From positions 1,708,514 through 1,772,513 of the forward strand of contig CAWJDT010000001.1 of NCBI GenBank assembly GCA_963841735.1: DNA of 64,000 nt, read 5' to 3'. The stretch's first letter is position 1. The number at the start of each line of letters is the position of its first letter. The translations under genes were made by a program, and so were the position numbers. Below the pieces are notes generated by a model that did not search any database, was not told where the DNA came from, and worked only from the letters and a program-made list of their open reading frames with translations. This stretch comes from an uncultured Actinomycetes bacterium (GTDB taxonomy: Bacteria > Actinomycetota > Thermoleophilia > RBG-16-64-13). Shown in pieces: positions 1 to 64,000 of this stretch.

Positions 1-168
1 TCCCCGACTTCGAGTGACCAGACGGCTGCGGTGTCCGGCGAGCGGACGCCTGTCCCGCCCGATAGGGCGTTCACCGACCTGCTACCCAAGCAGGTCTGGA
101 CCGAGCCTGACGGCGGAAGCGGTGGTGCTGACGATGACACCCTGGACATACCGGCGTTTCTAAGGTAG
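1..168 (+). CDS. ftsZ: 3' end of a protein ending in an FtsZ-type C-terminal core peptide (probable ftsZ, partial)
   Basis: Frame 1 reads a low-complexity linker then ...GADDDTLDIPAFLR*, matching the conserved FtsZ C-terminal peptide D(I/V)P(A/D)FL(R/K). The gene body lies outside the window. Confidence 0.6.
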   Translation, partial: SPTSSDQTAAVSGERTPVPPDRAFTDLLPKQVWTEPDGGSGGADDDTLDIPAFLR

Positions 169-618
169 GTTCTGGCGCAGGTCCCGCTCGTAGTAGAGGC
201 TGGTCTTTTCAGCGAGGCCCAGCCTGCGGTAGAAGGCGTGGGCGCCCAGGTTCCACGACTCCGCCGATAGATAGAGCCTGCTGCAGCCGCGGGCCCGGGC
301 GATCGTCTCGGCCGACTGCAAGAGGCTTCGGCCCACGCCAGAACTGCGGTACGCTTGCGTCACGAGCACGTCCTGGAGCTCGCACACCAATCCCGCCGAC
401 CACGTGCTAAGCGAGAAGACAAGGGCGCACATGCCGATCAGACGGCCTTGGCGGTCGGCCACCAGCAGGAGGTGGTCGTCGGCGGCGAGAATGGCGGAGA
501 CCGTGGCGGTGAGGGGTTCGGCATCGGGGGGAGTGACGCCGTGGTGCGTCATGATCTCTTCCAGAAGAGAGAGTATCTGAGGCGTGTCTGAAGGTGTGGC
601 CTGTCGGTAAGCGATCAT
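160..618 (-). CDS. GNAT family N-acetyltransferase
   Basis: Acetyl-CoA motif A (V..AYRSSGVGRSLL) and N..A..FY..LG motif. Confidence 0.85.
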   Translation of the reverse strand: MIAYRQATPSDTPQILSLLEEIMTHHGVTPPDAEPLTATVSAILAADDHLLLVADRQGRLIGMCALVFSLSTWSAGLVCELQDVLVTQAYRSSGVGRSLLQSAETIARARGCSRLYLSAESWNLGAHAFYRRLGLAEKTSLYYERDLRQNLP

Positions 619-635
619 GGGTGCGAGGTTAGCAG

Positions 636-1542
636 ATGGACGTGGAGACGCTTTATCTGAACGGGAGCTTCCTGCCCCTCTCCGAGGGTCGCATCCCCGT
701 GGAAGACCGGGGCTTCGAGTTGGGCGACGGCGTGTACGAGGTGGTAAAGGTCATGAACCGCCAGGTGGTCTGGCCGGACGACCATCTGCAGCGGCTTGGA
801 CGGTCCCTGGCGGCGATCAGTCTGACTGAGGCCATCGTCGGTCACAAGCTCGAGGAGGTGCTCCCCGAACTTGTGACCCGCTCCGGGATCGAACACGGTT
901 GGGTGTATCTGCAGGTCACCAGGGGAGTCGCCGGCCGCGAGTTCGAGTTCCCCGCGAGTCCGCACCCCACGGTGCTCGCCTATGCCCGGGTCAACCCGGC
1001 GCCGACGATTGCGAAGATCCTGACCGGAACGGTGCTTCATCCCGTAGAAGACATCCGCTGGGCTCGTTGCGACATCAAGTCCACCAACCTGCTGGCGGCT
1101 GTGCTGGCCAAGGAGGAGGCGCGGAGCGCGGGGGCTCGATGAGGCGCTCTTCGTCGCTCCCGACGGGACGGTGCGGGAGGGGGGTTCGTCCAACGTGTTC
1201 GCCGTGGTGGGCGGCGTCCTGCGGACACATCCGCTCAACAACCGCATTTTGGGCGGCATCACCCGTCTGCACGGTCTGCGCATGGCCCGCGCGGCGGGCT
1301 ATAGGGTAGAGGAGCGGGCCTTCACTCTGGACGAGGTGACGTCTGATGCCGCCGTCGGATGTGAGGTCTTCACGGCCTCCACCACCAAAGACATCCTGCC
1401 CGTGGTCAGGATTGGAGCGCATTTGATCGGCAATGGGCGCCCCGGTCCGGTCACCTTGGCGCTTTTGGACATGATGCGCCGGGAGCAGGCTCTGTTCGTG
1501 GGGTTGGAGCCCCCCGCTCCGCTGGCGCTCGAGTCTCGCTGA
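636..1542 (+). pseudogene. Class IV aminotransferase (D-amino-acid/branched-chain type), frameshifted at ~1131-1135
   Basis: N-half (DRGF.LGDGVYE, HL.RL, DIKSTNLL) and C-half (EG.SSN.F, ILGGITR, STTKDILPV) are in different frames. Removing one G from the G-run gives AGLDEALF. May be a sequencing error. Confidence 0.8.
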
Positions 1543-2512
1543 CCGCCGGCGCGGCCCCCGGGGACGCGCGCACCTGGCTCTCGCCGGGAGCCTGGTGCCG
1601 CATCGTCTTTACGATGTCTATCTCCGCCGCGGTGGGGCCGTGTTTGTCGGGCCCCGGCACCTCGAGCACGAACGGGACAGTGACCAAGGCCGGATGTCGG
1701 ACCACACGGGCAAGACCTGCCCGGCCGATGAGTCCGAGCCCAGGGTTCTCGTGCCGGTCGTGCTTGGAAGCGAAGGGGGCACCCGAGTCGTTTAGATGGA
1801 CCAGCCCTACGCGCTGAAGTAGATCCAGCCGCCGGAGGTCGCCGAACAGCGACTCCACCCCTTTTGCCTGGTGTATGGAGTGCCCGGCTGCAAACAGGTG
1901 GGCGGTGTCCAGACATAGGCCCACAGACGCCGGCAATGCAGCCAGCAGGAGTGCCAAGTCCTCGAGACTGTCCCCGATGGTGGACCCCGAGCCCGAGCCG
2001 CTCTCCAAGAGCAGGGGAGGAAGCTCCCCTGGGGCCTCTCCGCCACTAGGCAGAGCGGCCAGAGTGTGGGCGGAGGCCGCGATCGCGGCGATCGCGGCGT
2101 CGGTCACCAGTATGGACGCGCGGTCGAACCCCTCACCCCGATGCGAGCCGATGTGGGTGACTACCCCAGCCGCCCCGGCCAGGGCGCCGGTCACCAGCGC
2201 GTGTGCCAGGGCTTCTACCGAGTGTCCCCTGAGTGTCTCGTCGGGAGAGGCCAGGTTGATAAGGTAGATGGAGTGAAAGAACAAGGGAAGCTTGAGTTCG
2301 CGGAGACGCGCGCCCAAGCGCTGCAACTCTGCGCGATCTGGTGGGTCCATCTGCCACCTACGGGGGTTGGAACTGAAGACCTGTACGGCTTCGGCCCCCA
2401 TGGCCAGAGCCCGGGCGGGTACCGCTGCAAATCCGCCCGCTGTGGATATCTGGCCTCCGATGAGGGGGAGGTTCGCGCTGCATCGGTCCGGCGCGCCGCT
2501 TGGTTTGGGCAT
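1451..2512 (-). CDS. nfo: Endonuclease IV (deoxyribonuclease IV, AP endonuclease 2)
   Basis: Motifs QVFSSNPR, HSIYLINLAS, H.GS, CLDTAH.FAAG, HLNDS, DRHEN.G.G, LEVP. Confidence 0.9.
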   Translation of the reverse strand: MPKPSGAPDRCSANLPLIGGQISTAGGFAAVPARALAMGAEAVQVFSSNPRRWQMDPPDRAELQRLGARLRELKLPLFFHSIYLINLASPDETLRGHSVEALAHALVTGALAGAAGVVTHIGSHRGEGFDRASILVTDAAIAAIAASAHTLAALPSGGEAPGELPPLLLESGSGSGSTIGDSLEDLALLLAALPASVGLCLDTAHLFAAGHSIHQAKGVESLFGDLRRLDLLQRVGLVHLNDSGAPFASKHDRHENPGLGLIGRAGLARVVRHPALVTVPFVLEVPGPDKHGPTAAEIDIVKTMRHQAPGESQVRASPGAAPAVSETRAPAERGAPTPRTEPAPGASCPKAPR

Positions 2513-2573
2513 GTTGGGTGAGCCCTCTCATGTCGGGTGATTTCGTCCCCTGGCGCAGAGGATATACAATCGG

Positions 2574-2650
2574 GGCGACCGGCGACCGGCGACCGGCGAC
2601 CGGCGACCGGCGACCGGCGACCGACGACCGGCGACCGGCGACCGGCGACC
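2574..2650. repeat. Tandem heptamer repeat (GGCGACC)x11, one GACGACC variant
   Basis: Read directly. Lies between divergent nfo and glycosyltransferase, just after a TACAAT -10-like hexamer (2565-2570). Confidence 0.95.
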
Positions 2651-2692
2651 GACCATCCCTAGCGCCGGCGACAAGGCCGGCAGGGGGCCAGC

Positions 2693-3998
2693 ATGAAGCG
2701 AGGCGGGGCCACGGATGAACAGGGCGGGGCCATCCCCAAGCGCGCCGTCCGCGACGGCGCCAACGCTGTCGTCCGCGGCAGCGGGGGACCAGCCGCATGT
2801 GCCCGCATCACTCCCGGCGCGGCGGGACTGGCCGTGTGGGCCCTCGAGCCCTATTTCGGCGGTTCGCATCGGTCGTTTCTGGAGGGTCTAGCCTGCTACT
2901 CGAGCCATGAAGTCGCTCTTCTCACCATGCCGGGGCGCAACTGGAAGTGGCGTATGCACGGAGGGGCCCTGACTCTGGCCCGGCGCGCGCTGGAACGACA
3001 TCGGGAGACGGGCGAGCCGCCTCAGGTCTTCGTGGCCTCCGACATGCTCGATCTGCCGGTTCTTTTGGCCGCCGTGACCCCGACCCTCGGGCGGATCCCT
3101 ACACTTCTCTACTTCCACGAGAATCAACTTACGTATCCCCTGCCGCCAGGAGTAGAGCGCGATCTCGGCTACGGGTTCAAGAACCTGGCCGGGGCGCTGT
3201 TGGCTGACATTGTCTTGTTCAACAGTGAGTTCCACCGGAGGGAGTTCCTAGCGGCGGCGTCCGATCTACTTGCCGCGATGCCTGACGAAGTGCCCTCCTG
3301 GGTAATGGGGGAGGTTGAAGCTCGAGCGAGCGTGCTTCCGGTGGGATGCGATCTTCGCCGTTTTGAGTGCCACCGGGCCCGGGCCCTTGCCGAGTCGGCC
3401 GGCGGACGATGGGGTGACCCGAGCAGACGGGCCCCTGCTTCTCTGGAATCAGCGCTGGGAGTACGACAAGGCGCCTGAAGAGCTGTTCCGGGCCCTATAC
3501 GAGTTGAAGGCGGCTGGGACGCCCTTCCGCCTGGCGATGGCTGGGACGAACCAGGGCACTCCCACAGCCGTCTTCTTGCGGGCCAAGGAAGAGTTGGCCG
3601 ACCATGTTGTGCAGTGGGGCAAGGTGGGGAAGGCCGCCGACTACGCCTCGCTCCTGTGGGCCGCCGATGTGGTGGTCTCCACCGCCGTCCACGAGTTCTT
3701 CGGTATCGCCGTGGTGGAAGCCATGTATTGCGGGTGTCGGCCGGTCTTGCCCAACAGGTTGAGCTACCCAGAACTGGTGCCGCGGGAGATGTACGCCGAA
3801 GTGCTCTACGAGCACACCGGGCTGGTGGCTGCGCTGGGGAGGGCATTGGCGCAGCCACGCGCCTGGCCGGAGGACTGGCAGCGCGCTTGGGTGGCCCGGT
3901 TCGACTGGGGCAGCCTGCGGACCCGCTATGATGAACACATCAGACAGTGTTGGGAGAGCGCTACGCGCCGGCGGGAACCTATGTGTCCCGGGCGGTAG
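2693..3998 (+). pseudogene. DUF3524 GT-B glycosyltransferase (GTDC1/QTMAN-like), frameshifted at ~3420
   Basis: N-part EPYFGGSH, WKWRMHG, YFHENQLTYP, FNS.FH. C-part in another frame: WNQRWEYDK.P, HEFFG.AVVEA, P.RLSYPE. One extra base near 3421-3422. Confidence 0.8.
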
Positions 3999-4018
3999 CC
4001 GGACGGAGGAAGATAACA

Positions 4019-5395
4019 GTGGACGGGCTCTCGCTTGATATTGGGCGCTGTATGGCGGGCGCGGCGGGGATGAAAGGGCTGACCCCCGAGTTGCAGGCCG
4101 ACTTGGCCCCGCGGCTCGAAGAGGCCCGCAGGGCGCTGCTGGCCAGGGCGGGCACCGGCATGCTGGGTTGGACGGATTTGCCACTGCAGGATCCCAAACA
4201 GTACCTGGATTTTGCGGACTCCGCAGCGGGTGGCTACGAGTGTCTTCTGGTCATCGGGATCGGGGGGTCGGCTCTCGGGGCGACGGCGCTGGCGACCGCG
4301 CTCCTGCCCTTCTTCTGGAATGAGCTGAGCCCGGAAGAACGCAGGGGGCGTCCGCGCCTATATGTGCTCGACAACGTCGACCCCGACGAGATGGCCGCTC
4401 TGCTTGGGCGCTTGGATGCGAAGCGCGCATTGGTGAATGTGATCTCCAAATCGGGTAGTACGGGCGAATCTATGGCTGGGTACCTGGTGACCAAAGAGTG
4501 TCTGGAGGCGGCCGTAGGCGCAACCGCGCTCAAAGAGCATCTCGTGTTCACCACCGATCCGGCAAAGGGGACGTTGCGCCCCATCGGTGACGCGCTGGGT
4601 GTGCCCATGTTCGATCTTCCGGCGGGAGTGGGCGGACGTTTCTCGGTGCTTTCGGCGGTGGGGCTGCTGCCGGCGGCCCTCACCGGTATGGACGTCGCGG
4701 CGTTGCTCGCGGGCGCTCGGGACATGGCCGAGACCATCGCGCATACTGAGGCGTGGGACAACCCCGCGTGCGTCTTTGCGGGCGTGCACTATCTCCAAGA
4801 CACAGCCCTGGGGCGACGGGTGAGCGTGATGATGCCGTATTCGGCTCGGCTGCGGGATGTGGCCGACTGGTACAGGCAACTCTGGGCGGAGAGCCTGGGC
4901 AAAGCCGTGGACCGGCAGGGCAAGATCGTGCATACGGGCCCGCTACCGGTTAAAGCGCTCGGGGTCACCGACCAACATTCCCAACTACAACTCTATGCGG
5001 AGGGGCCGGACGATAAGGTGTTCACCTTCCTCGGCGTGGGGGAGTTCTCCGAGGAGATGCTCATTCCTGCCCCGGGACCGGAGGCGGCGTCGCTTGCCTA
5101 CCTGGGCGGCCACACTGTGGCCGAGTTGATGTGGGCGGAACAGAAATCCACCGCGTGGGCTCTGGCCGAGAAGGGCCGGCCGTCGCTCACCATCACTCTG
5201 CCCCGGGCGGATGCCTATTCCCTAGGGGGGCTTCTCTACATGCTCGAGATGGCCACCGCTGTGGCGGGGGAGTTGTATGACGTCGATGCCTTCGACCAGC
5301 CGGGGGTGGAGCTCAGCAAGGAAGCCACGTACGCTCTAATGGGGCGGCCCGGCTACGAGGCTCTGGCCAAGGAGATAGGCGGGGGCGACCAGTAG
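4019..5395 (+). CDS. pgi: Glucose-6-phosphate isomerase
   Basis: GIGGSALG, SKSGSTGE, GGRFSV, QLWAESLGK, DQHSQLQ, FDQPGVELSK. GTG start after GGAGGA. Confidence 0.95.
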   Translation: MDGLSLDIGRCMAGAAGMKGLTPELQADLAPRLEEARRALLARAGTGMLGWTDLPLQDPKQYLDFADSAAGGYECLLVIGIGGSALGATALATALLPFFWNELSPEERRGRPRLYVLDNVDPDEMAALLGRLDAKRALVNVISKSGSTGESMAGYLVTKECLEAAVGATALKEHLVFTTDPAKGTLRPIGDALGVPMFDLPAGVGGRFSVLSAVGLLPAALTGMDVAALLAGARDMAETIAHTEAWDNPACVFAGVHYLQDTALGRRVSVMMPYSARLRDVADWYRQLWAESLGKAVDRQGKIVHTGPLPVKALGVTDQHSQLQLYAEGPDDKVFTFLGVGEFSEEMLIPAPGPEAASLAYLGGHTVAELMWAEQKSTAWALAEKGRPSLTITLPRADAYSLGGLLYMLEMATAVAGELYDVDAFDQPGVELSKEATYALMGRPGYEALAKEIGGGDQ

Positions 5396-5446
5396 GAGAC
5401 GAGGTCGCGCCCGGCGCCTGCGCAGGCGCCGTTCCCCAACAGAGGA

Positions 5447-5511
5447 GAGGCACCCACGTGCCCTCGCGAAAGCTCGCACTGCGCTGTTTCGCGAGGGCAC
5501 GTGGGTGCCTC
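5447..5511. repeat. Perfect 25-bp inverted repeat with 15-nt loop (terminator-like or REP-like hairpin)
   Basis: GAGGCACCCACGTGCCCTCGCGAAA (5447-5471) and its exact reverse complement (5487-5511). A second perfect 20-bp palindrome is at 5412-5431. Confidence 0.85.
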
Positions 5512-5517
5512 GACCCC

Positions 5518-5546
5518 TTGGCGCCGAACATATGTGTGGCTATGCT
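5518..5546 (+). promoter_or_regulatory. Sigma-A-type promoter of dinB with a LexA (Cheo-box)-like site in the spacer
   Basis: TTGGCG-17bp-TATGCT. CGAAC-ATAT-GTGTG at 5525-5538 resembles CGAAC-N4-GTTCG. The ATG starts 7 nt after the -10. Confidence 0.55.
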
Positions 5547-5553
5547 GAGGGCT

Positions 5554-6768
5554 ATGGACGCGCGGGAGCATATCGTTCGGCCGCGGGCCGCTCACCGGGT
5601 CATCGCCCACCTTGACTTCGACGCCTTCTTCGCCGCGGTGGAGGAGAATCGCGACCCCTCGCTGCGGGGCAAGCCGGTCATCGTCGGGGGTGGCGAGCGG
5701 GGAGTGGTGTCCACCGCCAACTACGTGGCCCGGCGGTACGGCGTCCATTCGGCCATGCCGCTCCGCACCGCCAGGCGCCTCTGCCCGCACGGGGTGTATC
5801 TCACCGGGCATCATCAGCTCTACTACGAATACTCCCGCAGGCTCATGGCTATGTTGGATGAGTACTCTCCACTCGTGGAGAAGATGAGCCTAGACGAGGC
5901 CTACGTGGACCTTACCGGCACAGAGGGGCTGTTCGGTCCCCCGGTGGAGACGGCCCGGCTCATTCAGCGCCGGGTGGTCGATGAGCTCGACTTAAGCATC
6001 TCTGTCGGGGTGGCCGCCAACAAGCTACTGGCCAAGGTGGCTTCCGACTACGATAAGCCTGGAGGCTTTACCGTGATCCCCCTGGGCAAGGAGGCGGAGT
6101 TTCTAGCGCCGCTACCGGTGGAGCGCCTTCCTGGAGTAGGTCCGGCCCTGCTTGCCCAACTGCGAGACAGGGGGGTAGTCACTGTGGGTGATCTGGCTCA
6201 GGTTCCGCCCCATCTTCTGCGACTGTCGTTCGGGGAGATGGGGGAGATGCTCGCTCACCGGGCCAGGGGCGAGGATCTGGGCCGGGTGGCTCCGCGAGAG
6301 GAGGTCAAGTCCATCTCTCGCGAGCACACCTTCGACGAGGACGTTTCCGATATGGGCATCATCGAGTCGACCCTGGTGGCGCTCACCGAGGACGTATGCC
6401 GGCGCCTCCGGCGCAGACGCCTGGAGGCACGCACGGTGACGGTCAAGATCCGCTACGCCGACTTTGTCACCCACACCTGTTCCCACACTCTGAACCGGCC
6501 CATGGATGTGGACGAAGTCCTTTTCGAGGAGGCTCTGGCTCTCTTCCGGCAGGGTCGGCGGCGGCGCTACCATCTGCGTTTGGTGGGGGTGGGACTCACC
6601 AACCTGGCGCCCCGTGCTTGGCAGGACGACCTTTTCGACCAAGAACTGCCCCTCCTGCGCGAGCTGGACCTCAAGCTGGACACCATTCGCGAGAAGTACG
6701 GCAAAGATGCGGTTCGACGGGGGGCGGCACTGCCCCGTGACGATCACTGCGATTCGAGCCGGGGCTAG
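5554..6768 (+). CDS. dinB: DNA polymerase IV (Y family)
   Basis: HLDFDAFFAAVE, STANY.AR.YGV.SAMP, SLDEAY.D, NKLLAK.ASD..KP. Confidence 0.95.
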   Translation: MDAREHIVRPRAAHRVIAHLDFDAFFAAVEENRDPSLRGKPVIVGGGERGVVSTANYVARRYGVHSAMPLRTARRLCPHGVYLTGHHQLYYEYSRRLMAMLDEYSPLVEKMSLDEAYVDLTGTEGLFGPPVETARLIQRRVVDELDLSISVGVAANKLLAKVASDYDKPGGFTVIPLGKEAEFLAPLPVERLPGVGPALLAQLRDRGVVTVGDLAQVPPHLLRLSFGEMGEMLAHRARGEDLGRVAPREEVKSISREHTFDEDVSDMGIIESTLVALTEDVCRRLRRRRLEARTVTVKIRYADFVTHTCSHTLNRPMDVDEVLFEEALALFRQGRRRRYHLRLVGVGLTNLAPRAWQDDLFDQELPLLRELDLKLDTIREKYGKDAVRRGAALPRDDHCDSSRG

Positions 6769-6811
6769 GACCTTCCGCGGCCGGGTGGCAGCCCCCGATG
6801 GGGCCGGGCGG

Positions 6812-7598
6812 CTATGGGGTCTGCTCGAAGACGCGTACCTCAGAGAGGGCTGTATCCTCCCACTGATCGCCCTCGTAGACCGAGACGATGGTCAGTTTCA
6901 CCCAATCTACCGCCTCGGTGGTTCCCGGCTTGATGCTCTGAGGCTCCGTGGAATCGGCCAGGTCGATTAGCTCGCTCATCCCGTTGGAGTATTCCACCTT
7001 GACGGCCTTGACCCGGGGATTGCCCTGGAAGCGCTCCTCATCTTTCTGACAACCGTTTGCAATCTCGATGCGTGCGATCGTCACTGGTCGGGAGAAATCG
7101 AAGCGCACCCACTCGCCCAGGCCGGGGCCGGCGGCCCCCTCCTCCCACGCGGTGGTGAGATCTCCGTCGATTAGATTGGTGGCCCGATAGCTGTTGGTCG
7201 AAGTGGCCTTGAGCGCCGAGGAAGCGTCCGCGGCTGTGGGGCGTACCTGGATGGGGGCCAATGTGGTCGATGTATCGCTATCGGGGTTGTCGGAAATTTG
7301 GGAGGAAGTCGTCCCGATGGTGGCCGGGGTACCCACCTGCCCTGCGTAGGGTTCGATGTTCTCTGTGGTCTGTAGCGAGCCGTGGATGATAAGGCCCAGC
7401 GTGATGGTGAGCACCGTCAAGCCAAGCAGGAGAGCGATGCCCATGGCGACCCCGGCGGCCGTGACCCGCGTGCGTCTGCGCCTAGATCCTCCGTGGAGTC
7501 GGTCCGTACAGAGACGCCCCACAGCGGCCGCAGAACAGGGCCCGGGGCTCGTTCAGCGCCCGGCATTCGTTGCATCTGATGAATCTGTCTTCGCTCAC
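6812..7598 (-). pseudogene. Zinc-ribbon + TM + discoidin/NADase-type glycan-binding domain membrane protein, frameshifted at ~7495
   Basis: GTG at 7598 gives CNEC...FCGRCG. After removing one C the frame continues into HGGSRRRR, a TM helix and a domain with NLIDGD.TTAW.EG..G.G.GEW. Confidence 0.65.
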
Positions 7599-7799
7599 GT
7601 CAGCGTGCGGTCCCTCAGATGGCCAAATCTCATTAAAGCCCCCTTCGCAAGTCATTATGGCAAAATGACGGAGTTTTCCCCAACATTGTTCACGCAGGCT
7701 TGTGTTCCTGCTTGCCTTGCCTGTCCGCGGTGGGGTCAGGACGGCCCTCTGATAGAATCTGAACGTCCGTCCCATGTGAGCGCCCGCGGAGAGTGAGCG

Positions 7800-8684
7800 A
7801 TGGCTGATCTCGACAATGTCAAGGAATCCAAGAACTATTATCTCGATATCCCGCAGAAGAACCAGGCCTTCTTCGTGAAGGGCTCCGGTGCGCTTGACTG
7901 GGGCATGCAGAATCGTCTTGCCCGTATCTTTCGGCCCGAGTCGGGCCGCACAGTCATGCTGGCCGTGGATCACGGTTACTTCCAGGGTCCCACCTCCGGC
8001 TTGGAGCGGGTGGACGTCAACATCGTCCCGTTGGCTCCCTATGCCGACGCCCTCATGCTCACCCGGGGAATCCTGCGCAGCGTGGTGCCGCCCGCCTACA
8101 ACAAGGGCGTGGTGCTGCGTGCCAGCGGCGGGCCCAGCATCCTCAAGGAGCTCTCCAACGAGCAACTGGCCCTGGACATCGAAGACGCCCTGCGACTGAA
8201 CGCCGCGGCCATGGCGGTGCAGGTGTTCATCGGAGGCGAGTACGAGACTCAGTCCATTCACAACCTGACGCGGCTGGTGGACATGGGCAACCGGCACGGC
8301 ATGCCCGTGCTGGGAGTCACCGCTGTTGGCAAGAGTATGACCCGCGATGCCCGCTACTTCCGGCTGGCGTGCCGTATCGCCGCCGAACTGGGGGCGCATT
8401 TCGTCAAGACCTACTACGTGGACGAGGATTTCGAGACCATCACTTCCTCGTGCCCGGTGCCCATCGTCATGGCCGGGGGCAAGAAGCTCCCCGAACTCGA
8501 GGCTCTGACCATGGCCTACAAGGCGATCAGCGAAGGAGCCTCTGGGGTCGACATGGGCCGCAATATCTTCCAGTCGGAGGCTCCATTCGCCATGATACAG
8601 GCGGTAAGTAAGGTGGTGCACGAGTCCATGAAGCCCCAAGAAGCTTACGAGCTTTATTTGACCCTGAAGAGCGAGAAGAAGTAG
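7800..8684 (+). CDS. lsrF: LsrF-type class I aldolase-fold thiolase (3-hydroxy-5-phosphonooxypentane-2,4-dione thiolase)
   Basis: [56 protein letters not shown]. Confidence 0.9.
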
Positions 8685-8690
8685 ATCGGA

Positions 8691-9428
8691 GTGGAAGGCG
8701 GCCCGGTGAGCGGCGCACCAAGCACTACCCTCGCCAGGCTGCGGGCGCTCTGTCCCACGGTGAGCGTGGGGATCCTCAGCGCCGATCTCATGGACTTGGG
8801 CTCGGAGCTGGCGCTCTTGGAGCAGGCCGGGGTGGGGGTGGTGCACGTGGACGTGATGGACGGTTGCTTCTGTCCGCAACTTACCGTTGGAGCCGTCTAT
8901 GTGAAGGGGCTGCGCACTCCGCTGCTCAAGGACGTGCACCTCATGGTGCAGGAGCCGCTGGATTACCTTGCCGACTACGTGGCTGCCGGCGCCGATATAG
9001 TCACGGTGCACATTGAGGCGGCGGTGCATATCCATAGGGTGCTGCAGCGCCTCGGGGGCATGGAACACAGCGCCGGGCCCGGCCGGGGGATTGTTCGGGG
9101 GCTGGCGCTCAACCCAGGTACCCCGCTGGAATGGCTGACGCCGCCCCTGCTGGATGAGCTGGATATGATCTCGCTTCTGGGCATCGATCCGGGCTGGAGT
9201 GGGCAGAAGTTTGCTCCCCGCACGCTGGAGCGGGTAGCCCGGGTGAAGGAGATGGCGGAGGCCTCCGGCAAGGACATCCTGGTATGCGTTGACGGAGGCA
9301 TCACGCGTGACAACATCGCCGCGGTGGCGGCGGCCGGCGCCGATCTGGTCGCGGCCGGCAGCGCGGTCTTCGATGGCCAAGCGGCCGCTGCGAACGCCCA
9401 CTACGTGCTTGAGGCGGTGCGGGGCTGA
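8691..9428 (+). CDS. Ribulose-phosphate 3-epimerase family protein (LsrE-like)
   Basis: HVDVMDG.F.P.LT.G, DVHLMV, TVH.E, LNPGTP, VDGGI, AGSA.F. Confidence 0.85.
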   Translation: MEGGPVSGAPSTTLARLRALCPTVSVGILSADLMDLGSELALLEQAGVGVVHVDVMDGCFCPQLTVGAVYVKGLRTPLLKDVHLMVQEPLDYLADYVAAGADIVTVHIEAAVHIHRVLQRLGGMEHSAGPGRGIVRGLALNPGTPLEWLTPPLLDELDMISLLGIDPGWSGQKFAPRTLERVARVKEMAEASGKDILVCVDGGITRDNIAAVAAAGADLVAAGSAVFDGQAAAANAHYVLEAVRG

Positions 9429-11584
9429 TGCGCTCCAAGTGGTCCGAGGACGAAGCCGCCGCGTTTGTCGCTCGCTACGGCATCGAGTGGGGGGAACCGC
9501 TGTCCCTCCGCACCTACTCTACCCGGCTGCTGGGCGGGGAACCTGCTCTGGTCTTGCACGGCGGCGGCAACTCTTCGGTCAAGGCGCGCTGGGTAAACAT
9601 CCTGGGCGAGGACCTGGCGGCCGTGTTCGTCAAGGCGTCAGGCACCGACATGGCTACCGTTGAGCCGGCCGGGCATCCCGGGCTGGATTTGGAGTACCTG
9701 CGCCGGCTGCGTACACTCACCGATCTGGACGACCAGGCCATGGTGGCCGAGCTACGCGCTCACCTCTTGCGGGCCGACGCCCCTACTCCGTCCGTTGAGG
9801 CTCTGGTGCACGCCTTTCTTCCAGGTGTCTACATCGATCACACCCACGCCGATGCCATCCTGGCTTTGACCAATCAGGATGACGGCACAGCCGTGGTGCG
9901 GCGGGCGCTGGGCGAAGATGTCATCGTGCTGCCCTATACCACACCCGGTTTCAAGCTGGCGCTGGCCGCGGAGGCAGCCTTGAGGGCCCGGCCCGACGCT
10001 TGGGGCATGGTGTGGGCGCATCACGGCATCGTCACCTGGGGCAACACCGCTCGGGACTCGTACGATGTGATGATCAACCTGGTCTCCCGGGCCGAGCACT
10101 TTCTGGAGCACAACCGGGGGCCGCACGGAGCGAAGATCCCGGTGCCGGGGGAGAATGCAGCCGGCGGGGCCGGGACTACCTCAGGCTCCCTGGCGCGGAC
10201 TAGGCTCGACTCTCAACTGGTGACCGTGGCCACGATGCTGCGCGGGCTCCTGGCCACGGAGAGCGGCGACAGCGACAGGCCCCACCGGCGGGTGATCGTG
10301 CAGACCCTGGCCGACTCGGAGGTGCTCGCGGTGCTGGGCGCTCCTTGGGCCTATGAAGCCCTGGTGACCGCGCCCCTGACCACCGACCATCTCATCCGCA
10401 CCAAAGCGCTGCCGTTGTGGATAGACTCTCTACCCTACGGCGACGAGGCCGCCTTGCGCGAGCTGCTAGGGGCCGCGGTGGAGCGGTATTCCGAGGAGTA
10501 CCGGGCCTACTTGGACCGGCATGCCGACGCCCTTCCGGCTGGAGTCGAGACCTTTGACCCCCGGCCGAGAGTGGTTATGATCCCCGGACTGGGCACGTTC
10601 TGCGCGGGGCCCGACCTGCGCGAGTCGCTGATCACCCGGGATATAACTGTGCACACCATCGCGGTGAAGGCCGCCATCGCCGCCTCGGATTCCCTGTACC
10701 GGGGACTGCCTGAGGATGAGTTGTTCGCCATGGAATACCGCACTCTCCAGCACGCCAAGCTGGAGCGCGGGCAGGCCCAGCCCATGCGAGGCCAGGTGGC
10801 CCTGGTGACGGGTGCGGCCGGCGCCATCGGCACCGGTATCTGTCGGGGCCTGCTGGAGGCCGGCTGCCTGGTGGCCGCTACCGACCTGCCCGGGGAGCCC
10901 CTGACCGCGCTGGTCGCCACTCTGGGTGTCGAGTTCGGAGACATGATCATGGGGCTGCCGCTTGACGTCACCGATCCGGAGTCGGTCGCCGAGGCTTTTG
11001 CCGGAGTCGTGCGGGCCTGGGGAGGCATCGACCTGGTGATCCCCAATGCGGGTGTGGCTCATGTGGCCCAGTTGATCGACCTGAGTCTGGAGAAGTATCG
11101 CAAGCTCGAGCAGGTGAACGTGGAGGGGACGCTGCTGTTGCTCGCCGAAGCGGCGCGGCACTTCAAGCGCCAGGCCACCGGCGGCGACGTGGTGCTTATC
11201 TCGACCAAGAACGTCTTTGCTCCCGGGGCGGGATTCGGCGGCTACAGCTCCACCAAAGCCGCGGCTCATCAACTGGCCCGCATCGCGAGCCTGGAGCTTG
11301 CCGCCGACGATGTGCGGGTGAATATGGTGGCGCCCGACGCGGTTTTCTCGTGCGGCGCTCGCCGCTCGGGTCTGTGGGCGGAGGTGGGCCCCGACCGGAT
11401 GAAGGCCAGGGGCCTGGATGAAGCGGGCCTTGAGGCCTACTACCAGGGCCGCAACCTGCTCAAAGCTCAGGTGACGGCGGAGCACGTGGCCAATGCGGTG
11501 TTGTTCTTCGCGACCCGGCAGACTCCCACCACCGGGGCCACCATCCCCGTCGACGGTGGTCTGCCGGATTCCACTCCGCGGTAA
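9428..11584 (+). CDS. Bifunctional class II aldolase / short-chain dehydrogenase (RhaD-SDR type)
   Basis: GGGNSSVK, SG.D, PSVE, HTHAD, HG. C-terminal SDR with TGAAGAIG, NAG, YSSTK. Confidence 0.9.
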   Translation: MRSKWSEDEAAAFVARYGIEWGEPLSLRTYSTRLLGGEPALVLHGGGNSSVKARWVNILGEDLAAVFVKASGTDMATVEPAGHPGLDLEYLRRLRTLTDLDDQAMVAELRAHLLRADAPTPSVEALVHAFLPGVYIDHTHADAILALTNQDDGTAVVRRALGEDVIVLPYTTPGFKLALAAEAALRARPDAWGMVWAHHGIVTWGNTARDSYDVMINLVSRAEHFLEHNRGPHGAKIPVPGENAAGGAGTTSGSLARTRLDSQLVTVATMLRGLLATESGDSDRPHRRVIVQTLADSEVLAVLGAPWAYEALVTAPLTTDHLIRTKALPLWIDSLPYGDEAALRELLGAAVERYSEEYRAYLDRHADALPAGVETFDPRPRVVMIPGLGTFCAGPDLRESLITRDITVHTIAVKAAIAASDSLYRGLPEDELFAMEYRTLQHAKLERGQAQPMRGQVALVTGAAGAIGTGICRGLLEAGCLVAATDLPGEPLTALVATLGVEFGDMIMGLPLDVTDPESVAEAFAGVVRAWGGIDLVIPNAGVAHVAQLIDLSLEKYRKLEQVNVEGTLLLLAEAARHFKRQATGGDVVLISTKNVFAPGAGFGGYSSTKAAAHQLARIASLELAADDVRVNMVAPDAVFSCGARRSGLWAEVGPDRMKARGLDEAGLEAYYQGRNLLKAQVTAEHVANAVLFFATRQTPTTGATIPVDGGLPDSTPR

Positions 11585-11611
11585 GAAGGTAAGCAATGCA
11601 GGAGGTAGCTG

Positions 11612-11845
11612 ATGAACTCGGTCACTGAGGGCGGATCTCCCGTTCTGCTGGTCTCTGTCTGCTCGCCGCTGGAGGCAGATATCATCGTCAGTCGGCTGCG
11701 CAGCGCCGGCATCGAGACCTACGTGCGGCACGAGGCCTTGTCGGTTGTCTACGGCTTGACGGTGGACGGAGCCGGCCAGCAAGACATCATGGTTCGGCCG
11801 GAAGATCTAGGCGAAGCCCAGTTCGCGCTGGAGCAGACGCCTTGA
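11612..11845 (+). CDS. DUF2007 (putative signal-transducing) small protein
   Basis: EA.I...L...GI...V...V...D...A pattern, GGAGG RBS. Confidence 0.7.
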   Translation: MNSVTEGGSPVLLVSVCSPLEADIIVSRLRSAGIETYVRHEALSVVYGLTVDGAGQQDIMVRPEDLGEAQFALEQTP

Positions 11846-12834
11846 TCTCTGTGCTTGGCGTCGACATCGGGGGCACCAAGGTAGCCGTGGGGCCGGTGGA
11901 TCAGGCCGGAGTGCTCCTCGCTCCTCCGTTGGTGGAGCCTAGTTGTACGGAGAGTGGCGGTGTCTTCGTATCGGGCCTGGAAGCCACCCTCCGTCGGGCG
12001 CTCAGTGAGTTTGGGGACTTCAGCCCGGGAGTGATCGGCCTGGCCTGCGCGGGTACGGTGGACTTCGCGCGAGGGGTCATGGTCACCTCCCCCAATCTCC
12101 CCTTGGTCGAGGTTCCGCTGGCCGGACTCATACGGGATGCGCTGGGGCTGCCGGTGGTGCTGGACAACGACGCGCAGGCGGCAGTCCTGGCTGAGGCCGT
12201 CTGCGGCGCGGGGGCCGGTCTGCAGCACGTGGTGATGCTGACGCTGGGCACGGGGGTCGGTGGTGGTCTGTTCTTGGACGGGCATGTATACCGGGGTGCC
12301 GGGGGAGGGGCCGGGGAGTTAGGTCACATGGTGGTGCTGAAAGACGGTCTGCTCTGCGGCTGCGGCGGCCACGGCTGCCTGGAGATGTACGCGTCGGGAA
12401 GGGCGTTGAAACGCTACGCGGCCGCCCGGGCGGGTGACCGAGAGGCTGATCCCGAAGGGACCCTGCTCTCGCTACGCGAGCGGGGGGAGTTGGGCGGAGG
12501 AGCGGTCACGCGGTTGGCCCGGCAAGGGTATCCCGGCGCTCTGGCAGCAGTGCTGGAGTTTGCGGACTGGTTGGGGGTGGGGCTGGTGAGTGTCTGCAAC
12601 GTCTTCTCCCCGGAAATGATAGTAGTAGGCGGCGGGATAAGTGAGTTGGGAGGGCTGCTCCTTGAGCCCGCCACTGAGTACATGCGCCGGAATGCCATGG
12701 CCCCCGGATGCGAAACGGTTAGAGTCGCTCCCGCGGAACTCGGCAATCTGGCGGGGCTGGTGGGGGCGGGGCTGAGCGCATGGCGGGCTGTGAGCAGCGA
12801 AGCCGCCCAGGCGCCGTCTCCGGCCTGCGGCTGA
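11842..12834 (+). CDS. ROK family sugar kinase (glucokinase-like)
   Basis: GVDIGGTK, NDAQAA, LGTGVGGG, GELGH, CGCG..GCLE. Confidence 0.9.
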   Translation: MISVLGVDIGGTKVAVGPVDQAGVLLAPPLVEPSCTESGGVFVSGLEATLRRALSEFGDFSPGVIGLACAGTVDFARGVMVTSPNLPLVEVPLAGLIRDALGLPVVLDNDAQAAVLAEAVCGAGAGLQHVVMLTLGTGVGGGLFLDGHVYRGAGGGAGELGHMVVLKDGLLCGCGGHGCLEMYASGRALKRYAAARAGDREADPEGTLLSLRERGELGGGAVTRLARQGYPGALAAVLEFADWLGVGLVSVCNVFSPEMIVVGGGISELGGLLLEPATEYMRRNAMAPGCETVRVAPAELGNLAGLVGAGLSAWRAVSSEAAQAPSPACG

Positions 12835-12850
12835 TCCGCGGGTCATAGCC

Positions 12851-13735
12851 GTGCTCTATATCTGCCCCACACCAATAGGCAACCTGGGCGACGTTACTCT
12901 GCGGGTGCTGGAGATGTTGCGGACCGCCGACCTGGTGGCCTGCGAGGACACCCGGCACACCCGTGTCCTTCTGGATCGCCACGGCATCGCCGCCCGGCTG
13001 GTCAGCTTCCATGAGCATAATGAGGAGGCCCGCTTGGCCGGTCTTCTGCCACTCCTTCGGGAGGGCAAGTCGGTGGCGGTGGTTAGTGATGCGGGCATGC
13101 CCGGGCTGTCCGATCCCGGTTTCACATTGGTGCGGGCCTGCGCGGCCGAAGGACTCCCGGTGACGGTGTTGCCCGGCCCCTCGGCTGTGTCGACGGCCCT
13201 CGTGTTGTCGGGTCTGCCTACCGACCGCTTTGCCTTTGTCGGTTTCCTGGCGCGTGGCAAGGCCAAGTTGATAGAGCAGCTGGCCGGGTTCGACGGCTCT
13301 GGGGCTACGATGGTGGCCTTCGAATCTCCTCGCCGCATCCGCGCGTCCCTGGCAGCCATTGCTGTGCGTTGGCCCGAACGGCGCCTGGCGGTGTGCCGGG
13401 AGCTCACCAAGATCCACGAGGAGGCCGTGCGCGGTACTGCCGCCGAGATACTCGGGCAACTCATGGACCCTGTACGGGGAGAGGTGGTGCTGGTGCTGGA
13501 ACCGGGCGGCGGGCTTCAGACCGGAGTGGCTACCGGGGGCGGGGGCGGCGCGGGCCAGGTTTTCGGCGACGGGGAGGCTGTTCGGCGCGCTCTGACGGAA
13601 CTCCTGGACGCCGGCTTAGGAACCAAGAAGGCCGCCGGCATCGTGGCCGGTCTCACCGGGATGCCCAGAAAAGTTGCCTACGAGCTGGCCCTCGGCCTGG
13701 CGGACGCGGAGCCGGAGGCGCGACGGGTCGTATGA
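12851..13735 (+). CDS. rsmI: 16S rRNA (cytidine1402-2'-O)-methyltransferase
   Basis: PTPIGNL.D, CEDTR.T, SDAGMP.LSDPG, ESP.R, RELTK.HEE, RGE.V. Confidence 0.95.
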   Translation: MLYICPTPIGNLGDVTLRVLEMLRTADLVACEDTRHTRVLLDRHGIAARLVSFHEHNEEARLAGLLPLLREGKSVAVVSDAGMPGLSDPGFTLVRACAAEGLPVTVLPGPSAVSTALVLSGLPTDRFAFVGFLARGKAKLIEQLAGFDGSGATMVAFESPRRIRASLAAIAVRWPERRLAVCRELTKIHEEAVRGTAAEILGQLMDPVRGEVVLVLEPGGGLQTGVATGGGGGAGQVFGDGEAVRRALTELLDAGLGTKKAAGIVAGLTGMPRKVAYELALGLADAEPEARRVV

Positions 13736-13824
13736 CGCGGCGCCTGGCGCCCCGAGCGGTTGTCACCAGCCGCCGCAAGCGGCTGCCAATGGGGTTTGCC
13801 AGCGCTCCGATTGGGGCAAATGCC

Positions 13825-13854
13825 TTGACAGTGCGGCCATCCCAAGCCTATGGT
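13825..13854 (+). promoter_or_regulatory. Sigma-A-type promoter
   Basis: TTGACA-18bp-TATGGT upstream of the gene starting at 13910. Confidence 0.6.
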
Positions 13855-13909
13855 GGCAGCAGCAGACAGTACATTCCAGAGTGGGAACAGCGAACAACGG
13901 GAGGTGGGA

Positions 13910-14611
13910 ATGGGCTTCGATATGAAGCGCTTCAAGAAGTGGGACTTTGGGGTGTTCGGCGCGTTCTTGTTGACCATCGTCGGAGTGAGCATACCTTGGT
14001 GGCATCTCAAGGTGGGCGATTTGTTCGGCGGCCTCGGTAATCTGGGAGATTTGGCAGGGGTCGATGTGCCCGGCATCCCGGGATTCTCGGCCAACCTCAG
14101 TGGCTGGAGCGCTGGAGTCGTCGGCACGGGCAAGGCGGCCTTCTCCCTCATTCTGATCGCCTGCGTCTGGATCTTGGTCAAAGCTCTCTTCAAGAAAGGG
14201 GCCCCCGCTCCGTCCTGGTACAAGGAGAGCTGGGTCATCATGGGCTTTGGCGGCCTTCTGACCATCCTGGGCATCGTGGGCTGCGCGAAGGCCCCCTTCG
14301 GTGGGTTCGAAGCCTGGTCCTGGCGGCCTGGGTCGATCATCACCCTGATTGCCGCTGTTGCCATGCTAGCGTTCGGCTACTTCATGTTCACGGACAAGTC
14401 CGGGGACTATGACGGGTCCGGCAAGTTCGCCCTGCCGGCGATGGGTGGCCAGCCTCAGTCTCCCGGCGGCTATCAGCCTCCGGTCGGCTATCAGCCTCCG
14501 GCTGGCTACCAGCCGCCGGCACCGCCCGCGGGTGGCAAGTTCTGTTCCGGCTGCGGGGGCGCACTTGCTCCTGAAGACGTGGCCTGCAAGAGCTGCGGCA
14601 AGCCCGCCTAG
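13910..14611 (+). CDS. Multi-pass membrane protein with GYQPP repeats and a C-terminal zinc ribbon
   Basis: About 4 hydrophobic helices, 18-bp x3 repeat at 14468-14521, FCSGCG...CKSCG at the C-terminus, GGAGG RBS. Confidence 0.75.
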   Translation: MGFDMKRFKKWDFGVFGAFLLTIVGVSIPWWHLKVGDLFGGLGNLGDLAGVDVPGIPGFSANLSGWSAGVVGTGKAAFSLILIACVWILVKALFKKGAPAPSWYKESWVIMGFGGLLTILGIVGCAKAPFGGFEAWSWRPGSIITLIAAVAMLAFGYFMFTDKSGDYDGSGKFALPAMGGQPQSPGGYQPPVGYQPPAGYQPPAPPAGGKFCSGCGGALAPEDVACKSCGKPA

Positions 14612-14670
14612 CAAGCGACCGACGTAGGGAGCGACCGAGCAACCAGCTCGTCGCCCGAGAGTGAGAGAAG

Positions 14671-14707
14671 AAGGGGAGCCGGCCGAAAGGCCGGCTCCCC
14701 TTTCTTT
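14671..14707 (+). terminator. Intrinsic terminator
   Basis: AAGGGGAGCCGGCC-GAAA-GGCCGGCTCCCCTT followed by TCTTT. Confidence 0.85.
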
Positions 14708-14836
14708 GCGATGGGAGCCGACGCGTCCGCGACGTGGCGGCGAACGACAGGCTTCTGCAGGTGGAGTCCGGTGTGCTAGGTTGTAGCCTATTAAGAATCT
14801 GGGCGACGAAGCGTACAGAGGGAGCGAGGAGGGGAT

Positions 14837-15208
14837 ATGTTCTGTCCGGGCTGCGGCAAGGAGAACAGTGACGAGGCCGGCTTCTGCGAAGCGTGCGGCC
14901 GGCCACTTGATCTAGAAGGGTCTCGCGTGCCGCCGTATCGCCCGCCGATGCAGGAACGGCTGCCGGTACCGAACATACCTAGCTACCTCGGCTGGGCCGT
15001 CGCGGTGCTCATCCTATTCTTCTGGCCCACCGGCATCGCCGCGGTAGTGTATGCGGCCAGGGTGAACAGCAGGCTCGCCCTGGGCGACGTCGCCGGCGCC
15101 CAGGAGGCATCGCGCAAGGCGAAGATGTGGTGCTGGGTCTCCTTCATCGTCGCCATCGTTGTTGTTGTCCTAGGCATCGTGGTCACCGTCGCGGGCAGGG
15201 GCTTCTAA
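14837..15208 (+). CDS. Zinc-ribbon + CD225/dispanin family membrane protein (copy 1)
   Basis: MFCPGCG...FCEACG, then P.YL.WA...FWPTGIAA.VYA.RV...GD..GA..ASRKAK.W. Confidence 0.85.
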   Translation: MFCPGCGKENSDEAGFCEACGRPLDLEGSRVPPYRPPMQERLPVPNIPSYLGWAVAVLILFFWPTGIAAVVYAARVNSRLALGDVAGAQEASRKAKMWCWVSFIVAIVVVVLGIVVTVAGRGF

Positions 15209-15256
15209 TCGCGGAAGGCTGCGGGCGCAAAGAGTCAAAGTGGATTTGGAGGGGCT

Positions 15257-15631
15257 ATGTTTTGCCCGGGCTGCGGCAAGGAGATAAGTGACTCGGCCAG
15301 GTTCTGCGAAAGCTGTGGCCGGCAACTGGTCGAACTGGGGGTGCCGGAGGGCGCGCAGTACCGGCCGCCGATGCGGGAGCGGATACCGGAGATTCCTGAC
15401 CACATCGGCTGGGCCATCGCCGGGCTCATCCTGTTCTGGCCGACTGGGATCGCGGCGATCGTGAACTCCACTCGGGTGGACAACAAGGTCTTGCGAGGCG
15501 ACATCGACGGAGCGCGGGAGGCCTCGCGCAAAGCCAAGAAGTTCGGCAAGATCTCGATGTGGGTGTGTATTGCGACCTTTGTCATCTACATGGGAGCTGT
15601 CATCCCGTTGATCGCCACGGGAAACTACTAG
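15257..15631 (+). CDS. Zinc-ribbon + CD225/dispanin family membrane protein (copy 2)
   Basis: Same architecture as copy 1, with PDHIGWAI, FWPTGIAA, GDIDGAREASRKAK. Confidence 0.85.
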   Translation: MFCPGCGKEISDSARFCESCGRQLVELGVPEGAQYRPPMRERIPEIPDHIGWAIAGLILFWPTGIAAIVNSTRVDNKVLRGDIDGAREASRKAKKFGKISMWVCIATFVIYMGAVIPLIATGNY

Positions 15632-15680
15632 TCACCTATCCCGTGCGCGGACGCGTCGGCAAAGAGAGCCAGGAGGGCCC

Positions 15681-16103
15681 ATGTACTGTCCAAGCTGCGG
15701 CAAGGCGGTAGGTGACTCGGCGAGCTTCTGCGACTCATGCGGTCGAGAGCTCAGCGGGCTTGGCTCGCCGGGCGTGATGCGGCCACAGCCCTATCAGCCC
15801 ACCTACGAGGCTCCGCGGTACCGGCAGCCACTGCCGGGCCCGGGCTCGAGCACCCCCACCCACCTGGGCTGGGCCATCGTCTCGCTTATCCTGTTTTTCT
15901 GGCCCACGGCCATCCCGGCGATAGTTTATGCGGCCCGGGTGGACAATAGGCTTGCGATGGGCGACATCGCCGGTGCCCAGGAAGCATCGCGCAAGGCCAA
16001 GACTTGGTGCTGGGTGTCTACCGGCATCGCCATCGCGGGCGTGGTGATCGCCTTCGTCGTCTTGTTCATCCTTGCGCTTGTGACGACGACGATCATCTTC
16101 TGA
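15681..16103 (+). CDS. Zinc-ribbon + CD225/dispanin family membrane protein (copy 3)
   Basis: Same architecture, with PTHLGWAI, FFWPTAI.AIVYA, GDIAGAQEASRKAK.W. Confidence 0.85.
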   Translation: MYCPSCGKAVGDSASFCDSCGRELSGLGSPGVMRPQPYQPTYEAPRYRQPLPGPGSSTPTHLGWAIVSLILFFWPTAIPAIVYAARVDNRLAMGDIAGAQEASRKAKTWCWVSTGIAIAGVVIAFVVLFILALVTTTIIF

Positions 16104-16186
16104 ACGGGTGAGTCGCGTTGGCGCCGGCACGGTCGTGGACCCCGGCTGTACGCCCCCCGCCGGCCGCCCCAAGGCCCGATGCGAGG

Positions 16187-16346
16187 AGGCGGCTGAAGAC
16201 CGAAGTCCCGGCCGCCAGGACACACTGGGCGGCGCAATATTTCGTTCTCAGTCGCGTCAATAGCGCTGCTATTCACGCTCCCTGCGTCCTCGTCTTGCGC
16301 TTGCCCACCCGAGTTCTGGCGGCGAAACGTCGGTCTTCAGCAGCCT
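16187..16346 (-). mobile_element. Palindromic MITE/REP-like element (intergenic copy, 160 bp)
   Basis: Terminal inverted repeats AGGC(G/T)GCTGAAGACCGA plus nested internal stems. The reverse complement aligns with 17486-17608. Confidence 0.75.
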
Positions 16347-16363
16347 GCTAGAATAGTCGGGCT

Positions 16364-18118
16364 ATGGCGCGCTTCTACATCACCACACCCATCTACTACG
16401 TCAACGACGTGCCCCACATCGGGCACGCTTACACCACCGCGGCCGCCGACGTGGCGGCGCGGTTCCATCGGCAACTGGGCGACGAGGTCTTCTTTCTCAC
16501 CGGCACCGACGAGCACGGCACCAAGGTCGAGCAGGCCGCCTGCGCCCGGGGCCTCACGCCCAAAGAGCACGTGGACGAAGTGGTGGCCAAGTTCAAGGAA
16601 GTCGCGGCCAAAGTCGGCGCCAGCAACGACTTCTTCATCCGGACCACGGACCCGGAGCACGAGAGATACGTGCAAGAATTTGTGAAGAAATGCTACGACG
16701 CGGGCGACATCTACAAAGGTTCGTACTCCGGCCTCTACTGCCCGGCCTGCGAGGCCTACTATATCGAGGAGAACCTGGTCGAAGGTCTGTGCCCCGACCA
16801 CGGCACCAAGCCCGTCCGCATGGACGAGGACAACTACTTCTTCCGGCTGTCGGCTTTCCAGGACCGGTTGCGGGATCACTACCGGGCGCATCCCGACTTC
16901 GTACAGCCTCGCCACCGCTATAACGAAGCCCTCTCGTTCATCGAGCAGGGCCTGGACGACATCTCCATCTCCCGCGCCACCCTCAAGTGGGGCATCTCAG
17001 TGCCCTGGGACGAGAGTCAGGTCATCTACGTGTGGGTGGACGCGCTGATCAACTACCTCAGCGCGCTCTCGTACGCTCCTGGGCAAGATCTTGTCTCCCG
17101 CTTCTGGCCGGCGAGCTACCACCTCATGGCCCAAGACATCCTCAAGTTTCACGGGATCATATGGCCGGCGCTCCTGATGTCGGCCGGATATGAGCTGCCG
17201 GAACACCTGTTCATCCACGGGTACCTGAAGCTTGGTGGGGAAAAAATGTCCAAGACCCGCGGCAACGTGATGGACCCCTTCCCGCTGATCGAAGAGTACG
17301 GGGCCGATCCGTTCAGGTTCTACTGCCTGCGCGAAGTGAGCTTCGGCCAGGACGGCATGGTGAGCGAGGAGGGCTTCAAAGCCCGCTACAACAGCGAGTT
17401 GGCCAACGAACTGGGCAACCTGCTGTCGCGCAGCACCTCCATGATCGGCAAATACCGAGGCGGCACCGTGCCGATGCCGCCCCCAGGGCTGCTGGAGAAT
17501 GCCGTTTCGCAGCCAGAGCACGATGGGCACGCGCGAGACGCGACCGAGGACGTGGTATCGCGCCGCACAGTGCGCTCTGGCGGCCGGGACTCCGTTCTCC
17601 AGCAGCCCCCAGGCTACGCCGATGCCCCGGAATGCGCGGTGGCGCACGGCGGCTCGCCGCTGGCCGTCGAAGCGACCGCCCTCTGCGCAGCGGTGCGCAC
17701 GCAGCTCGACCAGATGGACCTGAGCGCCGCGCTGGATACCATCTGGGGCTTTGTGCGCCGGCTGAACAGGTACGTGGAAGAGCAGGCGCCTTGGAAGCAG
17801 GCAAAGGAGGCGGCCGCGGAAAGCGCCGGGGGCGCGGATCTGGGCACGGCAACGGGTTCCGCCGGGGTCGCGCTTGACAGCACCCTGTGGGACCTGGCCG
17901 AGGGCCTGCGCCTGCTGTCGGTGCTGCTGTATCCGTTCATACCCCAGACTGCCATGGCCATCCGGGAACGCTTGGGGCTCGGCGACGCCGGCGACCTTGC
18001 CTTGGGGACCGGCGCCGCTGAGGCGCCGCTGCTCTGGGACGAAGCCCATTGGGGCCTGCTTCCCGCCGGTCTGACCGTCGTGGTCGGCGCGCCGCTCTTC
18101 CCGCGCATCGAGGAGTGA
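16364..18118 (+). CDS. metG: Methionine--tRNA ligase
   Basis: YITTPIYYVN..PHIGH, GTDEHG.K, CxxC...CP.H knuckle, YVWVDAL.NY, KMSK, LFPRIE. Confidence 0.97.
   Translation: MARFYITTPIYYVNDVPHIGHAYTTAAADVAARFHRQLGDEVFFLTGTDEHGTKVEQAACARGLTPKEHVDEVVAKFKEVAAKVGASNDFFIRTTDPEHERYVQEFVKKCYDAGDIYKGSYSGLYCPACEAYYIEENLVEGLCPDHGTKPVRMDEDNYFFRLSAFQDRLRDHYRAHPDFVQPRHRYNEALSFIEQGLDDISISRATLKWGISVPWDESQVIYVWVDALINYLSALSYAPGQDLVSRFWPASYHLMAQDILKFHGIIWPALLMSAGYELPEHLFIHGYLKLGGEKMSKTRGNVMDPFPLIEEYGADPFRFYCLREVSFGQDGMVSEEGFKARYNSELANELGNLLSRSTSMIGKYRGGTVPMPPPGLLENAVSQPEHDGHARDATEDVVSRRTVRSGGRDSVLQQPPGYADAPECAVAHGGSPLAVEATALCAAVRTQLDQMDLSAALDTIWGFVRRLNRYVEEQAPWKQAKEAAAESAGGADLGTATGSAGVALDSTLWDLAEGLRLLSVLLYPFIPQTAMAIRERLGLGDAGDLALGTGAAEAPLLWDEAHWGLLPAGLTVVVGAPLFPRIEE
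17486..17608 (+). mobile_element. Palindromic MITE/REP-like element inserted in frame (123 bp, 41 codons) inside metG
   Basis: 14-bp perfect TIR GGGCTGCTGGAGAA/TTCTCCAGCAGCCC, a CCCCCAGG direct repeat overlapping both ends, and homology to 16187-16346. Confidence 0.8.
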
Positions 18119-18175
18119 CGGCGGCCGAGTGAGCCGCCTGCCGGCAGCCCATCGCCGCCCGTCAGCCGTGACCAC

Positions 18176-18982
18176 GTGATGTTCATCGATTCTCACACCC
18201 ACCTGGACCACTGCCGCGAAGGCGCGGCTGAGCTGCTGGCCCACGCCCGCGCGGCCGGGGTGGGCCTTATCATCCAGTCCGGCACCGACCTGGAGCGCTC
18301 GCGCCGCTCGGTGGAGCTGGCGGAACAGTTTCCCGAGGTGTATGCCACCGTGGGATATCACCCGAGCGAAGCAGGTGTGATGGATGCCCGCGGTTGGGCG
18401 GCGATCGAGCGATGGACCGCGAATCCCCGAGTGGTGGCAGTGGGAGAGACGGGGTTCGACTACTACCACGACAACTGGCCTCACGAGGTGCAGAGCGAGG
18501 TGTTTGTGTGCCATATCGAATTGGCCCGGCGCGCCGGGCTGCCGGTGGTGGTGCACACGCGCGAAGCGGCGGAGGACACGCTCGCCACGTTGGCCGAGCG
18601 CGCGGCCGGGCTGACTGTAGTGTTGCACTGTTTCTCTCTGCCGGGGCTGCTCGACGAGGTGGTCGAGCGGGGCTACTACCTGAGCTTCGCGGGCAACGTG
18701 ACCTACAAGAACGCGGTTGACCTGCAGGTGGCCGCCCAGGCGGTGCCGGCGCATCTGCTGCTGTTGGAGACCGATGCGCCTTGGCTGACGCCCATGCCCC
18801 TGCGCGGCCGTCCCAACCGCCCGGGGCTGGTGGCCGGCGTGTATGAGTTTGTGGCGGGATTGCGTGGGGTGGGCGTGGACGAGTTGGCCACGCAGATCGA
18901 GGAGAACGCGAGGACCGCTTTTCCCCGGCTGAGGTCGGAGCCGGTGTCTGGGCCGAACGCCGGGCCGAGGAGCGCGTCGTGA
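18176..18982 (+). CDS. tatD: TatD family hydrolase
   Basis: IDSHTHL, GYHP, VGETGFDY, HTRE, HCFS, ETDAP.L.P.P.RG. Confidence 0.92.
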   Translation: MMFIDSHTHLDHCREGAAELLAHARAAGVGLIIQSGTDLERSRRSVELAEQFPEVYATVGYHPSEAGVMDARGWAAIERWTANPRVVAVGETGFDYYHDNWPHEVQSEVFVCHIELARRAGLPVVVHTREAAEDTLATLAERAAGLTVVLHCFSLPGLLDEVVERGYYLSFAGNVTYKNAVDLQVAAQAVPAHLLLLETDAPWLTPMPLRGRPNRPGLVAGVYEFVAGLRGVGVDELATQIEENARTAFPRLRSEPVSGPNAGPRSAS

Positions 18983-19851
18983 GCCCAAGGGGACCGGGGG
19001 ACGGCCCCGCATCCGGCGAGTCGGCGCTGCGGCAGGTGTCGCTGGCCCGCATCAAGGAGTTCGGCATAACGCCCAAGCGGGATCTGGGGCAGAATTTTCT
19101 AATCGACGACAACATCCTGGGGGTGATCCTCGGTTATCTGCAATGCACCCCCCAAGACGTGGCGCTGGAGATCGGTGCCGGCCTGGGGGTGTTGACCGCG
19201 GCGCTGGCGGGGGTGGCTCGGCATGTTCACGCGTTCGAGGTGGATAGGAGTTTGGAGGCGCCACTGCAGGCCACCCTCCAGGGTGATCCCAAGGTGACGC
19301 TGCATTTTCAGGACGTGCTGAGGGCTCCGCTCGAGGCGCTTGATCCGCTCCCTACGGTGTGCGCCAGCAATCTGCCCTACTCGGTGGCCGGTCCGTCGGT
19401 GGTCGAAGCGCTGCAACGACTGCCGAGCGTGCGCCGCTACTGTGTGATGGTGCAGCGCGAAGTGGCCGAGAGGATGGCCTCCGCTCCCGGCACCAAGGTC
19501 TACGGAGTGCTCTCCGTGTGGGTGCAGCTATACGCCACCATCGAGCGGGTGCGCCCGCTGGCACGGTCGATCTTCTATCCTCAGCCGCACGTCGATTCGA
19601 GCCTGCTGGTGCTTGAGCGTCTGCCGGCCGAGCGTCTGCCGGCGTGCGAGCCGGAGCGGCTGCGAGTTGTTATCCAGGCGGCCTTCGGCCAGCGGCGCAA
19701 GACGTTGGCGAACGCGCTAAGCGCCGGGCTGGGACTGCCTCGCGAACGGGTGCTGGAGGTGATCGGCGAACTCGGCCTGCCTGCCGACGTGCGGGCGGAG
19801 CGGCTTCAGCCGGGGCAGTTTGTGGAGTTGGCCGAGCGGATCCTCGACTGA
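18979..19851 (+). CDS. rsmA: 16S rRNA adenine dimethyltransferase (KsgA)
   Basis: LGQNFL.D, EIGAG.G.LT, NLPY, MVQREVA.R, P.P.VDS, QRRKTL.N. Confidence 0.95.
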   Translation: MSPRGPGDGPASGESALRQVSLARIKEFGITPKRDLGQNFLIDDNILGVILGYLQCTPQDVALEIGAGLGVLTAALAGVARHVHAFEVDRSLEAPLQATLQGDPKVTLHFQDVLRAPLEALDPLPTVCASNLPYSVAGPSVVEALQRLPSVRRYCVMVQREVAERMASAPGTKVYGVLSVWVQLYATIERVRPLARSIFYPQPHVDSSLLVLERLPAERLPACEPERLRVVIQAAFGQRRKTLANALSAGLGLPRERVLEVIGELGLPADVRAERLQPGQFVELAERILD

Positions 19852-19888
19852 GACGCAGAGAGTGCAGAGCACTACCATCGGAGAAGAC

Positions 19889-20656
19889 ATGCCCGAGGCG
19901 CTAAAGGACAAGATAGCGATAATCACCGGGGCCGGCCGGGGTTTGGGTAAGGCCTTTGCTTTCAAGTACGCGGCGGAGGGCGCCAAGCTGCTCCTGCCCG
20001 ACCTCAGCCTGGAGAGAGCTGAGAAGACCGCCGAGGACATTCGAGCCAAGGGTGGGCAGGCCGTGGCCATGGAGACCGACATCTCAGACGAAAGCGCTAC
20101 CCAGGCCGTCGCCGAGAAGGCCCTGGAACTCTATGGCGGCGCGGACATCCTGCTTAACAACGCCGGCCACATCTACGGCGTGGAACCCCGACCCTGGGAT
20201 GCCTGGACCGTGGAGCTCTGGGACAAGTTTTTTGCAGTCAATGTCAGGGGGACCTGGCTGATGTGCAAAGCCGTGGCTCCTTTGATGGCGGAGCGGGGGC
20301 GCGGCAAGATCATCAACATCGCCTCGGATGTTCCCAGACTGCCGCCTTCGGCCGTGCTGCTTCCCTATGCCTGCAGCAAGGTCGCCGTCCACGAGATCAC
20401 GCATGCGCTGGCCCGGGCACTGGGCCCTTCTGGCATCTGCGTCAACGCCATCGCACCGGGGTTTACGGCAACCGAGTCCACCTCGACTGTGTCGCACAGT
20501 GAGCAGATGTTCGCCGCGACAATCGCCGCGCAGTGCATCAAGCGGCGGGAAGAGCCCGAGGACCTCGTCGGGGCTGCCGTGTTCTTGGCTTCGGACGGTT
20601 CGGACATGGTCACGGGGCAGTTGCTCATGGTCAATGGTGGTGCCGCCTTCGTGTAG
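19889..20656 (+). CDS. Short-chain dehydrogenase/reductase
   Basis: TGAGRGLG, NNAG, YACSK, VNAIAPG, TGQ.L.V.GG. Confidence 0.9.
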   Translation: MPEALKDKIAIITGAGRGLGKAFAFKYAAEGAKLLLPDLSLERAEKTAEDIRAKGGQAVAMETDISDESATQAVAEKALELYGGADILLNNAGHIYGVEPRPWDAWTVELWDKFFAVNVRGTWLMCKAVAPLMAERGRGKIINIASDVPRLPPSAVLLPYACSKVAVHEITHALARALGPSGICVNAIAPGFTATESTSTVSHSEQMFAATIAAQCIKRREEPEDLVGAAVFLASDGSDMVTGQLLMVNGGAAFV

Positions 20657-20685
20657 GCGGCCCGGGCGGGCGAACGGCTGCAGCG

Positions 20686-21810
20686 CTAGCGACTGGTTCC
20701 CGTGACTTGTGGAGGCAACGGTGCGCCGGTGCCGCCCTTTGAGCTCCCCAGCGTGGTCAGGTCGACCGCCGCTATCTCCTTGACAAGTGGTTCCAGGCGC
20801 TTCAGCGCCGCCCACACCAGTGCTGTCGCCAGTGGCGAAGGCCGCTTCTTCTGACCAAACGAATAGATCTCAAAGCCCTTGAAGGTGGAAAGCGGCGTCA
20901 CGGTGGCGTCGGGGGAGACGTTGTAGGCCAGCAGGCACGCGGCGATCTCCGCCACAGCGGCGCGATCGTCGGGGTGCGAACCGGGGCCGGACCACGTTTC
21001 TGGCAGACGGCCCAGCGTGTCGACGACCTCGTACGCCCCGTACCACGTAGGCGGCCACTTGACTTGTTTGAACTGCCGGCCATGGCCGAACATGTAGGGC
21101 TTGTGTGTCGCCCGCCCCCGCCATACGGCAAGCACTGTGCGCGCGGCTTGCATGAGCTCGGCCGGTCGCTCGGCGAGAGGGAGGCGGCTGAAGGCACGTA
21201 GGGCCTCCAGGGTGGTCTGCGGGCAGCAGTCGCCGACGCGCCCGGGTCCGCGCCAGCTACCCCCGGTCGGCGGCCGGCAGGGCCACGCGAGTCCCTGCGC
21301 GGTCTCGCGCAGATCGGTGACGGCGGTCTTCAAGGCCCGTTGCACCCGGGGATCGTCGCCGCGGCCGAACGCCAGCAACATGTCCAGGATGCCGTGCGTG
21401 TCGCAGAGCAGGGCACCCCACTGGGGAGAATCACCCCCGCGCTGGGCCGCGAACATCTGGAAGCGGCCCTCCTCGTCGGTGTGGGCTAGCAACTGGTCGA
21501 GTAGCCGGTGGATGCGAGCATCATCGCCGGCTCTGACCCCCATCTCGCCGAGCAGGTCCAACAGGTTGGTGGCCACAAGCGGTTTGTCGTGTCCACCCAC
21601 GCGGTTGTCAATCTCCCAGTCGGGCAGCTGCGCGAGCAGCGCCTGCGTGTCTGGATGGTGGACGGCTGCCTGCTGGGCCGCGATGGCCTCGGAGGCAGCA
21701 GTGTGAAGGCTGGAAAGGCGGGTGAGGGCGATCCAGCGGGCCGCGGGCTCCTCGGAGTAGAGCAGCCACGGCATGGGGTCGGGACGATCTAGCGTCGAGA
21801 AGAACGACAT
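20686..21810 (-). CDS. Conserved hypothetical protein (possible prenyltransferase-like alpha/alpha fold)
   Basis: Long ORF with protein-like composition (PWLL..EP..R, W.C, CP..T..AL..F). The fold is inferred. Confidence 0.6.
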   Translation of the reverse strand: MSFFSTLDRPDPMPWLLYSEEPAARWIALTRLSSLHTAASEAIAAQQAAVHHPDTQALLAQLPDWEIDNRVGGHDKPLVATNLLDLLGEMGVRAGDDARIHRLLDQLLAHTDEEGRFQMFAAQRGGDSPQWGALLCDTHGILDMLLAFGRGDDPRVQRALKTAVTDLRETAQGLAWPCRPPTGGSWRGPGRVGDCCPQTTLEALRAFSRLPLAERPAELMQAARTVLAVWRGRATHKPYMFGHGRQFKQVKWPPTWYGAYEVVDTLGRLPETWSGPGSHPDDRAAVAEIAACLLAYNVSPDATVTPLSTFKGFEIYSFGQKKRPSPLATALVWAALKRLEPLVKEIAAVDLTTLGSSKGGTGAPLPPQVTGTSR

Positions 21811-21945
21811 CGCAACACCTCATCGGCAAGTATACCGGCGGCTCGCCGAATGACGCCCCCTCCGGTTTGCCCTTGTCTCGCGTGGGGCATCATCTTGTGA
21901 ATCGCGAAGCTGGGATCAAGCGGATGCGCCCGCCGAGGAGCTGAC

Positions 21946-22776
21946 GTGACCAAACACAGGATGCCCGTCCTCTTCGTGGGCCACGGCTCCCCGATGAATG
22001 CGATTGAAGACAACGCCTTCAGCCGGAGTTGGACCGCCCTGGGCCGCTCCCTTCCCCTCCCGAAGGCGATCCTCGCCATATCGGCCCATTGGTTCACAGG
22101 AGGGACTCTGCTGACCGCGGAGGCGCAACCGCGGACCCTCCACGATTTCGGAGGTTTCCCCCCGGAGGTCCACGAGCTGGAGTATCCCGTGCCCGGCGAC
22201 ACCCACCTTGCCGAGCGGGTGGCGGAACTCTTGGGGCTCGGATCCTCGGCTCTGGTTGCCGATCGGGGCTTGGATCACGGCACCTGGAGCGTGCTCAGGA
22301 GGGCCTACCCAGGGGCAGACGTGCCGGTGGTGCAACTGAGTATCGATATGAGCTTGGACGTCAGGGAGCACCTCGAACTTGCCGGCCCACTCGTTCGGTT
22401 GCGTGATGAGGGAGTGCTGGTGTTCGGCAGCGGCAACATCACGCACAACCTTCGCGACGCGTTCCGGCGCATGTACTCCGGCGAGCGGTCGGTGCCCGAA
22501 TGGTCGGTTCGTTTCGACGAGGCCGTAAAGCGGTGTCTCGTGGAGCGCGATACGCTCGGGCTTGTGGGCCTGTGGCCGGGCACCGCCGACGCGCGCCGCT
22601 GCCATCCCACTCCGGACCATTGGTTGCCGCTCATCTACGTGTACGCGGCGATGAGCCGCGAGGATGCCGTCGACTTCCCGGTGGAGGGGTTCGACTTAGG
22701 GCTATCCATGCGGAGCGTGCTTTTCAGCCCGGATCTGCTCACGGCCGGCCCCGAAGGCGCCGATAGGAGAGGGTGA
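21946..22776 (+). CDS. ygiD: 4,5-DOPA extradiol dioxygenase (LigB family)
   Basis: LFVGHGSPMN, ISAHW, HDFGGFP, DHGTWS, GSGNITHNL, HPTPDH.LPL. Confidence 0.9.
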   Translation: MTKHRMPVLFVGHGSPMNAIEDNAFSRSWTALGRSLPLPKAILAISAHWFTGGTLLTAEAQPRTLHDFGGFPPEVHELEYPVPGDTHLAERVAELLGLGSSALVADRGLDHGTWSVLRRAYPGADVPVVQLSIDMSLDVREHLELAGPLVRLRDEGVLVFGSGNITHNLRDAFRRMYSGERSVPEWSVRFDEAVKRCLVERDTLGLVGLWPGTADARRCHPTPDHWLPLIYVYAAMSREDAVDFPVEGFDLGLSMRSVLFSPDLLTAGPEGADRRG

Positions 22777-22845
22777 TATCCTCAGTGGATGGTGCCCTGC
22801 CGCGACGGGTGCCGTAGCACTCCGGCCAGAGAGGAACACAAGACT

Positions 22846-23745
22846 ATGCAAGTCACCAAGAAGGCACCGGCGAAGGTCAATCTTTCGCTGCTGGTCGGAC
22901 CCAGGGACGCCGGCGGCATGCACGAGTTGTTCACAGTCTTCGCCCCGGTTGATCTGTACGACCAGCTCGAGATCAACTTGGAGGCTTGTCCGGCCGGGTG
23001 GCTCGAGGGCGACCTGCGGGTCAAATGCCGGGTTGACGAAGGCGAGTCCAACCTGGCTACCAAGGCCCTGCGTGCCTTGGAGCGGCACACCGGCTGGGTG
23101 TTCACGGGACGGGTGGAGATCGACAAGCGCATCCCCGTGGGCGCCGGCTTGGGGGGCGGTAGCTCCGACGCGGCGTCTGCTCTCCTTGCCGGTGTGCAGG
23201 CTCTATCCGAGGCGGGGGGACCGGTGCCCGAGCGGGCTCAATTGGTGGCCCTGGCTCGAGAGATCGGGGCCGATGTGGCCTTCTTCCTGGAGCCTCGACC
23301 CTCCATCGGGCGGGGAATCGGAGAGATCCTCGAGCCCATCGAACTGCCGGAGCTTTCTTTGGTCCTGGTAGCCTCCGAGCGGCATCTGTCCACGGAGCGG
23401 GTCTACAAGGCGTTTGACGATATGCAGCCGTTCGGGAACCGCGCGGTGTTCGATTTTCGGGCGGACGAGGCCGAGAAGCGCTGGCATCAGGCGAGGGACA
23501 CAGGACAAGTGGCCCGTCTGATGGAGAACGACTTGGAGAAGACCGTCTACGGCCTCATCCCCACTCTGCTGACCGATAGAGAGGTGCTGGTGAGAGAGGG
23601 GGCGACGGCTGCGTTGGTGAGCGGATCCGGACCCACCTTGTACGGGCTGTGCGCCTCTGCCGAGAAGGCCGAGGAAGTGGCCCGCCGCATGGTGCGGCGA
23701 GGCTTCAAGACCCACCTGGCCACAACGTCGCGCGGATTCTCCTGA
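22846..23745 (+). CDS. ispE: 4-(cytidine 5'-diphospho)-2-C-methyl-D-erythritol kinase
   Basis: APAKVNL, K.IP.GAGLGGGSSDAA, GADV.F, NDLE, SGSGPT. Confidence 0.95.
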   Translation: MQVTKKAPAKVNLSLLVGPRDAGGMHELFTVFAPVDLYDQLEINLEACPAGWLEGDLRVKCRVDEGESNLATKALRALERHTGWVFTGRVEIDKRIPVGAGLGGGSSDAASALLAGVQALSEAGGPVPERAQLVALAREIGADVAFFLEPRPSIGRGIGEILEPIELPELSLVLVASERHLSTERVYKAFDDMQPFGNRAVFDFRADEAEKRWHQARDTGQVARLMENDLEKTVYGLIPTLLTDREVLVREGATAALVSGSGPTLYGLCASAEKAEEVARRMVRRGFKTHLATTSRGFS

Positions 23746-23827
23746 ACTCACCCCAGAACGAAGGCACGACCGCGTAGTGCGCACGCAAACCCGCGTCGCC
23801 ACCACTTTGAGGCCGGGTTGAGCCGTC

Positions 23828-23856
23828 TTGACCCCCTCCGGTGGCTGACCTATACT
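23828..23856 (+). promoter_or_regulatory. Sigma-A-type promoter for tRNA-Gln/glmU-prs
   Basis: TTGACC-17bp-TATACT. Confidence 0.7.
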
Positions 23857-23894
23857 TCCAACGCTCTTGGGCGTGACCCCGGGGCCGGAAGCAG

Positions 23895-23966
23895 TGGGGC
23901 GTGGCCAAGTGGTAAGGCAACGGGTTTTGGTCCCGTCATTCGTAGGTTCGAATCCTGCCGCCCCAG
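23895..23966 (+). tRNA. tRNA-Gln (TTG)
   Basis: Acceptor TGGGGCG/CGCCCCA, anticodon arm ACGGG-TT TTG GT-CCCGT, T-loop GGTTCGAATCC. CCA not encoded. Confidence 0.95.
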
Positions 23967-24008
23967 CTTTTCCTCTCTTTCAGCGATCCCATCGAGGTGC
24001 AGACGGGT

Positions 24009-24776
24009 ATGAGCGTTCAAATCTCCAGCGTCGTGGTGTTGGCAGCGGGCCAGGGCAAGCGAATGAACTCGCCGCTACCCAAGGTGTTGCATCAGGTCTG
24101 TGGCAGGCCCATGGTGCTCCACGTCATAGATGCCGCTCGGGCCGTAGGCGCTGAGCGCATAGTGGTAGTGCTTGGACACGGTCACGAGCAGGTGCGTCCG
24201 TACCTACCCCCCGATTGCGTGGTGGCGCTGCAGGAGCAGCAATTGGGCACCGGCCACGCCGTGTTGGCGGCCGCCGCCCGGATCCTACCGGGTCCCATGC
24301 TTGTGCTGCCCGGCGACACCCCGCTGGTCACCGGCGAGGCCTTGGCGGCCCTGGTGAACGATCATAACCTCACCAAAGCCGCGGCCACCGTGCTTACCAT
24401 GGAACTGGAAGACCCCACAGGTTACGGCCGCATCGTGCGCGACACCGACGGCTCGCTACTGCGCATCGTAGAGCATCGTGACGCCACCTCCGAGGAGCGC
24501 GCCATACGCGAGGTGAACAGCTCCATGTACGTACTTCCGGCGCCCCAAACCATGGACATACTGCGGGAAAGCAGTCCCGACAATGATCAGCAGGAGATAT
24601 ACCTCACCGACGTCATCGTAGGCCTGCGTCTGCGGGGACGGAGGGTGGCGGCTTCGAAAGTAGACGATGCTACTCTGGTGCTCGGAGTGAACTCCCTGGA
24701 CCAACTGGCTCAGGCGGAACGGCTGATGTGCCGCCGCGAAGGCCGGGAATTGCCGACGGACGGCCTTCAACAGTGA
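24009..24776 (+). CDS. glmU: GlmU N-terminal uridyltransferase domain only (no hexapeptide acetyltransferase domain)
   Basis: LAAGQGKRM.S.LPKVLH, QLGTGHAV, GDTP, GYGRI, EIYLTD, GVN. Stops after the linker helix, in the canonical position before prs. Confidence 0.85.
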   Translation: MSVQISSVVVLAAGQGKRMNSPLPKVLHQVCGRPMVLHVIDAARAVGAERIVVVLGHGHEQVRPYLPPDCVVALQEQQLGTGHAVLAAAARILPGPMLVLPGDTPLVTGEALAALVNDHNLTKAAATVLTMELEDPTGYGRIVRDTDGSLLRIVEHRDATSEERAIREVNSSMYVLPAPQTMDILRESSPDNDQQEIYLTDVIVGLRLRGRRVAASKVDDATLVLGVNSLDQLAQAERLMCRREGRELPTDGLQQ

Positions 24777-24817
24777 TACCGTACGGGGTGAAGAGCACCG
24801 ACAAGGAGGACCGGGGC

Positions 24818-25819
24818 ATGACAGAGCGGGAACCGCGGCGGTGTGCGCGGCTGACCCCCCAACGTTCGCTGATGGTGTTTTCGGGACGGGGGAACCCGGA
24901 ACTGAGCGCCAAAGTGGCCGATAAGCTTGGCATCGAGCTGGGCCGGGTGGAAATCAAGACCTTCGCCGATGGTGAGATATACGTCAAGTACGGCGAGAGC
25001 GTTCGCGGCGCCGACGTGTTCATCATCCAGCCTACCTGCCGGCCGGTGAACGAGAACCTCATAGAGCTTCTGATCATGATCCAGGCGGCTCGGCTTGCTT
25101 CTGCACACCGTGTCACTGCGGTTGTTCCCTGGATGGGCTACTCCCGGCAAGACAAGAAGAGTTGCCCGCGTGAGCCCATCACCGCGCGGCTGGTAGCCGA
25201 CCTCATCCAGGCGGCGGGCGTCGACCGGGTGGTCACCATGGATCTGCACGCCGGCCAGTTGCAGGGATTCTTCAGTGTGCCGGTGGACCACATGACCGCC
25301 CTCTCCATGATTGCCGACTACTTCAAGATGAAGGGGTTGGCAGTGGAAGACATGGTCATCGTCTCGCCCGACGCCGGTGGCATGAAGACCGCGAAGCGCA
25401 TGGCCGACCGTCTGGGCTGCTCGGTGGCGGTGCTCTCCAAGCTGCGGCCCGAGCATAACGTCTCGAGGGTGATGCACGTCATCGGCGACGTGGAGGGCAA
25501 GACGGCTATCATGGTGGACGACATAATCGATACCGCCGGCAGTATCGTGAGCGGCGTCGAGGCGCTTGTGAACAATGGTGCCAAGGCTGTGTACGCCGCA
25601 TGCACTCACCCGGTTCTGTCGGGTCCCGCCTACGAGCGTTTGGCCGCCTCACCACTGAAAGAAGTCGTGGTCACCGACACGATCCCCCTGCATGAAGGCC
25701 AGGAGCATGGCAAGATTGTGGTACTATCCACGGCCGATATCCTGGCAGATACTATCCGTAGCGTGTTCGCCGACGAGTCGGTGAGCGAGCTCTTTCAAGG
25801 TGAAAATCAGCTGTTCTGA
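24818..25819 (+). CDS. prs: Ribose-phosphate pyrophosphokinase
   Basis: FADGE, YSRQDKK, MDLHAGQ, SPDAGG, VDDIIDTAGS. Confidence 0.97.
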   Translation: MTEREPRRCARLTPQRSLMVFSGRGNPELSAKVADKLGIELGRVEIKTFADGEIYVKYGESVRGADVFIIQPTCRPVNENLIELLIMIQAARLASAHRVTAVVPWMGYSRQDKKSCPREPITARLVADLIQAAGVDRVVTMDLHAGQLQGFFSVPVDHMTALSMIADYFKMKGLAVEDMVIVSPDAGGMKTAKRMADRLGCSVAVLSKLRPEHNVSRVMHVIGDVEGKTAIMVDDIIDTAGSIVSGVEALVNNGAKAVYAACTHPVLSGPAYERLAASPLKEVVVTDTIPLHEGQEHGKIVVLSTADILADTIRSVFADESVSELFQGENQLF

Positions 25820-25836
25820 GGGTCGAGGAGATACAC

Positions 25837-26490
25837 ATGGATACCATCAAGCTGTCGGTGAGCGAGCGCGAAGAGACCGGTAACGGTCCGGCCCGGCGGC
25901 TGCGTGCCTTAGGGCGCATTCCGGCCGTGACCTACGGCAAGGACAAGGGAGCCACCGCTATCTCGGTGGACCTAGAAGAGCTGAAGGTGGCCGCTCGTCA
26001 CGGTCACAACGCGGTTCTGGAGCTGGACTTTGGCAAAGCGGTCAAGGGGACCAAGGCGAAGAAGGCCACCCACTACGCGGTGGTCAAGGAGCTCCAGTTC
26101 GAGCCCATCACTCGGCATCTGTTGCACGTTGACTTTCATGAGGTCGACTTGGCTGTTGAGATCGAGTCGCCAGTTAGCATCGAGCCGGTTGGTGTGCCAG
26201 CGGGTCTGACCGACGGCGGCGTCTTGGATTGGGAACGGCGTGAAGTAACGGTGCGCGCGCTTCCGCAGGATATGCCTGAAGCCCTTGAGCTGGATGTGAG
26301 CGGGCTCCAAATTGGACACCATCTCTCGGTGGCCGATGTGTCGGCGCCCGCGGGCGTCAACATCGTGGACGATCCCGAGACAGTCCTTGTCGCTCTTGTC
26401 CCGCCGCGGGTCGAGCAGGTGACGGAGACTGAGGCCGACGAAGCCGCGCCCGAGCCAGAAGTGGTGGGCGGCCAGTCTAGCGAGGAGTAG
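25837..26490 (+). CDS. rplY: 50S ribosomal protein L25/Ctc
   Basis: R...G...ARRLR..G.IPAV.YG, HVDF, acidic tail. Confidence 0.93.
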   Translation: MDTIKLSVSEREETGNGPARRLRALGRIPAVTYGKDKGATAISVDLEELKVAARHGHNAVLELDFGKAVKGTKAKKATHYAVVKELQFEPITRHLLHVDFHEVDLAVEIESPVSIEPVGVPAGLTDGGVLDWERREVTVRALPQDMPEALELDVSGLQIGHHLSVADVSAPAGVNIVDDPETVLVALVPPRVEQVTETEADEAAPEPEVVGGQSSEE

Positions 26491-26502
26491 TCACCGGGCG
26501 GA

Positions 26503-27069
26503 GTGGCAACTGACGCGATCCATCTGGTCGTCGCTCTGGGCAATCCCGGCTCGGGGTACCAGTTCCATCGCCACAACGCTGGTTTCATGGTGGGGGAGGA
26601 GCTGAGGCAGCGCCACGGGCTGCCTCAGTTGCGTTCGCGTTTCCAGGCGCTGGCCGCTGAGGGCGATATGGCGGGCACAAGCGTGTTGCTTCTGCTGCCT
26701 CAGACCTTCATGAATCTGTCAGGCAAAGCCGTGGCTGAGGCCGCGCGCAAGTACCGGATCCCGGTGGAGCGGATGCTGGTGTTGCACGATGAGGTGGAGA
26801 TTCCTTTTGGGGAGGTACGGCTCAAAGAGGGACAGGGCCTGGGGGGCCACAACGGCCTGCGCAGCCTGGAGCAATCGCTCGGATCGCGAGACTTCTGGCG
26901 GGTGCGGGTGGGCGTAGGCCGTCCGGAGCAAGCGGGCCGGCCTCTTATCGACCACGTTCTTGCCTCTTTCAGTGAATCCCGCGAGGATGTGCTTTTGCTG
27001 GTCCGGCGCGCCGCCGATGTGGCAGACGAGTGGCTGGCCGCGCGGAGTGGCAGTCCATGCCCCGTCTGA
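26503..27069 (+). CDS. pth: Peptidyl-tRNA hydrolase
   Basis: LGNPG..Y..RHNAGF, PQTFMNLSG, HDE, GGHNGL.S, R.RVGVGRP. Confidence 0.95.
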   Translation: MATDAIHLVVALGNPGSGYQFHRHNAGFMVGEELRQRHGLPQLRSRFQALAAEGDMAGTSVLLLLPQTFMNLSGKAVAEAARKYRIPVERMLVLHDEVEIPFGEVRLKEGQGLGGHNGLRSLEQSLGSRDFWRVRVGVGRPEQAGRPLIDHVLASFSESREDVLLLVRRAADVADEWLAARSGSPCPV

Positions 27070-30000
27070 CCGACTTGCTGCGCGGCTATGAGCCGTTTGA
27101 AGCGATCGTTGCCCTGGGAGGGCGCCCAGACTGGCGTCCGCGGGCCGCCGGGGTGGCGGCCGCGGGGAGCGCGACCCTGAGCCCGAGCACGGCCCCGAGC
27201 CCGACGCCGACGCCGACCAGCGGCGAGGCGACTGTTCCCACGTTTGCCCACGCCTACATAACTGCTGGTGTCGTGAATCGCAGTCCCTGGCGAGAGGGCC
27301 CCGTCCTTGTGGTGGCGGCTACTCAGGAGGCGGCGGCGGAACTCGAGCATGAACTCGGCCTCTACTGTCCAGGTCGCACTGTCGCCTATCTGCCGCCACG
27401 CGGGGTGTGGTATGGGTCGGAAGGTGAGGTCAAACCTAGAGTAGCGGGGCGGAGGGCGCGTGCCGTGGCTGCGCTTCTTGAGGCCCCGGAGGCCGGGCTG
27501 GGGGGCCCGGTCGTTGTAGTCGAGGCCACCACGCTCATGGAGGGGGTCGTCCCTCCGGCCGGGAGCGCGGTGACCGTGGAGGCCGCGGTCCGTTATGAGT
27601 TCGAAGACCTGGTGCGGAGGTTGGCCGGGCTGGGATACACACGGGTCGATCAGGTGGAGGACGCGGGTGACTTCTCTGTGCGCGGGGGGATCATCGATGT
27701 CTTTCCTTCCACCGAGCCGTATCCGGTGCGCATTGAGTTTTGGGGCGACGAAGTAGATAGCCTACGCCGCTTCTCTCCCTATTCGCAGCGCTCTTTGGCC
27801 ACGCTGGAGAGGGTGGTATTGCACGCGGCGGCCGAGGAGGAGGGCGCCGGCCCGGCAGGCATCATCAGCTTCCTGGGCGAGGGAGCGCATGTCGTCCGGC
27901 TCGACCCGGCCCGGGCGGTAGTGCGAGTAGAGGCCTTTCAGAGCGATCTGGCCGATCTCTTGGGAGGAGGCGTCGCCAACGCGGGAGCTTACACGCCTTG
28001 GCCGGAGGTGCTCGCCGGAATCGCAGGGGTATCCACGCTCTCTTTGAGTTCCCCGGGCTTGGCCGGAGGGGATGAGGCGGGACCGGTCATCCGCGCCACC
28101 AGCGGCGAGATGCCGGTGACCAACCTGCCAGAGGCCGAGGAGGCGATCCGCCGGCTGGTAGCCAACGACTACCGGGTGGTCATCGCCTTTGAGCAGAGGG
28201 CTGAGGCCGAGCGGGCGGGCTACGTGCTGCAGCGGGTCACCGGGAGCTTGGCCGTCGGCGGCGACATTGAGCAGGGGCCCGGAGTGTCGTTCTTGCCGGC
28301 ACCGTATCATGGGCATTTCGTTATCCCGGAGTTGAAACTGGCGCTGCTCACCGACTCCCTGGTGTTTCCGCGCCGTCATAAGGCGGCGGCTGGGCGGAGA
28401 CCGCCAAGTGGTCTCGAGCTGTCCAGCTTCCGCGACCTGCGCAAGGGTGACTTCGTGGTGCACGAGGACCATGGGGTGGGCCGTTTCGACGGTATCTCCA
28501 CCAAGACGGTTGCCGGGATCACGCGCGATTATCTGGACTTGGCCTTCAAGGACCAGGACAAGCTCTACGTGCCCCACGACCAGATTGCCAAAGTCATGCG
28601 CTACGTGGGTGCGGGGGGAGCGGCTCCTGCGCTCTCCAAACTGGGCGCCAAGGCCTGGGAGCACGTCAAGAGCCGCGCGCGCAAAGCCGCCCGTGAAGTG
28701 GCCGGCGAGCTTCTGCATCTGTATGCCATGCGGCAGGCTACCCAGGGCCATCAGTTCGCCGAAGACGGTGAGTGGCAGGTGCGGTTCGAGAAGGCGTTTC
28801 CCTACGAGGAGACCGAGGACCAGCAGCGGGCCATCGATGCCGTCAAAGACGACATGGAGTCGACTCAGCCTATGGACCGCCTGCTGTGCGGCGACGTGGG
28901 CTACGGCAAGACCGAGGTGGCGCTAAGGGCGGCCTTCAAAGCCACTCTCGACGGCAAGCAGGTCATGGTGCTGGTGCCCACCACCATCCTCGCGCAGCAA
29001 CACTACGGCACCTTTAGGGAGCGGTTCGCCGAGTTTCCCGTGAAGGTGGAGATGATCTCCCGCTTCCGTTCGGCGGCCGAGCAGAAGCGCATCTTGGAGG
29101 AGTTCAACGCCGGCCGGGTGGACGTTCTGATCGGCACCCACCGGCTGCTGTCACAGGACGTGAGGCCCAAGGACTTGGGCCTGGTGATAGTGGACGAAGA
29201 GCAGCGCTTCGGCGTTACCCAGAAGGAGGCGCTCCGCCGTTTGAAGGTCAGGGTGGACGTGCTCACGCTTACCGCTACTCCCATCCCGCGCACCCTGCAG
29301 ATGTCACTCTCGGGGGTGCGCGACGTCACCATCATCGAGACGCCCCCGCGCGATCGCCATCCCATTCAGACGTACGTCGGGCTGTACGACGAGGGGATGG
29401 TGACCAGGGCCATTCAGCGCGAGATCGATCGAGGCGGCCAGGTCTTCTATCTGCACAACCGAGTGGAGACCATCGACAAGACGGCCGAGAGATTGCGGGC
29501 GCTCATTCCGGCCGCCCGTTTCGTGGTCGCCCACGGGCAGATGCCCGAGCAGGAGCTGGAGCGGGTGATGCTTGACTTCCTGCGGGGCGACGCCGACGTG
29601 CTTGTGACAACCACCATCATCGAAAGCGGACTGGACATCCCCAATGCCAACACCCTCATCGTCGACCGGGCGGATCTGCTGGGCCTGTCTCAGCTCTACC
29701 AGATACGCGGGCGCATCGGCCGCTCGGCCCGGGTGGCCCACGCTTTCCTGTTCCACCCTGACGAGGCGGTGCTCACCGAGGAAGCGCTGGCCCGCTTGAC
29801 CACCTTGGCCGACTACACCGAGCTGGGTTCCGGATTCAAGATAGCCATGCGTGACCTGGAGATCCGGGGCGCGGGAGAGCTGCTGGGCGAGGAGCAGTCG
29901 GGCCAGATCGCCGCTGTGGGTTTCGAGATGTACCTGGCCATGCTCCGGGAGGCCACGGCTCAGCTCGAGGGGCAAGGGCCTGTAGTGGCGAGGGTGCCCC

Positions 30001-30452
30001 GGGTGGATGTGGGCCTCGACGCTCATGTCCCCGCCGGGTTCATAGGATATGAGGCCGCGCGGGTGGACCTGCACCGGCGCATCGCCTCGGCAGGTTCTCT
30101 GCAGGAGTTGGTCGATCTGCGGGCGGAACTCGCCGATCGCTTCGGCGAGATCCCCGAGCCAGTGGACAACCTCATCTTCCTGGGGGAAGTGCGGGTGAAG
30201 CTGCAGGAGTGGGCCGCCGACTCTCTTTCGGTGCGTCAGAGCCGTCTGGCCATCACCGGTTTGGTCCTGCCTCCCAACTCAAGAGAACGCCTGCGCAGTC
30301 GAGACCGCCGTTATGTCTACGCTTCGGTGCAGGGGCAGCTGACGCTGGGTTTGCGGGGTGACGACCGGGGCCTGCGGGAGGCGGTCGGGCAGGTGTTGGA
30401 TGATATACTCGCGCTCTTTGAGGGGGAAGCGACGTTAGACGCGAACAAGTGA
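27057..30452 (+). CDS. mfd: Transcription-repair coupling factor
   Basis: RGGIIDVF, VVH..HGVG.F, GDVGYGKTE, DEEQRFG, TATPIPRTL, Q.RGRIGRS, DLEIRGAG. Confidence 0.97.
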   Translation: MPRLTDLLRGYEPFEAIVALGGRPDWRPRAAGVAAAGSATLSPSTAPSPTPTPTSGEATVPTFAHAYITAGVVNRSPWREGPVLVVAATQEAAAELEHELGLYCPGRTVAYLPPRGVWYGSEGEVKPRVAGRRARAVAALLEAPEAGLGGPVVVVEATTLMEGVVPPAGSAVTVEAAVRYEFEDLVRRLAGLGYTRVDQVEDAGDFSVRGGIIDVFPSTEPYPVRIEFWGDEVDSLRRFSPYSQRSLATLERVVLHAAAEEEGAGPAGIISFLGEGAHVVRLDPARAVVRVEAFQSDLADLLGGGVANAGAYTPWPEVLAGIAGVSTLSLSSPGLAGGDEAGPVIRATSGEMPVTNLPEAEEAIRRLVANDYRVVIAFEQRAEAERAGYVLQRVTGSLAVGGDIEQGPGVSFLPAPYHGHFVIPELKLALLTDSLVFPRRHKAAAGRRPPSGLELSSFRDLRKGDFVVHEDHGVGRFDGISTKTVAGITRDYLDLAFKDQDKLYVPHDQIAKVMRYVGAGGAAPALSKLGAKAWEHVKSRARKAAREVAGELLHLYAMRQATQGHQFAEDGEWQVRFEKAFPYEETEDQQRAIDAVKDDMESTQPMDRLLCGDVGYGKTEVALRAAFKATLDGKQVMVLVPTTILAQQHYGTFRERFAEFPVKVEMISRFRSAAEQKRILEEFNAGRVDVLIGTHRLLSQDVRPKDLGLVIVDEEQRFGVTQKEALRRLKVRVDVLTLTATPIPRTLQMSLSGVRDVTIIETPPRDRHPIQTYVGLYDEGMVTRAIQREIDRGGQVFYLHNRVETIDKTAERLRALIPAARFVVAHGQMPEQELERVMLDFLRGDADVLVTTTIIESGLDIPNANTLIVDRADLLGLSQLYQIRGRIGRSARVAHAFLFHPDEAVLTEEALARLTTLADYTELGSGFKIAMRDLEIRGAGELLGEEQSGQIAAVGFEMYLAMLREATAQLEGQGPVVARVPRVDVGLDAHVPAGFIGYEAARVDLHRRIASAGSLQELVDLRAELADRFGEIPEPVDNLIFLGEVRVKLQEWAADSLSVRQSRLAITGLVLPPNSRERLRSRDRRYVYASVQGQLTLGLRGDDRGLREAVGQVLDDILALFEGEATLDANK

Positions 30453-31600
30453 GGTCGACCTTGATCAGAAGGCTCGCCGCCGGCCTGGTCCTTCTGCCGC
30501 TCCTTATAGTGGTGCTCGTCTCGGCCCAAGGGTGCAAAGAGGAATTGCCTGAGGGCGTTATCGCAATGGTGGGTCAGTATCCGATCTCCCAGGCGCAGCT
30601 CGACACGATAGAGGCGCTCTACAAGACGGCCGGCCAAGCGCCCGATGAGGAGCGACAGCCTGCCGAATACAACAGCTTCAAGCTGAAGCTGGTGGAGTAT
30701 CTGGTGACCTTGGAGGTCATGCGGCAGGAGGCTTCCGACTACGGGGTCACCATCACTTCGGCCGATGTTGACGGCCGTCTGCTGCAGATAAAGCAGATGT
30801 TCCTGGGCAACGAGCAGAAGTTCGAAGACGCCGTCGCGGCGCAGAACCTGACTCTTGAAGAGCTCACCCAGGCCATCAAGGAAAGTCTGTGGTTCGAGAA
30901 GATGAAGGCGGCTGTTACGGAGGACGTGACCCTGACCGAAGACGAGGTGCGGGCCTACTATGATTCCCACACCTCTGAGTACGTGGAGCAGGAATCCCGA
31001 AGGGTGCGCCATATACTGATCTCCCCGTTTGTGGACGCAGCCGGCAACACCGTCGCGGGTACGCCGACCCAGGACGATTGGGACGCGGCGAAGTCTGAGG
31101 CCGAAAGCATTCGCAGCGAGATCCTAAACGACGCCGACTTTGTCACGTCGGTGGAGGAGTACTCCGATGACAAGGTCACCCGGGAAAAGGGCGGAGATCT
31201 TGGATATGTAATCAGAGGACAGACGCTGCCCGCCTTTGAAGACGTGGTCTTCTCGCTCAAGAAGGACACGCTGTCCGAGCCGGTCAAGACGACCTTGGGA
31301 TACCACTTGGTCGAGGTGACCGATATCACTCCCGAGAACCAGCTGTCGTACGATCTGGTCAAGGAGAAGATCCGCACTACTCTGCTTGAGGAGAAGCAGG
31401 CAGCGACTTGGGGGCAGTGGCTCAGCGACAGGATGGCCAAACTGGGTGTGGTCTATCGGGATGGCTACGTGCCTCCCTCCGCGGCCAATACCACGCCGAC
31501 AGAGCGGACCTCGGGCGAAGAGCCCACGTCCACCGGCGGGGCCGACATCACAAGCGAGACCGGGGACGGCGACACCACCACCGGTTCAAGTTCCGACTAG
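30449..31600 (+). CDS. PrsA/SurA-like parvulin peptidyl-prolyl isomerase lipoprotein
   Basis: Lipobox AQGC, VRHIL, YSDD...GGDLG, PVKT..GYH. Confidence 0.85.
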   Translation: MRSTLIRRLAAGLVLLPLLIVVLVSAQGCKEELPEGVIAMVGQYPISQAQLDTIEALYKTAGQAPDEERQPAEYNSFKLKLVEYLVTLEVMRQEASDYGVTITSADVDGRLLQIKQMFLGNEQKFEDAVAAQNLTLEELTQAIKESLWFEKMKAAVTEDVTLTEDEVRAYYDSHTSEYVEQESRRVRHILISPFVDAAGNTVAGTPTQDDWDAAKSEAESIRSEILNDADFVTSVEEYSDDKVTREKGGDLGYVIRGQTLPAFEDVVFSLKKDTLSEPVKTTLGYHLVEVTDITPENQLSYDLVKEKIRTTLLEEKQAATWGQWLSDRMAKLGVVYRDGYVPPSAANTTPTERTSGEEPTSTGGADITSETGDGDTTTGSSSD

Positions 31601-31609
31601 CCGGCCGCC

Positions 31610-33714
<2,105 letters not shown>

Positions 33715-33788
33715 GTCGCTCGACTTCGGGCCATCGGGTTACTTGGGCGAAGGACACTGTCACGGAGAGGGCGAATACTAGATGAACA

Positions 33789-34271
33789 ATGGCCAACACT
33801 ATCGCCCCATCAGCGCCGTCTCGCTACGGCATAGGCAAGCCTCAGTCGCGGAGACGGCCGCGGTTCGCGGCGCGGCGACGCCTGCTCCTGCTGTTTCTGG
33901 TTCTGGCCTTGGTGGCGGTGGCCGTGTTGGCTAACTACGGCCCTCTCGAGGCGTACCGCGATGCCCGGTTGCGCCTTGACCAGGCGACCTCAGCCGTATC
34001 CACTTTGGAGGAACAGAAGACCCAGCTGCAATCGGAGCTGGGTAGGCTGAGCGAGACGGGCTATCTGGAGAGTCTTGCCCGTGAGCAATTGACCTATACC
34101 CGGCCTGGCGAGCAGTTGTACATCGTGACGGGGCTCGATGAGGCCACCGCCGAATCCGCCACCGACATTGCCGGCAGCGAACAAGGCGCCGCCTCGGTGG
34201 ATAGCGGCGGCGATGCTGACGGCCCCGGCCTTTTCGAGCGGGCACTCAGCGCGATTCTGGGGGTCTTCTAG
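33789..34271 (+). CDS. Septum formation initiator (DivIC/FtsB family)
   Basis: TM helix, coiled coil, ARE.L...PGE motif, follows eno. Confidence 0.85.
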   Translation: MANTIAPSAPSRYGIGKPQSRRRPRFAARRRLLLLFLVLALVAVAVLANYGPLEAYRDARLRLDQATSAVSTLEEQKTQLQSELGRLSETGYLESLAREQLTYTRPGEQLYIVTGLDEATAESATDIAGSEQGAASVDSGGDADGPGLFERALSAILGVF

Positions 34272-34272
34272 G

Positions 34273-34677
34273 GTGGCGGCCCCTCGGCCCGATGAGACTC
34301 CGAGGGCGGTGCGCCGGTCGTCCGACCAGCTTGATCCCTCGTTTCTGAGAAAGCTCGAGGACGACTCTCTGTGGCGGGCGAGCAGGGAGGGCAGGCCGCA
34401 GCGCGCGAGGCCACCTCGCAGAGAGAAGCGCTCGCGCTTGCTGGCGATCGTTGTTCTTGTGGCAGCGGCGCTGATCCTCCTCATCACCGGCATGACCGCC
34501 GGCAGCAGTGGATCCGGTTCTTCGGGGGGGCAGTCGACTCCCTTCAGACTCCTGCCCCTGCCCGGCAACACGGTGACGTCCATCGTGACGGACACGGAGC
34601 CCCCAGTGGAGGAGTCATCGCAGAGCGACCCGGAGCCGCTTAGCAGCTTGTCGGCAGCGTTCGTGCTCTTGCGCTAA
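34273..34677 (+). CDS. Hypothetical single-TM protein
   Basis: Fills the gap between divIC and DUF501. Basic stretch then a hydrophobic helix. Confidence 0.45.
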   Translation: MAAPRPDETPRAVRRSSDQLDPSFLRKLEDDSLWRASREGRPQRARPPRREKRSRLLAIVVLVAAALILLITGMTAGSSGSGSSGGQSTPFRLLPLPGNTVTSIVTDTEPPVEESSQSDPEPLSSLSAAFVLLR

Positions 34678-34692
34678 CCGTTGGAGATCGCG

Positions 34693-36213
34693 ATGGCGGT
34701 GGGGCCTCGTGACAGAAGAATAGTGGCAGCCGAACTGCGCCGGACGCCTCGGGACCTCACCGGCATCGCAGCCCGATGCCCGTTTGGCTATCCCGCTGTG
34801 ACCGAGACTGCTCCGGTGCTGTCTGGAGGCGAGCCCAACCCGACCCTGCTGTATCTCACGTGCCCTGAGCTGGCCACCGTCGTCAGTCGCGTGGAGGCTG
34901 CCGGGGGGGTGCGGTCGCTACGCTCCTCCTCCAAGTCGGACGCTCGATTGAGGGCCTTGCTCGATGACATCACCCGGGCCTATCGGGTGCGGAGGACCGC
35001 TCTTCTCCAGACGAGCGCGTTTCGAGACCACCCCGACGCCCGCTTGGGCGCGGGGATCGGAGGCCCCGAGAGCCCGGCGGTGGCTTCTTGTCTTCACGCT
35101 TACGCGGCGGCGTTGCTGGCTGTGATGTCCGGATGGCTGGTCCCCGAGGGGGAAGGCGTTATCGAGCGCGCGGGGGAGGCATGGGCCAAGTTGTTCCCGT
35201 CGCTCGAGGTTTCGTGGTGCACCGATTGCCGCTGTGCCAAGTGGGATACGGAGCTGAGGCGCGCTGCCATAGACGTTGGCACCATCTCGGTGCGATTGTT
35301 GGTAGCGGATCTCACCGACGGGCGGCCATGGACCGTGGTGCGCAGGGCGGAGGTCACGCGTTTGGGAGAAGGTCTGGAACCAGGAGGGTCTCTCAGCGGG
35401 GAGGCGCGGCGGCGAACGGAGGAGGCCGTGGCTCGCTTTGGCGCGGAGGCCCGGACTCAAGGGGCGGTGGACATCATTCTGGCCGGCACAAGCGCGACTC
35501 GAGAGGCCGCCGACGGACAGGAATTCATGGAGACACTCGGGCGTGATAACGCCCTACACCCCGTAGTACTCGAAGGCGAGCGAGAAGCGCAACTGGGATA
35601 TCTGGGGGCAGGCCTCGACATCTCGGGCGATCCAGTGGTGCTGGATGTGGGAGGGGGGAGCACCGAACTGACCGTGCGCTTGGATGGCGGGCGGGTGTGG
35701 CCCACCAGCATGAACCTCGGCGCCAGTCGGTCCACGGGCGCGTGGATAAGGTCGGATCCGCCCTCGCCAGAGGACATCGCGAAGATCAAGACGGAGGCGG
35801 AGCGCGCGTTCAAGGAAGTCCGCCTCCATTACGGCAACGACATGCCGGACGGGGAAGCGCCGGCGGGGGAAGCGCCGGCCGACGACGAGCTGCCGGCGCC
35901 CAAGCGCCTTGTGGGGGTAGCCGGGACGGTCACCACACTCGCCGCTTTGGATGCCGGACTGGAAGTCTACGATTCCGAGGCCATCCATCTGCGCACTCTC
36001 TCGTTGAAGAGCGTGAAGGAGCTGGTCGCCCGGTTGAGCGCCATGACTACCGCGGAGCGGGCCGCCCTGCCCTGCGTCCAGCCGGGCCGGGCGCCGGTGA
36101 TCGTGGCCGGGGCGGTCATCGTGATGGCGGCCATGGAGACCCTGGGCTACGACATGCTGACCGTCTCGGAGCGCGACCTGTTGGACGGTCTGGTGATGGA
36201 CGTCACGTGCTAA
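34693..36213 (+). CDS. DUF501 domain fused to a Ppx/GppA family phosphatase
   Basis: N-term RCP.G.P.V, PTL.YLTCP, CLHA. C-term AIDVGT.S.RL, TRLGEG, TSATREA, DVGGGSTE, GVAGT.TT, SERDLLDG. Confidence 0.88.
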   Translation: MAVGPRDRRIVAAELRRTPRDLTGIAARCPFGYPAVTETAPVLSGGEPNPTLLYLTCPELATVVSRVEAAGGVRSLRSSSKSDARLRALLDDITRAYRVRRTALLQTSAFRDHPDARLGAGIGGPESPAVASCLHAYAAALLAVMSGWLVPEGEGVIERAGEAWAKLFPSLEVSWCTDCRCAKWDTELRRAAIDVGTISVRLLVADLTDGRPWTVVRRAEVTRLGEGLEPGGSLSGEARRRTEEAVARFGAEARTQGAVDIILAGTSATREAADGQEFMETLGRDNALHPVVLEGEREAQLGYLGAGLDISGDPVVLDVGGGSTELTVRLDGGRVWPTSMNLGASRSTGAWIRSDPPSPEDIAKIKTEAERAFKEVRLHYGNDMPDGEAPAGEAPADDELPAPKRLVGVAGTVTTLAALDAGLEVYDSEAIHLRTLSLKSVKELVARLSAMTTAERAALPCVQPGRAPVIVAGAVIVMAAMETLGYDMLTVSERDLLDGLVMDVTC

Positions 36214-36296
36214 CGTAGTGCCGTGGGGCGCCGGTTGCCTCAGCACCGCGGTGGCTCAGAGCGCTGAACGAGCGCCGGAGCGAGCGGGGCGCACTC

Positions 36297-36378
36297 GCCG
36301 GAGTGGCGGAATGGCAGACGCAACGGTCTTAAACACCGTAGGGCTATGCCCATGCGGGTTCGAGTCCCGCCTCCGGCA
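36297..36378 (+). tRNA. tRNA-Leu (TAA)
   Basis: GCCGGAG/CTCCGGC acceptor, ACGGT-CT TAA AC-ACCGT anticodon arm, long variable arm, GGTTCGAGTCC. Confidence 0.95.
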
Positions 36379-36448
36379 TTGTGCCGAGTTGCAGGCAGTT
36401 CTTACCTTCACGGGGTCTGCGGAGCCACCCCGTTCTGGCCCGTAAGTG

Positions 36449-36484
36449 GCCCCCTGGTGGCATCTGGTGACGGACTTGGCACCA
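36449..36484 (+). repeat. Imperfect direct repeat copy 1 (integrase arm-site-like)
   Basis: GCCCCCTGGTGGCATCTGGTGACGGACTTGGCACCA, with a partner at 38531-38568. Confidence 0.65.
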
Positions 36485-37020
36485 CGCGTCACCAGGGATC
36501 GGACTCCAGCGGATGGGTAGGTACCAGGCAACGGGTTGGCAGGTATGCCGGCAGGTGCGCCGGCATCGCGAAGTGCGAGTCCTCGAATCGGGCGCGTCTT
36601 CGTTGCTCTTGCGCAGGGTGCTTCCGACGCGAGACCTAGCGCGCAGCGTCGATGGCCTTCAGCCACTAGACGAGAGCATTGTGCTCGGCCTCCTCTCCTT
36701 CAGGTGGCAGGAACGTGCCCTCACTGGTGAATCGTGGATTGACCGTCATGAGAACGGAGCCGTACGCTAGCTGGGCCTCTCGCACTGTCGCGGGTGCGCG
36801 GGGGAAGCTATACATGCCAAACATCGACAGATCCAGGAACTGTTGCGAGATGGACCACTGATAGACACCGCCTCCGCCGATGCGGACGCGCTGCCACAGG
36901 GCGTCCCGCTTATCCAGAAACCACTGCAAGCGCTCCTGGTAGAGATCATATCTTCCATTCCAAACATCAGGTTTGTTGGACGTCGTAGACGTGGCGGCGA
37001 CCGCGAGCTTCTCCACCTGG

Positions 37021-37938
37021 CTACGGGGCCTGCAACTCAAGAGACCAAGCTGGCTGGCCCTCGTACGAAGTGACATACAGCACATAAGTCCCGTCCAACC
37101 CTGGGACTTCCTTCGTCGGAGAGGCTGCCACCATGGTCATATCTACTGCAGTGTTGTCCTGGACCGCGTCCGCCCATCCCATGGGATCATCCGCCGCAGG
37201 AACCAGATCGGCCGGTATGATCCACAAGAGAACACCGACGACAAAATCGCCCGTGTCGATCATATCTAGGACGAGGCGGGCCTCGCCAGAGACGGTGAAG
37301 GGTTCACTCACCAACATGCCCTCCATGCCCTGCCAAGGGGAGTCGGTCGATTCGAGCTTGACGACCGTAGTCCAGTCACTCTCAGAAGAAGGCTGGTCAG
37401 CCGAGCCTGTATCTGAGGTTGTGATGGTCACCTGTTCTTCGGTGGCCGTGTCGTCTGTATCATCAAGGGCCGAGATGTCCCAGTACCACTTGCCGTCCCT
37501 TAGGACCAGGTCGAATACCTTTGGCTCGTCGCTATCATTCACGTCCTCTGTCGTTGTCTGGCCGTTCTCGACTGTCGTCACTTGGCCCCCGACCACGGTC
37601 ACGGTAGCCATCTGACCATCGTCACTGATCTCGGTCGCCAGCTCGATGTTCGAGAATCGCATCGACGTCGAGTCGCTGAGTGCCTCGCCAGCGACCATCG
37701 CTTTCATCGCTTCCTCGGTCATGCCCATGGCTATGCCCACTTCGTAGAACTGCGGGTCTACGGTCTCCCAAAAAGCGTCGATGTCTTTGTTCTCAATAGC
37801 AGCCAGGATCTGCTTGACAGTCTGCTCAGGCCCGGCCGCTCCACTGCCGCCGCATGCCACTCCGAGCAGCCCGATCACCAATATGACTACCGCGGCACCG
37901 ATAGACAGCCATGCTCTACTGCGAAGACCAGTTGTCAC
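37021..37938 (-). CDS. Lipoprotein with an NTF2/DUF4878-like N-terminal domain
   Basis: AAGGAG RBS, GTG start, lipobox LGVAC, PEQTV...A....D pattern, LV..DGKW. Confidence 0.75.
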   Translation of the reverse strand: MTTGLRSRAWLSIGAAVVILVIGLLGVACGGSGAAGPEQTVKQILAAIENKDIDAFWETVDPQFYEVGIAMGMTEEAMKAMVAGEALSDSTSMRFSNIELATEISDDGQMATVTVVGGQVTTVENGQTTTEDVNDSDEPKVFDLVLRDGKWYWDISALDDTDDTATEEQVTITTSDTGSADQPSSESDWTTVVKLESTDSPWQGMEGMLVSEPFTVSGEARLVLDMIDTGDFVVGVLLWIIPADLVPAADDPMGWADAVQDNTAVDMTMVAASPTKEVPGLDGTYVLYVTSYEGQPAWSLELQAP

Positions 37939-38128
37939 TTGACGCTCCTTCTCGAGGGATACAGCAGTGGCGTGTATGGACGGCGACTCCCCACTTGTCT
38001 CGCAGTGTAGCACTGCTCGATGACGCCTCAGGTCCAGTATCAGGACAACGATCGTCGAAGACACGAGACCGACGCCGGCCTAGATTATTCTGTACTAAGT
38101 GGGCGTTCTGCGCAGGAGAATCTCGATC

Positions 38129-38407
38129 ATGACCAAAGTACCGACCCCATCCCCGCTTGCTGAGGAGCGCACTCTGGCAGTGATCGGCAACCTGATCCGC
38201 GCAGGCGGATTCATGGGGTTGAACGTGAAGAGGTACTCACTCATCATCATCGACCGGCCCACGATCAAGAAGGTCAAGATCAAGACCACGCCCCAGTCAT
38301 CTAGCGATCCAGAATTCGAGGTGTTCGACTCGGGCAAGGTAGTCATGAAGTCATCAACAGAGAAGGTCGTGCTCTCTGTGGCCGACTCACTTGCAGCTGT
38401 GAGGTAG
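38129..38407 (+). CDS. Small hypothetical protein
   Basis: AGGAG RBS then ATG, GC-rich third codon positions. Confidence 0.4.
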   Translation: MTKVPTPSPLAEERTLAVIGNLIRAGGFMGLNVKRYSLIIIDRPTIKKVKIKTTPQSSSDPEFEVFDSGKVVMKSSTEKVVLSVADSLAAVR

Positions 38408-38411
38408 GAAT

Positions 38412-38467
38412 TCCGAGCGGCTGGCTTAGTCTGACGAGGTCCCCGGGGGTCCGAATCCCCCCTCCGC
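38412..38467 (+). pseudogene. Degenerate tRNA fragment (Ser-like)
   Basis: CCGAGCGGCTG D-arm-like segment and GGGGGTCCGAATCCCCC-CTCCGC T-arm/acceptor-like 3' end. No anticodon arm. Confidence 0.45.
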
Positions 38468-38530
38468 TTCTCTGCATGGGTTTCTTGGTCTTGGGGAGCC
38501 TCGGAGGCACGCACTTGTATGTGCCAGAAT

Positions 38531-38568
38531 GCCCCCTTGGTGACATTTTGGTGACGAACTTGGCACCA
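38531..38568 (+). repeat. Imperfect direct repeat copy 2 (integrase arm-site-like)
   Basis: GCCCCCTTGGTGACATTTTGGTGACGAACTTGGCACCA. The last 20 bp match copy 1 at 19/20. Confidence 0.65.
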
Positions 38569-39299
38569 GCAAACGGATGGGGACGGTCCAGATGGCACCA
38601 GATGGGACCCCTGCAGGCTCGGCGCGAATCCCCGATCGACCGTTATCAGGCTTGGCCGGCGGGGGCTATCGCATCAACAGACGGCCCGTCTTGTGCTGAA
38701 GGGCCAAGCGTCACGATTGATTCACTTGAGGCGTAGGGGCGGCCACATCTACCGGGCCTAATCTATGTATTCCCCAGTATCTTAGGCAACACACGGTTCT
38801 GGTACTGCTCTCGTTCAACGCGTAGCCGCGTGTTCTCGTCCTGCGTCCGCCTCTGTTGTTCAAGTCTTTGTCGGAGGGCATGCTTGGCCTTCTCCGTGTC
38901 CACGTTGGCGAAGTGTCCCATGTCAGAAAGCCACACAAGCCGGTGATCAGTCAGGTGAAGGCGCCTTCGCCGTTGGGGGGCGGAGAGTCGAAGCAGTAGG
39001 CGTCGGACGGGCCCGGCGGTGGGTTTAGCAAACTCCATCCGCAGGAATACGCTTTCTGTAGGGAAAGCCCAGAGCTCAGAGGATGTCCCGAGCGCGGAGG
39101 AGCGAGTTGAAGCACCCGGGGGGATGTCTTGACGAAGCACACCCACCTTGCTCACTTCGCGGTTTGTTGTGCCCTACCGGAGAGCATCAGGCCCTCTTGG
39201 TCCCCGCCGACGCTCGCGCGGGTGATGCCCTCATAGCCCTCAAAGCGCTCAAAACCTTCAGAGCCACGGTCCCTAAGTGACGACCTCAAGGAGACTGAG

Positions 39300-42200
39300 A
39301 TGAGACGACGGAGATCAGCGGCGGTGCTTGTTGCGGCGTCGCTCTTGGTGGCGCTGATGGTGGCAATGTCTGCGGCGCTTGCCGCGGCGGGCCCGGCAGC
39401 TTGGCCGGACGGCACTGCATCAGGCGGGGCGGTCGGGGTGACGATCGAGGGTTTCAGCGCTCAGGCACAGGAAGAGATGACGCAGATCCTCCAACAGAAG
39501 CTGAGCTTGACGCAGGCCCAGAAGAAGATCGACACCAGCATCCTGAGCGTGGTGTGGCAGGCGCAGGCTCGGATGACGGGACCATCGGCAGCGCAGGCAG
39601 CGCAGACAGCGCACCTCAGTGACCTGTCGACCTCATTGGCCCGCATCGATGACGCGGGCCGCGTGGCCGTCAAGCTGAGCGTGCCCGGCATAAGCGCCGG
39701 CCAACGCCAGGAGCTTGAAGCACTGGGCCTGGAAGCCAGCGTGAGCCTACCCGAATACGGGATCCTCGAAGGAACGGTGCCTTGGGACCGGGTGGAGGCG
39801 GTAGCTGCGCTTGACTTCGTGCGAAGCGTGCGAGCGCCGGGCTACGCTGTTCCCAACGCCGGGGAGGTCACCTCAGCCGGCGACGCCGTGCTCAGGGCGG
39901 CAGAGGCTAGGTCGGCTTTCGCTGTCGACGGCAGCGGTGTGGAAGTCGGGGTTATCTCCGATGGAGTGAGCCATCTCTCGGCCTCCCAGGCCTCCGGCGA
40001 TCTCCCCTCGGTGGACGTTCTGGAGGTGGGAGATGGAGATGAGGGGACCGCGATGCTTGAGATCGTCCACGATCTTGCTCCGGGCTCGGCGTTGGCCTTC
40101 TACAGTCCCTACACGAGCTCGGACATGGCCGCTGGGATCGGCGCACTGGGAAGCGCTGGTTGCGACGTCGTGGTCGACGACCTGACGTTCTTTGACGAAC
40201 CGAAGTTCGAGGACGGGCCGATCGCTTTGGCGGCCCGGGCGTTCGTCTTGGACGGCGGGGTGTACGCTACCTCGGCCGGCAACAGTGCGGACCGACACTA
40301 CCGGCATACATACGTGCCGAACGGAGAAACGTTCCCAGGGCCATATCGTGCCTGGCACGACTACGCCGAGGGTCCGTCCGTGGACCTGGGGAACACCTTC
40401 ACCGTACCGGTCGGCGGGACTCTGATCGCGGTGCTGCAATGGAACAACGAGTGGGGAAGTGCCGGGGACGACTTCGATCTATGGTTGCAGGGCGACTCCG
40501 GCGCCTTGGCGGCCGGCTGGGATACGCAGGATGGTGACGACGCACCAATCGAAGGGCTGGAGTGGACGAACAACACTACAAGCAGCGTCTCGGTATATCT
40601 GGCTGTGGGCGAAAGCTCGCTTGTCAGCGAGCCTTCGTCGCTCGTTCTGGACTACAGCGTCTACTGCCACTTCTCTCTTTCGGGGATTCAGTACGACACG
40701 CCGGACAACAGTGTGATCGGGCATGCGGCAGTCGAAGAAGTCCTCTGTACAGCGGCGGCTCGGGCCAGCACTCCCGATACCATAGAGTATTTCAGCTCCT
40801 GGGGCCCCGGAACGATCTTCTACCCGAGCCTCCAGGATCGGCAAGTGCCCAACATCACGGCTGTCGATGGTGTCCAGACCAAGACCGGCCAACTTGGATA
40901 CTTCCTCGACCCCTTCTACGGCACGTCAGCGGCGGCCCCACACGTGGCGGCCATAGCCGCGTTGGTCTGGGATGCCGACCCGACTCTGACGTCCAAAGAG
41001 GTCTTCGACGTCCTCACCTCCACGGCGGTGGATCTGGAGACACCCGGCTGGGATGTCACCTCCGGGTACGGACGTGTTGACGCCTACAAGGCGGTCGGCT
41101 CGGTGCTTGGACTTCCCACCGTAGACAGCCTCGCCCCGGCCGGCGGTCCCGCCGGCGGGGGCACGTCGGTCGTCATCACGGGCACCAACTTCGTCGGGGT
41201 GAGCAATCCCAGCTACGTGACTTTCGGGGGCACTGACGCCACCGACTACACCGTCGACTCCGACACCCAGATCACCGCCACCGCTCCGGCACACGACGTC
41301 GGCACGGTGCAGGTGCAGGTGATCGCCGACGGAGGCACGACCGAGAACACAGCCGCCGACGACTACACCTATGTGGATGCTCCCAGCATTACCGAGCTCG
41401 CGCCGTCGGTGGGCCCGATGGCGGGAGGCCAGGATGTGACCATCACCGGAACGGACTTCATCGACGTGACGGGGGTCACCTTTGGGGGAACGAACGCCAT
41501 GTCCTACCATGTCGACTCCCCTACCCAGATAACCGCCAAGAGTTCGGATCATGCCCCCGGGACGAGAGACGTGCAGGTAACGGCCATTGGGGGTTCCTCG
41601 GACACCAGTGGCACCGCTGACGACTACACCTACGTCGGTCTGCCAACTATCACAGGTATTGCTCCCTCCGGCGGATCGTGCGCGGGGGGCACGTCGGTCG
41701 TCATCACGGGCACCAACTTCGTCGGGGTGAGCGATGCCAGCTACGTGACTTTCGGGGGTACTGACGCCACCGACTACACCGTCGACTCCGACACCCAGAT
41801 CACCGCCACCGCTCCGGCACACGACGCGGGCACGGTGCAGGTGCAGGTGACGGCCATTGGGGGTTCCTCGGACACCAGCGGCATCGACGACGACTACACG
41901 TATATCGGTGCACCCACGATCACCCGTGTTGCTCCCTCCACCGGACCGTGCACGGGGGGCACCGTGGTCGCCATCACCGGTACCGGCTTCATCGGGATAG
42001 CCGGCCCGGCGCTCGCCCCGGACGCGGTGACCTTCGGGGGCGTCAACGCCAGCACCTACACTGTCGACTCCGACACCCAGATAACCGCCACCGCTCCGGC
42101 ACACGACGCCGGCACGGTGCGGGTGCAGATCAGCGCCGTCGGTGGCACGAGCGTCGACGGCGCCACCGACGACTATCTCTACTATATCCACTACTCATCC

Positions 42201-43112
42201 ATCCGCGGCGATCACCGCTACCACACCGCCCAACTGATCAGCCAGGCGATGTTCCCGGAGGCTCTGCCGCCAGGGGCCGGGCTGGTGCTGGCCCCGGGGG
42301 AGACCTTCCAGGAAGCTCTGTGCGGTGCTCCTCTGGCCGCGGCTTGGGGCGGGCCGGTGCTGCTCACCTACCGGACCGCCCTCGACAACGGCACCAAAGC
42401 TGAGCTGCAGCGGTTGGCGCCCAGCCGTGTGTTCTGCGTCGGCATGTCAGTGGCGGTGGTGAACGCGGTCGCGGCCGCCCTTCCCGGCGCGACCGTCGAT
42501 GCTATCAACGGCGTTGGCGACAACGTCTACGACATGAGCTACCGGGTGGCCAAGGCCCTGCAGCAAAAAGTGGGCGACCTCACCGGAGCCACCGCCATCA
42601 TCACCATAGGCACCAACTTCCCCGACGCCCTGGGGGTCTCTCCGCTGGCCTGTGCCAAGCTATGGCCCATCCTGTTGACCGAACCCATCACCAAGCTCGT
42701 ACCTGAGCCGAAACTTAACCCCAAAGCCGGCCAGGCTCTATCTGAGCTAGGCATCACCCAGGTCATCAAGGTGGGCACCTATGTCACCACGCCGGCCAAC
42801 ATCAAGTACTACAACCTCTCCGGGGCCGATCGCTACTTCACCAACGCCAACGTAGCCAAATGGGCCCAGACCTATGCCGGGCTTACCTTCACCCACACCG
42901 GTATCGCCACCGGCGGGAAGTTTCCCGACGCTCTAGCCGCCGGACCATTTCTAGGCAAAGACGGTGGCGTTCTATTGCTGAGCCCCTTGAACGGGCCCCT
43001 GCCTCCGCCCATTAGCGCGCTGATAGCCGCCAATCGGGCCGAGGTGCGGGAGTTCTCCTTCATCGCCATGATCGAACCAGTGATAGGGGTGGTGAAGGCA
43101 CTGCTGCTGTAG
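39300..43112 (+). CDS. Secreted subtilase-fold (S8/S53-like) protease with 4 IPT/TIG domains and C-terminal cell-wall-binding repeat 2 (CWB2) domains
   Basis: Signal peptide, VGVISDG, DEGTAM.EI.HDLAP, SAGN, GTSAAAPH, (GGT.V.ITGT.F...V.FGG) x4, G.DRY.T / FPDAL / PILL motifs. Confidence 0.9.
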   Translation: MRRRRSAAVLVAASLLVALMVAMSAALAAAGPAAWPDGTASGGAVGVTIEGFSAQAQEEMTQILQQKLSLTQAQKKIDTSILSVVWQAQARMTGPSAAQAAQTAHLSDLSTSLARIDDAGRVAVKLSVPGISAGQRQELEALGLEASVSLPEYGILEGTVPWDRVEAVAALDFVRSVRAPGYAVPNAGEVTSAGDAVLRAAEARSAFAVDGSGVEVGVISDGVSHLSASQASGDLPSVDVLEVGDGDEGTAMLEIVHDLAPGSALAFYSPYTSSDMAAGIGALGSAGCDVVVDDLTFFDEPKFEDGPIALAARAFVLDGGVYATSAGNSADRHYRHTYVPNGETFPGPYRAWHDYAEGPSVDLGNTFTVPVGGTLIAVLQWNNEWGSAGDDFDLWLQGDSGALAAGWDTQDGDDAPIEGLEWTNNTTSSVSVYLAVGESSLVSEPSSLVLDYSVYCHFSLSGIQYDTPDNSVIGHAAVEEVLCTAAARASTPDTIEYFSSWGPGTIFYPSLQDRQVPNITAVDGVQTKTGQLGYFLDPFYGTSAAAPHVAAIAALVWDADPTLTSKEVFDVLTSTAVDLETPGWDVTSGYGRVDAYKAVGSVLGLPTVDSLAPAGGPAGGGTSVVITGTNFVGVSNPSYVTFGGTDATDYTVDSDTQITATAPAHDVGTVQVQVIADGGTTENTAADDYTYVDAPSITELAPSVGPMAGGQDVTITGTDFIDVTGVTFGGTNAMSYHVDSPTQITAKSSDHAPGTRDVQVTAIGGSSDTSGTADDYTYVGLPTITGIAPSGGSCAGGTSVVITGTNFVGVSDASYVTFGGTDATDYTVDSDTQITATAPAHDAGTVQVQVTAIGGSSDTSGIDDDYTYIGAPTITRVAPSTGPCTGGTVVAITGTGFIGIAGPALAPDAVTFGGVNASTYTVDSDTQITATAPAHDAGTVRVQISAVGGTSVDGATDDYLYYIHYSSIRGDHRYHTAQLISQAMFPEALPPGAGLVLAPGETFQEALCGAPLAAAWGGPVLLTYRTALDNGTKAELQRLAPSRVFCVGMSVAVVNAVAAALPGATVDAINGVGDNVYDMSYRVAKALQQKVGDLTGATAIITIGTNFPDALGVSPLACAKLWPILLTEPITKLVPEPKLNPKAGQALSELGITQVIKVGTYVTTPANIKYYNLSGADRYFTNANVAKWAQTYAGLTFTHTGIATGGKFPDALAAGPFLGKDGGVLLLSPLNGPLPPPISALIAANRAEVREFSFIAMIEPVIGVVKALLL
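41157..41850 (+). repeat. Near-identical ~165-bp intragenic duplication (IPT1 41157-41322 and IPT3 41685-41850)
   Basis: Direct sequence comparison. The copies are 528 bp apart. Confidence 0.85.
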
Positions 43113-43210
43113 ACCTCACATACTGTCTGCCTGGGGACCTGAACCCACCTTGACTGTGTCAACGGAACTGGGCGGCCGAATTTGCCGGAATGGGTAACAA
43201 GGAGGATCTC

Positions 43211-44011
43211 ATGTTGCATAAGGGTCGGGCTCGGGTGGTGCTGTCGACGATCGTCGTGGCGATGGTGCTGCTGACAGTGCCGGTGGTGTTCGCAGGGTGC
43301 GGGTCGTCGAGTACGCTCACGACGGCCGAAAAGGATTGGCTCGCGCAGAAGGGCACGCTGCAGGTCGGCGGCTTCACTGACTACCCACCCTACGGCTTCG
43401 TGGACGGCAGCGGTCAGGCCGTGGGCATCTCCGCGGACTACTGGAATCTTGTGGGGGAGCGTCTCGGTGTCAAGGTGACGTTCACGCCGGTGGTCTTCGC
43501 CGACCAGATCGAGGGGCTCAAGCAGGGGCGCTTCGACTCACTGCAGGGCATCTTCCCAGTGCCTGAACGCGAGCAGTGGTTCGCCTTCTCTGACAGCTTC
43601 TACGTTATCGACACACACATGTACGTCGATGCGGCGCATGCGGATGTCAAGACGCTCGATAACCTGAAGGGACTCAAAGTGGCGGTCGTGGATGGCGACT
43701 CCGGTCAGCTGCTTGCCGACGACGCGGGCCTGACGACTGTGGTGGTCGAGGGTTACCAGCAGGCGGTCGAAGCCGTCGCGTCGGGCGCGGCCCAGGCGAT
43801 GATCCTCGATGAGTTGGTGGCCGACTATTACATCAACAGCTTGAAGGTCTCCGACAAGGTGAAGATCGCCGGTGAGCCCGTGGCCAGCGGAAAAATGACC
43901 TTGGCGGTGGACAAAGACAACACCGTGCTGCTCGGCATCCTGAACAAGGGCATTGCCATGGTCAGCGCCGCCGAGGTGAAGGCCATCTCCGACAAGTGGC
44001 TGGGGCAGTAG
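43211..44011 (+). CDS. Amino-acid-binding (SBP family 3) lipoprotein, orphan
   Basis: Lipobox FAGC, YPPY.F.D..G...G...D, R.Q.F.FS..., L..L.G..VAV..G. No permease adjacent. Confidence 0.85.
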   Translation: MLHKGRARVVLSTIVVAMVLLTVPVVFAGCGSSSTLTTAEKDWLAQKGTLQVGGFTDYPPYGFVDGSGQAVGISADYWNLVGERLGVKVTFTPVVFADQIEGLKQGRFDSLQGIFPVPEREQWFAFSDSFYVIDTHMYVDAAHADVKTLDNLKGLKVAVVDGDSGQLLADDAGLTTVVVEGYQQAVEAVASGAAQAMILDELVADYYINSLKVSDKVKIAGEPVASGKMTLAVDKDNTVLLGILNKGIAMVSAAEVKAISDKWLGQ

Positions 44012-44072
44012 CAGGGAGCGGGTAGACGGCTGAAGAGGCCGGCAAGATCTAGCCCCGAAAGGCACACTTACA

Positions 44073-45131
44073 CTAGAGAGTCCCCAGCATGAACTGAACT
44101 ATGAGCGACACTGCTGCGACCGCGAACCAACAGGCCAAACCCAGGATGATCGGTCGCAGTCCGTTTGCGATGAGCCGTCTGAGCTTCGTGTTGAGCCCGA
44201 TGGCCGCCATGGCAGTCACGATGCCGAATTTGCCCACATCGGAGAGGTGTGCGCTGACGCCGACGCTGATGATGCCCGAGGTGCACACCAGCGAGGCGGC
44301 AAGGAACCCGAGGACGAACCAGGGGAAGATCCTCTTGAGTGAGTAGCTTGATCGAACTCCCTCGGCGGCGGCCTCGCGCCGGCTCGCGCGCGCCATCCAA
44401 AACGCAAGTCCGAGCGTCACCGGAATGATCATGAGAGTGCGGGTGAGTTTCACGATGGTTGCAGACTGGCCGGCGGCGTCGGAAAACGCGAAGCCGGCGG
44501 CGACAACCGATGACGTGTCGTTGATGGCAGTCCCAGCCCACATCCCGAACCCTGCGTCTGTCATGCCGAGCAGATGTCCCAGGCTGGGGAACATGAAGAC
44601 GGCGAGGATGTTGAAGAGGAAGATCGTGGAGATGGAGCAACTGATCTCTTGACCGTCCGCGTCAATGACCGGCGCCGCCGCCGCGATAGCCGAGCCTCCG
44701 CAGATGGCAGTGCCCACGCCGATGAGAACCTTGGCGTTCCGGTTCACCCCGAGTGCTCGTCCTGCCAGGGCCGCGACGAGGAAGGCGGCTGCCAAGGTGA
44801 AGACCATCACCAGGAGCGACTGACTTCCCACCCGGAGCACCACGCCCAAATTGAGCGCGAAACCGAGGAACACGATCGAGTACTGAAGGACCTTCTTCCC
44901 ACAGAAGGCGATACCGCTGTCGAAGACCGCGGGGCGTTTCACAGACGCGACGACGATGCCGATTAGTATGGCGAAGACAGGACCTCCGACCACCGGGACC
45001 GCCCTGCCCGCGAACCAGGAGGGTATGGCTATGACCAGCGCGAGGCCAACGCCATAGAGCACAACGTAGACGGGCGGCTTCTTTGTCTCGGGGAAGGAGG
45101 CGGCCGGTCGTGGTGGTTCCGTAGAGGACAT
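44073..45131 (-). CDS. YeiH family (putative sulfate exporter) membrane protein
   Basis: GTAICGGSAIAA..P, FG.WAGTAIND.SSV.AA, VKLTR.L. Confidence 0.9.
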   Translation of the reverse strand: MSSTEPPRPAASFPETKKPPVYVVLYGVGLALVIAIPSWFAGRAVPVVGGPVFAILIGIVVASVKRPAVFDSGIAFCGKKVLQYSIVFLGFALNLGVVLRVGSQSLLVMVFTLAAAFLVAALAGRALGVNRNAKVLIGVGTAICGGSAIAAAAPVIDADGQEISCSISTIFLFNILAVFMFPSLGHLLGMTDAGFGMWAGTAINDTSSVVAAGFAFSDAAGQSATIVKLTRTLMIIPVTLGLAFWMARASRREAAAEGVRSSYSLKRIFPWFVLGFLAASLVCTSGIISVGVSAHLSDVGKFGIVTAMAAIGLNTKLRRLIANGLRPIILGLACWFAVAAVSLIVQFMLGTL

Positions 45132-45344
45132 GACAGCAGTCTAGCTGATAGTGGCGTTTCTGGAATCCCGAAGCAGCGGTCGAACTGATTCATGCAAGCG
45201 CAGGCCCCACTCAGCCGTCCGAATGCACGATCAGACGCCGCCTTGCCGCGTGGGTCTTCTTGCGACGATTGACCCCAGCGGTAGTTCGCCTATACTTTTG
45301 CCGAAGGGAATCAAGTGAGCGCCCCGAGATCGAAGGAGAGAGAC

Positions 45345-46181
45345 ATGCGAGGGCACGAGATCCCGTTCCGGTATGTGATCGCAGCAGCACTCCTCCTACC
45401 CGGTCTTATGCTCGCAGGCTGCCAGAAGTTGCAGGAGACGGGACAGACGGGACAGACTGGCACGACGGCAGTCTCCTCGGAGAGCGCGTCAGTGTCGTCA
45501 GGCTCAACCACGACGGTCACAGAGGTTACATCCACACTCTCCAGCTCATCGTCGAGCACCACGGTGCGTTCGACGACTACCACCGCGAAGGCCCCCGCTC
45601 CCACTGTGGCGAAGAAGGCTCCCACTATCACCAAGTTGAATCCCTCTTGGGCAGCTCTCGACGCTCAAGGAGCAGAGGTCGTAGTTACCGGCACGGGGTT
45701 CACCGGGGTCGTCGCCGTCACCTTCGGGGGCATACCGGCCATGGATTTCCGCTTCGATTCCGACACGCAGATCACCGCGCATGCTCCCGTGCACAGCGAG
45801 AGCACGGTGAACGTGCAGGTGACCACGTCCGCAGGCAAGAGCGCAGACACCTTGGCAGACGACTTCATGTTCGTAGACACGAGTTCGAACGCTCCTGCCA
45901 TCATCCCGGGGGTGATAATGGGAAACACTCCCACGATCACCAACTTGATCCCCAAATCTGGTCCGAGAGCGGGGAACTTCTATATACTCATCGTGGGCAC
46001 CGGGTTCACCGGGGTCACGGATGTGACCATCGCGGGCGGCTCCGTGACCTACCATGTCCTATCCGATACCGAGATCTACGCACTGGCTCCCCCCTGGCCG
46101 GGCGGAGTCGTGGACGTGCAGGTGACGGCGGGCGGAGTCAAGACCGCGCCCGGGCCCGAGGCGTCCTTGACCTACTTCTGA
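45345..46181 (+). CDS. Lipoprotein with Ser/Thr linker and two IPT/TIG domains
   Basis: Lipobox LAGC, V.TGTGFTGV..VTFGG, SDTQITA. Confidence 0.8.
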   Translation: MRGHEIPFRYVIAAALLLPGLMLAGCQKLQETGQTGQTGTTAVSSESASVSSGSTTTVTEVTSTLSSSSSSTTVRSTTTTAKAPAPTVAKKAPTITKLNPSWAALDAQGAEVVVTGTGFTGVVAVTFGGIPAMDFRFDSDTQITAHAPVHSESTVNVQVTTSAGKSADTLADDFMFVDTSSNAPAIIPGVIMGNTPTITNLIPKSGPRAGNFYILIVGTGFTGVTDVTIAGGSVTYHVLSDTEIYALAPPWPGGVVDVQVTAGGVKTAPGPEASLTYF

Positions 46182-46269
46182 CCTACTCCGTCCGTCATGG
46201 GTGTGAGCTTGACTCTTAACTTCCGCGAGCCCTGAGCTACCCCGCACGCGGCGTCCAGCCGGCGTGGAC

Positions 46270-46362
46270 TCAGGCCTTGGGCTCTTTGGGCTTCTTAGGC
46301 TTCTTAGGCGCCTTAGGTTTCTTGGATTCCTTGTTGGGCTTCTTGTCGCGTTGGAGTTCCAT
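46270..46362 (-). CDS. 30-aa Lys/Pro-rich basic micro-protein (not in ORF track)
   Basis: ATG at 46362 gives MELQRDKKPNKESKKPKAPKKPKKPKEPKA*, with GGAG 7 nt upstream. Confidence 0.55.
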   Translation of the reverse strand: MELQRDKKPNKESKKPKAPKKPKKPKEPKA

Positions 46363-46612
46363 GGTGTGCTCCGCTCTTGTTCTAGATGCGTTGTATCAGG
46401 TCGTGAGAGTACAGCAACCCTGGTGAGATTCAAGGGTTTTCGGTCCGGCGGCGCAGGTGCGTGTGCGGGGTGCGCTTTCTTTCATCTGCCACCCCCGCCG
46501 GTCTGACCTGCGTCGCCGGAGCTATCGCCCTTGAGGAATCCCTCGTGCGCGATGAGCGCACAACAACGGTTATGTTATGAGCTCGTCCTGAACCCTCGTC
46601 AAGCCTTCAGTG

Positions 46613-47332
46613 TCAGTTCACACCGAAGGGCGGGTACTCGTCGCGCAGGCCGTACATGAAGGCGCTGACGCGCATGTTCCAGCGGTTCACGCGCACCAGA
46701 TAGTTGTGCATACGCGGCGGGAACTTGCCGGTGAACAGAACCGCCCATTGGCTCACATACCACACGCATGCCGCCCCGATCATCCTGAAGTACATCACGA
46801 AGATCACCGGGATAAGGGCAAAATACTTGATATACAGAAGGGTCATGATGGCCCAACCGCGTGAGCTCTTCTCCGGATAGGGCACCACCAGAGTAACCGC
46901 CGAGCGTTCGTTGTCGGCCGAGAAGGGCGGGAATTCGTCGCGCAGGCCCATTTCGAAGGCGGTGATGCGTGCCTGCCAGTACATCACTCTGACCATGAAC
47001 GCGTGCCATCCCCGCGGGAACCTGCCGGTAAAGAGCACGGCAAACTGACCGAGCACGAAGAGCACCCCGACACCGATCTGGTAGATGTACAAGACGATGA
47101 ACTGCACAAACAGCGTTATGAACTTGATGGGGATGATTGTGGAGAACAGCGCCCACATCCGCGAGCTCGTCTCCGGGCGCTCTATCTGCAGGTCGACCGG
47201 GTGGGTGTTGTACGCCGCGGAGGGCGGGGGAGTGTAGGCCGGGGGCGCCTCCTGAGCGGTCTGCTGCCCGCAACTGGCGCAGAACGTCTGACCTTCAACC
47301 AGTGTGTTGCCACATTTGCTGCAGAATGCCAT
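46613..47332 (-). CDS. Zinc-ribbon + tandem DUF4389 membrane protein
   Basis: FCSKCG...FCASCG, and twice SR...(W/F)AVLFTG.FP....(R/Y)W..R..A...GLRDE.PPF. Confidence 0.85.
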   Translation of the reverse strand: MAFCSKCGNTLVEGQTFCASCGQQTAQEAPPAYTPPPSAAYNTHPVDLQIERPETSSRMWALFSTIIPIKFITLFVQFIVLYIYQIGVGVLFVLGQFAVLFTGRFPRGWHAFMVRVMYWQARITAFEMGLRDEFPPFSADNERSAVTLVVPYPEKSSRGWAIMTLLYIKYFALIPVIFVMYFRMIGAACVWYVSQWAVLFTGKFPPRMHNYLVRVNRWNMRVSAFMYGLRDEYPPFGVN

Positions 47333-47548
47333 GCCGCTCTCCTTGCTAGGTGGTGGACTGCAAGAACTTGAGGTGCCTAGGAGCCGGGGCCTTTCCCAAG
47401 CGTTACCCGAGCGAATGCTATCACAACGCCTAAAATGGCCATTCACCTCCCATAGCGGGATCCGCGGCTGCGGCGCGTTGACTCAACCGATGCAGGTGAC
47501 CGGCGAGCTATTCCGTTCAGGTTTGGTTAAGGAAGGAAGCGGTATAGT

Positions 47549-47707
47549 AAAAACAGAGTCCTGAGAGTTCAGACGCGGCATCTGAGGAACTTACAAAGGG
47601 GCCCGCTGAGGAAATGCGGAGGCAAATGGCCGCAGAGTACAGCGAAGCGGGAACGAAGTAGGGGCTGATGAAGGATGCAAAGCGAGTTCACTCAGGGCTC
47701 TGTTTTT
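47549..47707 (+). ncRNA. Rod-like structured RNA candidate (6S-RNA-like) or palindromic MITE
   Basis: TATAGT -10 at 47543-47548, closing stem AAAAACAGAGTCCTGAG/CTCAGGGCTCTGTTTTT, nested stems separated by purine-rich internal loops, U-rich tail. Confidence 0.5.
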
Positions 47708-47771
47708 GTTTCTGCCGAGGTCTCGCCGCCGTTGGGCGCTGTCCGCTTCGACGTGTAATCTTCTGGGCGGC

Positions 47772-48218
47772 CTAGTTGCCCAGTCTCTCCCCGAACGTCC
47801 GTCCATAGTCGTGGCAGGCTCGCATGCCCTCGTCGGTGCCCACTCGGTCCTCCAAGAGATTGAACGAGCCAAGGTTGAAGGGCTCCATGCGGTAGACATG
47901 CTCCATGGTGTCGAAGATCATGGCCGGAGCATCACCGCTGTGGGTGTAGGAGCCAAAGGCCCCGCCTAGTTTGCCCTTCAGATCGGCCTGCTTTGCCATG
48001 AAGAGAAAGTTCTTCATAGGCCCGGCGATGTCTCGGTGATAGGTGGGTGACCCGAAGATGTACCCGTCATAGCCGGCCAGATCATCGAGCTCCTTGAGTT
48101 CCGAAACCTTCTTGGCGACAGCTTCGTGACCGGCGAAACGTACACCTTCGGCGATGTAGTCGGCCATCCGCTGAGTTTTTCCGGTCAACGAGACGTAGGC
48201 GACAAGGACCTTCTTCAC
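47772..48218 (-). CDS. Flavodoxin-domain protein
   Basis: Y.S.TG.T..MA FMN loop, GSPTY, AFGSY..SG.A. Confidence 0.88.
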   Translation of the reverse strand: MKKVLVAYVSLTGKTQRMADYIAEGVRFAGHEAVAKKVSELKELDDLAGYDGYIFGSPTYHRDIAGPMKNFLFMAKQADLKGKLGGAFGSYTHSGDAPAMIFDTMEHVYRMEPFNLGSFNLLEDRVGTDEGMRACHDYGRTFGERLGN

Positions 48219-48440
48219 TTCGCTCCTCCCTCGGGGCTGAGACTACGGTCGAGCGACACTGGAATACTCGAGCGCTGTCAGGTTCTCGTCCGCCATCGTG
48301 AATCCAACGACGATATTCATACCCGCTCCCGTCCGTTTCAACACGCTTTCTTGCGGGTAGCCACAAAGTATAGGCGTGCAGTATTGGGATCATCTACCTG
48401 GACTGCGCCATACGTGGTGGCGTTGAAGGAGGCCGGCAGA

Positions 48441-48662
48441 GTGGCAGAGATCAAACTGGATGTGCGCGGTGAGACCTGCCCCGTGCCCCTGGTGGAGGTG
48501 AGGAAGGCCCTCCGGCGGGCGGCCCCGGGTGACGTGGTCGAAGTGGTGGGCACGCATCCATCGTCTAAGAAGGAGATCCCGCTGGCGGTGAAGGCTCTCA
48601 AGCTAGAGCTTCTTAGCACTGAGGAGGAAGGTGCCACGTGGAAGATCAGGATTCAGCGGTGA
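48441..48662 (+). CDS. TusA/SirA family sulfur carrier
   Basis: AGGAGG RBS, LDVRGETCPVP (CPxP motif), 73 aa. Confidence 0.9.
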   Translation: MAEIKLDVRGETCPVPLVEVRKALRRAAPGDVVEVVGTHPSSKKEIPLAVKALKLELLSTEEEGATWKIRIQR

Positions 48663-49093
48663 CGGAGGAGACGGCGGTCGAGAAGGCTACGTTTGTTGTC
48701 CACAGCGGCGACTACGACAAGATCTACAGCGCCTTCATCATGGGCAACGGCTTCCTCGCCATGGGCATGGAAGTGTCGATGTACTTCACATTCTGGGGAT
48801 TGTTGCGACTGAAGAATGGTCAGCTGGACTCGGGCGAGCTGTCTAGGATGCACATGCTGGGATTGGGCAAGTGGATGGTCACACGGCGGATGAAGAAGAG
48901 CGGAGTGGCTTCGCTCGAGCGCCTGGCCCAAGATTTCAAGGAGTTGGGCGGAAAGATCTTCGCGTGCGACATGACCATGGACATCATGGGGGTCCGGCCG
49001 GAGGATCTGCGCCAGGATCTGATAACTGAGTACTGCGCGGTGGGGACCTACGTAGAAGAGGCCCGCCACTCCGCCGTCACGCTTTTCATTTAG
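48659..49093 (+). CDS. DsrE/DsrF/DrsH-like sulfur-transfer protein (DsrE2/YrkE type)
   Basis: SGDYDK, A.AMG.EV.(M/L)YFTFWGL..L, ACDMTMD.MG. GTGA overlap with the tusA stop. Confidence 0.88.
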   Translation: MTEETAVEKATFVVHSGDYDKIYSAFIMGNGFLAMGMEVSMYFTFWGLLRLKNGQLDSGELSRMHMLGLGKWMVTRRMKKSGVASLERLAQDFKELGGKIFACDMTMDIMGVRPEDLRQDLITEYCAVGTYVEEARHSAVTLFI

Positions 49094-49101
49094 GAGGCGG
49101 C

Positions 49102-50271
49102 ATGTTCGCGGAGACCGTATATCTCGACAACTCGGCCGCTACCCGACTTGACGAGCGCGTGCTCGAGGCCATGAAGCCGTTCTTCTTCGAGAAATTCGCG
49201 GTGGCCACTTCAGAGTTCGGATACTCGTTGGGCATCGAGTCCAAGGAGGCTCTCGATGAGGCCCGGGCTTCGCTCGCGCACAGATTGGGAGCGCAGTCCG
49301 AAGAGTTCGTGTTCACTTCGGGCAGCACCGAGTCCAGCAACATGGCCCTCAAGGGAGTGGCTCTGGCTCTGGGGGAGAAGAAGGGCCGGCACTTGGTGAC
49401 GTCGCGCATCGAGGACTTTCAGGTCTTAAATACCGGGGCGGCGCTTGGCAGAGCAGGCTTTCAAGTGACCTTGTTGGACGTCGATGGCGATGGACTGGTG
49501 GACCCGGCGGCGGTGGACAAAGCCATCACGCCCGAGACGATCCTGGTGTCGGTACAGCATGCCAATCAGGAGATTGGGACGATCCAGGATATCGAGAGCA
49601 TCGCGAATATCTGCCGTGCCAAAGGGGTCTTGTTCCATACCGACGCTACCCATAGCTTCGCGCGGCTGCCTCTCGACGTGAATCGCATCCCGGTCGACCT
49701 CGTGACGGTGGCCGGGCACACCATACACGGGCCGAAAGGGACGGGAGGCCTGTATGTGCGCTCCGGGACTCCCCTGGGCAAGTGGATGGACGGAGGGTTC
49801 CAGGAGTCCAACCGCCGGGCCGGAGTGGAGGATATCGCAGGGGCGGTGGGTTTCGCCACCGCCGCCGAATTGATCACAGAAGAAGAGAACCAGAGACTGC
49901 GCGAGCTCCGCGACCGGCTGCTTGGGCGTGCCTTGAGCGAGATCCCGTACACCGTTCTAAATGGGCACCCAACCAGGCGCCTGCCGCAGAATGCCAATAT
50001 CACGTTCCACTATGTCGAGGGGGAGTCGATCACTCTACAGCTCGACATGCGAGGCTTTGCCGTGAGCACCGGTTCTGCCTGCTTCAGCAAGTCGCTTGAG
50101 GCCAGCCACGTGATCATGGGCATCGGCGGGGATCACGAACGGGCACACGGGTCTGTTCGTTTCAGCTTGAGTCGCTACAACAATGAAGCCGACGTGGACG
50201 GGGTGATAGACGCTATCGCCGAAGTGGTGGCCGAGTTACGCGCCATCAGTCCGCTTACGCCCAAGGACTAA
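49102..50271 (+). CDS. IscS/NifS-like cysteine desulfurase homolog with a degenerate PLP site
   Basis: YLDN.A.T, FTSG.TES.N, H.DAT, GPKG, STGSAC, GSVRFS are present, but GHT replaces GHK and EDF replaces EH. Confidence 0.9.
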   Translation: MFAETVYLDNSAATRLDERVLEAMKPFFFEKFAVATSEFGYSLGIESKEALDEARASLAHRLGAQSEEFVFTSGSTESSNMALKGVALALGEKKGRHLVTSRIEDFQVLNTGAALGRAGFQVTLLDVDGDGLVDPAAVDKAITPETILVSVQHANQEIGTIQDIESIANICRAKGVLFHTDATHSFARLPLDVNRIPVDLVTVAGHTIHGPKGTGGLYVRSGTPLGKWMDGGFQESNRRAGVEDIAGAVGFATAAELITEEENQRLRELRDRLLGRALSEIPYTVLNGHPTRRLPQNANITFHYVEGESITLQLDMRGFAVSTGSACFSKSLEASHVIMGIGGDHERAHGSVRFSLSRYNNEADVDGVIDAIAEVVAELRAISPLTPKD

Positions 50272-50285
50272 GGAGGCAAACAAGG

Positions 50286-50921
50286 ATGGCATTCCCCTAC
50301 AACGACAAGGTGCTGGAGCATTTCCGTCACCCCCAGAACGTCGGCAAGATAGAGGACGCCGACGGGGTCTCCACAGAAGGCAGCCCGGCCTGTGGGGACA
50401 TGGTCTCGCTATCCATAAAGGTGAATCCAGAGACAAAGGTGCTCGAGGACGTCAAGTTCGAGTCGTATGGATGCGCGTCGAACATCGCCACCGGTTCTAT
50501 CATCACCGAGTTGGCCAGGGGCAAGACCATCTCGGAGGCGAAGAAGATCAGCTGGAAACAGGCGTCAGAAGAGCTGGGCGGGCTTCCGGCGATCAAGGCG
50601 CATTGCTCGGTGCTGGCCGTCGAGGGTCTGCGTGCTGCAATACGTGACTACGAAGAGAAGAACGGCCTGGTCGAGGAGCGCGAACCTACCACTGAGGCTG
50701 TGGTCAAACGTCGCCTTCGGCACGTGATGAACCCGCTGAAAGGTCTTGACGTAGTGCGCACGGATTTGATCAAAGAGATCGAGGTCAAGGACGGCGTGGT
50801 GCGGGTAGTGGCCGACCTGGCCCCGGACCACCAGTTCGCGGCTGTGATCAAGGCGGACATCGCCGAGAAGATCCAGCCTCTCTGGGACGTGAACGAGGTG
50901 GTCATCAAGTTCGTGGGATGA
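50286..50921 (+). CDS. IscU/NifU Fe-S scaffold fused to a C-terminal DUF59-like domain
   Basis: HF..P.N.G, G.PACGD, GCAS, LP..K.HCS.LA. C-term L..V.NP..G.DVV...LI..I.V.DG.V.V. Confidence 0.88.
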   Translation: MAFPYNDKVLEHFRHPQNVGKIEDADGVSTEGSPACGDMVSLSIKVNPETKVLEDVKFESYGCASNIATGSIITELARGKTISEAKKISWKQASEELGGLPAIKAHCSVLAVEGLRAAIRDYEEKNGLVEEREPTTEAVVKRRLRHVMNPLKGLDVVRTDLIKEIEVKDGVVRVVADLAPDHQFAAVIKADIAEKIQPLWDVNEVVIKFVG

Positions 50922-51086
50922 GAGATGCCGAGGGCCACTTCTCCACCGAGGGGCGTCCGAGTCGACCGTGCTGAGTCTGGCGACATCCTGGTGACGGACT
51001 GTTCTGGCTGCGCTATCGCCCGGTTGGGTTATGATTCCAGTCATGTCGACCTCTAGCTCATCATCTAGCGGCCTGTCTGGGGCAGA

Positions 51087-52061
51087 GTGAACGGGATGGT
51101 GGCCGTCTGGGTGATCGTCTTCGTCGTGTCCCTCGCCGCTCTGGTCAAGTCGGCCGATTGGTTTACCGAGGGCGCGGAGGAACTCGGCGTATTTCTGGGC
51201 ATGCCCACGTACGTGGTCGGTCTTACGATCGTCGCCATGGGCACATCCTTACCCGAATTGGTGAGTTCCATCTTCGCAGTCGCTCAGGGTTCTCCCGAGA
51301 TCGTGGCCGGCAACGCGGTCGGTTCCAACATGACGAATATCTGCTTGGTTTTGGCCGTCGGGGCGATCATCGGCGGACGCTTGTTCGTGGCTCGCGAGAT
51401 CGTGAAGATCGATCTACCTATGCTCGCGAGTTCGACCGCGCTCCTGGGCCTGGCCGCTTTGGATGGAACGATCAGCCGAGGCGATGGAGTTCTCCTTGTC
51501 GTGGGGGCGGTCATCTATGGGTTCTATGGCCTGCGAATATCTCGGCCCACCAGGGTCACCCAGGCCACGGTGGAAGCAGCCATCCAAGAAGATCTCAAGC
51601 CGGCGCGCGATCGCTTGCGTCCGCTAGTGGTGGTCAGGCTCGCGGGTGGAGCCGCCATGCTCTACTTTGCCGCTCGGTATACCATCAGGTCGGTGATCGA
51701 ACTATCCACCATCTTCAATATTGGTGCCGATGTGATTGCCATATCGGCGGTCGCGTTGGGGACTTCCCTTCCTGAGTTGGTGGTGAGCGTGGTCGCCGCC
51801 CGCCGCGGCAAGCTCGAGATAGCTATGGCCAACGTGCTTGGTTCCAACATATTCAACGCCTTCGCTGTCGTCGGCATCCCTGCCCTCATAACACCTCTCC
51901 CAGTGACGGGGCCTGTGCTTACGATCGGTCTTCCGTTCATGGCCGTGGCTACGATCCTCTACTTCTTCATGGCGCAAGACCGCGAAGTCACGCGCTGGGA
52001 AGGCATGCCGCTCATCCTGCTCTACATTCTCTTCCTGGGCACGCTATTCGGGCTGTTCTAG
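51087..52061 (+). CDS. Calcium/sodium antiporter (YrbG-like)
   Basis: Two alpha repeats GTSLPEL and GN.VGSN / NVLGSNIFN. Confidence 0.92.
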   Translation: MNGMVAVWVIVFVVSLAALVKSADWFTEGAEELGVFLGMPTYVVGLTIVAMGTSLPELVSSIFAVAQGSPEIVAGNAVGSNMTNICLVLAVGAIIGGRLFVAREIVKIDLPMLASSTALLGLAALDGTISRGDGVLLVVGAVIYGFYGLRISRPTRVTQATVEAAIQEDLKPARDRLRPLVVVRLAGGAAMLYFAARYTIRSVIELSTIFNIGADVIAISAVALGTSLPELVVSVVAARRGKLEIAMANVLGSNIFNAFAVVGIPALITPLPVTGPVLTIGLPFMAVATILYFFMAQDREVTRWEGMPLILLYILFLGTLFGLF

Positions 52062-52255
52062 GCGGCTACCCTCGGTTCGAGGGATGAAGGCAGCCAAAGG
52101 AAGCAGGGATGGGCCGGTGCGCGTGACTTGCCGGGCGTGGATTCCCGGCTCGCAGGGAACACTACCTAGGTAGACCTAGCGCAAGACGGCCCCGCCGACT
52201 GGGAGCGCGATGCGAGACCTGATGCCGATGGCTCAAGATCAATGTCGCCACTCGG

Positions 52256-55200
52256 GTGTCTCGCCCGGAAAGGCGGGCTGACGCTTTGCTCAAGCGCTGG
52301 GTTTGTTCCAGGACTCGCCTCGCCATGCTGCTTGTTGGCCTCGGGGGCACGATAGTCGTCATTCTCGCTGTCGTCGTCATCGGTCGTTTGGTGTTCCTTG
52401 ACCGCTACCAGACCCTAGAGCAACAGACGGTTCAGGAGAAGATGGAGCGGACCGTCCGCGCGCTGGCCCTCAACACCGAGAATCTCGAGCGAGTAGCCGT
52501 GGACTGGGCTGTGTGGAACGCGCCCTACGACTTCATGGAGACCGGCGACCAGGCGTTTGTGAGCGACAACCTGGCCGGGGATGCTCTCGTCAACATAGAT
52601 GTCGATGCCATGGCGTTCCTGGATAACCAGGGAGAGGTGAGGCTGCTGGCTACCGCCGACCGGCGTTTTGCCTACGGTGCCGATGCCGGCCCTGGGCTGT
52701 CCGCATTGGCTCAGGCCACCGGGTCTGAGTTGGTGGTGGCGGCTCGGGCCGGCCCGGTGTCCGGGGTGGTCGGTTCGCCCAGCGGGCCTCAGCTCATCGC
52801 GATTCACGCCATCGTGCCTTCCGATGGCTTGGGCGAGGCCCGCGGGGTGCTGGTGGTCACGAAAGCACTTGACAGAGAGGCGCTGGATTCGATGTCGGCG
52901 CTCACCGGGACCAAGGTGGATGCCTACGCCGCCGGAGACCCGGGATTGTCCGCCGAACAGCCTTGGCTGGCGGCTGAACTCGGTTGGGAGCAAGTCACGC
53001 TGGTCCGCCCGCTGGGCGGAGATCACGTGGCCGGATTCGTGGGGTTCCGAGACATCTTCGGCCGGCCGGCGCTGGTGCTTGAGGCCCAAGAGGATCGTCC
53101 GGAGTATCGGGAAGCTGTCAGAGCGGTTTGGCTCTTCGGCGTGGCGCTGGTGGCACTCTGGCTGGTGGCCGCGGGGGTGGCGTACGTACTGGTCAGGCGG
53201 TTGGCCGCCTCCCGGGGCAAGCTGGAGGCAAGCGAGCGCCTGCACCGGACCGTGCGTGGGCAGTCTAGTGAGGGCCTGATACTCGCGGACCGCGGATCGG
53301 GGACCATAGTGGAGGCCAACCAGGCCTTCGCCGAGCTGTCGGGCTACGCCCCCTCGGAGATGGTAGGCCTCACGCTCGCCGCGGTCCTCGGTGATGCCGA
53401 GGTGCTGGTTGCCGGTGCCGAGCAACGGGAAGGTGGGCTCTCGTCCGCGAACCGTCACAGGCGCCTCCGGCGCAAAGATGGTGCCGAGGTGGAGGTGGAA
53501 TTGACCGTCAGTGTCATCCAGCAGACTTCGAACGAAGTGCTCTCCCTGGTTGTTCGGGACATCACCGAGAGCAGGCAGGCGGAGGAGAATCTGGCACGCG
53601 TCAGCCGGCACAATGAACTCATCCTGGGCTCAGTGGCTGAAGGGATATTGGGGTTGGACAGGCAGGGTAATCATACTTTCGTCAACCCACGTGCGGCAAC
53701 AATGCTTGGCTACGAAGTCGAAGAGCTGATCGGCAGTCCCAGCCACAGCCTCTGGCACCATACCAAACCTGACGGAAGCCCGTATCCCATTGAAGAGTGC
53801 GAGATCTACGCCTCCGTTCGGGAGGGGAAAGTACGCAGGGTATCCACCGAAGTTTTTTGGCGGAAGGATGGCACCAGCTTCCCTGTCGAATACGCCAGCA
53901 CGCCTATCAAAGGACGGGGTCGCTTGGTGGGCACCGTGGTGACCTTCTTGGATATCACCGAGCGCAGGGAGGCGGAGCAGGCGCTGATCGAGAGCGAAGG
54001 CCGCTACCAAACCCTGGTGAATCTCAGTCCCGACGCCATGATCGTCAATTACCACGGCAAATATGTCTTCGCCAATCAGGCCGCCGCCAGACTGTTCGGG
54101 GCGGACTCGCCAAGAGAGCTACTCGGCCAAGAGGGACTTGAACGCGTCCACCCCGATGATCGCGAGTTGATAGCCCAAAGGGCCACTGAGATCATGGCCG
54201 GAGCCGAGTTTGCGCCCACGGAGATCAGGCTTCTGCGCCTGGACGGTAGTCCTGTGACGGTCGAGACCAGCTCCGCGAGCATAGAGTTCGACGGCGGTCC
54301 GGCCAGGCAGGTGGTCTTTCGTGACATCTCCGAGCGCGTGCGCATGGAGAAGACTCTGCGCATCATCCAGTACTCGGTGGATCACGCTGCCGACAACATC
54401 TTCTGGCTCGACCGGCAGGGCAATATCACCTACGCGAGCAAGTCTACCTGCGAGCGGCTCGGCTACTCGCTCGAGGAGATGCTCGACCTGACCATATACG
54501 ACATCGACCCGGCGGCGCCTACGCCGTGGCACGAGCACTGGCAACAAGTGAGAGCGCAGGGGAGTCGGATTTTCGAGGCCATTCACCGCGCCAAGGACGG
54601 CACACTCGTGCCGGTGGAGGTGAGCACCAACCTGGTGATCTACGAAGGCGACGAGTACCACTTCTCGTATGCGCGCGACATCACCGAGCGCAAGCAGACA
54701 GAGGAGGCCTTGCGGAGGGCGGCGGAGCGGACCGAGGTGGCCAATCGCGAGCTTGAGCACGCGGTCGGCCGCGCCAACCAATTGGCCGCGGAAGCTCAGG
54801 CTGCCAGCGCCGCCAAGGGTGAGTTCGTCGCCAACATGAGTCACGAGATCCGAACTCCCATCAATGGGGTGATCGGCATGACCAGCCTGCTTCTCGACAC
54901 GGACTTAAACCCTCTCCAGATGGACTACGCGGAGACGGTGCGGGTGAGTGCCGAGTCGCTGCTTACCATCGTGAACGACATACTCGACTTCTCCAAAATC
55001 GAGGCCGGCAAACTGGAGATGGAGGATCTGGCCTTTGATCTTCGCAATACCCTCGAGGAAATGGGCGACCTGCTGGCCATGAATGCCCACGAAAAGGGCC
55101 TGGAGTTCACCACTCTGATCGAGCCCGAAGTGCCTTCGCGCCTGTGTGGCGACCCGGGGCGCCTGCGCCAGGTGCTGACCAACCTGGTGGGGAATGCCGT

Positions 55201-56842
55201 GAAGTTCACCGCGCAGGGCGAAGTAGCCGTGGCGGTGTCCGTGGACTCAGAGGACGACAAGACGGCGACGCTACGCTTTGCCGTGCGCGACACGGGCATC
55301 GGTATCCCGGGGGACAAGCTGGAGGGTCTCTTCCAACCCTTCACCCAGGCGGACTCCTCTACCACGAGACGCTTTGGGGGCACAGGACTGGGGCTTTCGA
55401 TTTCGAAGAGTCTGGTGGAGCTCTTCCATGGCCAAATAGGGGCAACGAGCACCCCCGGCGAGGGTTCGACTTTCTGGTTCACCGCCCGCTTTGAAAAACA
55501 GGCCGAGGTCGCTGGCGAGGTCGCTGGCGATCCCGAAGCGGCTTCCAAGGAGCCTGGTTTTGCGAGCGTGGAGGGCAGTCGCATCTTGGCCGTGGATGAC
55601 AACGCGACCAACCGCAAGGTGGTTGCGGGCATGCTCAGTGCTTGGGGAGCTCGTCACATGGAGGTGGAGGGCGCCAGCCGGGTGCTTGAGCTCTTGCGGA
55701 GCGCGGCGCGCGAAGGAGATCCTTACCGCATCGTCGTCTTGGACATGCAGATGCCGGACGTGGATGGGGAGACGCTCGGAAAGATGATCAGAGAGGACCA
55801 CACACTGGATGGGTGTTCTCTCGTCATGATGACCTCGATGGGCGGCAGAGGAGACGCGGGTCGCCTGGAGAAAGCCGGTTTTTCCGCTTACCTGACGAAA
55901 CCGGTGAAGCAATCGCAGCTGCACGACTGCCTGGTGACGGTTCTAAATCGCGGGCTGATTTCCGAAACGCCCGCGGCTGCTCGCATAGTCACTCGGCACA
56001 GCCTGACCGATCAGGCCAAGAGTCGCGTACGGGTGCTGCTCGCGGAGGACAACCCCATAAATCGTAAGGTCGCTCTCGCTATGTTGGAGAAGCTTGGGTA
56101 TCGGGCCGATGCGGTTGTCAATGGTCTTGAGGCGCTGTCCGCTCTGGGTTCGCGGTCATACGATCTTGTGCTGATGGATGTCCAGATGCCGGAGATGGAT
56201 GGTCTTGAGGCCACCGGCCAAGTGCGCGATCCGAGTTCTGCCGTCCGGAATCACGATATTCCTATCGTCGCGCTTACCGCGGCGGCCATGAAGGGAGACC
56301 GTGAGAAGTGCATGGCTGCCGGAATGACCGACTACCTCACGAAACCTCTGCGCCCCGAGGAACTTGGGCGCGTGATCGAGCGTTGGACCGCGGGAGCTGA
56401 GGGAAGGCGGTCGGTGGCGCCTGGGCCGGCGGCGCCCCTGTCGCGAGCGGTTTCCGCGGCGCCGCGGGAGGCGGCCCAAAAGGGCTCAGTTCCGGTGTTC
56501 GACCGCGGGGCTCTTCTGAGCACTCTTGGAGGTGACAGAGGGTTGGCCCAAGAGATCATGGTGGAATTCCTCGCCGATGTTCGGCGGCAACTTGACGCAT
56601 TTCGTGTGACCGCCGAGTCAGGCCCCGCGGCGCAACTTGCGCGCCAGGCACACTCGCTCAAAGGGGCAGCGGGAACGGTAGGCGCCCTCGCGCTGAGAGC
56701 AGAGGCCGATCGACTGGAGACTGATGCCCGACAGGCAGGCGAAGGACAACTCGAGCGTGGTGAGGGGAGAGTCGCCGCGCTTGAGGTTGCCTTCGAGGAG
56801 TTCGCGGACGTCTGGGAACGGGACGGATTGGGGGAGGCGTAG
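52256..56842 (+). CDS. Hybrid sensor kinase: CHASE4, 4x PAS, HisKA/HATPase, 2x REC, Hpt
   Basis: DWA.W...Y (CHASE4), PAS/PAC motifs, MSHEIRTP, N/G1/F/G2 boxes, two D.QMP receivers, AHSLKG. Start codon uncertain. Confidence 0.92.
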   Translation: MSRPERRADALLKRWVCSRTRLAMLLVGLGGTIVVILAVVVIGRLVFLDRYQTLEQQTVQEKMERTVRALALNTENLERVAVDWAVWNAPYDFMETGDQAFVSDNLAGDALVNIDVDAMAFLDNQGEVRLLATADRRFAYGADAGPGLSALAQATGSELVVAARAGPVSGVVGSPSGPQLIAIHAIVPSDGLGEARGVLVVTKALDREALDSMSALTGTKVDAYAAGDPGLSAEQPWLAAELGWEQVTLVRPLGGDHVAGFVGFRDIFGRPALVLEAQEDRPEYREAVRAVWLFGVALVALWLVAAGVAYVLVRRLAASRGKLEASERLHRTVRGQSSEGLILADRGSGTIVEANQAFAELSGYAPSEMVGLTLAAVLGDAEVLVAGAEQREGGLSSANRHRRLRRKDGAEVEVELTVSVIQQTSNEVLSLVVRDITESRQAEENLARVSRHNELILGSVAEGILGLDRQGNHTFVNPRAATMLGYEVEELIGSPSHSLWHHTKPDGSPYPIEECEIYASVREGKVRRVSTEVFWRKDGTSFPVEYASTPIKGRGRLVGTVVTFLDITERREAEQALIESEGRYQTLVNLSPDAMIVNYHGKYVFANQAAARLFGADSPRELLGQEGLERVHPDDRELIAQRATEIMAGAEFAPTEIRLLRLDGSPVTVETSSASIEFDGGPARQVVFRDISERVRMEKTLRIIQYSVDHAADNIFWLDRQGNITYASKSTCERLGYSLEEMLDLTIYDIDPAAPTPWHEHWQQVRAQGSRIFEAIHRAKDGTLVPVEVSTNLVIYEGDEYHFSYARDITERKQTEEALRRAAERTEVANRELEHAVGRANQLAAEAQAASAAKGEFVANMSHEIRTPINGVIGMTSLLLDTDLNPLQMDYAETVRVSAESLLTIVNDILDFSKIEAGKLEMEDLAFDLRNTLEEMGDLLAMNAHEKGLEFTTLIEPEVPSRLCGDPGRLRQVLTNLVGNAVKFTAQGEVAVAVSVDSEDDKTATLRFAVRDTGIGIPGDKLEGLFQPFTQADSSTTRRFGGTGLGLSISKSLVELFHGQIGATSTPGEGSTFWFTARFEKQAEVAGEVAGDPEAASKEPGFASVEGSRILAVDDNATNRKVVAGMLSAWGARHMEVEGASRVLELLRSAAREGDPYRIVVLDMQMPDVDGETLGKMIREDHTLDGCSLVMMTSMGGRGDAGRLEKAGFSAYLTKPVKQSQLHDCLVTVLNRGLISETPAAARIVTRHSLTDQAKSRVRVLLAEDNPINRKVALAMLEKLGYRADAVVNGLEALSALGSRSYDLVLMDVQMPEMDGLEATGQVRDPSSAVRNHDIPIVALTAAAMKGDREKCMAAGMTDYLTKPLRPEELGRVIERWTAGAEGRRSVAPGPAAPLSRAVSAAPREAAQKGSVPVFDRGALLSTLGGDRGLAQEIMVEFLADVRRQLDAFRVTAESGPAAQLARQAHSLKGAAGTVGALALRAEADRLETDARQAGEGQLERGEGRVAALEVAFEEFADVWERDGLGEA

Positions 56843-56844
56843 CT

Positions 56845-57777
56845 ATGAGGGTGCTTGTCGCTGAGGACGATCTCACTTCGCGGCTTGTTCTGCAGAACAG
56901 TATGGCGAAGTGGGGCTATGAGGTCTTGTCGGTTGCCGACGGGGATAGGGCATGGGAGGAGTTGCAGAAACCGGATGCTCCGGTCCTGCTGGTGCTCGAC
57001 TGGGAGATGCCCGGCATGGATGGCATCGATCTATGCCGTAAGGTAAGGGCCGGTGAGGGCGGCCATCCCTCTTACATCATCTTGCTCACTTCGCGCAGCG
57101 ACACAGAGAATCTAGTGGCGGGTCTTGAGGCCGGTGCCAACGACTACGTGGGCAAGCCTTTTGTGGCCGCCGAACTGCGGGCCCGCGTGGACGTGGGACG
57201 CCGCTTCGTGGAGCTTCATGAGCAGCTTCATGCTTCGGAACTCGCGCTCGAGCATCTCGCGCGCACCGATCTCCTGACGCAGATAATGAACCGGGGGGCG
57301 ATCATGGGGAGGCTGCGCGAGGAGGTCGCTCGGAGCAAGCGAGAGGGATCGCCGCTGGCTGTCGGAGAGCTGGATATCGATTACTTCAAGCGTGTGAACG
57401 ATTCGCATGGGCACGCGGCTGGTGATGAGGTGCTGCGCGAAGTGGTGCGGCGGTTGGCGGTCGCATTCCGTCCCTACGACTGCCTCGGCCGGATCGGAGG
57501 GGAAGAATTCCTGCTCCTGATCCCTGGGGCGGGTTCGGACAATGCGCGAGCGGTTCTGGAGCGGCTTCGGCGGGCGGTCTGCGCTACCGCGGTCGAGTAC
57601 GAGGATATCCATATCGATGTGACCGTCAGCCTGGGCGGCACGATCACTCGCGGCGACGAACCCGAAGATCGGATTCTCTTACGGGCCGACGACGCCCTCT
57701 ATAGAGCCAAGGAACTGGGCCGCAACCGCGTGGAAATGGCGGATGAGGCGCACCCCACGAAAGATCAGGAGCCTTGA
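56845..57777 (+). CDS. Response-regulator diguanylate cyclase (REC-GGDEF, PleD/WspR-like)
   Basis: REC with DWEMP, D.D.FK.VND..GH..GD, RPYD I-site, GGEEF. Confidence 0.93.
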   Translation: MRVLVAEDDLTSRLVLQNSMAKWGYEVLSVADGDRAWEELQKPDAPVLLVLDWEMPGMDGIDLCRKVRAGEGGHPSYIILLTSRSDTENLVAGLEAGANDYVGKPFVAAELRARVDVGRRFVELHEQLHASELALEHLARTDLLTQIMNRGAIMGRLREEVARSKREGSPLAVGELDIDYFKRVNDSHGHAAGDEVLREVVRRLAVAFRPYDCLGRIGGEEFLLLIPGAGSDNARAVLERLRRAVCATAVEYEDIHIDVTVSLGGTITRGDEPEDRILLRADDALYRAKELGRNRVEMADEAHPTKDQEP

Positions 57778-57888
57778 GTGGGTCATCGGCTCCGCTAGTT
57801 GATGCCGGCGCACGTGGTGTTCGGCCCTGTGCTAGGCTCAGGATAACTCGCGGTATCACAGATGGCAGACGTGCTGCGGAGACCCTGA

Positions 57889-59424
57889 ATGGATCTTCAT
57901 AGGCTCCTTCAGAAGACTTTTTCGGGATGGTCGCCCGTTGTCGCGATCGGCACCACAACGGTCGCCAGCATCGCAGTGGCTGTCTATTGTCTTTCTTTCG
58001 GCTGGTACATCATTTTCCAGAATCTATTCTACGTGCCTATCACCATTGCTTGTATGTACTATAAGAAGAAGGGTTTCGCCTTCTCTGTGCTGGTTGCGTT
58101 AATCTACTTGATGTTAATGCTTGCGTTTAATAGAACAGCGGGAGTCATAGGTGAAGCAGCGGTAAGAGTAGTCATCTTTATAGCGGTGGCAGGGGTTGTC
58201 ACAGTGCTGATGATAAGAAGGGGTCAGGCGGAAGAGCGGCTTCGGGCGAGCGAGGCCCACCTGGCCATTGAGCGCCAAATGCAAGACACACAGAGGCTGG
58301 AGAGTCTGGGGGCGCTGGCCGGTGGCGTTGCTCACGACTTCAACAACATCTTGACCAGCATTCTGGGCAACGCCGAGTTAGCTCTCTCGGAGATTGCGCC
58401 TTCCGCGCCTGCGCGGGCGAACCTTCTGGAGGTCGTGGCCGCTTCGCAACGGGCGGCCGCGCTCTGCCGGCAGATGCTGGCCTACTCCGGTCGTAGTCGC
58501 TTTGTGATCGGGCCCATCGACGCGGGAGCGTTCATCGAGAGCATGCTGCCCCTCCTGAGGAGTGCCGCCTCCAAGAAGGTTTCTCTCAGCCTTGACCTGG
58601 AGAAGGAGCTGCCGGTTGTGCAGGGTGACCCCAGTCAGCTTTCGCAACTGATCATGAACCTGGTGTCAAACGCTTCCGAAGCCATCGGTGAAGAGGAGGG
58701 GATCATCACCATTTCGGCGGGGGCCCGGGAGTTCTCAGGCGAGTACCTCAAGGAGATCTTTGGAAGTGAGAAGGCATCTCCTGGTCTCTACCTATGCTTG
58801 GAGGTCGCCGACACCGGCTGCGGTATGGAGAGCCGGACCCTGGAGCGCCTGTTCGAGCCCTTCTTCACCACTAAGTTCACCGGCCGGGGCCTGGGGCTGC
58901 CGGCCGCCCAAGGTATCGTGCGCGGGCACAAGGGGGCTATCCAGGTGCAAAGCGAAGTGGGCCGAGGCACGACCGTCTCCGTCCTGCTACCGGCTTTGGC
59001 TGCCGAGAGCGGCGAGTTGCTTCGCAAGAACAATCCCACCGAGGACGAATGGCAAGGAGAGGGCACCATCCTGTTGGTCGATGATGAGGAGACCGTGCGC
59101 ACAATGGGCGCGCGCGCCCTGGCTGCGCTCGGCTTCGCCGTGATAGCGGCCTGCGATGGTCATCAGGCGTTGGAGGTCTACCGTGAGCACCGGGATGAGA
59201 TCGCCCTGGTCCTTCTGGACCTCACAATGCCTCGCATGGACGGCGAAGAGGCCTTGTGTGAACTACGCCTCATAGACCCAGAGGTGCGAGTGGTCATGTC
59301 GAGTGGATATACCGAGAGTGACGTTGTCGCCCGCTTGGCCGGCAAGGGTGTGGCTGGTTTCCTGCAGAAGCCCTACGCGCTGGCTGAACTGAGGGAGAAG
59401 CTGCGTGTGGCGCTGACGCCATAA
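57889..59424 (+). CDS. Membrane hybrid histidine kinase with receiver domain
   Basis: TM N-terminus, AHDFNN.L, FEPFFTTK, GRGLGL, C-terminal REC (DLTMP). Confidence 0.9.
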   Translation: MDLHRLLQKTFSGWSPVVAIGTTTVASIAVAVYCLSFGWYIIFQNLFYVPITIACMYYKKKGFAFSVLVALIYLMLMLAFNRTAGVIGEAAVRVVIFIAVAGVVTVLMIRRGQAEERLRASEAHLAIERQMQDTQRLESLGALAGGVAHDFNNILTSILGNAELALSEIAPSAPARANLLEVVAASQRAAALCRQMLAYSGRSRFVIGPIDAGAFIESMLPLLRSAASKKVSLSLDLEKELPVVQGDPSQLSQLIMNLVSNASEAIGEEEGIITISAGAREFSGEYLKEIFGSEKASPGLYLCLEVADTGCGMESRTLERLFEPFFTTKFTGRGLGLPAAQGIVRGHKGAIQVQSEVGRGTTVSVLLPALAAESGELLRKNNPTEDEWQGEGTILLVDDEETVRTMGARALAALGFAVIAACDGHQALEVYREHRDEIALVLLDLTMPRMDGEEALCELRLIDPEVRVVMSSGYTESDVVARLAGKGVAGFLQKPYALAELREKLRVALTP

Positions 59425-59558
59425 GTCCACGCCGGGTACGCACGACGGGCCGGCTGGGAGAGTAGCGGGTCAACGAGGGCGCTTCCGCTCTGGCGCACGG
59501 CCCCCGCTGCCAGTATCCTGTGTTGACATCTGGTCTGTGACTGACAGGGGGATTCACT

Positions 59559-62111
59559 GTGATTGTGCGCACTACTACCTGGTCGGCCGGTCCCGGCTGC
59601 CATGGCGGCTGTGGGGTTCTCGCCCACATCGAAGACGGCAAGCTGGTCAAGATCGAGGGCGACCCTGACCACCCGATGAACCGCGGGCGGCTCTGCTCTC
59701 GGTGTCTGGCCATGACCCAGTACGTAGATCATCCGGAGAGGCTCCGTAGTCCGCGTATACGCGTGGGCGAGCGCGGCGAGAACAAGTGGAAGGACATCTC
59801 CTGGGACGAGGCCTTCGACTACATCGAAGAGAAGATGGGCAAGATCCGTGACGATTTCGGGCCCGAGAGTGTCATCTTCTCCATGGGCACCGGGCGCGAC
59901 GTAGGAGCCTGGATCTGCCTTTTGGCCTACAACTACGGCAGTCCCAACGTCATGTTCGCGCTGTCGGGCATCGGCTGCTACACGCCGCGCATTGCCGCCT
60001 CCGAGACAGTGCTGGGAGACTACTGCGTGTTCGACGGCGGTCAGTGGCTGCCCCAGGGCCACGATGATCCCGGCTACGAGGTGCCCGAGACGATAGTCGT
60101 GTGGGGCTACAACATCAACGCCTCCTGCCCGGACAACATCTTCGGCCACTGGCTCACCGACCTCATGAAGAAGGGCAGCAAGGTCATCTGCATCGACCCG
60201 CGCCTCAGCTTCTTCGCCTCGCGCGCCGACAAGTGGCTGCAACTCCGGCCGGGCACCGACGGGGCCCTGGCCATGGGCTTTCTGAACGTCATCATAAATG
60301 AGGGTCTTTACGATCGAGCTTTTGTCGAAAAATGGACCAATTCTCCCCACCTTATCCGTAGCGACACGGGCATGCTCTTGCGGGCGGCCGACCTGGTGGC
60401 CGGCGGCTCGCCCGACGACTTCGTCGTCTGGGACACGGCGAGTGGCGCCCCCGCCATCTGGGATTCCGCCAACCAGGAGTTCCGGACGCCAGGCGTGGTG
60501 CCTGCGCTGGAGGTGCCCGCCGACCAGTGTGCCGTGCGCCTGCTGGATGAGTCGTCGGTGCCGGTGAGGACGGTCTGGTCGACCTTCTGCGCCGAAGTGT
60601 CCAAGTACCCCGTCGACAAGGTGGCCGAGATCACCTGGCTCAAAGCCGAAGACATCGCCGAGGCCGCGCGCCTCTACGCCAAGAGCAAGCCGGCCACCAT
60701 CCATTGGGGCGTGGCCATCGACATGACCCCCAACATCACGCCCACGGCTATGGCCATCGCCGACCTGTGGTGCATCACCGGCAACCTGGATGTGCCCGGC
60801 GGCAACGTCATAGCCCGCATGGCCTACAACGCGGTGGCGTATGCCTTGCCGGGCTCCAAGGGCGTCATCGGCCTGCCCAGCATGGAGGACGACCTTGCCC
60901 GCATCGGCCGGGACAAGTACGGCGCTCTAAGAGAGTTCATCTGGCGCGCGCAGACCGACGTCACCATCGACCAGATCTTCACCGGGGACCCTTATCCCAT
61001 CAAGGGTATGTGGATACAGGCCTGCAACCCCATCGGCGGCATAGCGTACGACCCCAAGCGCTGGGTGAAGGCCCTCAAGAAGCTCGACTTCGTCGCGGTG
61101 GTCGACACCTTCATGACTCCCACGGCCGAGCTGGCCGACATCGTGCTGCCGGCGGCCACCTTCCTGGAGAAGGAAGCCATCCGCAGCTGGTGGACGCCGC
61201 TGCAGACCATCAACAAGGCCATCGAGGTGGAGGGCTGCAAGCCCGATAACGAGATCAACTTCGAGCTGGCCAAGCGCTTCAACCCCGACATCCGCTGGAG
61301 GAACGTCCGCGAGTTGATGGACGACATCCTCGAGCCTTCGGGGCTCAACTACGAGGAACTCGCCGAGCGCGGGCCGCTGATCCCGTCCGGCGACATCCCC
61401 AGCGCGCCCTACCTCCGCTACGAGCGGGGCCTGCTGCGCTCCGACAAGAAACCCGGCTTCGCTACCCCCTCGGGCAAGGTGGAGTTGTACTCTGTGCTGC
61501 GCGAACGGTGGGGGTTCGAGCCACTGCCCCACCACGAAGAGCCACCCTTCAGCCCGGTTTCCAGCCCGGAGCTCTATGAGCAGTACCCGCTGATCCTCAG
61601 CACGGGCAGAAGGTCGCCTGTGTTTTTCAACTCCGAGCACCGCAACATCCCCTGGCTGCGCGAGGCCGATCCCGATCCTGTGGTGGAACTCCACCCCGAG
61701 ACAGGAGCCGCTCTTGGCATCGCAAACGGCGAATGGGTATGGATTGAGAACATGTTCGGCAAGTGCAGGCAGAAGGCGAAGCTGACCCCCATCGTGCCGC
61801 GCTGGATGGCGTCGTCCACTCACGGCTGGTGGTATCCGGAGCATGAGGGCGCGGAGCCCTCACTCCGTGGTGTGTGGGACTCAAGCACCAACCAGCTACT
61901 GCCCATGGGCTACCAGGGCAAAGATGGCTTGGGCACTCATGCCAAGTGCACGCTGTGCAAAGTCTATCGGGCGCACAGTGCGCCTCCCAGTGCCTACGCC
62001 ATGCCGGGCGGTGGTGTGATCGGCGGCGCCACAAGCACCGCCACCGCCGGCGCCGCACCGCTATCGGGCCACGCCGCGGCGCGACGCGGCACCGCGGGAA
62101 AGGAGGCCTGA
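59559..62111 (+). CDS. Cytoplasmic Mo/W-bisPGD oxidoreductase catalytic subunit (acetylene hydratase / catechol-dehydroxylase-like clade)
   Basis: WS.GPGCHGGCG...LCSRC, ISWDEA, IDPR, GNLD.PGG, TPTAE.ADI.LPA, F.TPSGK.E, molydopterin-binding C-term. No Tat signal. Confidence 0.88.
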   Translation: MIVRTTTWSAGPGCHGGCGVLAHIEDGKLVKIEGDPDHPMNRGRLCSRCLAMTQYVDHPERLRSPRIRVGERGENKWKDISWDEAFDYIEEKMGKIRDDFGPESVIFSMGTGRDVGAWICLLAYNYGSPNVMFALSGIGCYTPRIAASETVLGDYCVFDGGQWLPQGHDDPGYEVPETIVVWGYNINASCPDNIFGHWLTDLMKKGSKVICIDPRLSFFASRADKWLQLRPGTDGALAMGFLNVIINEGLYDRAFVEKWTNSPHLIRSDTGMLLRAADLVAGGSPDDFVVWDTASGAPAIWDSANQEFRTPGVVPALEVPADQCAVRLLDESSVPVRTVWSTFCAEVSKYPVDKVAEITWLKAEDIAEAARLYAKSKPATIHWGVAIDMTPNITPTAMAIADLWCITGNLDVPGGNVIARMAYNAVAYALPGSKGVIGLPSMEDDLARIGRDKYGALREFIWRAQTDVTIDQIFTGDPYPIKGMWIQACNPIGGIAYDPKRWVKALKKLDFVAVVDTFMTPTAELADIVLPAATFLEKEAIRSWWTPLQTINKAIEVEGCKPDNEINFELAKRFNPDIRWRNVRELMDDILEPSGLNYEELAERGPLIPSGDIPSAPYLRYERGLLRSDKKPGFATPSGKVELYSVLRERWGFEPLPHHEEPPFSPVSSPELYEQYPLILSTGRRSPVFFNSEHRNIPWLREADPDPVVELHPETGAALGIANGEWVWIENMFGKCRQKAKLTPIVPRWMASSTHGWWYPEHEGAEPSLRGVWDSSTNQLLPMGYQGKDGLGTHAKCTLCKVYRAHSAPPSAYAMPGGGVIGGATSTATAGAAPLSGHAAARRGTAGKEA

Positions 62112-62112
62112 C

Positions 62113-62469
62113 ATGGCGGCCAAACGCAAGGCCAAGGCGCCAGAGAACGGCCTGCTCATAGATTACGAATACTGCACGGGCTGCTACGCCTGCCAGGTGG
62201 CCTGCGCCCAGGAACACCACTGGCCGGCGGGCATGGGCGGCATAAGGGTGCAGGAGATAGTGCAGGCCTTGCCCAACGACAAGACCTATCTCACCTTCAT
62301 CCCGTTTCCCACCGAGCTATGCGTGCTCTGTGCGGCCCGCACCCGCAAGGGGCAGCAGCCGGCGTGTGTACAGCACTGCCTGTCGGCCTGTATGAAGTAC
62401 GGGCCAATTGAAGACTTGGCCAAGGAGATGACCAAGCCCCGCATGGTTCTTTGGGCGCCGCGCGGGTAA
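62113..62469 (+). CDS. Small 4Fe-4S ferredoxin-like subunit of the molybdoenzyme
   Basis: CTGCYACQVAC and CVLC...PACVQHC...C. Confidence 0.88.
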   Translation: MAAKRKAKAPENGLLIDYEYCTGCYACQVACAQEHHWPAGMGGIRVQEIVQALPNDKTYLTFIPFPTELCVLCAARTRKGQQPACVQHCLSACMKYGPIEDLAKEMTKPRMVLWAPRG

Positions 62470-62517
62470 AATCGCCAGTTCCAAGTATCACCAACTGATC
62501 CAGAGGAGCATTTTCGA

Positions 62518-63441
62518 ATGAAGTACAAGTTTGCCGACCGCGCGGATAACGTCTACCTGATAGACGCAGGCATGTTCGGCTTTGAACACTACATGTCCGT
62601 GTTTCTTGTCCAAGGTGAGAAGTTGGCATTGGTCGACACCGGGCTGCCGGATTCTTTGGAAAGAGTAAAGGCCGGCATTAACTCCCACGGCTTCTCTGTG
62701 CGAGATATCGATTACATCTTTGTGACCCACGAGCACCACGACCATAGCGGCAACCTAGGCCCCCTGCTTCGCGAGAACCCCAATATGCAGGCCTTCATCC
62801 ATCCGCTCGGCGCATCCTGGGTAATGGATCCTTCTCAGGAAGACATCAATCGCAAGAAGAATCTCTCCGCCAAGATGGCGAAGCGTTTCGCTCCGATGGA
62901 ACCGGTGCCTGCTGATCGCCTCACCATCCTCAACGATGGAGACGAGTTCGATCTTGGGGATGGGGAGAAGTTGAAGGTGATCTTCACGCCCGGCCACCAG
63001 CCCGGGGGTACGGTGATATTGGAGCAGAAGCACAAGGGTCTGTTCATCAACGATCTGGTGGGCAATTGCTTCGCCGACTGTGACTTTCAACTGATTCTCA
63101 ACCCGCCGCGGTCGGACGTGAGAGTGGCGATGGAGTTCTTGAAGAGCGTTCGCGAATGGGACGTGGAGCGCCTCTTCTTGGGCCATTTCGGCATCAGCGA
63201 CACCCCGAAGAAGCTGATCGACGGGGCCATCGCGAGCATGCAGGAACTTCTGGATATCGCAGACAGCTGCAAGGCCGAAGGCGGCCGCGAGCGCATGATC
63301 CCGCTGGCATATGAGATGAAGATGAAGCAGGCGGAGAAGCTGAAGAGCCGTGGGCAAGACTTGTACGAGTACATGCGGGATGAGCTCTGCAAGGCTCAGG
63401 CCAGGCTATGTACCGACGAGTTCTTCCCGGTCGCTGAGTAG
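62518..63441 (+). CDS. Metallo-beta-lactamase fold hydrolase
   Basis: VDTG, THEHHDHSG, TPGH, D, GHFG. Confidence 0.88.
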   Translation: MKYKFADRADNVYLIDAGMFGFEHYMSVFLVQGEKLALVDTGLPDSLERVKAGINSHGFSVRDIDYIFVTHEHHDHSGNLGPLLRENPNMQAFIHPLGASWVMDPSQEDINRKKNLSAKMAKRFAPMEPVPADRLTILNDGDEFDLGDGEKLKVIFTPGHQPGGTVILEQKHKGLFINDLVGNCFADCDFQLILNPPRSDVRVAMEFLKSVREWDVERLFLGHFGISDTPKKLIDGAIASMQELLDIADSCKAEGGRERMIPLAYEMKMKQAEKLKSRGQDLYEYMRDELCKAQARLCTDEFFPVAE

Positions 63442-63639
63442 GAGGAGCGGGCCGCCGTCGGGGGTGTGACGCCGCGGTAATGAGTGCGCAAGAAGGGACT
63501 CATCGCCTCCCCGGGGGCGCCCAGTCCCTTGACGGTACTGGCCGACCTCTAGCTGCCTGCCCCGCTGGCGCGCGCTCAGACGGTCAAAGCTAAGAGCGGC
63601 GGCTGATGGTGGGCATATCCCGGCGGATAGTACGAAGTA

Positions 63640-63712
63640 TGCGCCCGGAAGGATTCGAACCTTCGACCTTGGGATTAAGAGTCCCCTGCTCTACCAACTA
63701 AGCTACAGGCGC
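63640..63712 (-). tRNA. tRNA-Lys (CTT)
   Basis: Reverse complement GCGCCTGTAGCTTAGTTGGTAGAGCAGGGGA-CT CTT AA-TCCCAAGGTCGAAGGTTCGAATCCTTCCGGGCGCA. Confidence 0.95.
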
Positions 63713-63868
63713 GTCCGCGGTATTTTACACACATTCGGCGCTGTCTGCGGGGCTGTCTACGTTCCTCGAGGGTTATGTTCGCTTGGATAGCAGCAACTTG
63801 ACGGCGCCAGGGGGGTGTGAGACAAAGAGCGCTTGGTTGCGACGAGGACTAGAGGCAGAGGAGCAGCG

Positions 63869-64000
63869 ATGATCGCTGGAGCGCAAGACCAGCCGGAGAG
63901 AAAGCAGTCACAGGCGCAGGAGGACGGGCCGGGTCAGGAGCGTCAGGACTTTCTTCGCGAGCTGATCCAGCAGGATCTTGCCTGTGGGCGTGTCACTGGA
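63869..64000 (+). CDS. glnS: Probable glutamine--tRNA ligase, N-terminus (partial)
   Basis: GAGGAG RBS. ...DFLRELIQQDLACGRVTG resembles the GlnRS N-terminal (N/D)FI..II..DL..G. Truncated by the window end. Confidence 0.55.
   Translation, partial: MIAGAQDQPERKQSQAQEDGPGQERQDFLRELIQQDLACGRVTG

Follow-up and report, generated by a model that had tools for sequence, protein, structure and literature searches.

The methionyl-tRNA synthetase gene metG of an uncultured member of the Actinomycetota carries an in-frame copy of a short palindromic repeat. We consider it likely that this repeat is an IS5-related MITE, which is tolerated in frame in essential genes and translated there as an extra loop. 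The gene is located in a window of 64,000 nucleotides (the whole stretch of DNA that was analysed) from a 2.82-Mb assembly, referred to below as G000. This assembly is a MAG with a completeness of 89.7% and a contamination of 2.3%. The nearest named records to the host are 'Gaiellales' and Thermoleophilaceae MAGs, and the host represents an uncultured lineage of the Actinomycetota.

According to the proposed explanation, a non-autonomous MITE with a canonical length of 161 bp would have spread through a family-level clade of uncultured Actinomycetota. The canonical element plus the target duplication would amount to 165 bp, or 55 codons, so that the downstream frame would never be shifted by an insertion. 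One of the six frames (LLE..GS.NSSAI.ATED..SRR...GGR....QQP) is stop-free in the subfamily concerned and encodes a hydrophilic peptide rich in Gly, Ser, Asp, Pro, and Arg. Insertions in essential genes would survive only with this stop-free frame and after landing in a tolerant surface loop, such as those presumed in MetG, IleRS, and an aminotransferase. Most likely, transcription and translation turn the insert into an additional disordered loop, which is presumably neutral. Its erosion would proceed through internal in-frame deletions, such as the loss of 36 nt in MetG.

The metG insert and its repeat family

The metG product matched the Pfam family tRNA-synt_1g (E = 1.2e-105), and its closest solved structure was Thermus MetRS 1a8h (E = 1.3e-129). 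A search for a second MetG in G000 gave no match; metG is the only MetRS gene found in this assembly. Codon 375 begins at position 17486 and opens the insert with GGG CTG CTG GAG AAT (GLLEN); the last codons, CAG CAG CCC, end at 17608. The original prediction had described a segment of 41 stop-free codons with perfect 14-nt terminal inverted repeats and with CCCCCAGG repeated 126 nt apart. Recomputation of the coordinates and the translation gave the same result for each of these features (Table 1). The net insertion relative to the empty alleles is 126 nt (42 codons), and its borders can slide within the 8-nt repeat. The junction peptides are PMPPPGLLEN and VLQQPPGYADAP in the presence of the insert and PMPPPGYADAP in the insert-less form.

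Table 1. Coordinates of metG, the two copies of the element in the window and the repeats bordering the metG insert.
Feature	Position	Strand	Remarks
metG (methionyl-tRNA synthetase)	16364..18118	+	584 aa; from the ORF list
MITE copy within metG	17486..17608	+	123 nt = 41 codons, GLLEN...VLQQP; without the 36-nt central hairpin
Left terminal inverted repeat GGGCTGCTGGAGAA	17486..17499	+	14 nt, 100% complementary to 17595-17608
Right terminal inverted repeat TTCTCCAGCAGCCC	17595..17608	+	inverted-pair partner of 17486-17499
Left direct repeat CCCCCAGG	17480..17487	+	empty alleles of relatives: CCCCCCGG once
Right direct repeat CCCCCAGG	17606..17613	+	second copy, 126 nt from the first
Intergenic full-length MITE copy	16186..16347	- (sense strand)	162 nt, 16 nt upstream of the metG start

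The intergenic copy upstream of metG exceeds the canonical 161 nt by one base and was recognized by the family profile with an nhmmer E value of 1.3e-40. It is flanked by CGAG (16182-16185) and CTAG (16348-16351), a motif that was read by comparison with the copies of relatives. As predicted, the metG copy and the reverse complement of 16187-16346 can be aligned over their entire lengths, apart from a gap of 36 columns plus one more base. The two peptides quoted for this match are present in the ORF list. The mean column identity of this pair is 78% over 193 columns, flanks counted. The absence of the 36-nt hairpin from the metG copy had thus been recognized correctly, but the further base thought to be missing is in fact an extra one in the intergenic copy, which measures 160 nt between AGG and CCT against the modal 159 nt. 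The relationship is far beyond chance, with E values of 2.9e-21 for the metG copy in the nhmmer search with the family profile and, in blastn searches with this copy, of 1e-17 to the IleRS copy and 3e-12 to the intergenic copy.

A search for other copies, coding as well as intergenic, had been suggested, and such copies do exist. The G000 assembly contains 17 strong copies, defined by nhmmer E < 1e-20 with the family profile, and about six fragments. Their modal span is 159 nt (AGG...CCT), or 161 nt with the outer bases, and they are old, with pairwise identities of 58-85%. Family members were found in 47 of the 61 genomes from the family-level clade of the host. A full-text literature search gave no description of this repeat family, which the original prediction had called not known to be described.

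A representative protein library yielded 118 matches to the element peptide, mostly short ORFs. This number does not measure in-frame insertions, because insert-bearing host proteins cluster with normal families. Most of the 118 proteins are probably spurious ORFs spanning intergenic copies, and annotated gene starts extend too far, through copies of the element. The metagenome proteins P0005, P0006, and P0007 also carry the peptide internally. Long open frames at peptide matches in relatives mostly reflect copies located shortly before gene starts (EF-G-like, EPSP synthase, MobA/MobB) or at a C-terminus (MMPL). A 1,001-aa open frame with a peptide match in L129 contains no Pfam domain.

Termini shared with an IS5-family element

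Judged by its sequence, the metG element is a MITE: it is short, multicopy, and transposase-less, and it possesses terminal inverted repeats, filled and empty sites, and termini common to an IS of the IS5 family. This IS is present in the relative G062, where it is multicopy and 1,429-1,430 bp (~1.43 kb) long; its transposase gave nine full-length matches at 99-100%, one of which contains a stop. Its 389-aa product scored 242.6 bits against NCBIfam NF033581 (IS5 family; cut-off 140) and contains the Pfam domains DUF772 and DDE_Tnp_1. The end of this IS, CAGGCTGCTGAAAAAG, matches the MITE end CAGGCTGCTGAAAAAC at 15 of 16 nt, and the same 15/16 match is obtained with the MITE ends CAGGCTGCTGAAAAA... 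All four IS copies considered have YTAR flanks on both sides, identical in two of them.

The MITE copies of G062 and another relative, G059, are more uniform: all 12 copies examined are 161 nt long, with ends CAGGCTGCTGA.../...TTTTTCAGCAGCCTG (as inverted ends, CAGGCTGCTGA.../...TCAGCAGCCTG). Their 4-nt flanks correspond to YTAR on the left in six and on the right in five of the 12 copies; both sides are identical in two, and on average 2.4 of the four positions match. Since the IS and the MITE agree in their terminal inverted repeat as well as in the YTAR type of their 4-bp target flanks, the MITE was very probably mobilised by cut-and-paste through the DDE transposase of an IS5-family element, as exemplified by that of G062.

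With regard to target duplication in G000, the metG copy has its 8-nt repeat, other old copies show no consistent duplication, and the coding copies are devoid of a clean YTAR duplication. The net metG insertion of 126 nt is 3 nt short of the value predicted as 161 + 4 - 36. Moreover, the ends of a second G000 subfamily, GAGCTCGTGTCGGAA, are different and do not match those of the IS. Searches of this 89.7%-complete assembly for an IS5-family partner gave no matches to PF01609 or to the G062 transposase, and a terminal-match search for an IS with matching ends revealed chance-level 12-16-mers and four 'pairs', all with E >= 0.17. Among the 61 genomes, the element occurs in 7 of 12 with the transposase and in 40 of 49 without it. 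This lack of positive association is weak evidence, because MAGs often lose ISs.

Two other modes of mobilisation were considered and rejected. A composite transposon was suggested by pairs of inverted elements in G062 with 1.4-1.5 kb between them; the two loci share the elements only, not the DNA between them. A RAYT/REPIN mechanism was discarded as PF01797 is encoded in none of the 61 family genomes, while the same search was positive in 6 of 14 control genomes.

Hairpin structure and strand asymmetry

The element forms a long imperfect hairpin of 58 pairs, with 91.9% of cells paired compared to 80.2 ± 0.8% in shuffles (0 of 500 reached the observed value). Compensatory changes were detected in 33 of the 58 pairs vs. 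11-16 in slid controls. The stems covary between subfamilies, and the centre of the element is more conserved than its ends. The asymmetric internal-loop motifs AAGGACGCAGGGAGC and GCGACTGAGGACG are conserved as well. In each of the 17 copies the sense strand has the lower minimum free energy, by a mean of 17 kcal/mol, and G-U cells outnumber A-C cells by 85 to 15. In all three coding copies the stable strand is the mRNA strand. This strand bias is not predicted by a double-stranded DDE mechanism.

The strong covariation, the strand-specific asymmetry, the conserved loop motifs, and the placement of the stable strand in the three mRNAs all speak for the element being, or doubling as, a structured RNA selected on one strand. 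Such a processing, stability, or regulatory hairpin would have a function in mRNAs instead of being merely tolerated. Pieces of family members were also present in contigs from RNA libraries (runs X16 and X17), possibly as DNA carry-over. However, the 17 copies have no uniform orientation with respect to the genes next to them (11 sense, six antisense), and an Rfam 15 cmscan of positions 15500-18500, which include both copies, gave no family match to the element at E <= 1, with two chance-level matches elsewhere. No T-run is visible by eye 3' of the hairpin, which is therefore unlike an intrinsic terminator. Many of the G-U pairs share their columns and may go back to a founder, and active transposon lineages retain hairpins without any host function. 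Taking these points together, we regard selection of the element as an RNA as unlikely.

A still less likely proposal is that its canonical size (161 + 4 = 55 codons), the hydrophilic frame free of stops, and the covarying hairpin with its strand specificity are co-adapted for colonising coding sequence. The strand bias would then point to a single-stranded stage or function (RNA or ssDNA), and perhaps to removal or bypass of the hairpin between the matched flanking codons to give the ancestral protein. If this were true, copies in essential genes would escape purging by deletion of the locus.

In-frame copies, empty sites and comparison with known repeats

Only 3 of the 17 copies in G000 are coding and in frame. 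They reside in the intact genes for MetG, IleRS, and a PLP aminotransferase and share a common orientation and frame. Their lengths of 159, 159, and 123 nt are all multiples of three, and all are open in frame s0, the point that was to be checked in coding copies according to the original prediction. Among the 14 copies outside these coding genes, seven are multiples of three, and four of these are also open in s0. In line with the proposed filter on frame, the only copy located within a gene in another frame belongs to a second DnaE paralogue that was fragmented already, while an intact open frame of 1,215 aa with a DNA_pol3_alpha domain is present elsewhere. In L004 a duplicated DnaE fragment occurs both with and without the element.

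Alignments indicate that most or all orthologues within the genus cleanly lack each of the three inserts. For MetG, a clean 42-codon gap in relatives had been foreseen, and the segment is absent from 9 of the 10 aligned congeners, with the DNA junction ...CCCCCCGG|CTAC... An environmental DNA contig of ~90% identity skips exactly 126 nt (17478->17605). Window parts without coverage in the comparison with sequencing-run contigs were regarded as uninformative; none of the public sequencing runs holds more than 14% of the sampled words, i.e., the organism itself was not found there. In IleRS, all 12 congeners that extend over the insertion point pass directly from query residue ~778-780 to ~834. 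Three congeners fell outside this count: G007 stops at residue 718, G011 gave a 29%-identical paralogue match, and G004 gave no match. The aminotransferase alignment displays a clean 56-column gap in 9 of 9 aligned orthologues.

The MetG insert is predicted to be disordered. It falls in a loop that joins the first two helices of the anticodon-binding domain, in keeping with its original placement after the first of them. The AlphaFold2 model of MetG has a mean pLDDT of 87.2, with values below 50 at residues 383-428, between the helices 335-365 and 432-449, and query residues 376-432 correspond to two residues in Thermus MetRS 1a8h. The IleRS insert is also positioned within the anticodon-binding domain. 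The aminotransferase model, built from a 10-row alignment, was too poor (mean pLDDT 53.8), so the loop placement of this insert is taken from the alignment only. No Hint/intein domain was detected in the insert, and in MetG and IleRS Pfam identified nothing but synthetase domains; inserts of 41-55 aa are too short for an intein.

The insert might also be kept out of the protein, by removal from the mRNA or by ribosomal bypass between the matched codons CCC CCA GG, which would restore the ancestral MetRS. These codons are found, in frame, before and after the metG insert at a distance of 126 nt, with a very stable hairpin (-78 kcal/mol) between them, and the aminotransferase insert is flanked by AGG CTG CTG and AAG CTG CTG. 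Phage T4 gene 60 and the 'byp' elements of yeast mitochondria are precedents for ribosomal bypass. The IleRS insert, however, has no matched flanking codons, and neither a stop nor a rare codon follows the would-be take-off site in metG. Bypass or excision would not need three coding copies that are multiples of three and stop-free in one frame, and the in-frame erosion seen in G000, and apparently in the congener G006, is expected of translated sequence. Exclusion of the insert from the protein is highly improbable on these grounds.

The metG site of G006 contains a 22-codon palindromic remnant. With a MetG identity of 87.9% (residues 1-372) vs. 88.7-93.5% for the other nine, G006 is not the closest congener. 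The nhmmer search of its metG locus left the remnant undetected (E of 0.25-0.43 elsewhere in the locus), and its homology is judged by eye only, from terminal palindromes shared at an identical site. Given this remnant, the metG insertion may be old or repeatedly lost. The remnant, together with the MAG status of G000 and its completeness and contamination given above, could point to an ancestral MetG segment lost by relatives or to an assembly chimera, but either is extremely improbable: the segment has 16 dispersed homologues elsewhere in G000, it is no common possession of orthologues (9 of 10 congeners are without it and 43 further aligned MetG sequences have no conserved segment at the site), the environmental contig presents a precise empty site, and three independent in-frame cases with intact flanks would hardly arise by chimerism.

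A tolerated, translated MITE therefore remains our preferred reading. According to two reviews (PMC10969869; PMC3184786), in-frame fusion of small repeats with genes is documented, and RPEs (Ogata et al., 2000, as covered there) are palindromic elements found in intergenic and coding regions, in frame in housekeeping genes. As far as these accounts go, RPEs and the family described here are both palindromic repeats of ~100-160 bp with intergenic and coding copies, unrelated housekeeping genes as targets, a conserved peptide, and sites tolerated by the fold, as seen here for MetG. The original prediction of RPE-like behaviour was right, because the family is also inserted in frame in IleRS and the aminotransferase of G000; by descent and taxon, however, the element is not considered an RPE but a MITE with IS5-family-like termini. 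It further differs from RPEs, which were compared by description only, in its uncultured actinobacterial host, its likely autonomous IS5-family partner and target motif, and the low share of coding copies in G000.

With IS5-derived MITEs the element shares the length of 161 bp, the lack of a transposase gene, filled and empty sites, terminal inverted repeats, a stem-loop, IS-matched termini, and 4-bp flanks that are of the YTAR type in about half of the cases examined in G062 and G059. It is set apart from them by the absence of the IS from the assembly containing the window, stems that covary between subfamilies, a centre more conserved than the ends, and a strand-asymmetric hairpin. REP/REPIN-RAYT systems likewise comprise mostly intergenic hairpin repeats with compensatory changes, but PF01797 (Y1 HUH) was found in 0 of 61 genomes, and the length of the element is several times that of a REP. 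Gene-fused repeats named in the two reviews (PMC3184786; PMC10969869) include BOX/RUP/SPRITE of pneumococcus, BRE of Bordetella, ERIC, Anabaena MITEs, and QMITE1 of Coxiella. As presented there, these repeats are similarly small, have open frames, and are fused to genes at their ends or inside them; they belong to unrelated taxa and have unrelated sequences, whereas the family studied here occupies two aminoacyl-tRNA synthetase genes that are apparently single-copy in the assembly.

Colonisation of protein genes by palindromic repeats, in the style of Rickettsia, thus also takes place in a free-living, GC-rich clade of uncultured actinobacteria. Unlike for RPEs as the reviews describe them (PMC10969869; PMC3184786), the present family offers a probable transposase as well as a target motif, which makes the colonisation process experimentally testable. 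The three inserts would also provide natural cases of two class I aminoacyl-tRNA synthetases and a PLP enzyme that have accepted loops of 41-56 residues.

Copies of the palindromic element in metG and elsewhere in the genome

The window derives from a metagenome-assembled genome of 2.82 Mb (G000:C1:1708514-1772513; 8 contigs, 63% G+C). Its metG gene was originally predicted to contain a palindromic element inserted in frame, and the structural details of that prediction were recovered. Positions 17486-17608 encode 41 stop-free codons (GLLEN...VLQQP; codon 375 begins at 17486), the terminal 14-nt arm at 17486-17499 is fully complementary to 17595-17608, and CCCCCAGG occurs as a direct repeat at 17480-17487 and 17606-17613. 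The insert also aligns, as claimed, with the reverse complement of the intergenic copy upstream of metG (16187-16346). The alignment leaves a gap of 36 nt at the centre plus one additional base, and this match exceeds chance (blastn E 3e-12). The loss in metG is exactly 36 nt and corresponds to the central hairpin. Comparison of the insert with a copy elsewhere in the genome and with the family profile gave E-values of 1e-17 (blastn) and 2.9e-21 (nhmmer), respectively.

An nhmmer profile seeded with six full copies and iterated once detected 17 copies at E < 1e-20 in this genome, as well as about six fragments. The AGG...CCT span has a modal length of 159 nt (8 of 17 copies). Since pairwise identity is just 58-85%, one duplicated pair (94%) excepted, these copies are old. 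Six members form a subfamily, made up of the copies in metG, IleRS and an aminotransferase gene, the intergenic copy that precedes metG, and a further pair located on contig C4. According to a crude codon-usage gene finder, 13 of the 17 copies are intergenic, often 2-50 nt from a gene end; three lie in frame within intact genes, and one, read in a different frame, terminates a fragment of a second DnaE paralogue. The inserts in IleRS and the aminotransferase share orientation and reading frame with that in MetG.

Genes with in-frame inserts and other loci (bare coordinates refer to the window)
Feature	Coordinates	Strand	Description
metG	16364..18118	+	584 aa; Pfam tRNA-synt_1g, E 1.2e-105
IleRS gene with insert	G000:C1:617889-621254	minus	1,122-aa isoleucyl-tRNA synthetase; LLEDGVSPPGHDGHAQDKDAGSGNSSAIAATEDDVSRRTGCSGGRDSVFQQP within Anticodon_1 domain
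Aminotransferase gene with insert	C1:1547693-1549009	minus	class I/II aminotransferase, 439 aa; carries LLNGDASPPERAGYAGEKNAGSANSSAIGATEDVLSRRPVSSGGRGFGVQQP
Genes upstream of the intergenic element	14837-16103		three tandem paralogues, just upstream; each with N-terminal zinc ribbon and CD225 (interferon-induced transmembrane protein family) domain
Genes downstream of metG	18176-19851		TatD-family gene, then rsmA/ksgA (RrnaAD); ordinary gene order; frames overlap by 4 nt
Broken second DnaE-type gene (L004)	G000:C1:1562492-1576586		C-terminal part present three times
Intact DNA_pol3_alpha-domain frame	C1:1682976		1,215 aa
Copies with extra mini-hairpin	G000:C4:34978-35150; G000:C1:435285-435453		differing subfamilies; common 18-nt (C/T)ATGTCGCCGGGTGGCGA
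Half copy (L168)	G062:C1:3771306-3775055		at 1106-1167; model positions 2-63

Two of the three DnaE C-terminal parts carry the element at the same site (copies 94% identical) and one is empty; between the fragments lies an IS21-like istA/istB pair, assigned by reading ORFs. The extra mini-hairpin occupies the same 3'-arm position in both copies that possess it.

Empty sites in relatives and tolerance inside genes

MetG orthologues could be extracted and aligned from 10 congeneric genomes. As predicted, the insert is absent from relatives: nine of the 10 lack it, and the empty site in G003, G008 and G011 reads ...PAPPP followed directly by GYADPPEC.... In DNA, the empty metG site is CCCCCCGG joined to CTAC, and the net gain from insertion is 126 nt; an environmental DNA contig from soil, with roughly 90% identity to metG, leaves out precisely 126 nt (17478->17605). 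The IleRS site is empty in all 12 congeners covering it, their alignments passing directly from query residue ~778-780 to ~834. It is uncovered in three of the 15 other genomes: the match in G007 stops at 718, G004 has no match, and G011 gave only a paralogue match (29% identical). The aminotransferase gene, present in 10 of these 15 genomes, shows a clean 56-column gap in all nine aligned orthologues. As one MetG and one IleRS were found in the assembly (89.7% complete), the genes with inserts presumably serve as the functional ones.

At the same site, MetG of G006 contains a 22-codon segment with element-like palindromic DNA ends (AGGCTGCCGGAGGA...TTCCTCGGCAGTCT). Its homology was judged by eye, because nhmmer detected no family match. 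The 36-nt loss in metG and the apparently larger loss in G006 are consistent with in-frame erosion. Over residues 1-372, G006 MetG is 87.9% identical to the query, versus 88.7-93.5% for the other nine, and is thus not the closest relative; the metG site would therefore have been hit twice, or an old insertion would have been lost precisely in other lineages. In G003 (L024), a second variable loop of MetG, after the PWKLAK helix, holds another additional segment, roughly 50 residues long and different from the insert, and protein alignment shows extra sequence there in G005 and G011 also; this loop is possibly a further insertion hot spot.

The three coding copies (159, 159 and 123 nt) are all multiples of three and open in one common frame. 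Among the other 14 copies, seven are multiples of three and four are both that and open in the same frame (3/3 vs 4/14; p of about 0.05 by our own hypergeometric arithmetic). The only copy entering a gene in another frame truncates the already fragmented DnaE paralogue. An AlphaFold2 model of MetG (44-row alignment, mean pLDDT 87.2), confident throughout except for 383-428 and 542-550, places the insert between helices 335-365 and 432-449; in Thermus MetRS (1a8h), the stretch matching query residues 376-432 is two residues long. The encoded peptide is hydrophilic, with predicted disorder. The insert is predicted to be translated and may be neutral.

Element ends and a candidate partner insertion sequence

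No regular target duplication accompanies the old copies in G000. Ends and flanks were compared in detail for 12 copies from two related genomes, G062 and G059; compared pairs from G062 are 87-96% identical. All 12 are 161 nt long, with ends CAGGCTGCTGA.../...TTTTTCAGCAGCCTG. The 4-nt flanks read YTAR, a hallmark of the IS5 group, on the left in six and on the right in five, and are identical on both sides in two. A search for DDE_Tnp_1 revealed a multicopy IS of 1,429-1,430 bp in G062, with nine full-length transposase matches (99-100% identical; one contains a stop). Its 389-aa product matches NCBIfam NF033581 (IS5 family; 242.6 bits, cut-off 140) and Pfam DUF772 and DDE_Tnp_1. One end of the IS, CAGGCTGCTGAAAAAG, agrees with the MITE end at 15 of 16 positions, and each of the four copies inspected has CTAG, TTAA or TTAG as its flanks. 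Judging from these matching ends and flanks, the element is most readily interpreted as a MITE derived from this IS5-family IS. Element and duplication together make 165 nt, or 55 codons, which is also the net gain in IleRS; the insertion in the aminotransferase comprises 56 codons, with ambiguous borders. There are caveats: the IS is absent from the G000 assembly, transposase and element presence are uncorrelated across 61 genomes, and the ends of a second subfamily in G000 differ and do not match the IS. From sequence comparison, we infer mobilisation by an IS5-family transposase as plausible.

In L168, a different IS of 2,004 bp adjoins the half copy exactly at the IS left end, which suggests its insertion into a MITE copy.

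Hairpin fold, distribution and known repeats

The element folds into a single long imperfect hairpin of 58 pairs. Paired cells amount to 91.9%; shuffling gives 80.2 ± 0.8, and none of 500 shuffles attains the observed value, a control that overstates significance because copies of one repeat family are kin. More telling is the control with slid partners: compensatory changes occur at 33 pairs vs 11-16. The central internal loops contain two asymmetric, nearly invariant motifs. One strand is more stable in all 17 copies (mean difference 17 kcal/mol; 85 G-U cells vs 15 A-C cells). In each of the three genes with inserts, this strand corresponds to the mRNA, but just 11 of the 17 copies share the orientation of neighbouring genes. 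Such a bias is not expected of a DDE mechanism that works on double-stranded DNA; it may be inherited from a founder or be a sign of an RNA-level role. Rfam gave no match to the element, and no Y1/RAYT transposase was found in the 61 genomes.

When the family's 61 genomes were searched with a profile of the encoded peptide, 47 of them, from 13 of 19 genera, contained the element, and matches numbered more than 100 in G059 and G062. Across a sample of the whole class, 42 of 201 genomes had it, chiefly 26 of 35 from the window's own family and 12 of 32 from one other family. Metagenome proteins bearing the peptide represent seven or more Pfam families. A PAP2 protein, a TrmH methyltransferase and a membrane protein have it in their interior; in the others it is N- or C-terminal, and over-called gene starts are likely there. 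Matching database 'proteins' (P0011-P0126, P0001-P0010) are mostly short ORFs or N-terminal extensions, probably spurious gene calls through intergenic copies; P0001 contains two element copies.

Small repeats fused in frame to genes, some of them inside coding sequences, are described in two reviews, with Rickettsia palindromic elements (RPEs) as the extreme case (PMC10969869, PMC3184786). The element makes in-frame insertions as RPEs do, and is set apart from them by host taxon. No description of such a repeat family in Actinobacteria was found by full-text searching, which leaves out subscription journals. The IS5-family partner is plausible. The palindromic insert in metG is real, and its RPE-like interpretation is supported by in-frame copies of 3n length and by the empty sites of relatives: the element is best seen as a MITE making RPE-like in-frame insertions.

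Follow-up and report, generated by a model that had tools for sequence, protein, structure and literature searches.

The window, a stretch of 64,000 nucleotides from an uncultured Actinomycetes bacterium, contains a four-gene cassette that is a real and widespread variant, not yet characterised, of the minimal IscS-IscU system of Fe-S cluster assembly. In this cassette an IscS homologue devoid of the Schiff-base lysine (hereafter IscS*) is encoded together with TusA, a DsrE-like protein and an IscU with a DUF59 tail. The cassette may feed sulfur into Fe-S clusters without an enzymatic step of IscS* itself. As best explanation, to which we assign about even odds (a probability of roughly 0.5), we propose a self-contained Fe-S assembly module of strict anaerobes in which the desulfurase half-reaction was abandoned and sulfur is relayed by carriers instead.

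Organization of the cassette

The preliminary description of this DNA had claimed four tightly coupled genes, and indeed neighbouring genes overlap or lie 8–14 nt apart, and Pfam confirms the families:

47772..48218, minus strand: divergent short-chain flavodoxin; matches to Pfam Flavodoxin_1 and Flavodoxin_5
48441..48662, plus strand: tusA, sulfur carrier of 73 residues; Pfam TusA 76.6 bits (cut-off 28.6); Cys13 in C-P-V-P
48638..49093, plus strand: DsrE2-like protein (DrsE_2 family) of 151 residues; Pfam PF13686 110.5 bits (cut-off 25); Cys110 in A-C-x-M-T-M
49102..50271, plus strand: IscS*, Lys-less IscS of the type-I cysteine-desulfurase fold; Pfam Aminotran_5 (PF00266) 218.4 bits; Cys327 in the mobile loop
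50286..50921, plus strand: iscU-DUF59; NifU_N (PF01592) 146.8 bits and FeS_assembly_P/DUF59 (PF01883) 43.2 bits, both above the Pfam cut-off

The TusA domain sits within a longer open reading frame (48126–48662), of which GTG 48441 is the likely start codon, with GAAGGAGG at 48425–48432, 8 nt upstream, and with M-A-E-I-K as N-terminus of the homologous TusA proteins, as obtained with this start. The overlap of tusA and dsrE then amounts to 25 nt, followed by gaps of 8 nt between dsrE and iscS* and of 14 nt between iscS* and iscU. All four genes are under purifying selection, with dN/dS values of about 0.05–0.12 in comparison with the related loci L038 and L039 (0.05–0.09 for IscS*).

The carrier and ligand cysteines of TusA (CPVP), DsrE (ACDM) and IscU, to which the preliminary description had pointed, are kept in the window and conserved across related loci: the C-P-x-P cysteine of TusA in 74/74, Cys110 of the DsrE-like protein in 77/77 and the three cysteines of IscU in 75/75, 75/75 and 73/73. 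The position of Cys133 in the DsrE-like protein is more variable (Cys in 45 loci, Gly in 32). Since the window TusA scores above the Pfam cut-off but reaches only 37.9 for the NCBIfam TusA equivalog (cut-off 78), it is a member of the family rather than the orthologue of the E. coli protein, and likewise the DsrE-like protein, with closest solved chains 2qs7 and 3pnx, is not filed as DsrE2 proper because of its score of 59.6 for the DsrE2 equivalog NF047629 (cut-off 210). The IscU protein of 211 residues consists of an IscU part (residues 5–126), in which C36, D38, C63, H106 and C107 are present, and a DUF59/SufT-like part (residues 138–205), a tail found on IscU in 74 of the 80 best of 495 related loci. 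It scores 122 for TIGR01999 (cut-off 192.4), and its best solved relatives are 9wfy_D, 4eb5_C from A. fulgidus and 2z7e.

The PLP pocket and the putative TusA contact of IscS*

How far is IscS* removed from an active cysteine desulfurase? BLASTP alignment with E. coli K-12 IscS bears out every PLP-site substitution listed in the preliminary description, namely K206 to T207, H104 to D105, N155 to Q156, Q183 to H184 and T243 to V242, together with the retained mobile-loop cysteine (C328, C327 in IscS*, within S-T-G-S-A-C), and D180 and H205 are kept as D181 and H206. The GNP.S (GNPSS) loop is replaced by AVATSEF with a one-residue insertion, and the codon of Thr207, ACC at 49720, is two changes away from AAA or AAG. 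Among 120 homologues of 72–100% identity the lysine column contains Thr in 107, Ala in 8, Val in 5 and Lys in none, while C327 is found in 120/120, as are all polar residues gained in the pocket (E38, D105, Q152, Q156, H184 and H209), which accompany the retained D181, H206 and R353. Altogether, 155 of 389 alignment columns are at least 98% conserved among these homologues, and eight positions, all but one in PLP-pocket motifs, set the IscS* clade apart from 130 Lys-bearing representatives. IscS* stays under the NCBIfam equivalog cut-offs for NifS (TIGR03402, 435.7 versus 530.75), IscS (TIGR02006, 352.8 versus 643.2) and NF010611 (368.9 versus 548). An AF2 model (pTM 0.79) resembles NFS1, A. 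fulgidus IscS and E. coli IscS in Foldseek (TM about 0.8), its pLDDT falling below 50 precisely in the loops of the pocket and in the Cys loop.

In E. coli, according to the published account of the IscS-TusA structure 3lvj, TusA is held by W45, E49, D52 and R55 of IscS (PMC2854127). These residues correspond to Y41, E49, D52 and R55 in IscS*, and E49 and R55 are found in 120/120 members of the clade, whereas no more than 31 of the 130 Lys-bearing representatives have Glu at position 49. On the side of TusA the IscS-contacting R27 and R31 of the E. coli protein align with R21, which is invariant, and R25, which is conserved to 90% or more. Judged from these alignments, the predicted TusA-docking residues are kept on both partners, in the helix of IscS* and the arginines of TusA.

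Distribution and linkage

Among species-representative genomes, 495 loci were confirmed. Within the best 80 of these, IscS* adjoins tusA in 75, dsrE in 77 and iscU in 78, and 75 loci have the complete set, so that the four genes form a conserved unit; of the five exceptions, two are truncated by the end of a contig. The order tusA-dsrE-iscS-iscU is found in 68 and iscS-iscU-tusA-dsrE in 7 loci. The 80 loci belong to six groups of bacteria and to several orders of archaea; bacterial hosts include Actinomycetota, Chloroflexota (Dehalococcoidia and Anaerolineae also appear), Syntrophales, Clostridia and Nitrospiraceae, archaeal hosts Methanosarcina, Methanothrix, Methanolobus, Methanomassiliicoccaceae and Methanofastidiosum, and their database entries point to anaerobes from sulfidic or methanogenic environments. 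In three of the 80 loci tusA and dsrE are absent, leaving IscS* alone (L041, L056) or just IscS*-IscU-DUF59 (L089), and the respective genomes, as assembled, contain just a DsrE relative of 40–42% identity (G606, G607) or none that was found (G608). The TusA and DsrE carriers are apparently not strictly required. Clustering of the neighbours of the 80 loci revealed no TusE, MnmA, ThiI or MoaD-type gene recurring next to the cassette.

The preliminary description had suggested looking for co-occurrence of Lys-less IscS with tusA, dsrE and iscU-DUF59, and the association was found: counted over three genome samples, 44 of 49 Lys-less IscS genes have a tusA within 1.5 kb, as against 0 of 35 Lys-bearing ones, counts that include related and therefore not independent genomes. 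DsrE-family genes were found near Lys-less IscS in 1/1, 25/30 and at least 10/18 cases of the three sets. The last set is the archaeal sample of A. fulgidus-type relatives, 14/18 of which have an adjoining tusA. In the samples taken, tusA/dsrE adjacency is thus restricted to Lys-less IscS genes. Phylogenetically, IscS* forms a clade with IscS1 of M. acetivorans (support 99) that is separate from the clade of A. fulgidus-type IscS. The data do not reject a tree that unites the three TusA-linked Lys-less clades (p-AU 0.068) or one that groups IscS* with the NQ clade (p 0.077), and the association may go back to one old inherited event.

Other desulfurases and the flavodoxin

The genome from which the window derives also encodes a Lys-bearing NifS that adjoins an iscU (locus L001). 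With this Lys-bearing desulfurase in the same genome, the proposed "cysteine-independent" assembly is not supported, as cysteine could remain the ultimate sulfur source, for example by transfer from NifS to TusA. Lys-bearing IscS/NifS copies also occur in three of five other host genomes tested; in the remaining two (G401, G404) IscS* is the sole IscS/NifS/SufS-like gene found. The canonical iscU of the window's genome shows an apparent break.

The flavodoxin, originally taken as a part of the system, is not supported as such: among the 80 loci none has a flavodoxin of at least 45% identity next to the cassette, a single match of 34% being found in L051, and none was found by the cassette in a genome of the same family (G399). 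In two loci of the A. fulgidus type (L171 and L172) iscU is followed by a flavodoxin of 39–45% identity. It is possible that the divergent flavodoxin is a local reductant, but it does not belong to the conserved part of the cassette.

Comparison with known systems

IscS, TusA and a DsrE-family protein constitute the first three members of the 2-thiouridine relay of E. coli, and by sequence the cassette comprises the same three families as IscS-TusA-TusBCD. However, the sulfur source of the E. coli relay is an active PLP-dependent IscS and its product 2-thiouridine in tRNA, whereas IscS* lacks the lysine, and the cassette is linked to an Fe-S scaffold as acceptor and not to TusE or MnmA. In sulfur oxidisers, rhd-tusA-dsrE2 and DsrE3A-TusA modules, with one reactive cysteine per protein, pass on sulfane sulfur or thiosulfate. 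As in the cassette, TusA is paired with a DsrE2/DsrE3-type protein, albeit the DsrE-like protein of the window falls far below the DsrE2 equivalog cut-off, and the sulfur oxidisers' modules feed Dsr or Hdr-like sulfur oxidation and not an IscS-IscU pair.

Closest to the cassette is the isc1 locus of M. acetivorans, with IscS1 (MA0808), IscU1 (MA0807) and neighbour genes to which the published account assigns no function (Deere et al. 2020, PMC7585200). According to its published description IscS1 lacks the lysine and other PLP residues and has a loop, S-T-G-S-A-C-F-S, identical to that of IscS*, and IscU1 is enlarged (24.2 kDa) like the IscU of the window. The preliminary description, to which the combination was not known as a described system, must be corrected on this point, since IscS1/IscU1 have been in print since 2020, uncharacterised; recombinant IscS1 was reported as insoluble, and both proteins were inconsistently seen in proteomes (PMC7585200). 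The words TusA and DsrE are absent from the main text of that publication. Five Methanosarcina loci (L070, L090, L091, L095 and L113) show the arrangement tusA-dsrE-iscS*-iscU-DUF59 with an IscS* that is 68–70% identical to the protein of the window, and HIT and DUF5518 genes adjoin these copies, whereas in the host of the window, which is bacterial and by its closest named matches Actinomycetota-like, the divergent flavodoxin takes this place.

Among solved structures the best relative of IscS* is A. fulgidus IscS2 (E 4e-96 for 4eb5/4hvk). The position of T207 is occupied by D199 in this protein, for which structures with IscU (4eb5, 4eb7, 4hvk) and of a D199K variant (4r5f) are available. 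Like IscS*, IscS2 lacks the Schiff-base lysine and retains the loop cysteine, and it was reported to be without desulfurase activity and to ligate a [2Fe-2S] cluster with its cysteine (PMC8918507). IscS* adjoins IscU and has the loop cysteine with which it might act as a ligand too. However, A. fulgidus-type proteins keep H104, N155, the GNPSS loop and T243, all of which IscS* replaces with other invariant residues, and their IscU lacks the DUF59 tail. Finally, the minimal ISC system MIS, described as consisting of IscS and IscU only (PMC12192291, PMC13066941), resembles the cassette as an IscS-IscU pair of anaerobes without chaperones, ferredoxin or A-type carriers. In the text of these two articles the term DsrE does not occur, and no Lys-less form with carriers is mentioned in the passages covered. 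MIS is matched more closely by the canonical nifS-iscU pair of the window's genome than by the cassette.

Proposed role and alternatives

How could such a cassette operate? IscS* keeps the features expected of a dimeric type-I fold, the mobile Cys327 loop and the putative TusA-docking helix. Since presumably no PLP Schiff base can form, it would act as a platform for docking and hand-over and possibly, like its A. fulgidus counterpart, as a ligand of the cluster. Cys110 of the DsrE-like protein would carry sulfane sulfur as persulfide or thiosulfonate, which would be passed to the TusA cysteine, from there to Cys327 of IscS* and on to the cysteines of IscU, where it would be reduced and joined with iron, and the DUF59 tail might help to hand the cluster onward. 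In this scheme we infer the direction of flow from carriers to scaffold, the origin of the sulfur on DsrE (environmental, according to the preliminary description) and an Fe-S cluster as product. The reductant could be the flavodoxin in the window and a glutaredoxin and an FTR-like protein elsewhere.

It could be imagined instead that the cassette is a scaffold of the A. fulgidus type that works on free sulfide, to which IscS* lends only Cys327 as ligand, whereas TusA and DsrE, being accessory and not obligatory donors, buffer or detoxify sulfane sulfur or have a regulatory function. We consider this unlikely, although several points favour it: the inactive A. fulgidus pair is the best solved relative, sulfide was proposed as its sulfur source (PMC8918507), MIS and SMS can reportedly use sulfide (PMC13066941), the hosts live, judged by database entries, in sulfidic or methanogenic settings and three of the 80 loci do without the carriers. 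However, tusA and dsrE accompany IscS* in 75 of the 80 loci despite changes in gene order, purifying selection acts on them as strongly as on the scaffold, tusA adjacency is seen for Lys-less IscS only, and the TusA contact residues are retained on both partners. Even less probable is a relay in the usual direction modelled on E. coli IscS-TusA-TusBCD, in which a Lys-bearing desulfurase, NifS in this case, loads IscS* as adaptor, which passes sulfur via TusA to the DsrE-like protein for thiolation, with IscU-DUF59 as second acceptor or sensor. The absence of recurrent TusE, MnmA, ThiI and MoaD-type genes, the Fe-S scaffold with DUF59 tail as sole invariant partner besides the carriers, and the two host genomes in which no Lys-bearing desulfurase for the loading was found all speak against it, notwithstanding the shared first three members of the relay and the Lys-bearing copies in the window's genome and three of five other hosts.

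A plain platform role leaves the invariance of E38, D105, Q152, Q156, H184 and H209 unexplained. Did the pocket acquire a new function? It was not just emptied but refilled with invariant polar residues, and as A. fulgidus-type proteins keep most PLP contacts and were reported to bind PMP (PMC8918507), its wholesale change is a step separate from the loss of the lysine seen in them. The pocket might thus be a new site for iron, another metal or a small molecule that is delivered or sensed via the Cys327 loop, with the carriers bringing sulfur; this suggestion is doubtful, as confidence in the AF2 model is low around the pocket loops, and the residue types, which match no known metal-site motif, are its basis. 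Equally speculative is the wider picture that E38, D105, Q152, Q156, D181, H184, H206 and H209 form a metal or ligand site near the Cys327 loop and that sulfur from DsrE/TusA, iron from IscS* and IscU-DUF59 make up a complete Fe-S synthase, for which neither desulfuration of cysteine nor an iron donor of the frataxin type would be required. That IscS* is a functionless, decaying pseudo-enzyme from a duplicated iscSU pair can practically be dismissed: the inconsistent detection of M. acetivorans IscS1/IscU1 in proteomes (PMC7585200) would fit, but the reading frames are intact, dN/dS is low (0.05–0.09), the pocket residues are invariant in 120 homologues and thus not private to this genome, 155 of 389 columns are conserved, the cassette is kept in 75 of 80 loci and 495 loci are found in two domains of life.

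Significance

The source of sulfur for Lys-less IscS-IscU pairs has been a standing question since the A. fulgidus structures (PMC8918507), to which the cassette suggests a concrete and testable answer in the form of two dedicated carriers. The window adds one more member to a common cassette, with the divergent flavodoxin and the apparent break of the canonical iscU as local points. Its hosts include methanogens, Dehalococcoidia, Anaerolineae and Syntrophales, whose methane production and organohalide respiration depend on enzymes very rich in Fe-S clusters. If sulfur indeed enters via TusA and DsrE, this would be a distinct entry route beyond the five schemes of Fe-S biogenesis described in PMC13066941, and a desulfurase fold would have been turned into an adaptor.

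A four-gene cassette with a divergent flavodoxin gene

Four genes of the window follow one another on the plus strand so closely that tusA and dsrE overlap by 25 nt and that gaps of 8 and 14 nt separate dsrE from iscS* (the gene for an IscS homologue devoid of the Schiff-base lysine) and iscS* from iscU. A flavodoxin gene lies upstream on the other strand.

Genes at the locus, from the ORF listing with Pfam and NCBIfam assignments
47772-48218, minus strand: short-chain flavodoxin (fld)
48441-48662, plus strand: tusA, TusA family, chosen start GTG 48441
48638-49093, plus strand: dsrE, DrsE_2/DsrE2-like
49102-50271, plus strand: iscS*, IscS/NifS-like, 389 residues
50286-50921, plus strand: iscU fused to a DUF59/SufT-like domain

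The longest ORF containing TusA begins at 48126; tusA was placed at 48441-48662 since GTG 48441 stands 8 nt past GAAGGAGG and the N-termini of homologues (M-A-E-I-K) match there. A selenium-related reading of this TusA was rejected, as YedF is its top NCBIfam name but its 42.5 bits fall short of the cut-off, 79, and no other pointer to selenium was found. Scans for promoters, terminators and inverted repeats across 47400-51300 and the fld-tusA spacer gave nothing above shuffled sequences and no inverted repeat, and Rfam and tRNA scans found just three tRNAs, all distant from the cassette.

The surroundings hold a zinc-ribbon and DUF4389 membrane protein directly past the flavodoxin (46613-47446, minus strand) and, 3 kb upstream, a PF03601 (Cons_hypoth698) membrane protein (44073-45131, minus strand), of a family often annotated as putative sulfate exporter (YeiH type). 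On the other side follows a hybrid sensor kinase of 1,528 residues (52256-56842, plus strand) with CHASE4, several PAS, HisKA, HATPase, two receiver domains and Hpt; PAS kinases, a family very common generally, lie near the cassette in 17 of 81 clustered neighbourhoods.

A rebuilt cofactor pocket

The preliminary description of this locus, correct in every detail as regards what is seen in the DNA (ORFs, Pfam/NCBIfam, BLASTP), had listed a set of concerted losses in the PLP site, and BLASTP against E. coli K-12 IscS bears out each one: K206 is replaced by T207 (codon ACC at 49720), H104 by D105, N155 by Q156, Q183 by H184 and T243 by V242. In addition, the G-N-P-S-S loop has become A-V-A-T-S-E-F, with an insertion. 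D180, H205, R354 and the loop cysteine Cys328 (E. coli numbering) are retained. IscS* stays under the cut-off of every NCBIfam desulfurase equivalog, and among solved structures the inactive A. fulgidus IscS2 comes closest to it, with D199 aligned to T207. An AlphaFold2 model has the type-I desulfurase fold (pTM 0.79, mean pLDDT 74.6; Foldseek TM about 0.8 to NFS1, A. fulgidus IscS and E. coli IscS) and is unreliable just where the loops of the pocket and of the cysteine lie (residues 33-39, 229-241 and 308-352).

Are these substitutions signs of decay? Among the best 120 of 7,999 scored candidate homologues (72-100% identity to IscS*), D105, Q156, H184, H209, E38, D181 and C327 are each found in 120 of 120, and the lysine column holds Thr in 107, Ala in 8 and Val in 5. 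Those named proteins that come nearest are labelled as from Actinobacteria/Thermoleophilia MAGs. Eight positions (V34, E38, F39, L90, D105, Q152, Q156 and H184) are fixed in these 120 and fixed otherwise in 130 Lys-bearing cluster representatives, and all but L90 lie within PLP-pocket motifs. Moreover, dN/dS is 0.05-0.12 for tusA, dsrE, iscS* and iscU alike (Nei-Gojobori, against the related loci L038 and L039), ratios that are rough as synonymous sites are close to saturation. Invariance and dN/dS contradict decay; the cassette is real, conserved and under selection.

The cassette in bacteria and archaea

With an 18-sequence alignment as query, a scan in which each species was represented by one genome matched at least 599 stretches, of which at least 495 were confirmed; the neighbourhood figures refer to the best 80 of these confirmed loci (65-85% identity), and the gene counts were taken from tblastn with the window proteins because the ORF caller is crude, missing many small genes and calling antisense ORFs in GC-rich DNA. 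As labelled, the bacterial hosts are Actinomycetota, Dehalococcoidia, Anaerolineae, Syntrophales and other Deltaproteobacteria, Clostridia, Nitrospiraceae and a Thermotogae-labelled MAG, and the archaeal ones Methanosarcina, Methanothrix, Methanocrinis, Methanolobus, Methanomassiliicoccaceae, Methanofastidiosum and Thermococci- and Halobacteria-labelled MAGs. D105, Q156, H184 and C327 are present in 80 of these 80 loci, with Thr in the lysine column of 77, Leu in 2 and Ser in 1. tusA accompanies iscS* in 75, dsrE in 77, iscU in 78 and the DUF59 tail in 74, and tusA, dsrE and iscU occur together in 75. Of the two arrangements, tusA-dsrE-iscS-iscU occurs in 68 loci, and iscS-iscU-tusA-dsrE in the 7 from Anaerolineae and Thermoflexales. 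In this set the TusA cysteine is kept in 74 of 74 cases, Cys110 of DsrE in 77 of 77 (its second cysteine varies) and the three IscU cysteines in 75/75, 75/75 and 73/73.

As for the five exceptions, contig ends truncate L050 and L081, IscS* stands without partners in L041 and L056, and L089 lacks tusA and dsrE. The L041 and L056 genomes, which may be incomplete, carry an IscU-DUF59 orthologue without carriers on a separate contig, and the one DsrE relative found there is 40-42% identical; a search for a DsrE relative in the L089 genome, which may likewise be incomplete, found none. L042, a close relative (85% identity), has its IscS* match at 6001-7166 in two pieces meeting at 6162, probably through a frameshift or through faulty assembly of this MAG.

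ORF clustering of 81 neighbourhoods yielded no further general partner beyond the four genes, and a flavodoxin at least 45% identical to that of the window was found in 0 of the best 80 loci. Flavodoxins 39-45% identical to it follow an A. fulgidus-type Lys-less tusA-dsrE-iscS-iscU in L171 (85-519, minus strand) and L172 (2762-3190, plus strand), so this linkage is rare, yet not peculiar to the window. In four Anaerolineae loci (L041, L056, L109 and L115) IscS* or the cassette is followed by a glutaredoxin and a fusion of an FTR-catalytic-like (ferredoxin:thioredoxin-reductase) with a rubredoxin-like part, a candidate disulfide/persulfide reductase in the place that the flavodoxin occupies in the window. 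About ten loci, mostly Dehalococcoidales, have on the strand of the cassette a P1B-type ATPase with two HMA domains and YHS, downstream in L068, L069, L073, L076, L093, L096, L102, L111 and L116 and upstream in L059, and a small membrane protein with a SHOCT domain often comes before the ATPase; these neighbours hint at a connection with the handling of copper or other heavy metals. In the Dehalococcoidia loci L058, L063 and L065, IscS* and IscU-DUF59 are separated by one or two genes of the Asp/Glu-racemase family.

Sulfur carriers adjoin Lys-less and not Lys-bearing IscS in three samples

Three samples relate the carrier genes to the state of the lysine. Sample (a) comprised 401 genomes of the phylum of the window, searched with IscS* (best 30 loci, flanks of 1.5 kb), and returned the window itself, two further Lys-less loci and 27 Lys-bearing ones. 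Of the two, G399, from the family of the window, has the entire cassette at 74% identity, and G392 has a distinct Lys-less form (N-Q for H-K), followed by dsrE and tusA. No tusA or dsrE match lies within 1.5 kb in any of 28 Lys-bearing loci, that is, these 27 and the canonical NifS locus of the window's own genome. Sample (b) had the G392 protein as query on a 401-genome phylum sample and gave 30 Lys-less loci among the best 30, with H-K replaced by N-Q, H-Q, D-L, Y-Q or Q-Q, and in these tusA was found in 29, dsrE in 25 and iscU in 26; many of the genomes additionally carry the Lys-bearing copy found in sample (a). Sample (c) drew 201 genomes from the phylum to which a Methanothrix host belongs, with P0135, a representative of the A. 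fulgidus type (431 bits to 4eb5), as query, and contained 18 Lys-less loci of the S-S-N-D type and 7 Lys-bearing loci; tusA adjoins 14 of the 18 and 0 of the 7, and DsrE-family genes were detected in 9 of the 18 by Pfam (26 of 60 small ORFs), a weak tblastn match making a tenth.

Pooled, tusA adjoins 44 of 49 Lys-less loci compared with 0 of 35 Lys-bearing ones, figures that apply to 1.5-kb flanks, to related and thus non-independent genomes and to loci that are best matches to chosen queries. Genomes flagged unpublished contribute no locus to the pooled counts and are part of the genome tally of sample (a), presumably also of (b). The co-occurrence of Lys-less IscS with tusA, dsrE and iscU, a check proposed in the preliminary description, is found in 75 of the best 80 loci.

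How often was the lysine lost? The Lys-less state takes five changes on the trees (FastTree, 160 rows; IQ-TREE, 63 rows). Its rows group into an IscS* clade with support 99, a clade of the A. fulgidus type, an N-Q/D-L clade and some single rows. The AU test rejects a tree on which all 28 Lys-less rows form one clade (p 0.0004). A union of IscS* and the N-Q clade (p 0.077) or of all three TusA-linked clades (p-AU 0.068) is not rejected, the groups having been named after the first tree was seen; since the latter union stands, convergence is not claimed. The carrier link persists between proteins that are down to about 40-47% identical and in three or more gene orders, and one ancient TusA/DsrE-linked, Lys-less IscS-IscU unit may be the common origin.

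Other Fe-S genes of the host

The genome (2.82 Mb in 8 contigs; the window is G000:C1:1708514-1772513) carries a Lys-bearing NifS with all PLP motifs at 636.8-638.0 kb of contig 1, followed by iscU. Hence the organism is not reliant on the cassette for a desulfurase, and the earlier designation of the system as cysteine-independent is not borne out. Of an intact desulfurase or Suf system elsewhere in the genome, the desulfurase exists; SufB/D was not found in this 89.7% complete assembly. A second sulfur/Fe-S island, L123, lies on the same contig.

Features of the L123 island (G000:C1:1139000-1156000; island coordinates)
4769-5041: TusA
5059-5493: MvhD/FlpD
5490-10093: two HdrA/NfnB-like flavoproteins
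11624-12106: full-length DrsE_2
12759-13364, opposite strand to the TusA-DrsE_2 set: IscU-like gene, the third in the genome
13130-14035, opposite strand to the TusA-DrsE_2 set: Mrp/NUBPL-type NTPase

MinD-like proteins with ferredoxin domains complete the opposite-strand group. With the cassette and L123, TusA and DsrE stand beside an Fe-S scaffold twice in this genome.

Relation to known systems and possible mode of action

IscS* belongs to the IscS1/IscU1 clade. For M. acetivorans, Deere et al. (2020, PMC7585200) describe IscS1 (MA0808) as devoid of the lysine and of PLP-binding residues and IscU1 (MA0807) as a 24.2 kDa protein, suggest that an action like that of A. fulgidus IscS is possible, and report that recombinant IscS1 was insoluble and that in proteomes IscS2/IscU2 alone were consistently detected; the main text of that paper mentions neither TusA nor DsrE. 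A review poses the sulfur source of A. fulgidus IscS-IscU as an open question (PMC8918507). No published characterisation of the cassette was found in the main texts of the openly available full-text literature. IscS* is not a member of the active desulfurases, nor, in the strict sense, of the A. fulgidus type.

Could TusA dock on IscS* as it does in E. coli? In the E. coli IscS-TusA structure, W45, E49, D52 and R55 of IscS contact R27 and R31 of TusA, and alteration of W45, E49 or D52 abolishes TusA binding (PMC2854127). The IscS* counterparts are Y41, E49, D52 and R55, of which E49 and R55 are found in 120 of 120 members of the clade. E49 is Glu in just 31 of 130 Lys-bearing representatives; D52 and R55 are widespread in all groups and carry little information. 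R21 and R25 of the window TusA occupy the positions of R27 and R31, and among 34 cassette TusAs R21 is invariant and R25 at least 90% conserved. As modest evidence, these residues would fit an E. coli-like docking.

Sulfur may be handed from DsrE and TusA via the loop Cys of IscS*, and Fe-S clusters would then be assembled on IscU-DUF59; we regard this as the likeliest mode of action, with roughly even odds. Alternatively, the cassette may use free sulfide as its sulfur. MIS, which consists of a desulfurase and a scaffold, and SMS are able to use sulfide (PMC12192291, PMC13066941), and the word DsrE is absent from both papers; the cassette has its carrier genes in most of the loci compared. 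The relay may also be fed by the canonical NifS. A Lys-bearing copy is present in the window's genome and in G402, G403 and G405, three of five other hosts tested; in the remaining two, G401 (Methanofastidiosum) and G404, IscS* is the sole IscS/NifS/SufS-like gene found, and both have a SufB-like gene. Alternatively, the rebuilt pocket of IscS* may be a new ligand site, its motifs holding seven of the clade-separating positions; the loop Cys, through which sulfur would pass in the DsrE/TusA relay, is conserved as well.

In L001, the canonical nifS-iscU locus (G000:C1:635318-639403), the iscU gene (about 2675-3060) changes frame at a run of G at about 2895-2903, and its third ligand Cys falls past the frame break. 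A homopolymer or assembly error in the 8-contig assembly is as likely as a real break. If the break is real, the genome would have no intact U-type scaffold besides the IscU-DUF59 of the cassette and one further IscU-like gene.
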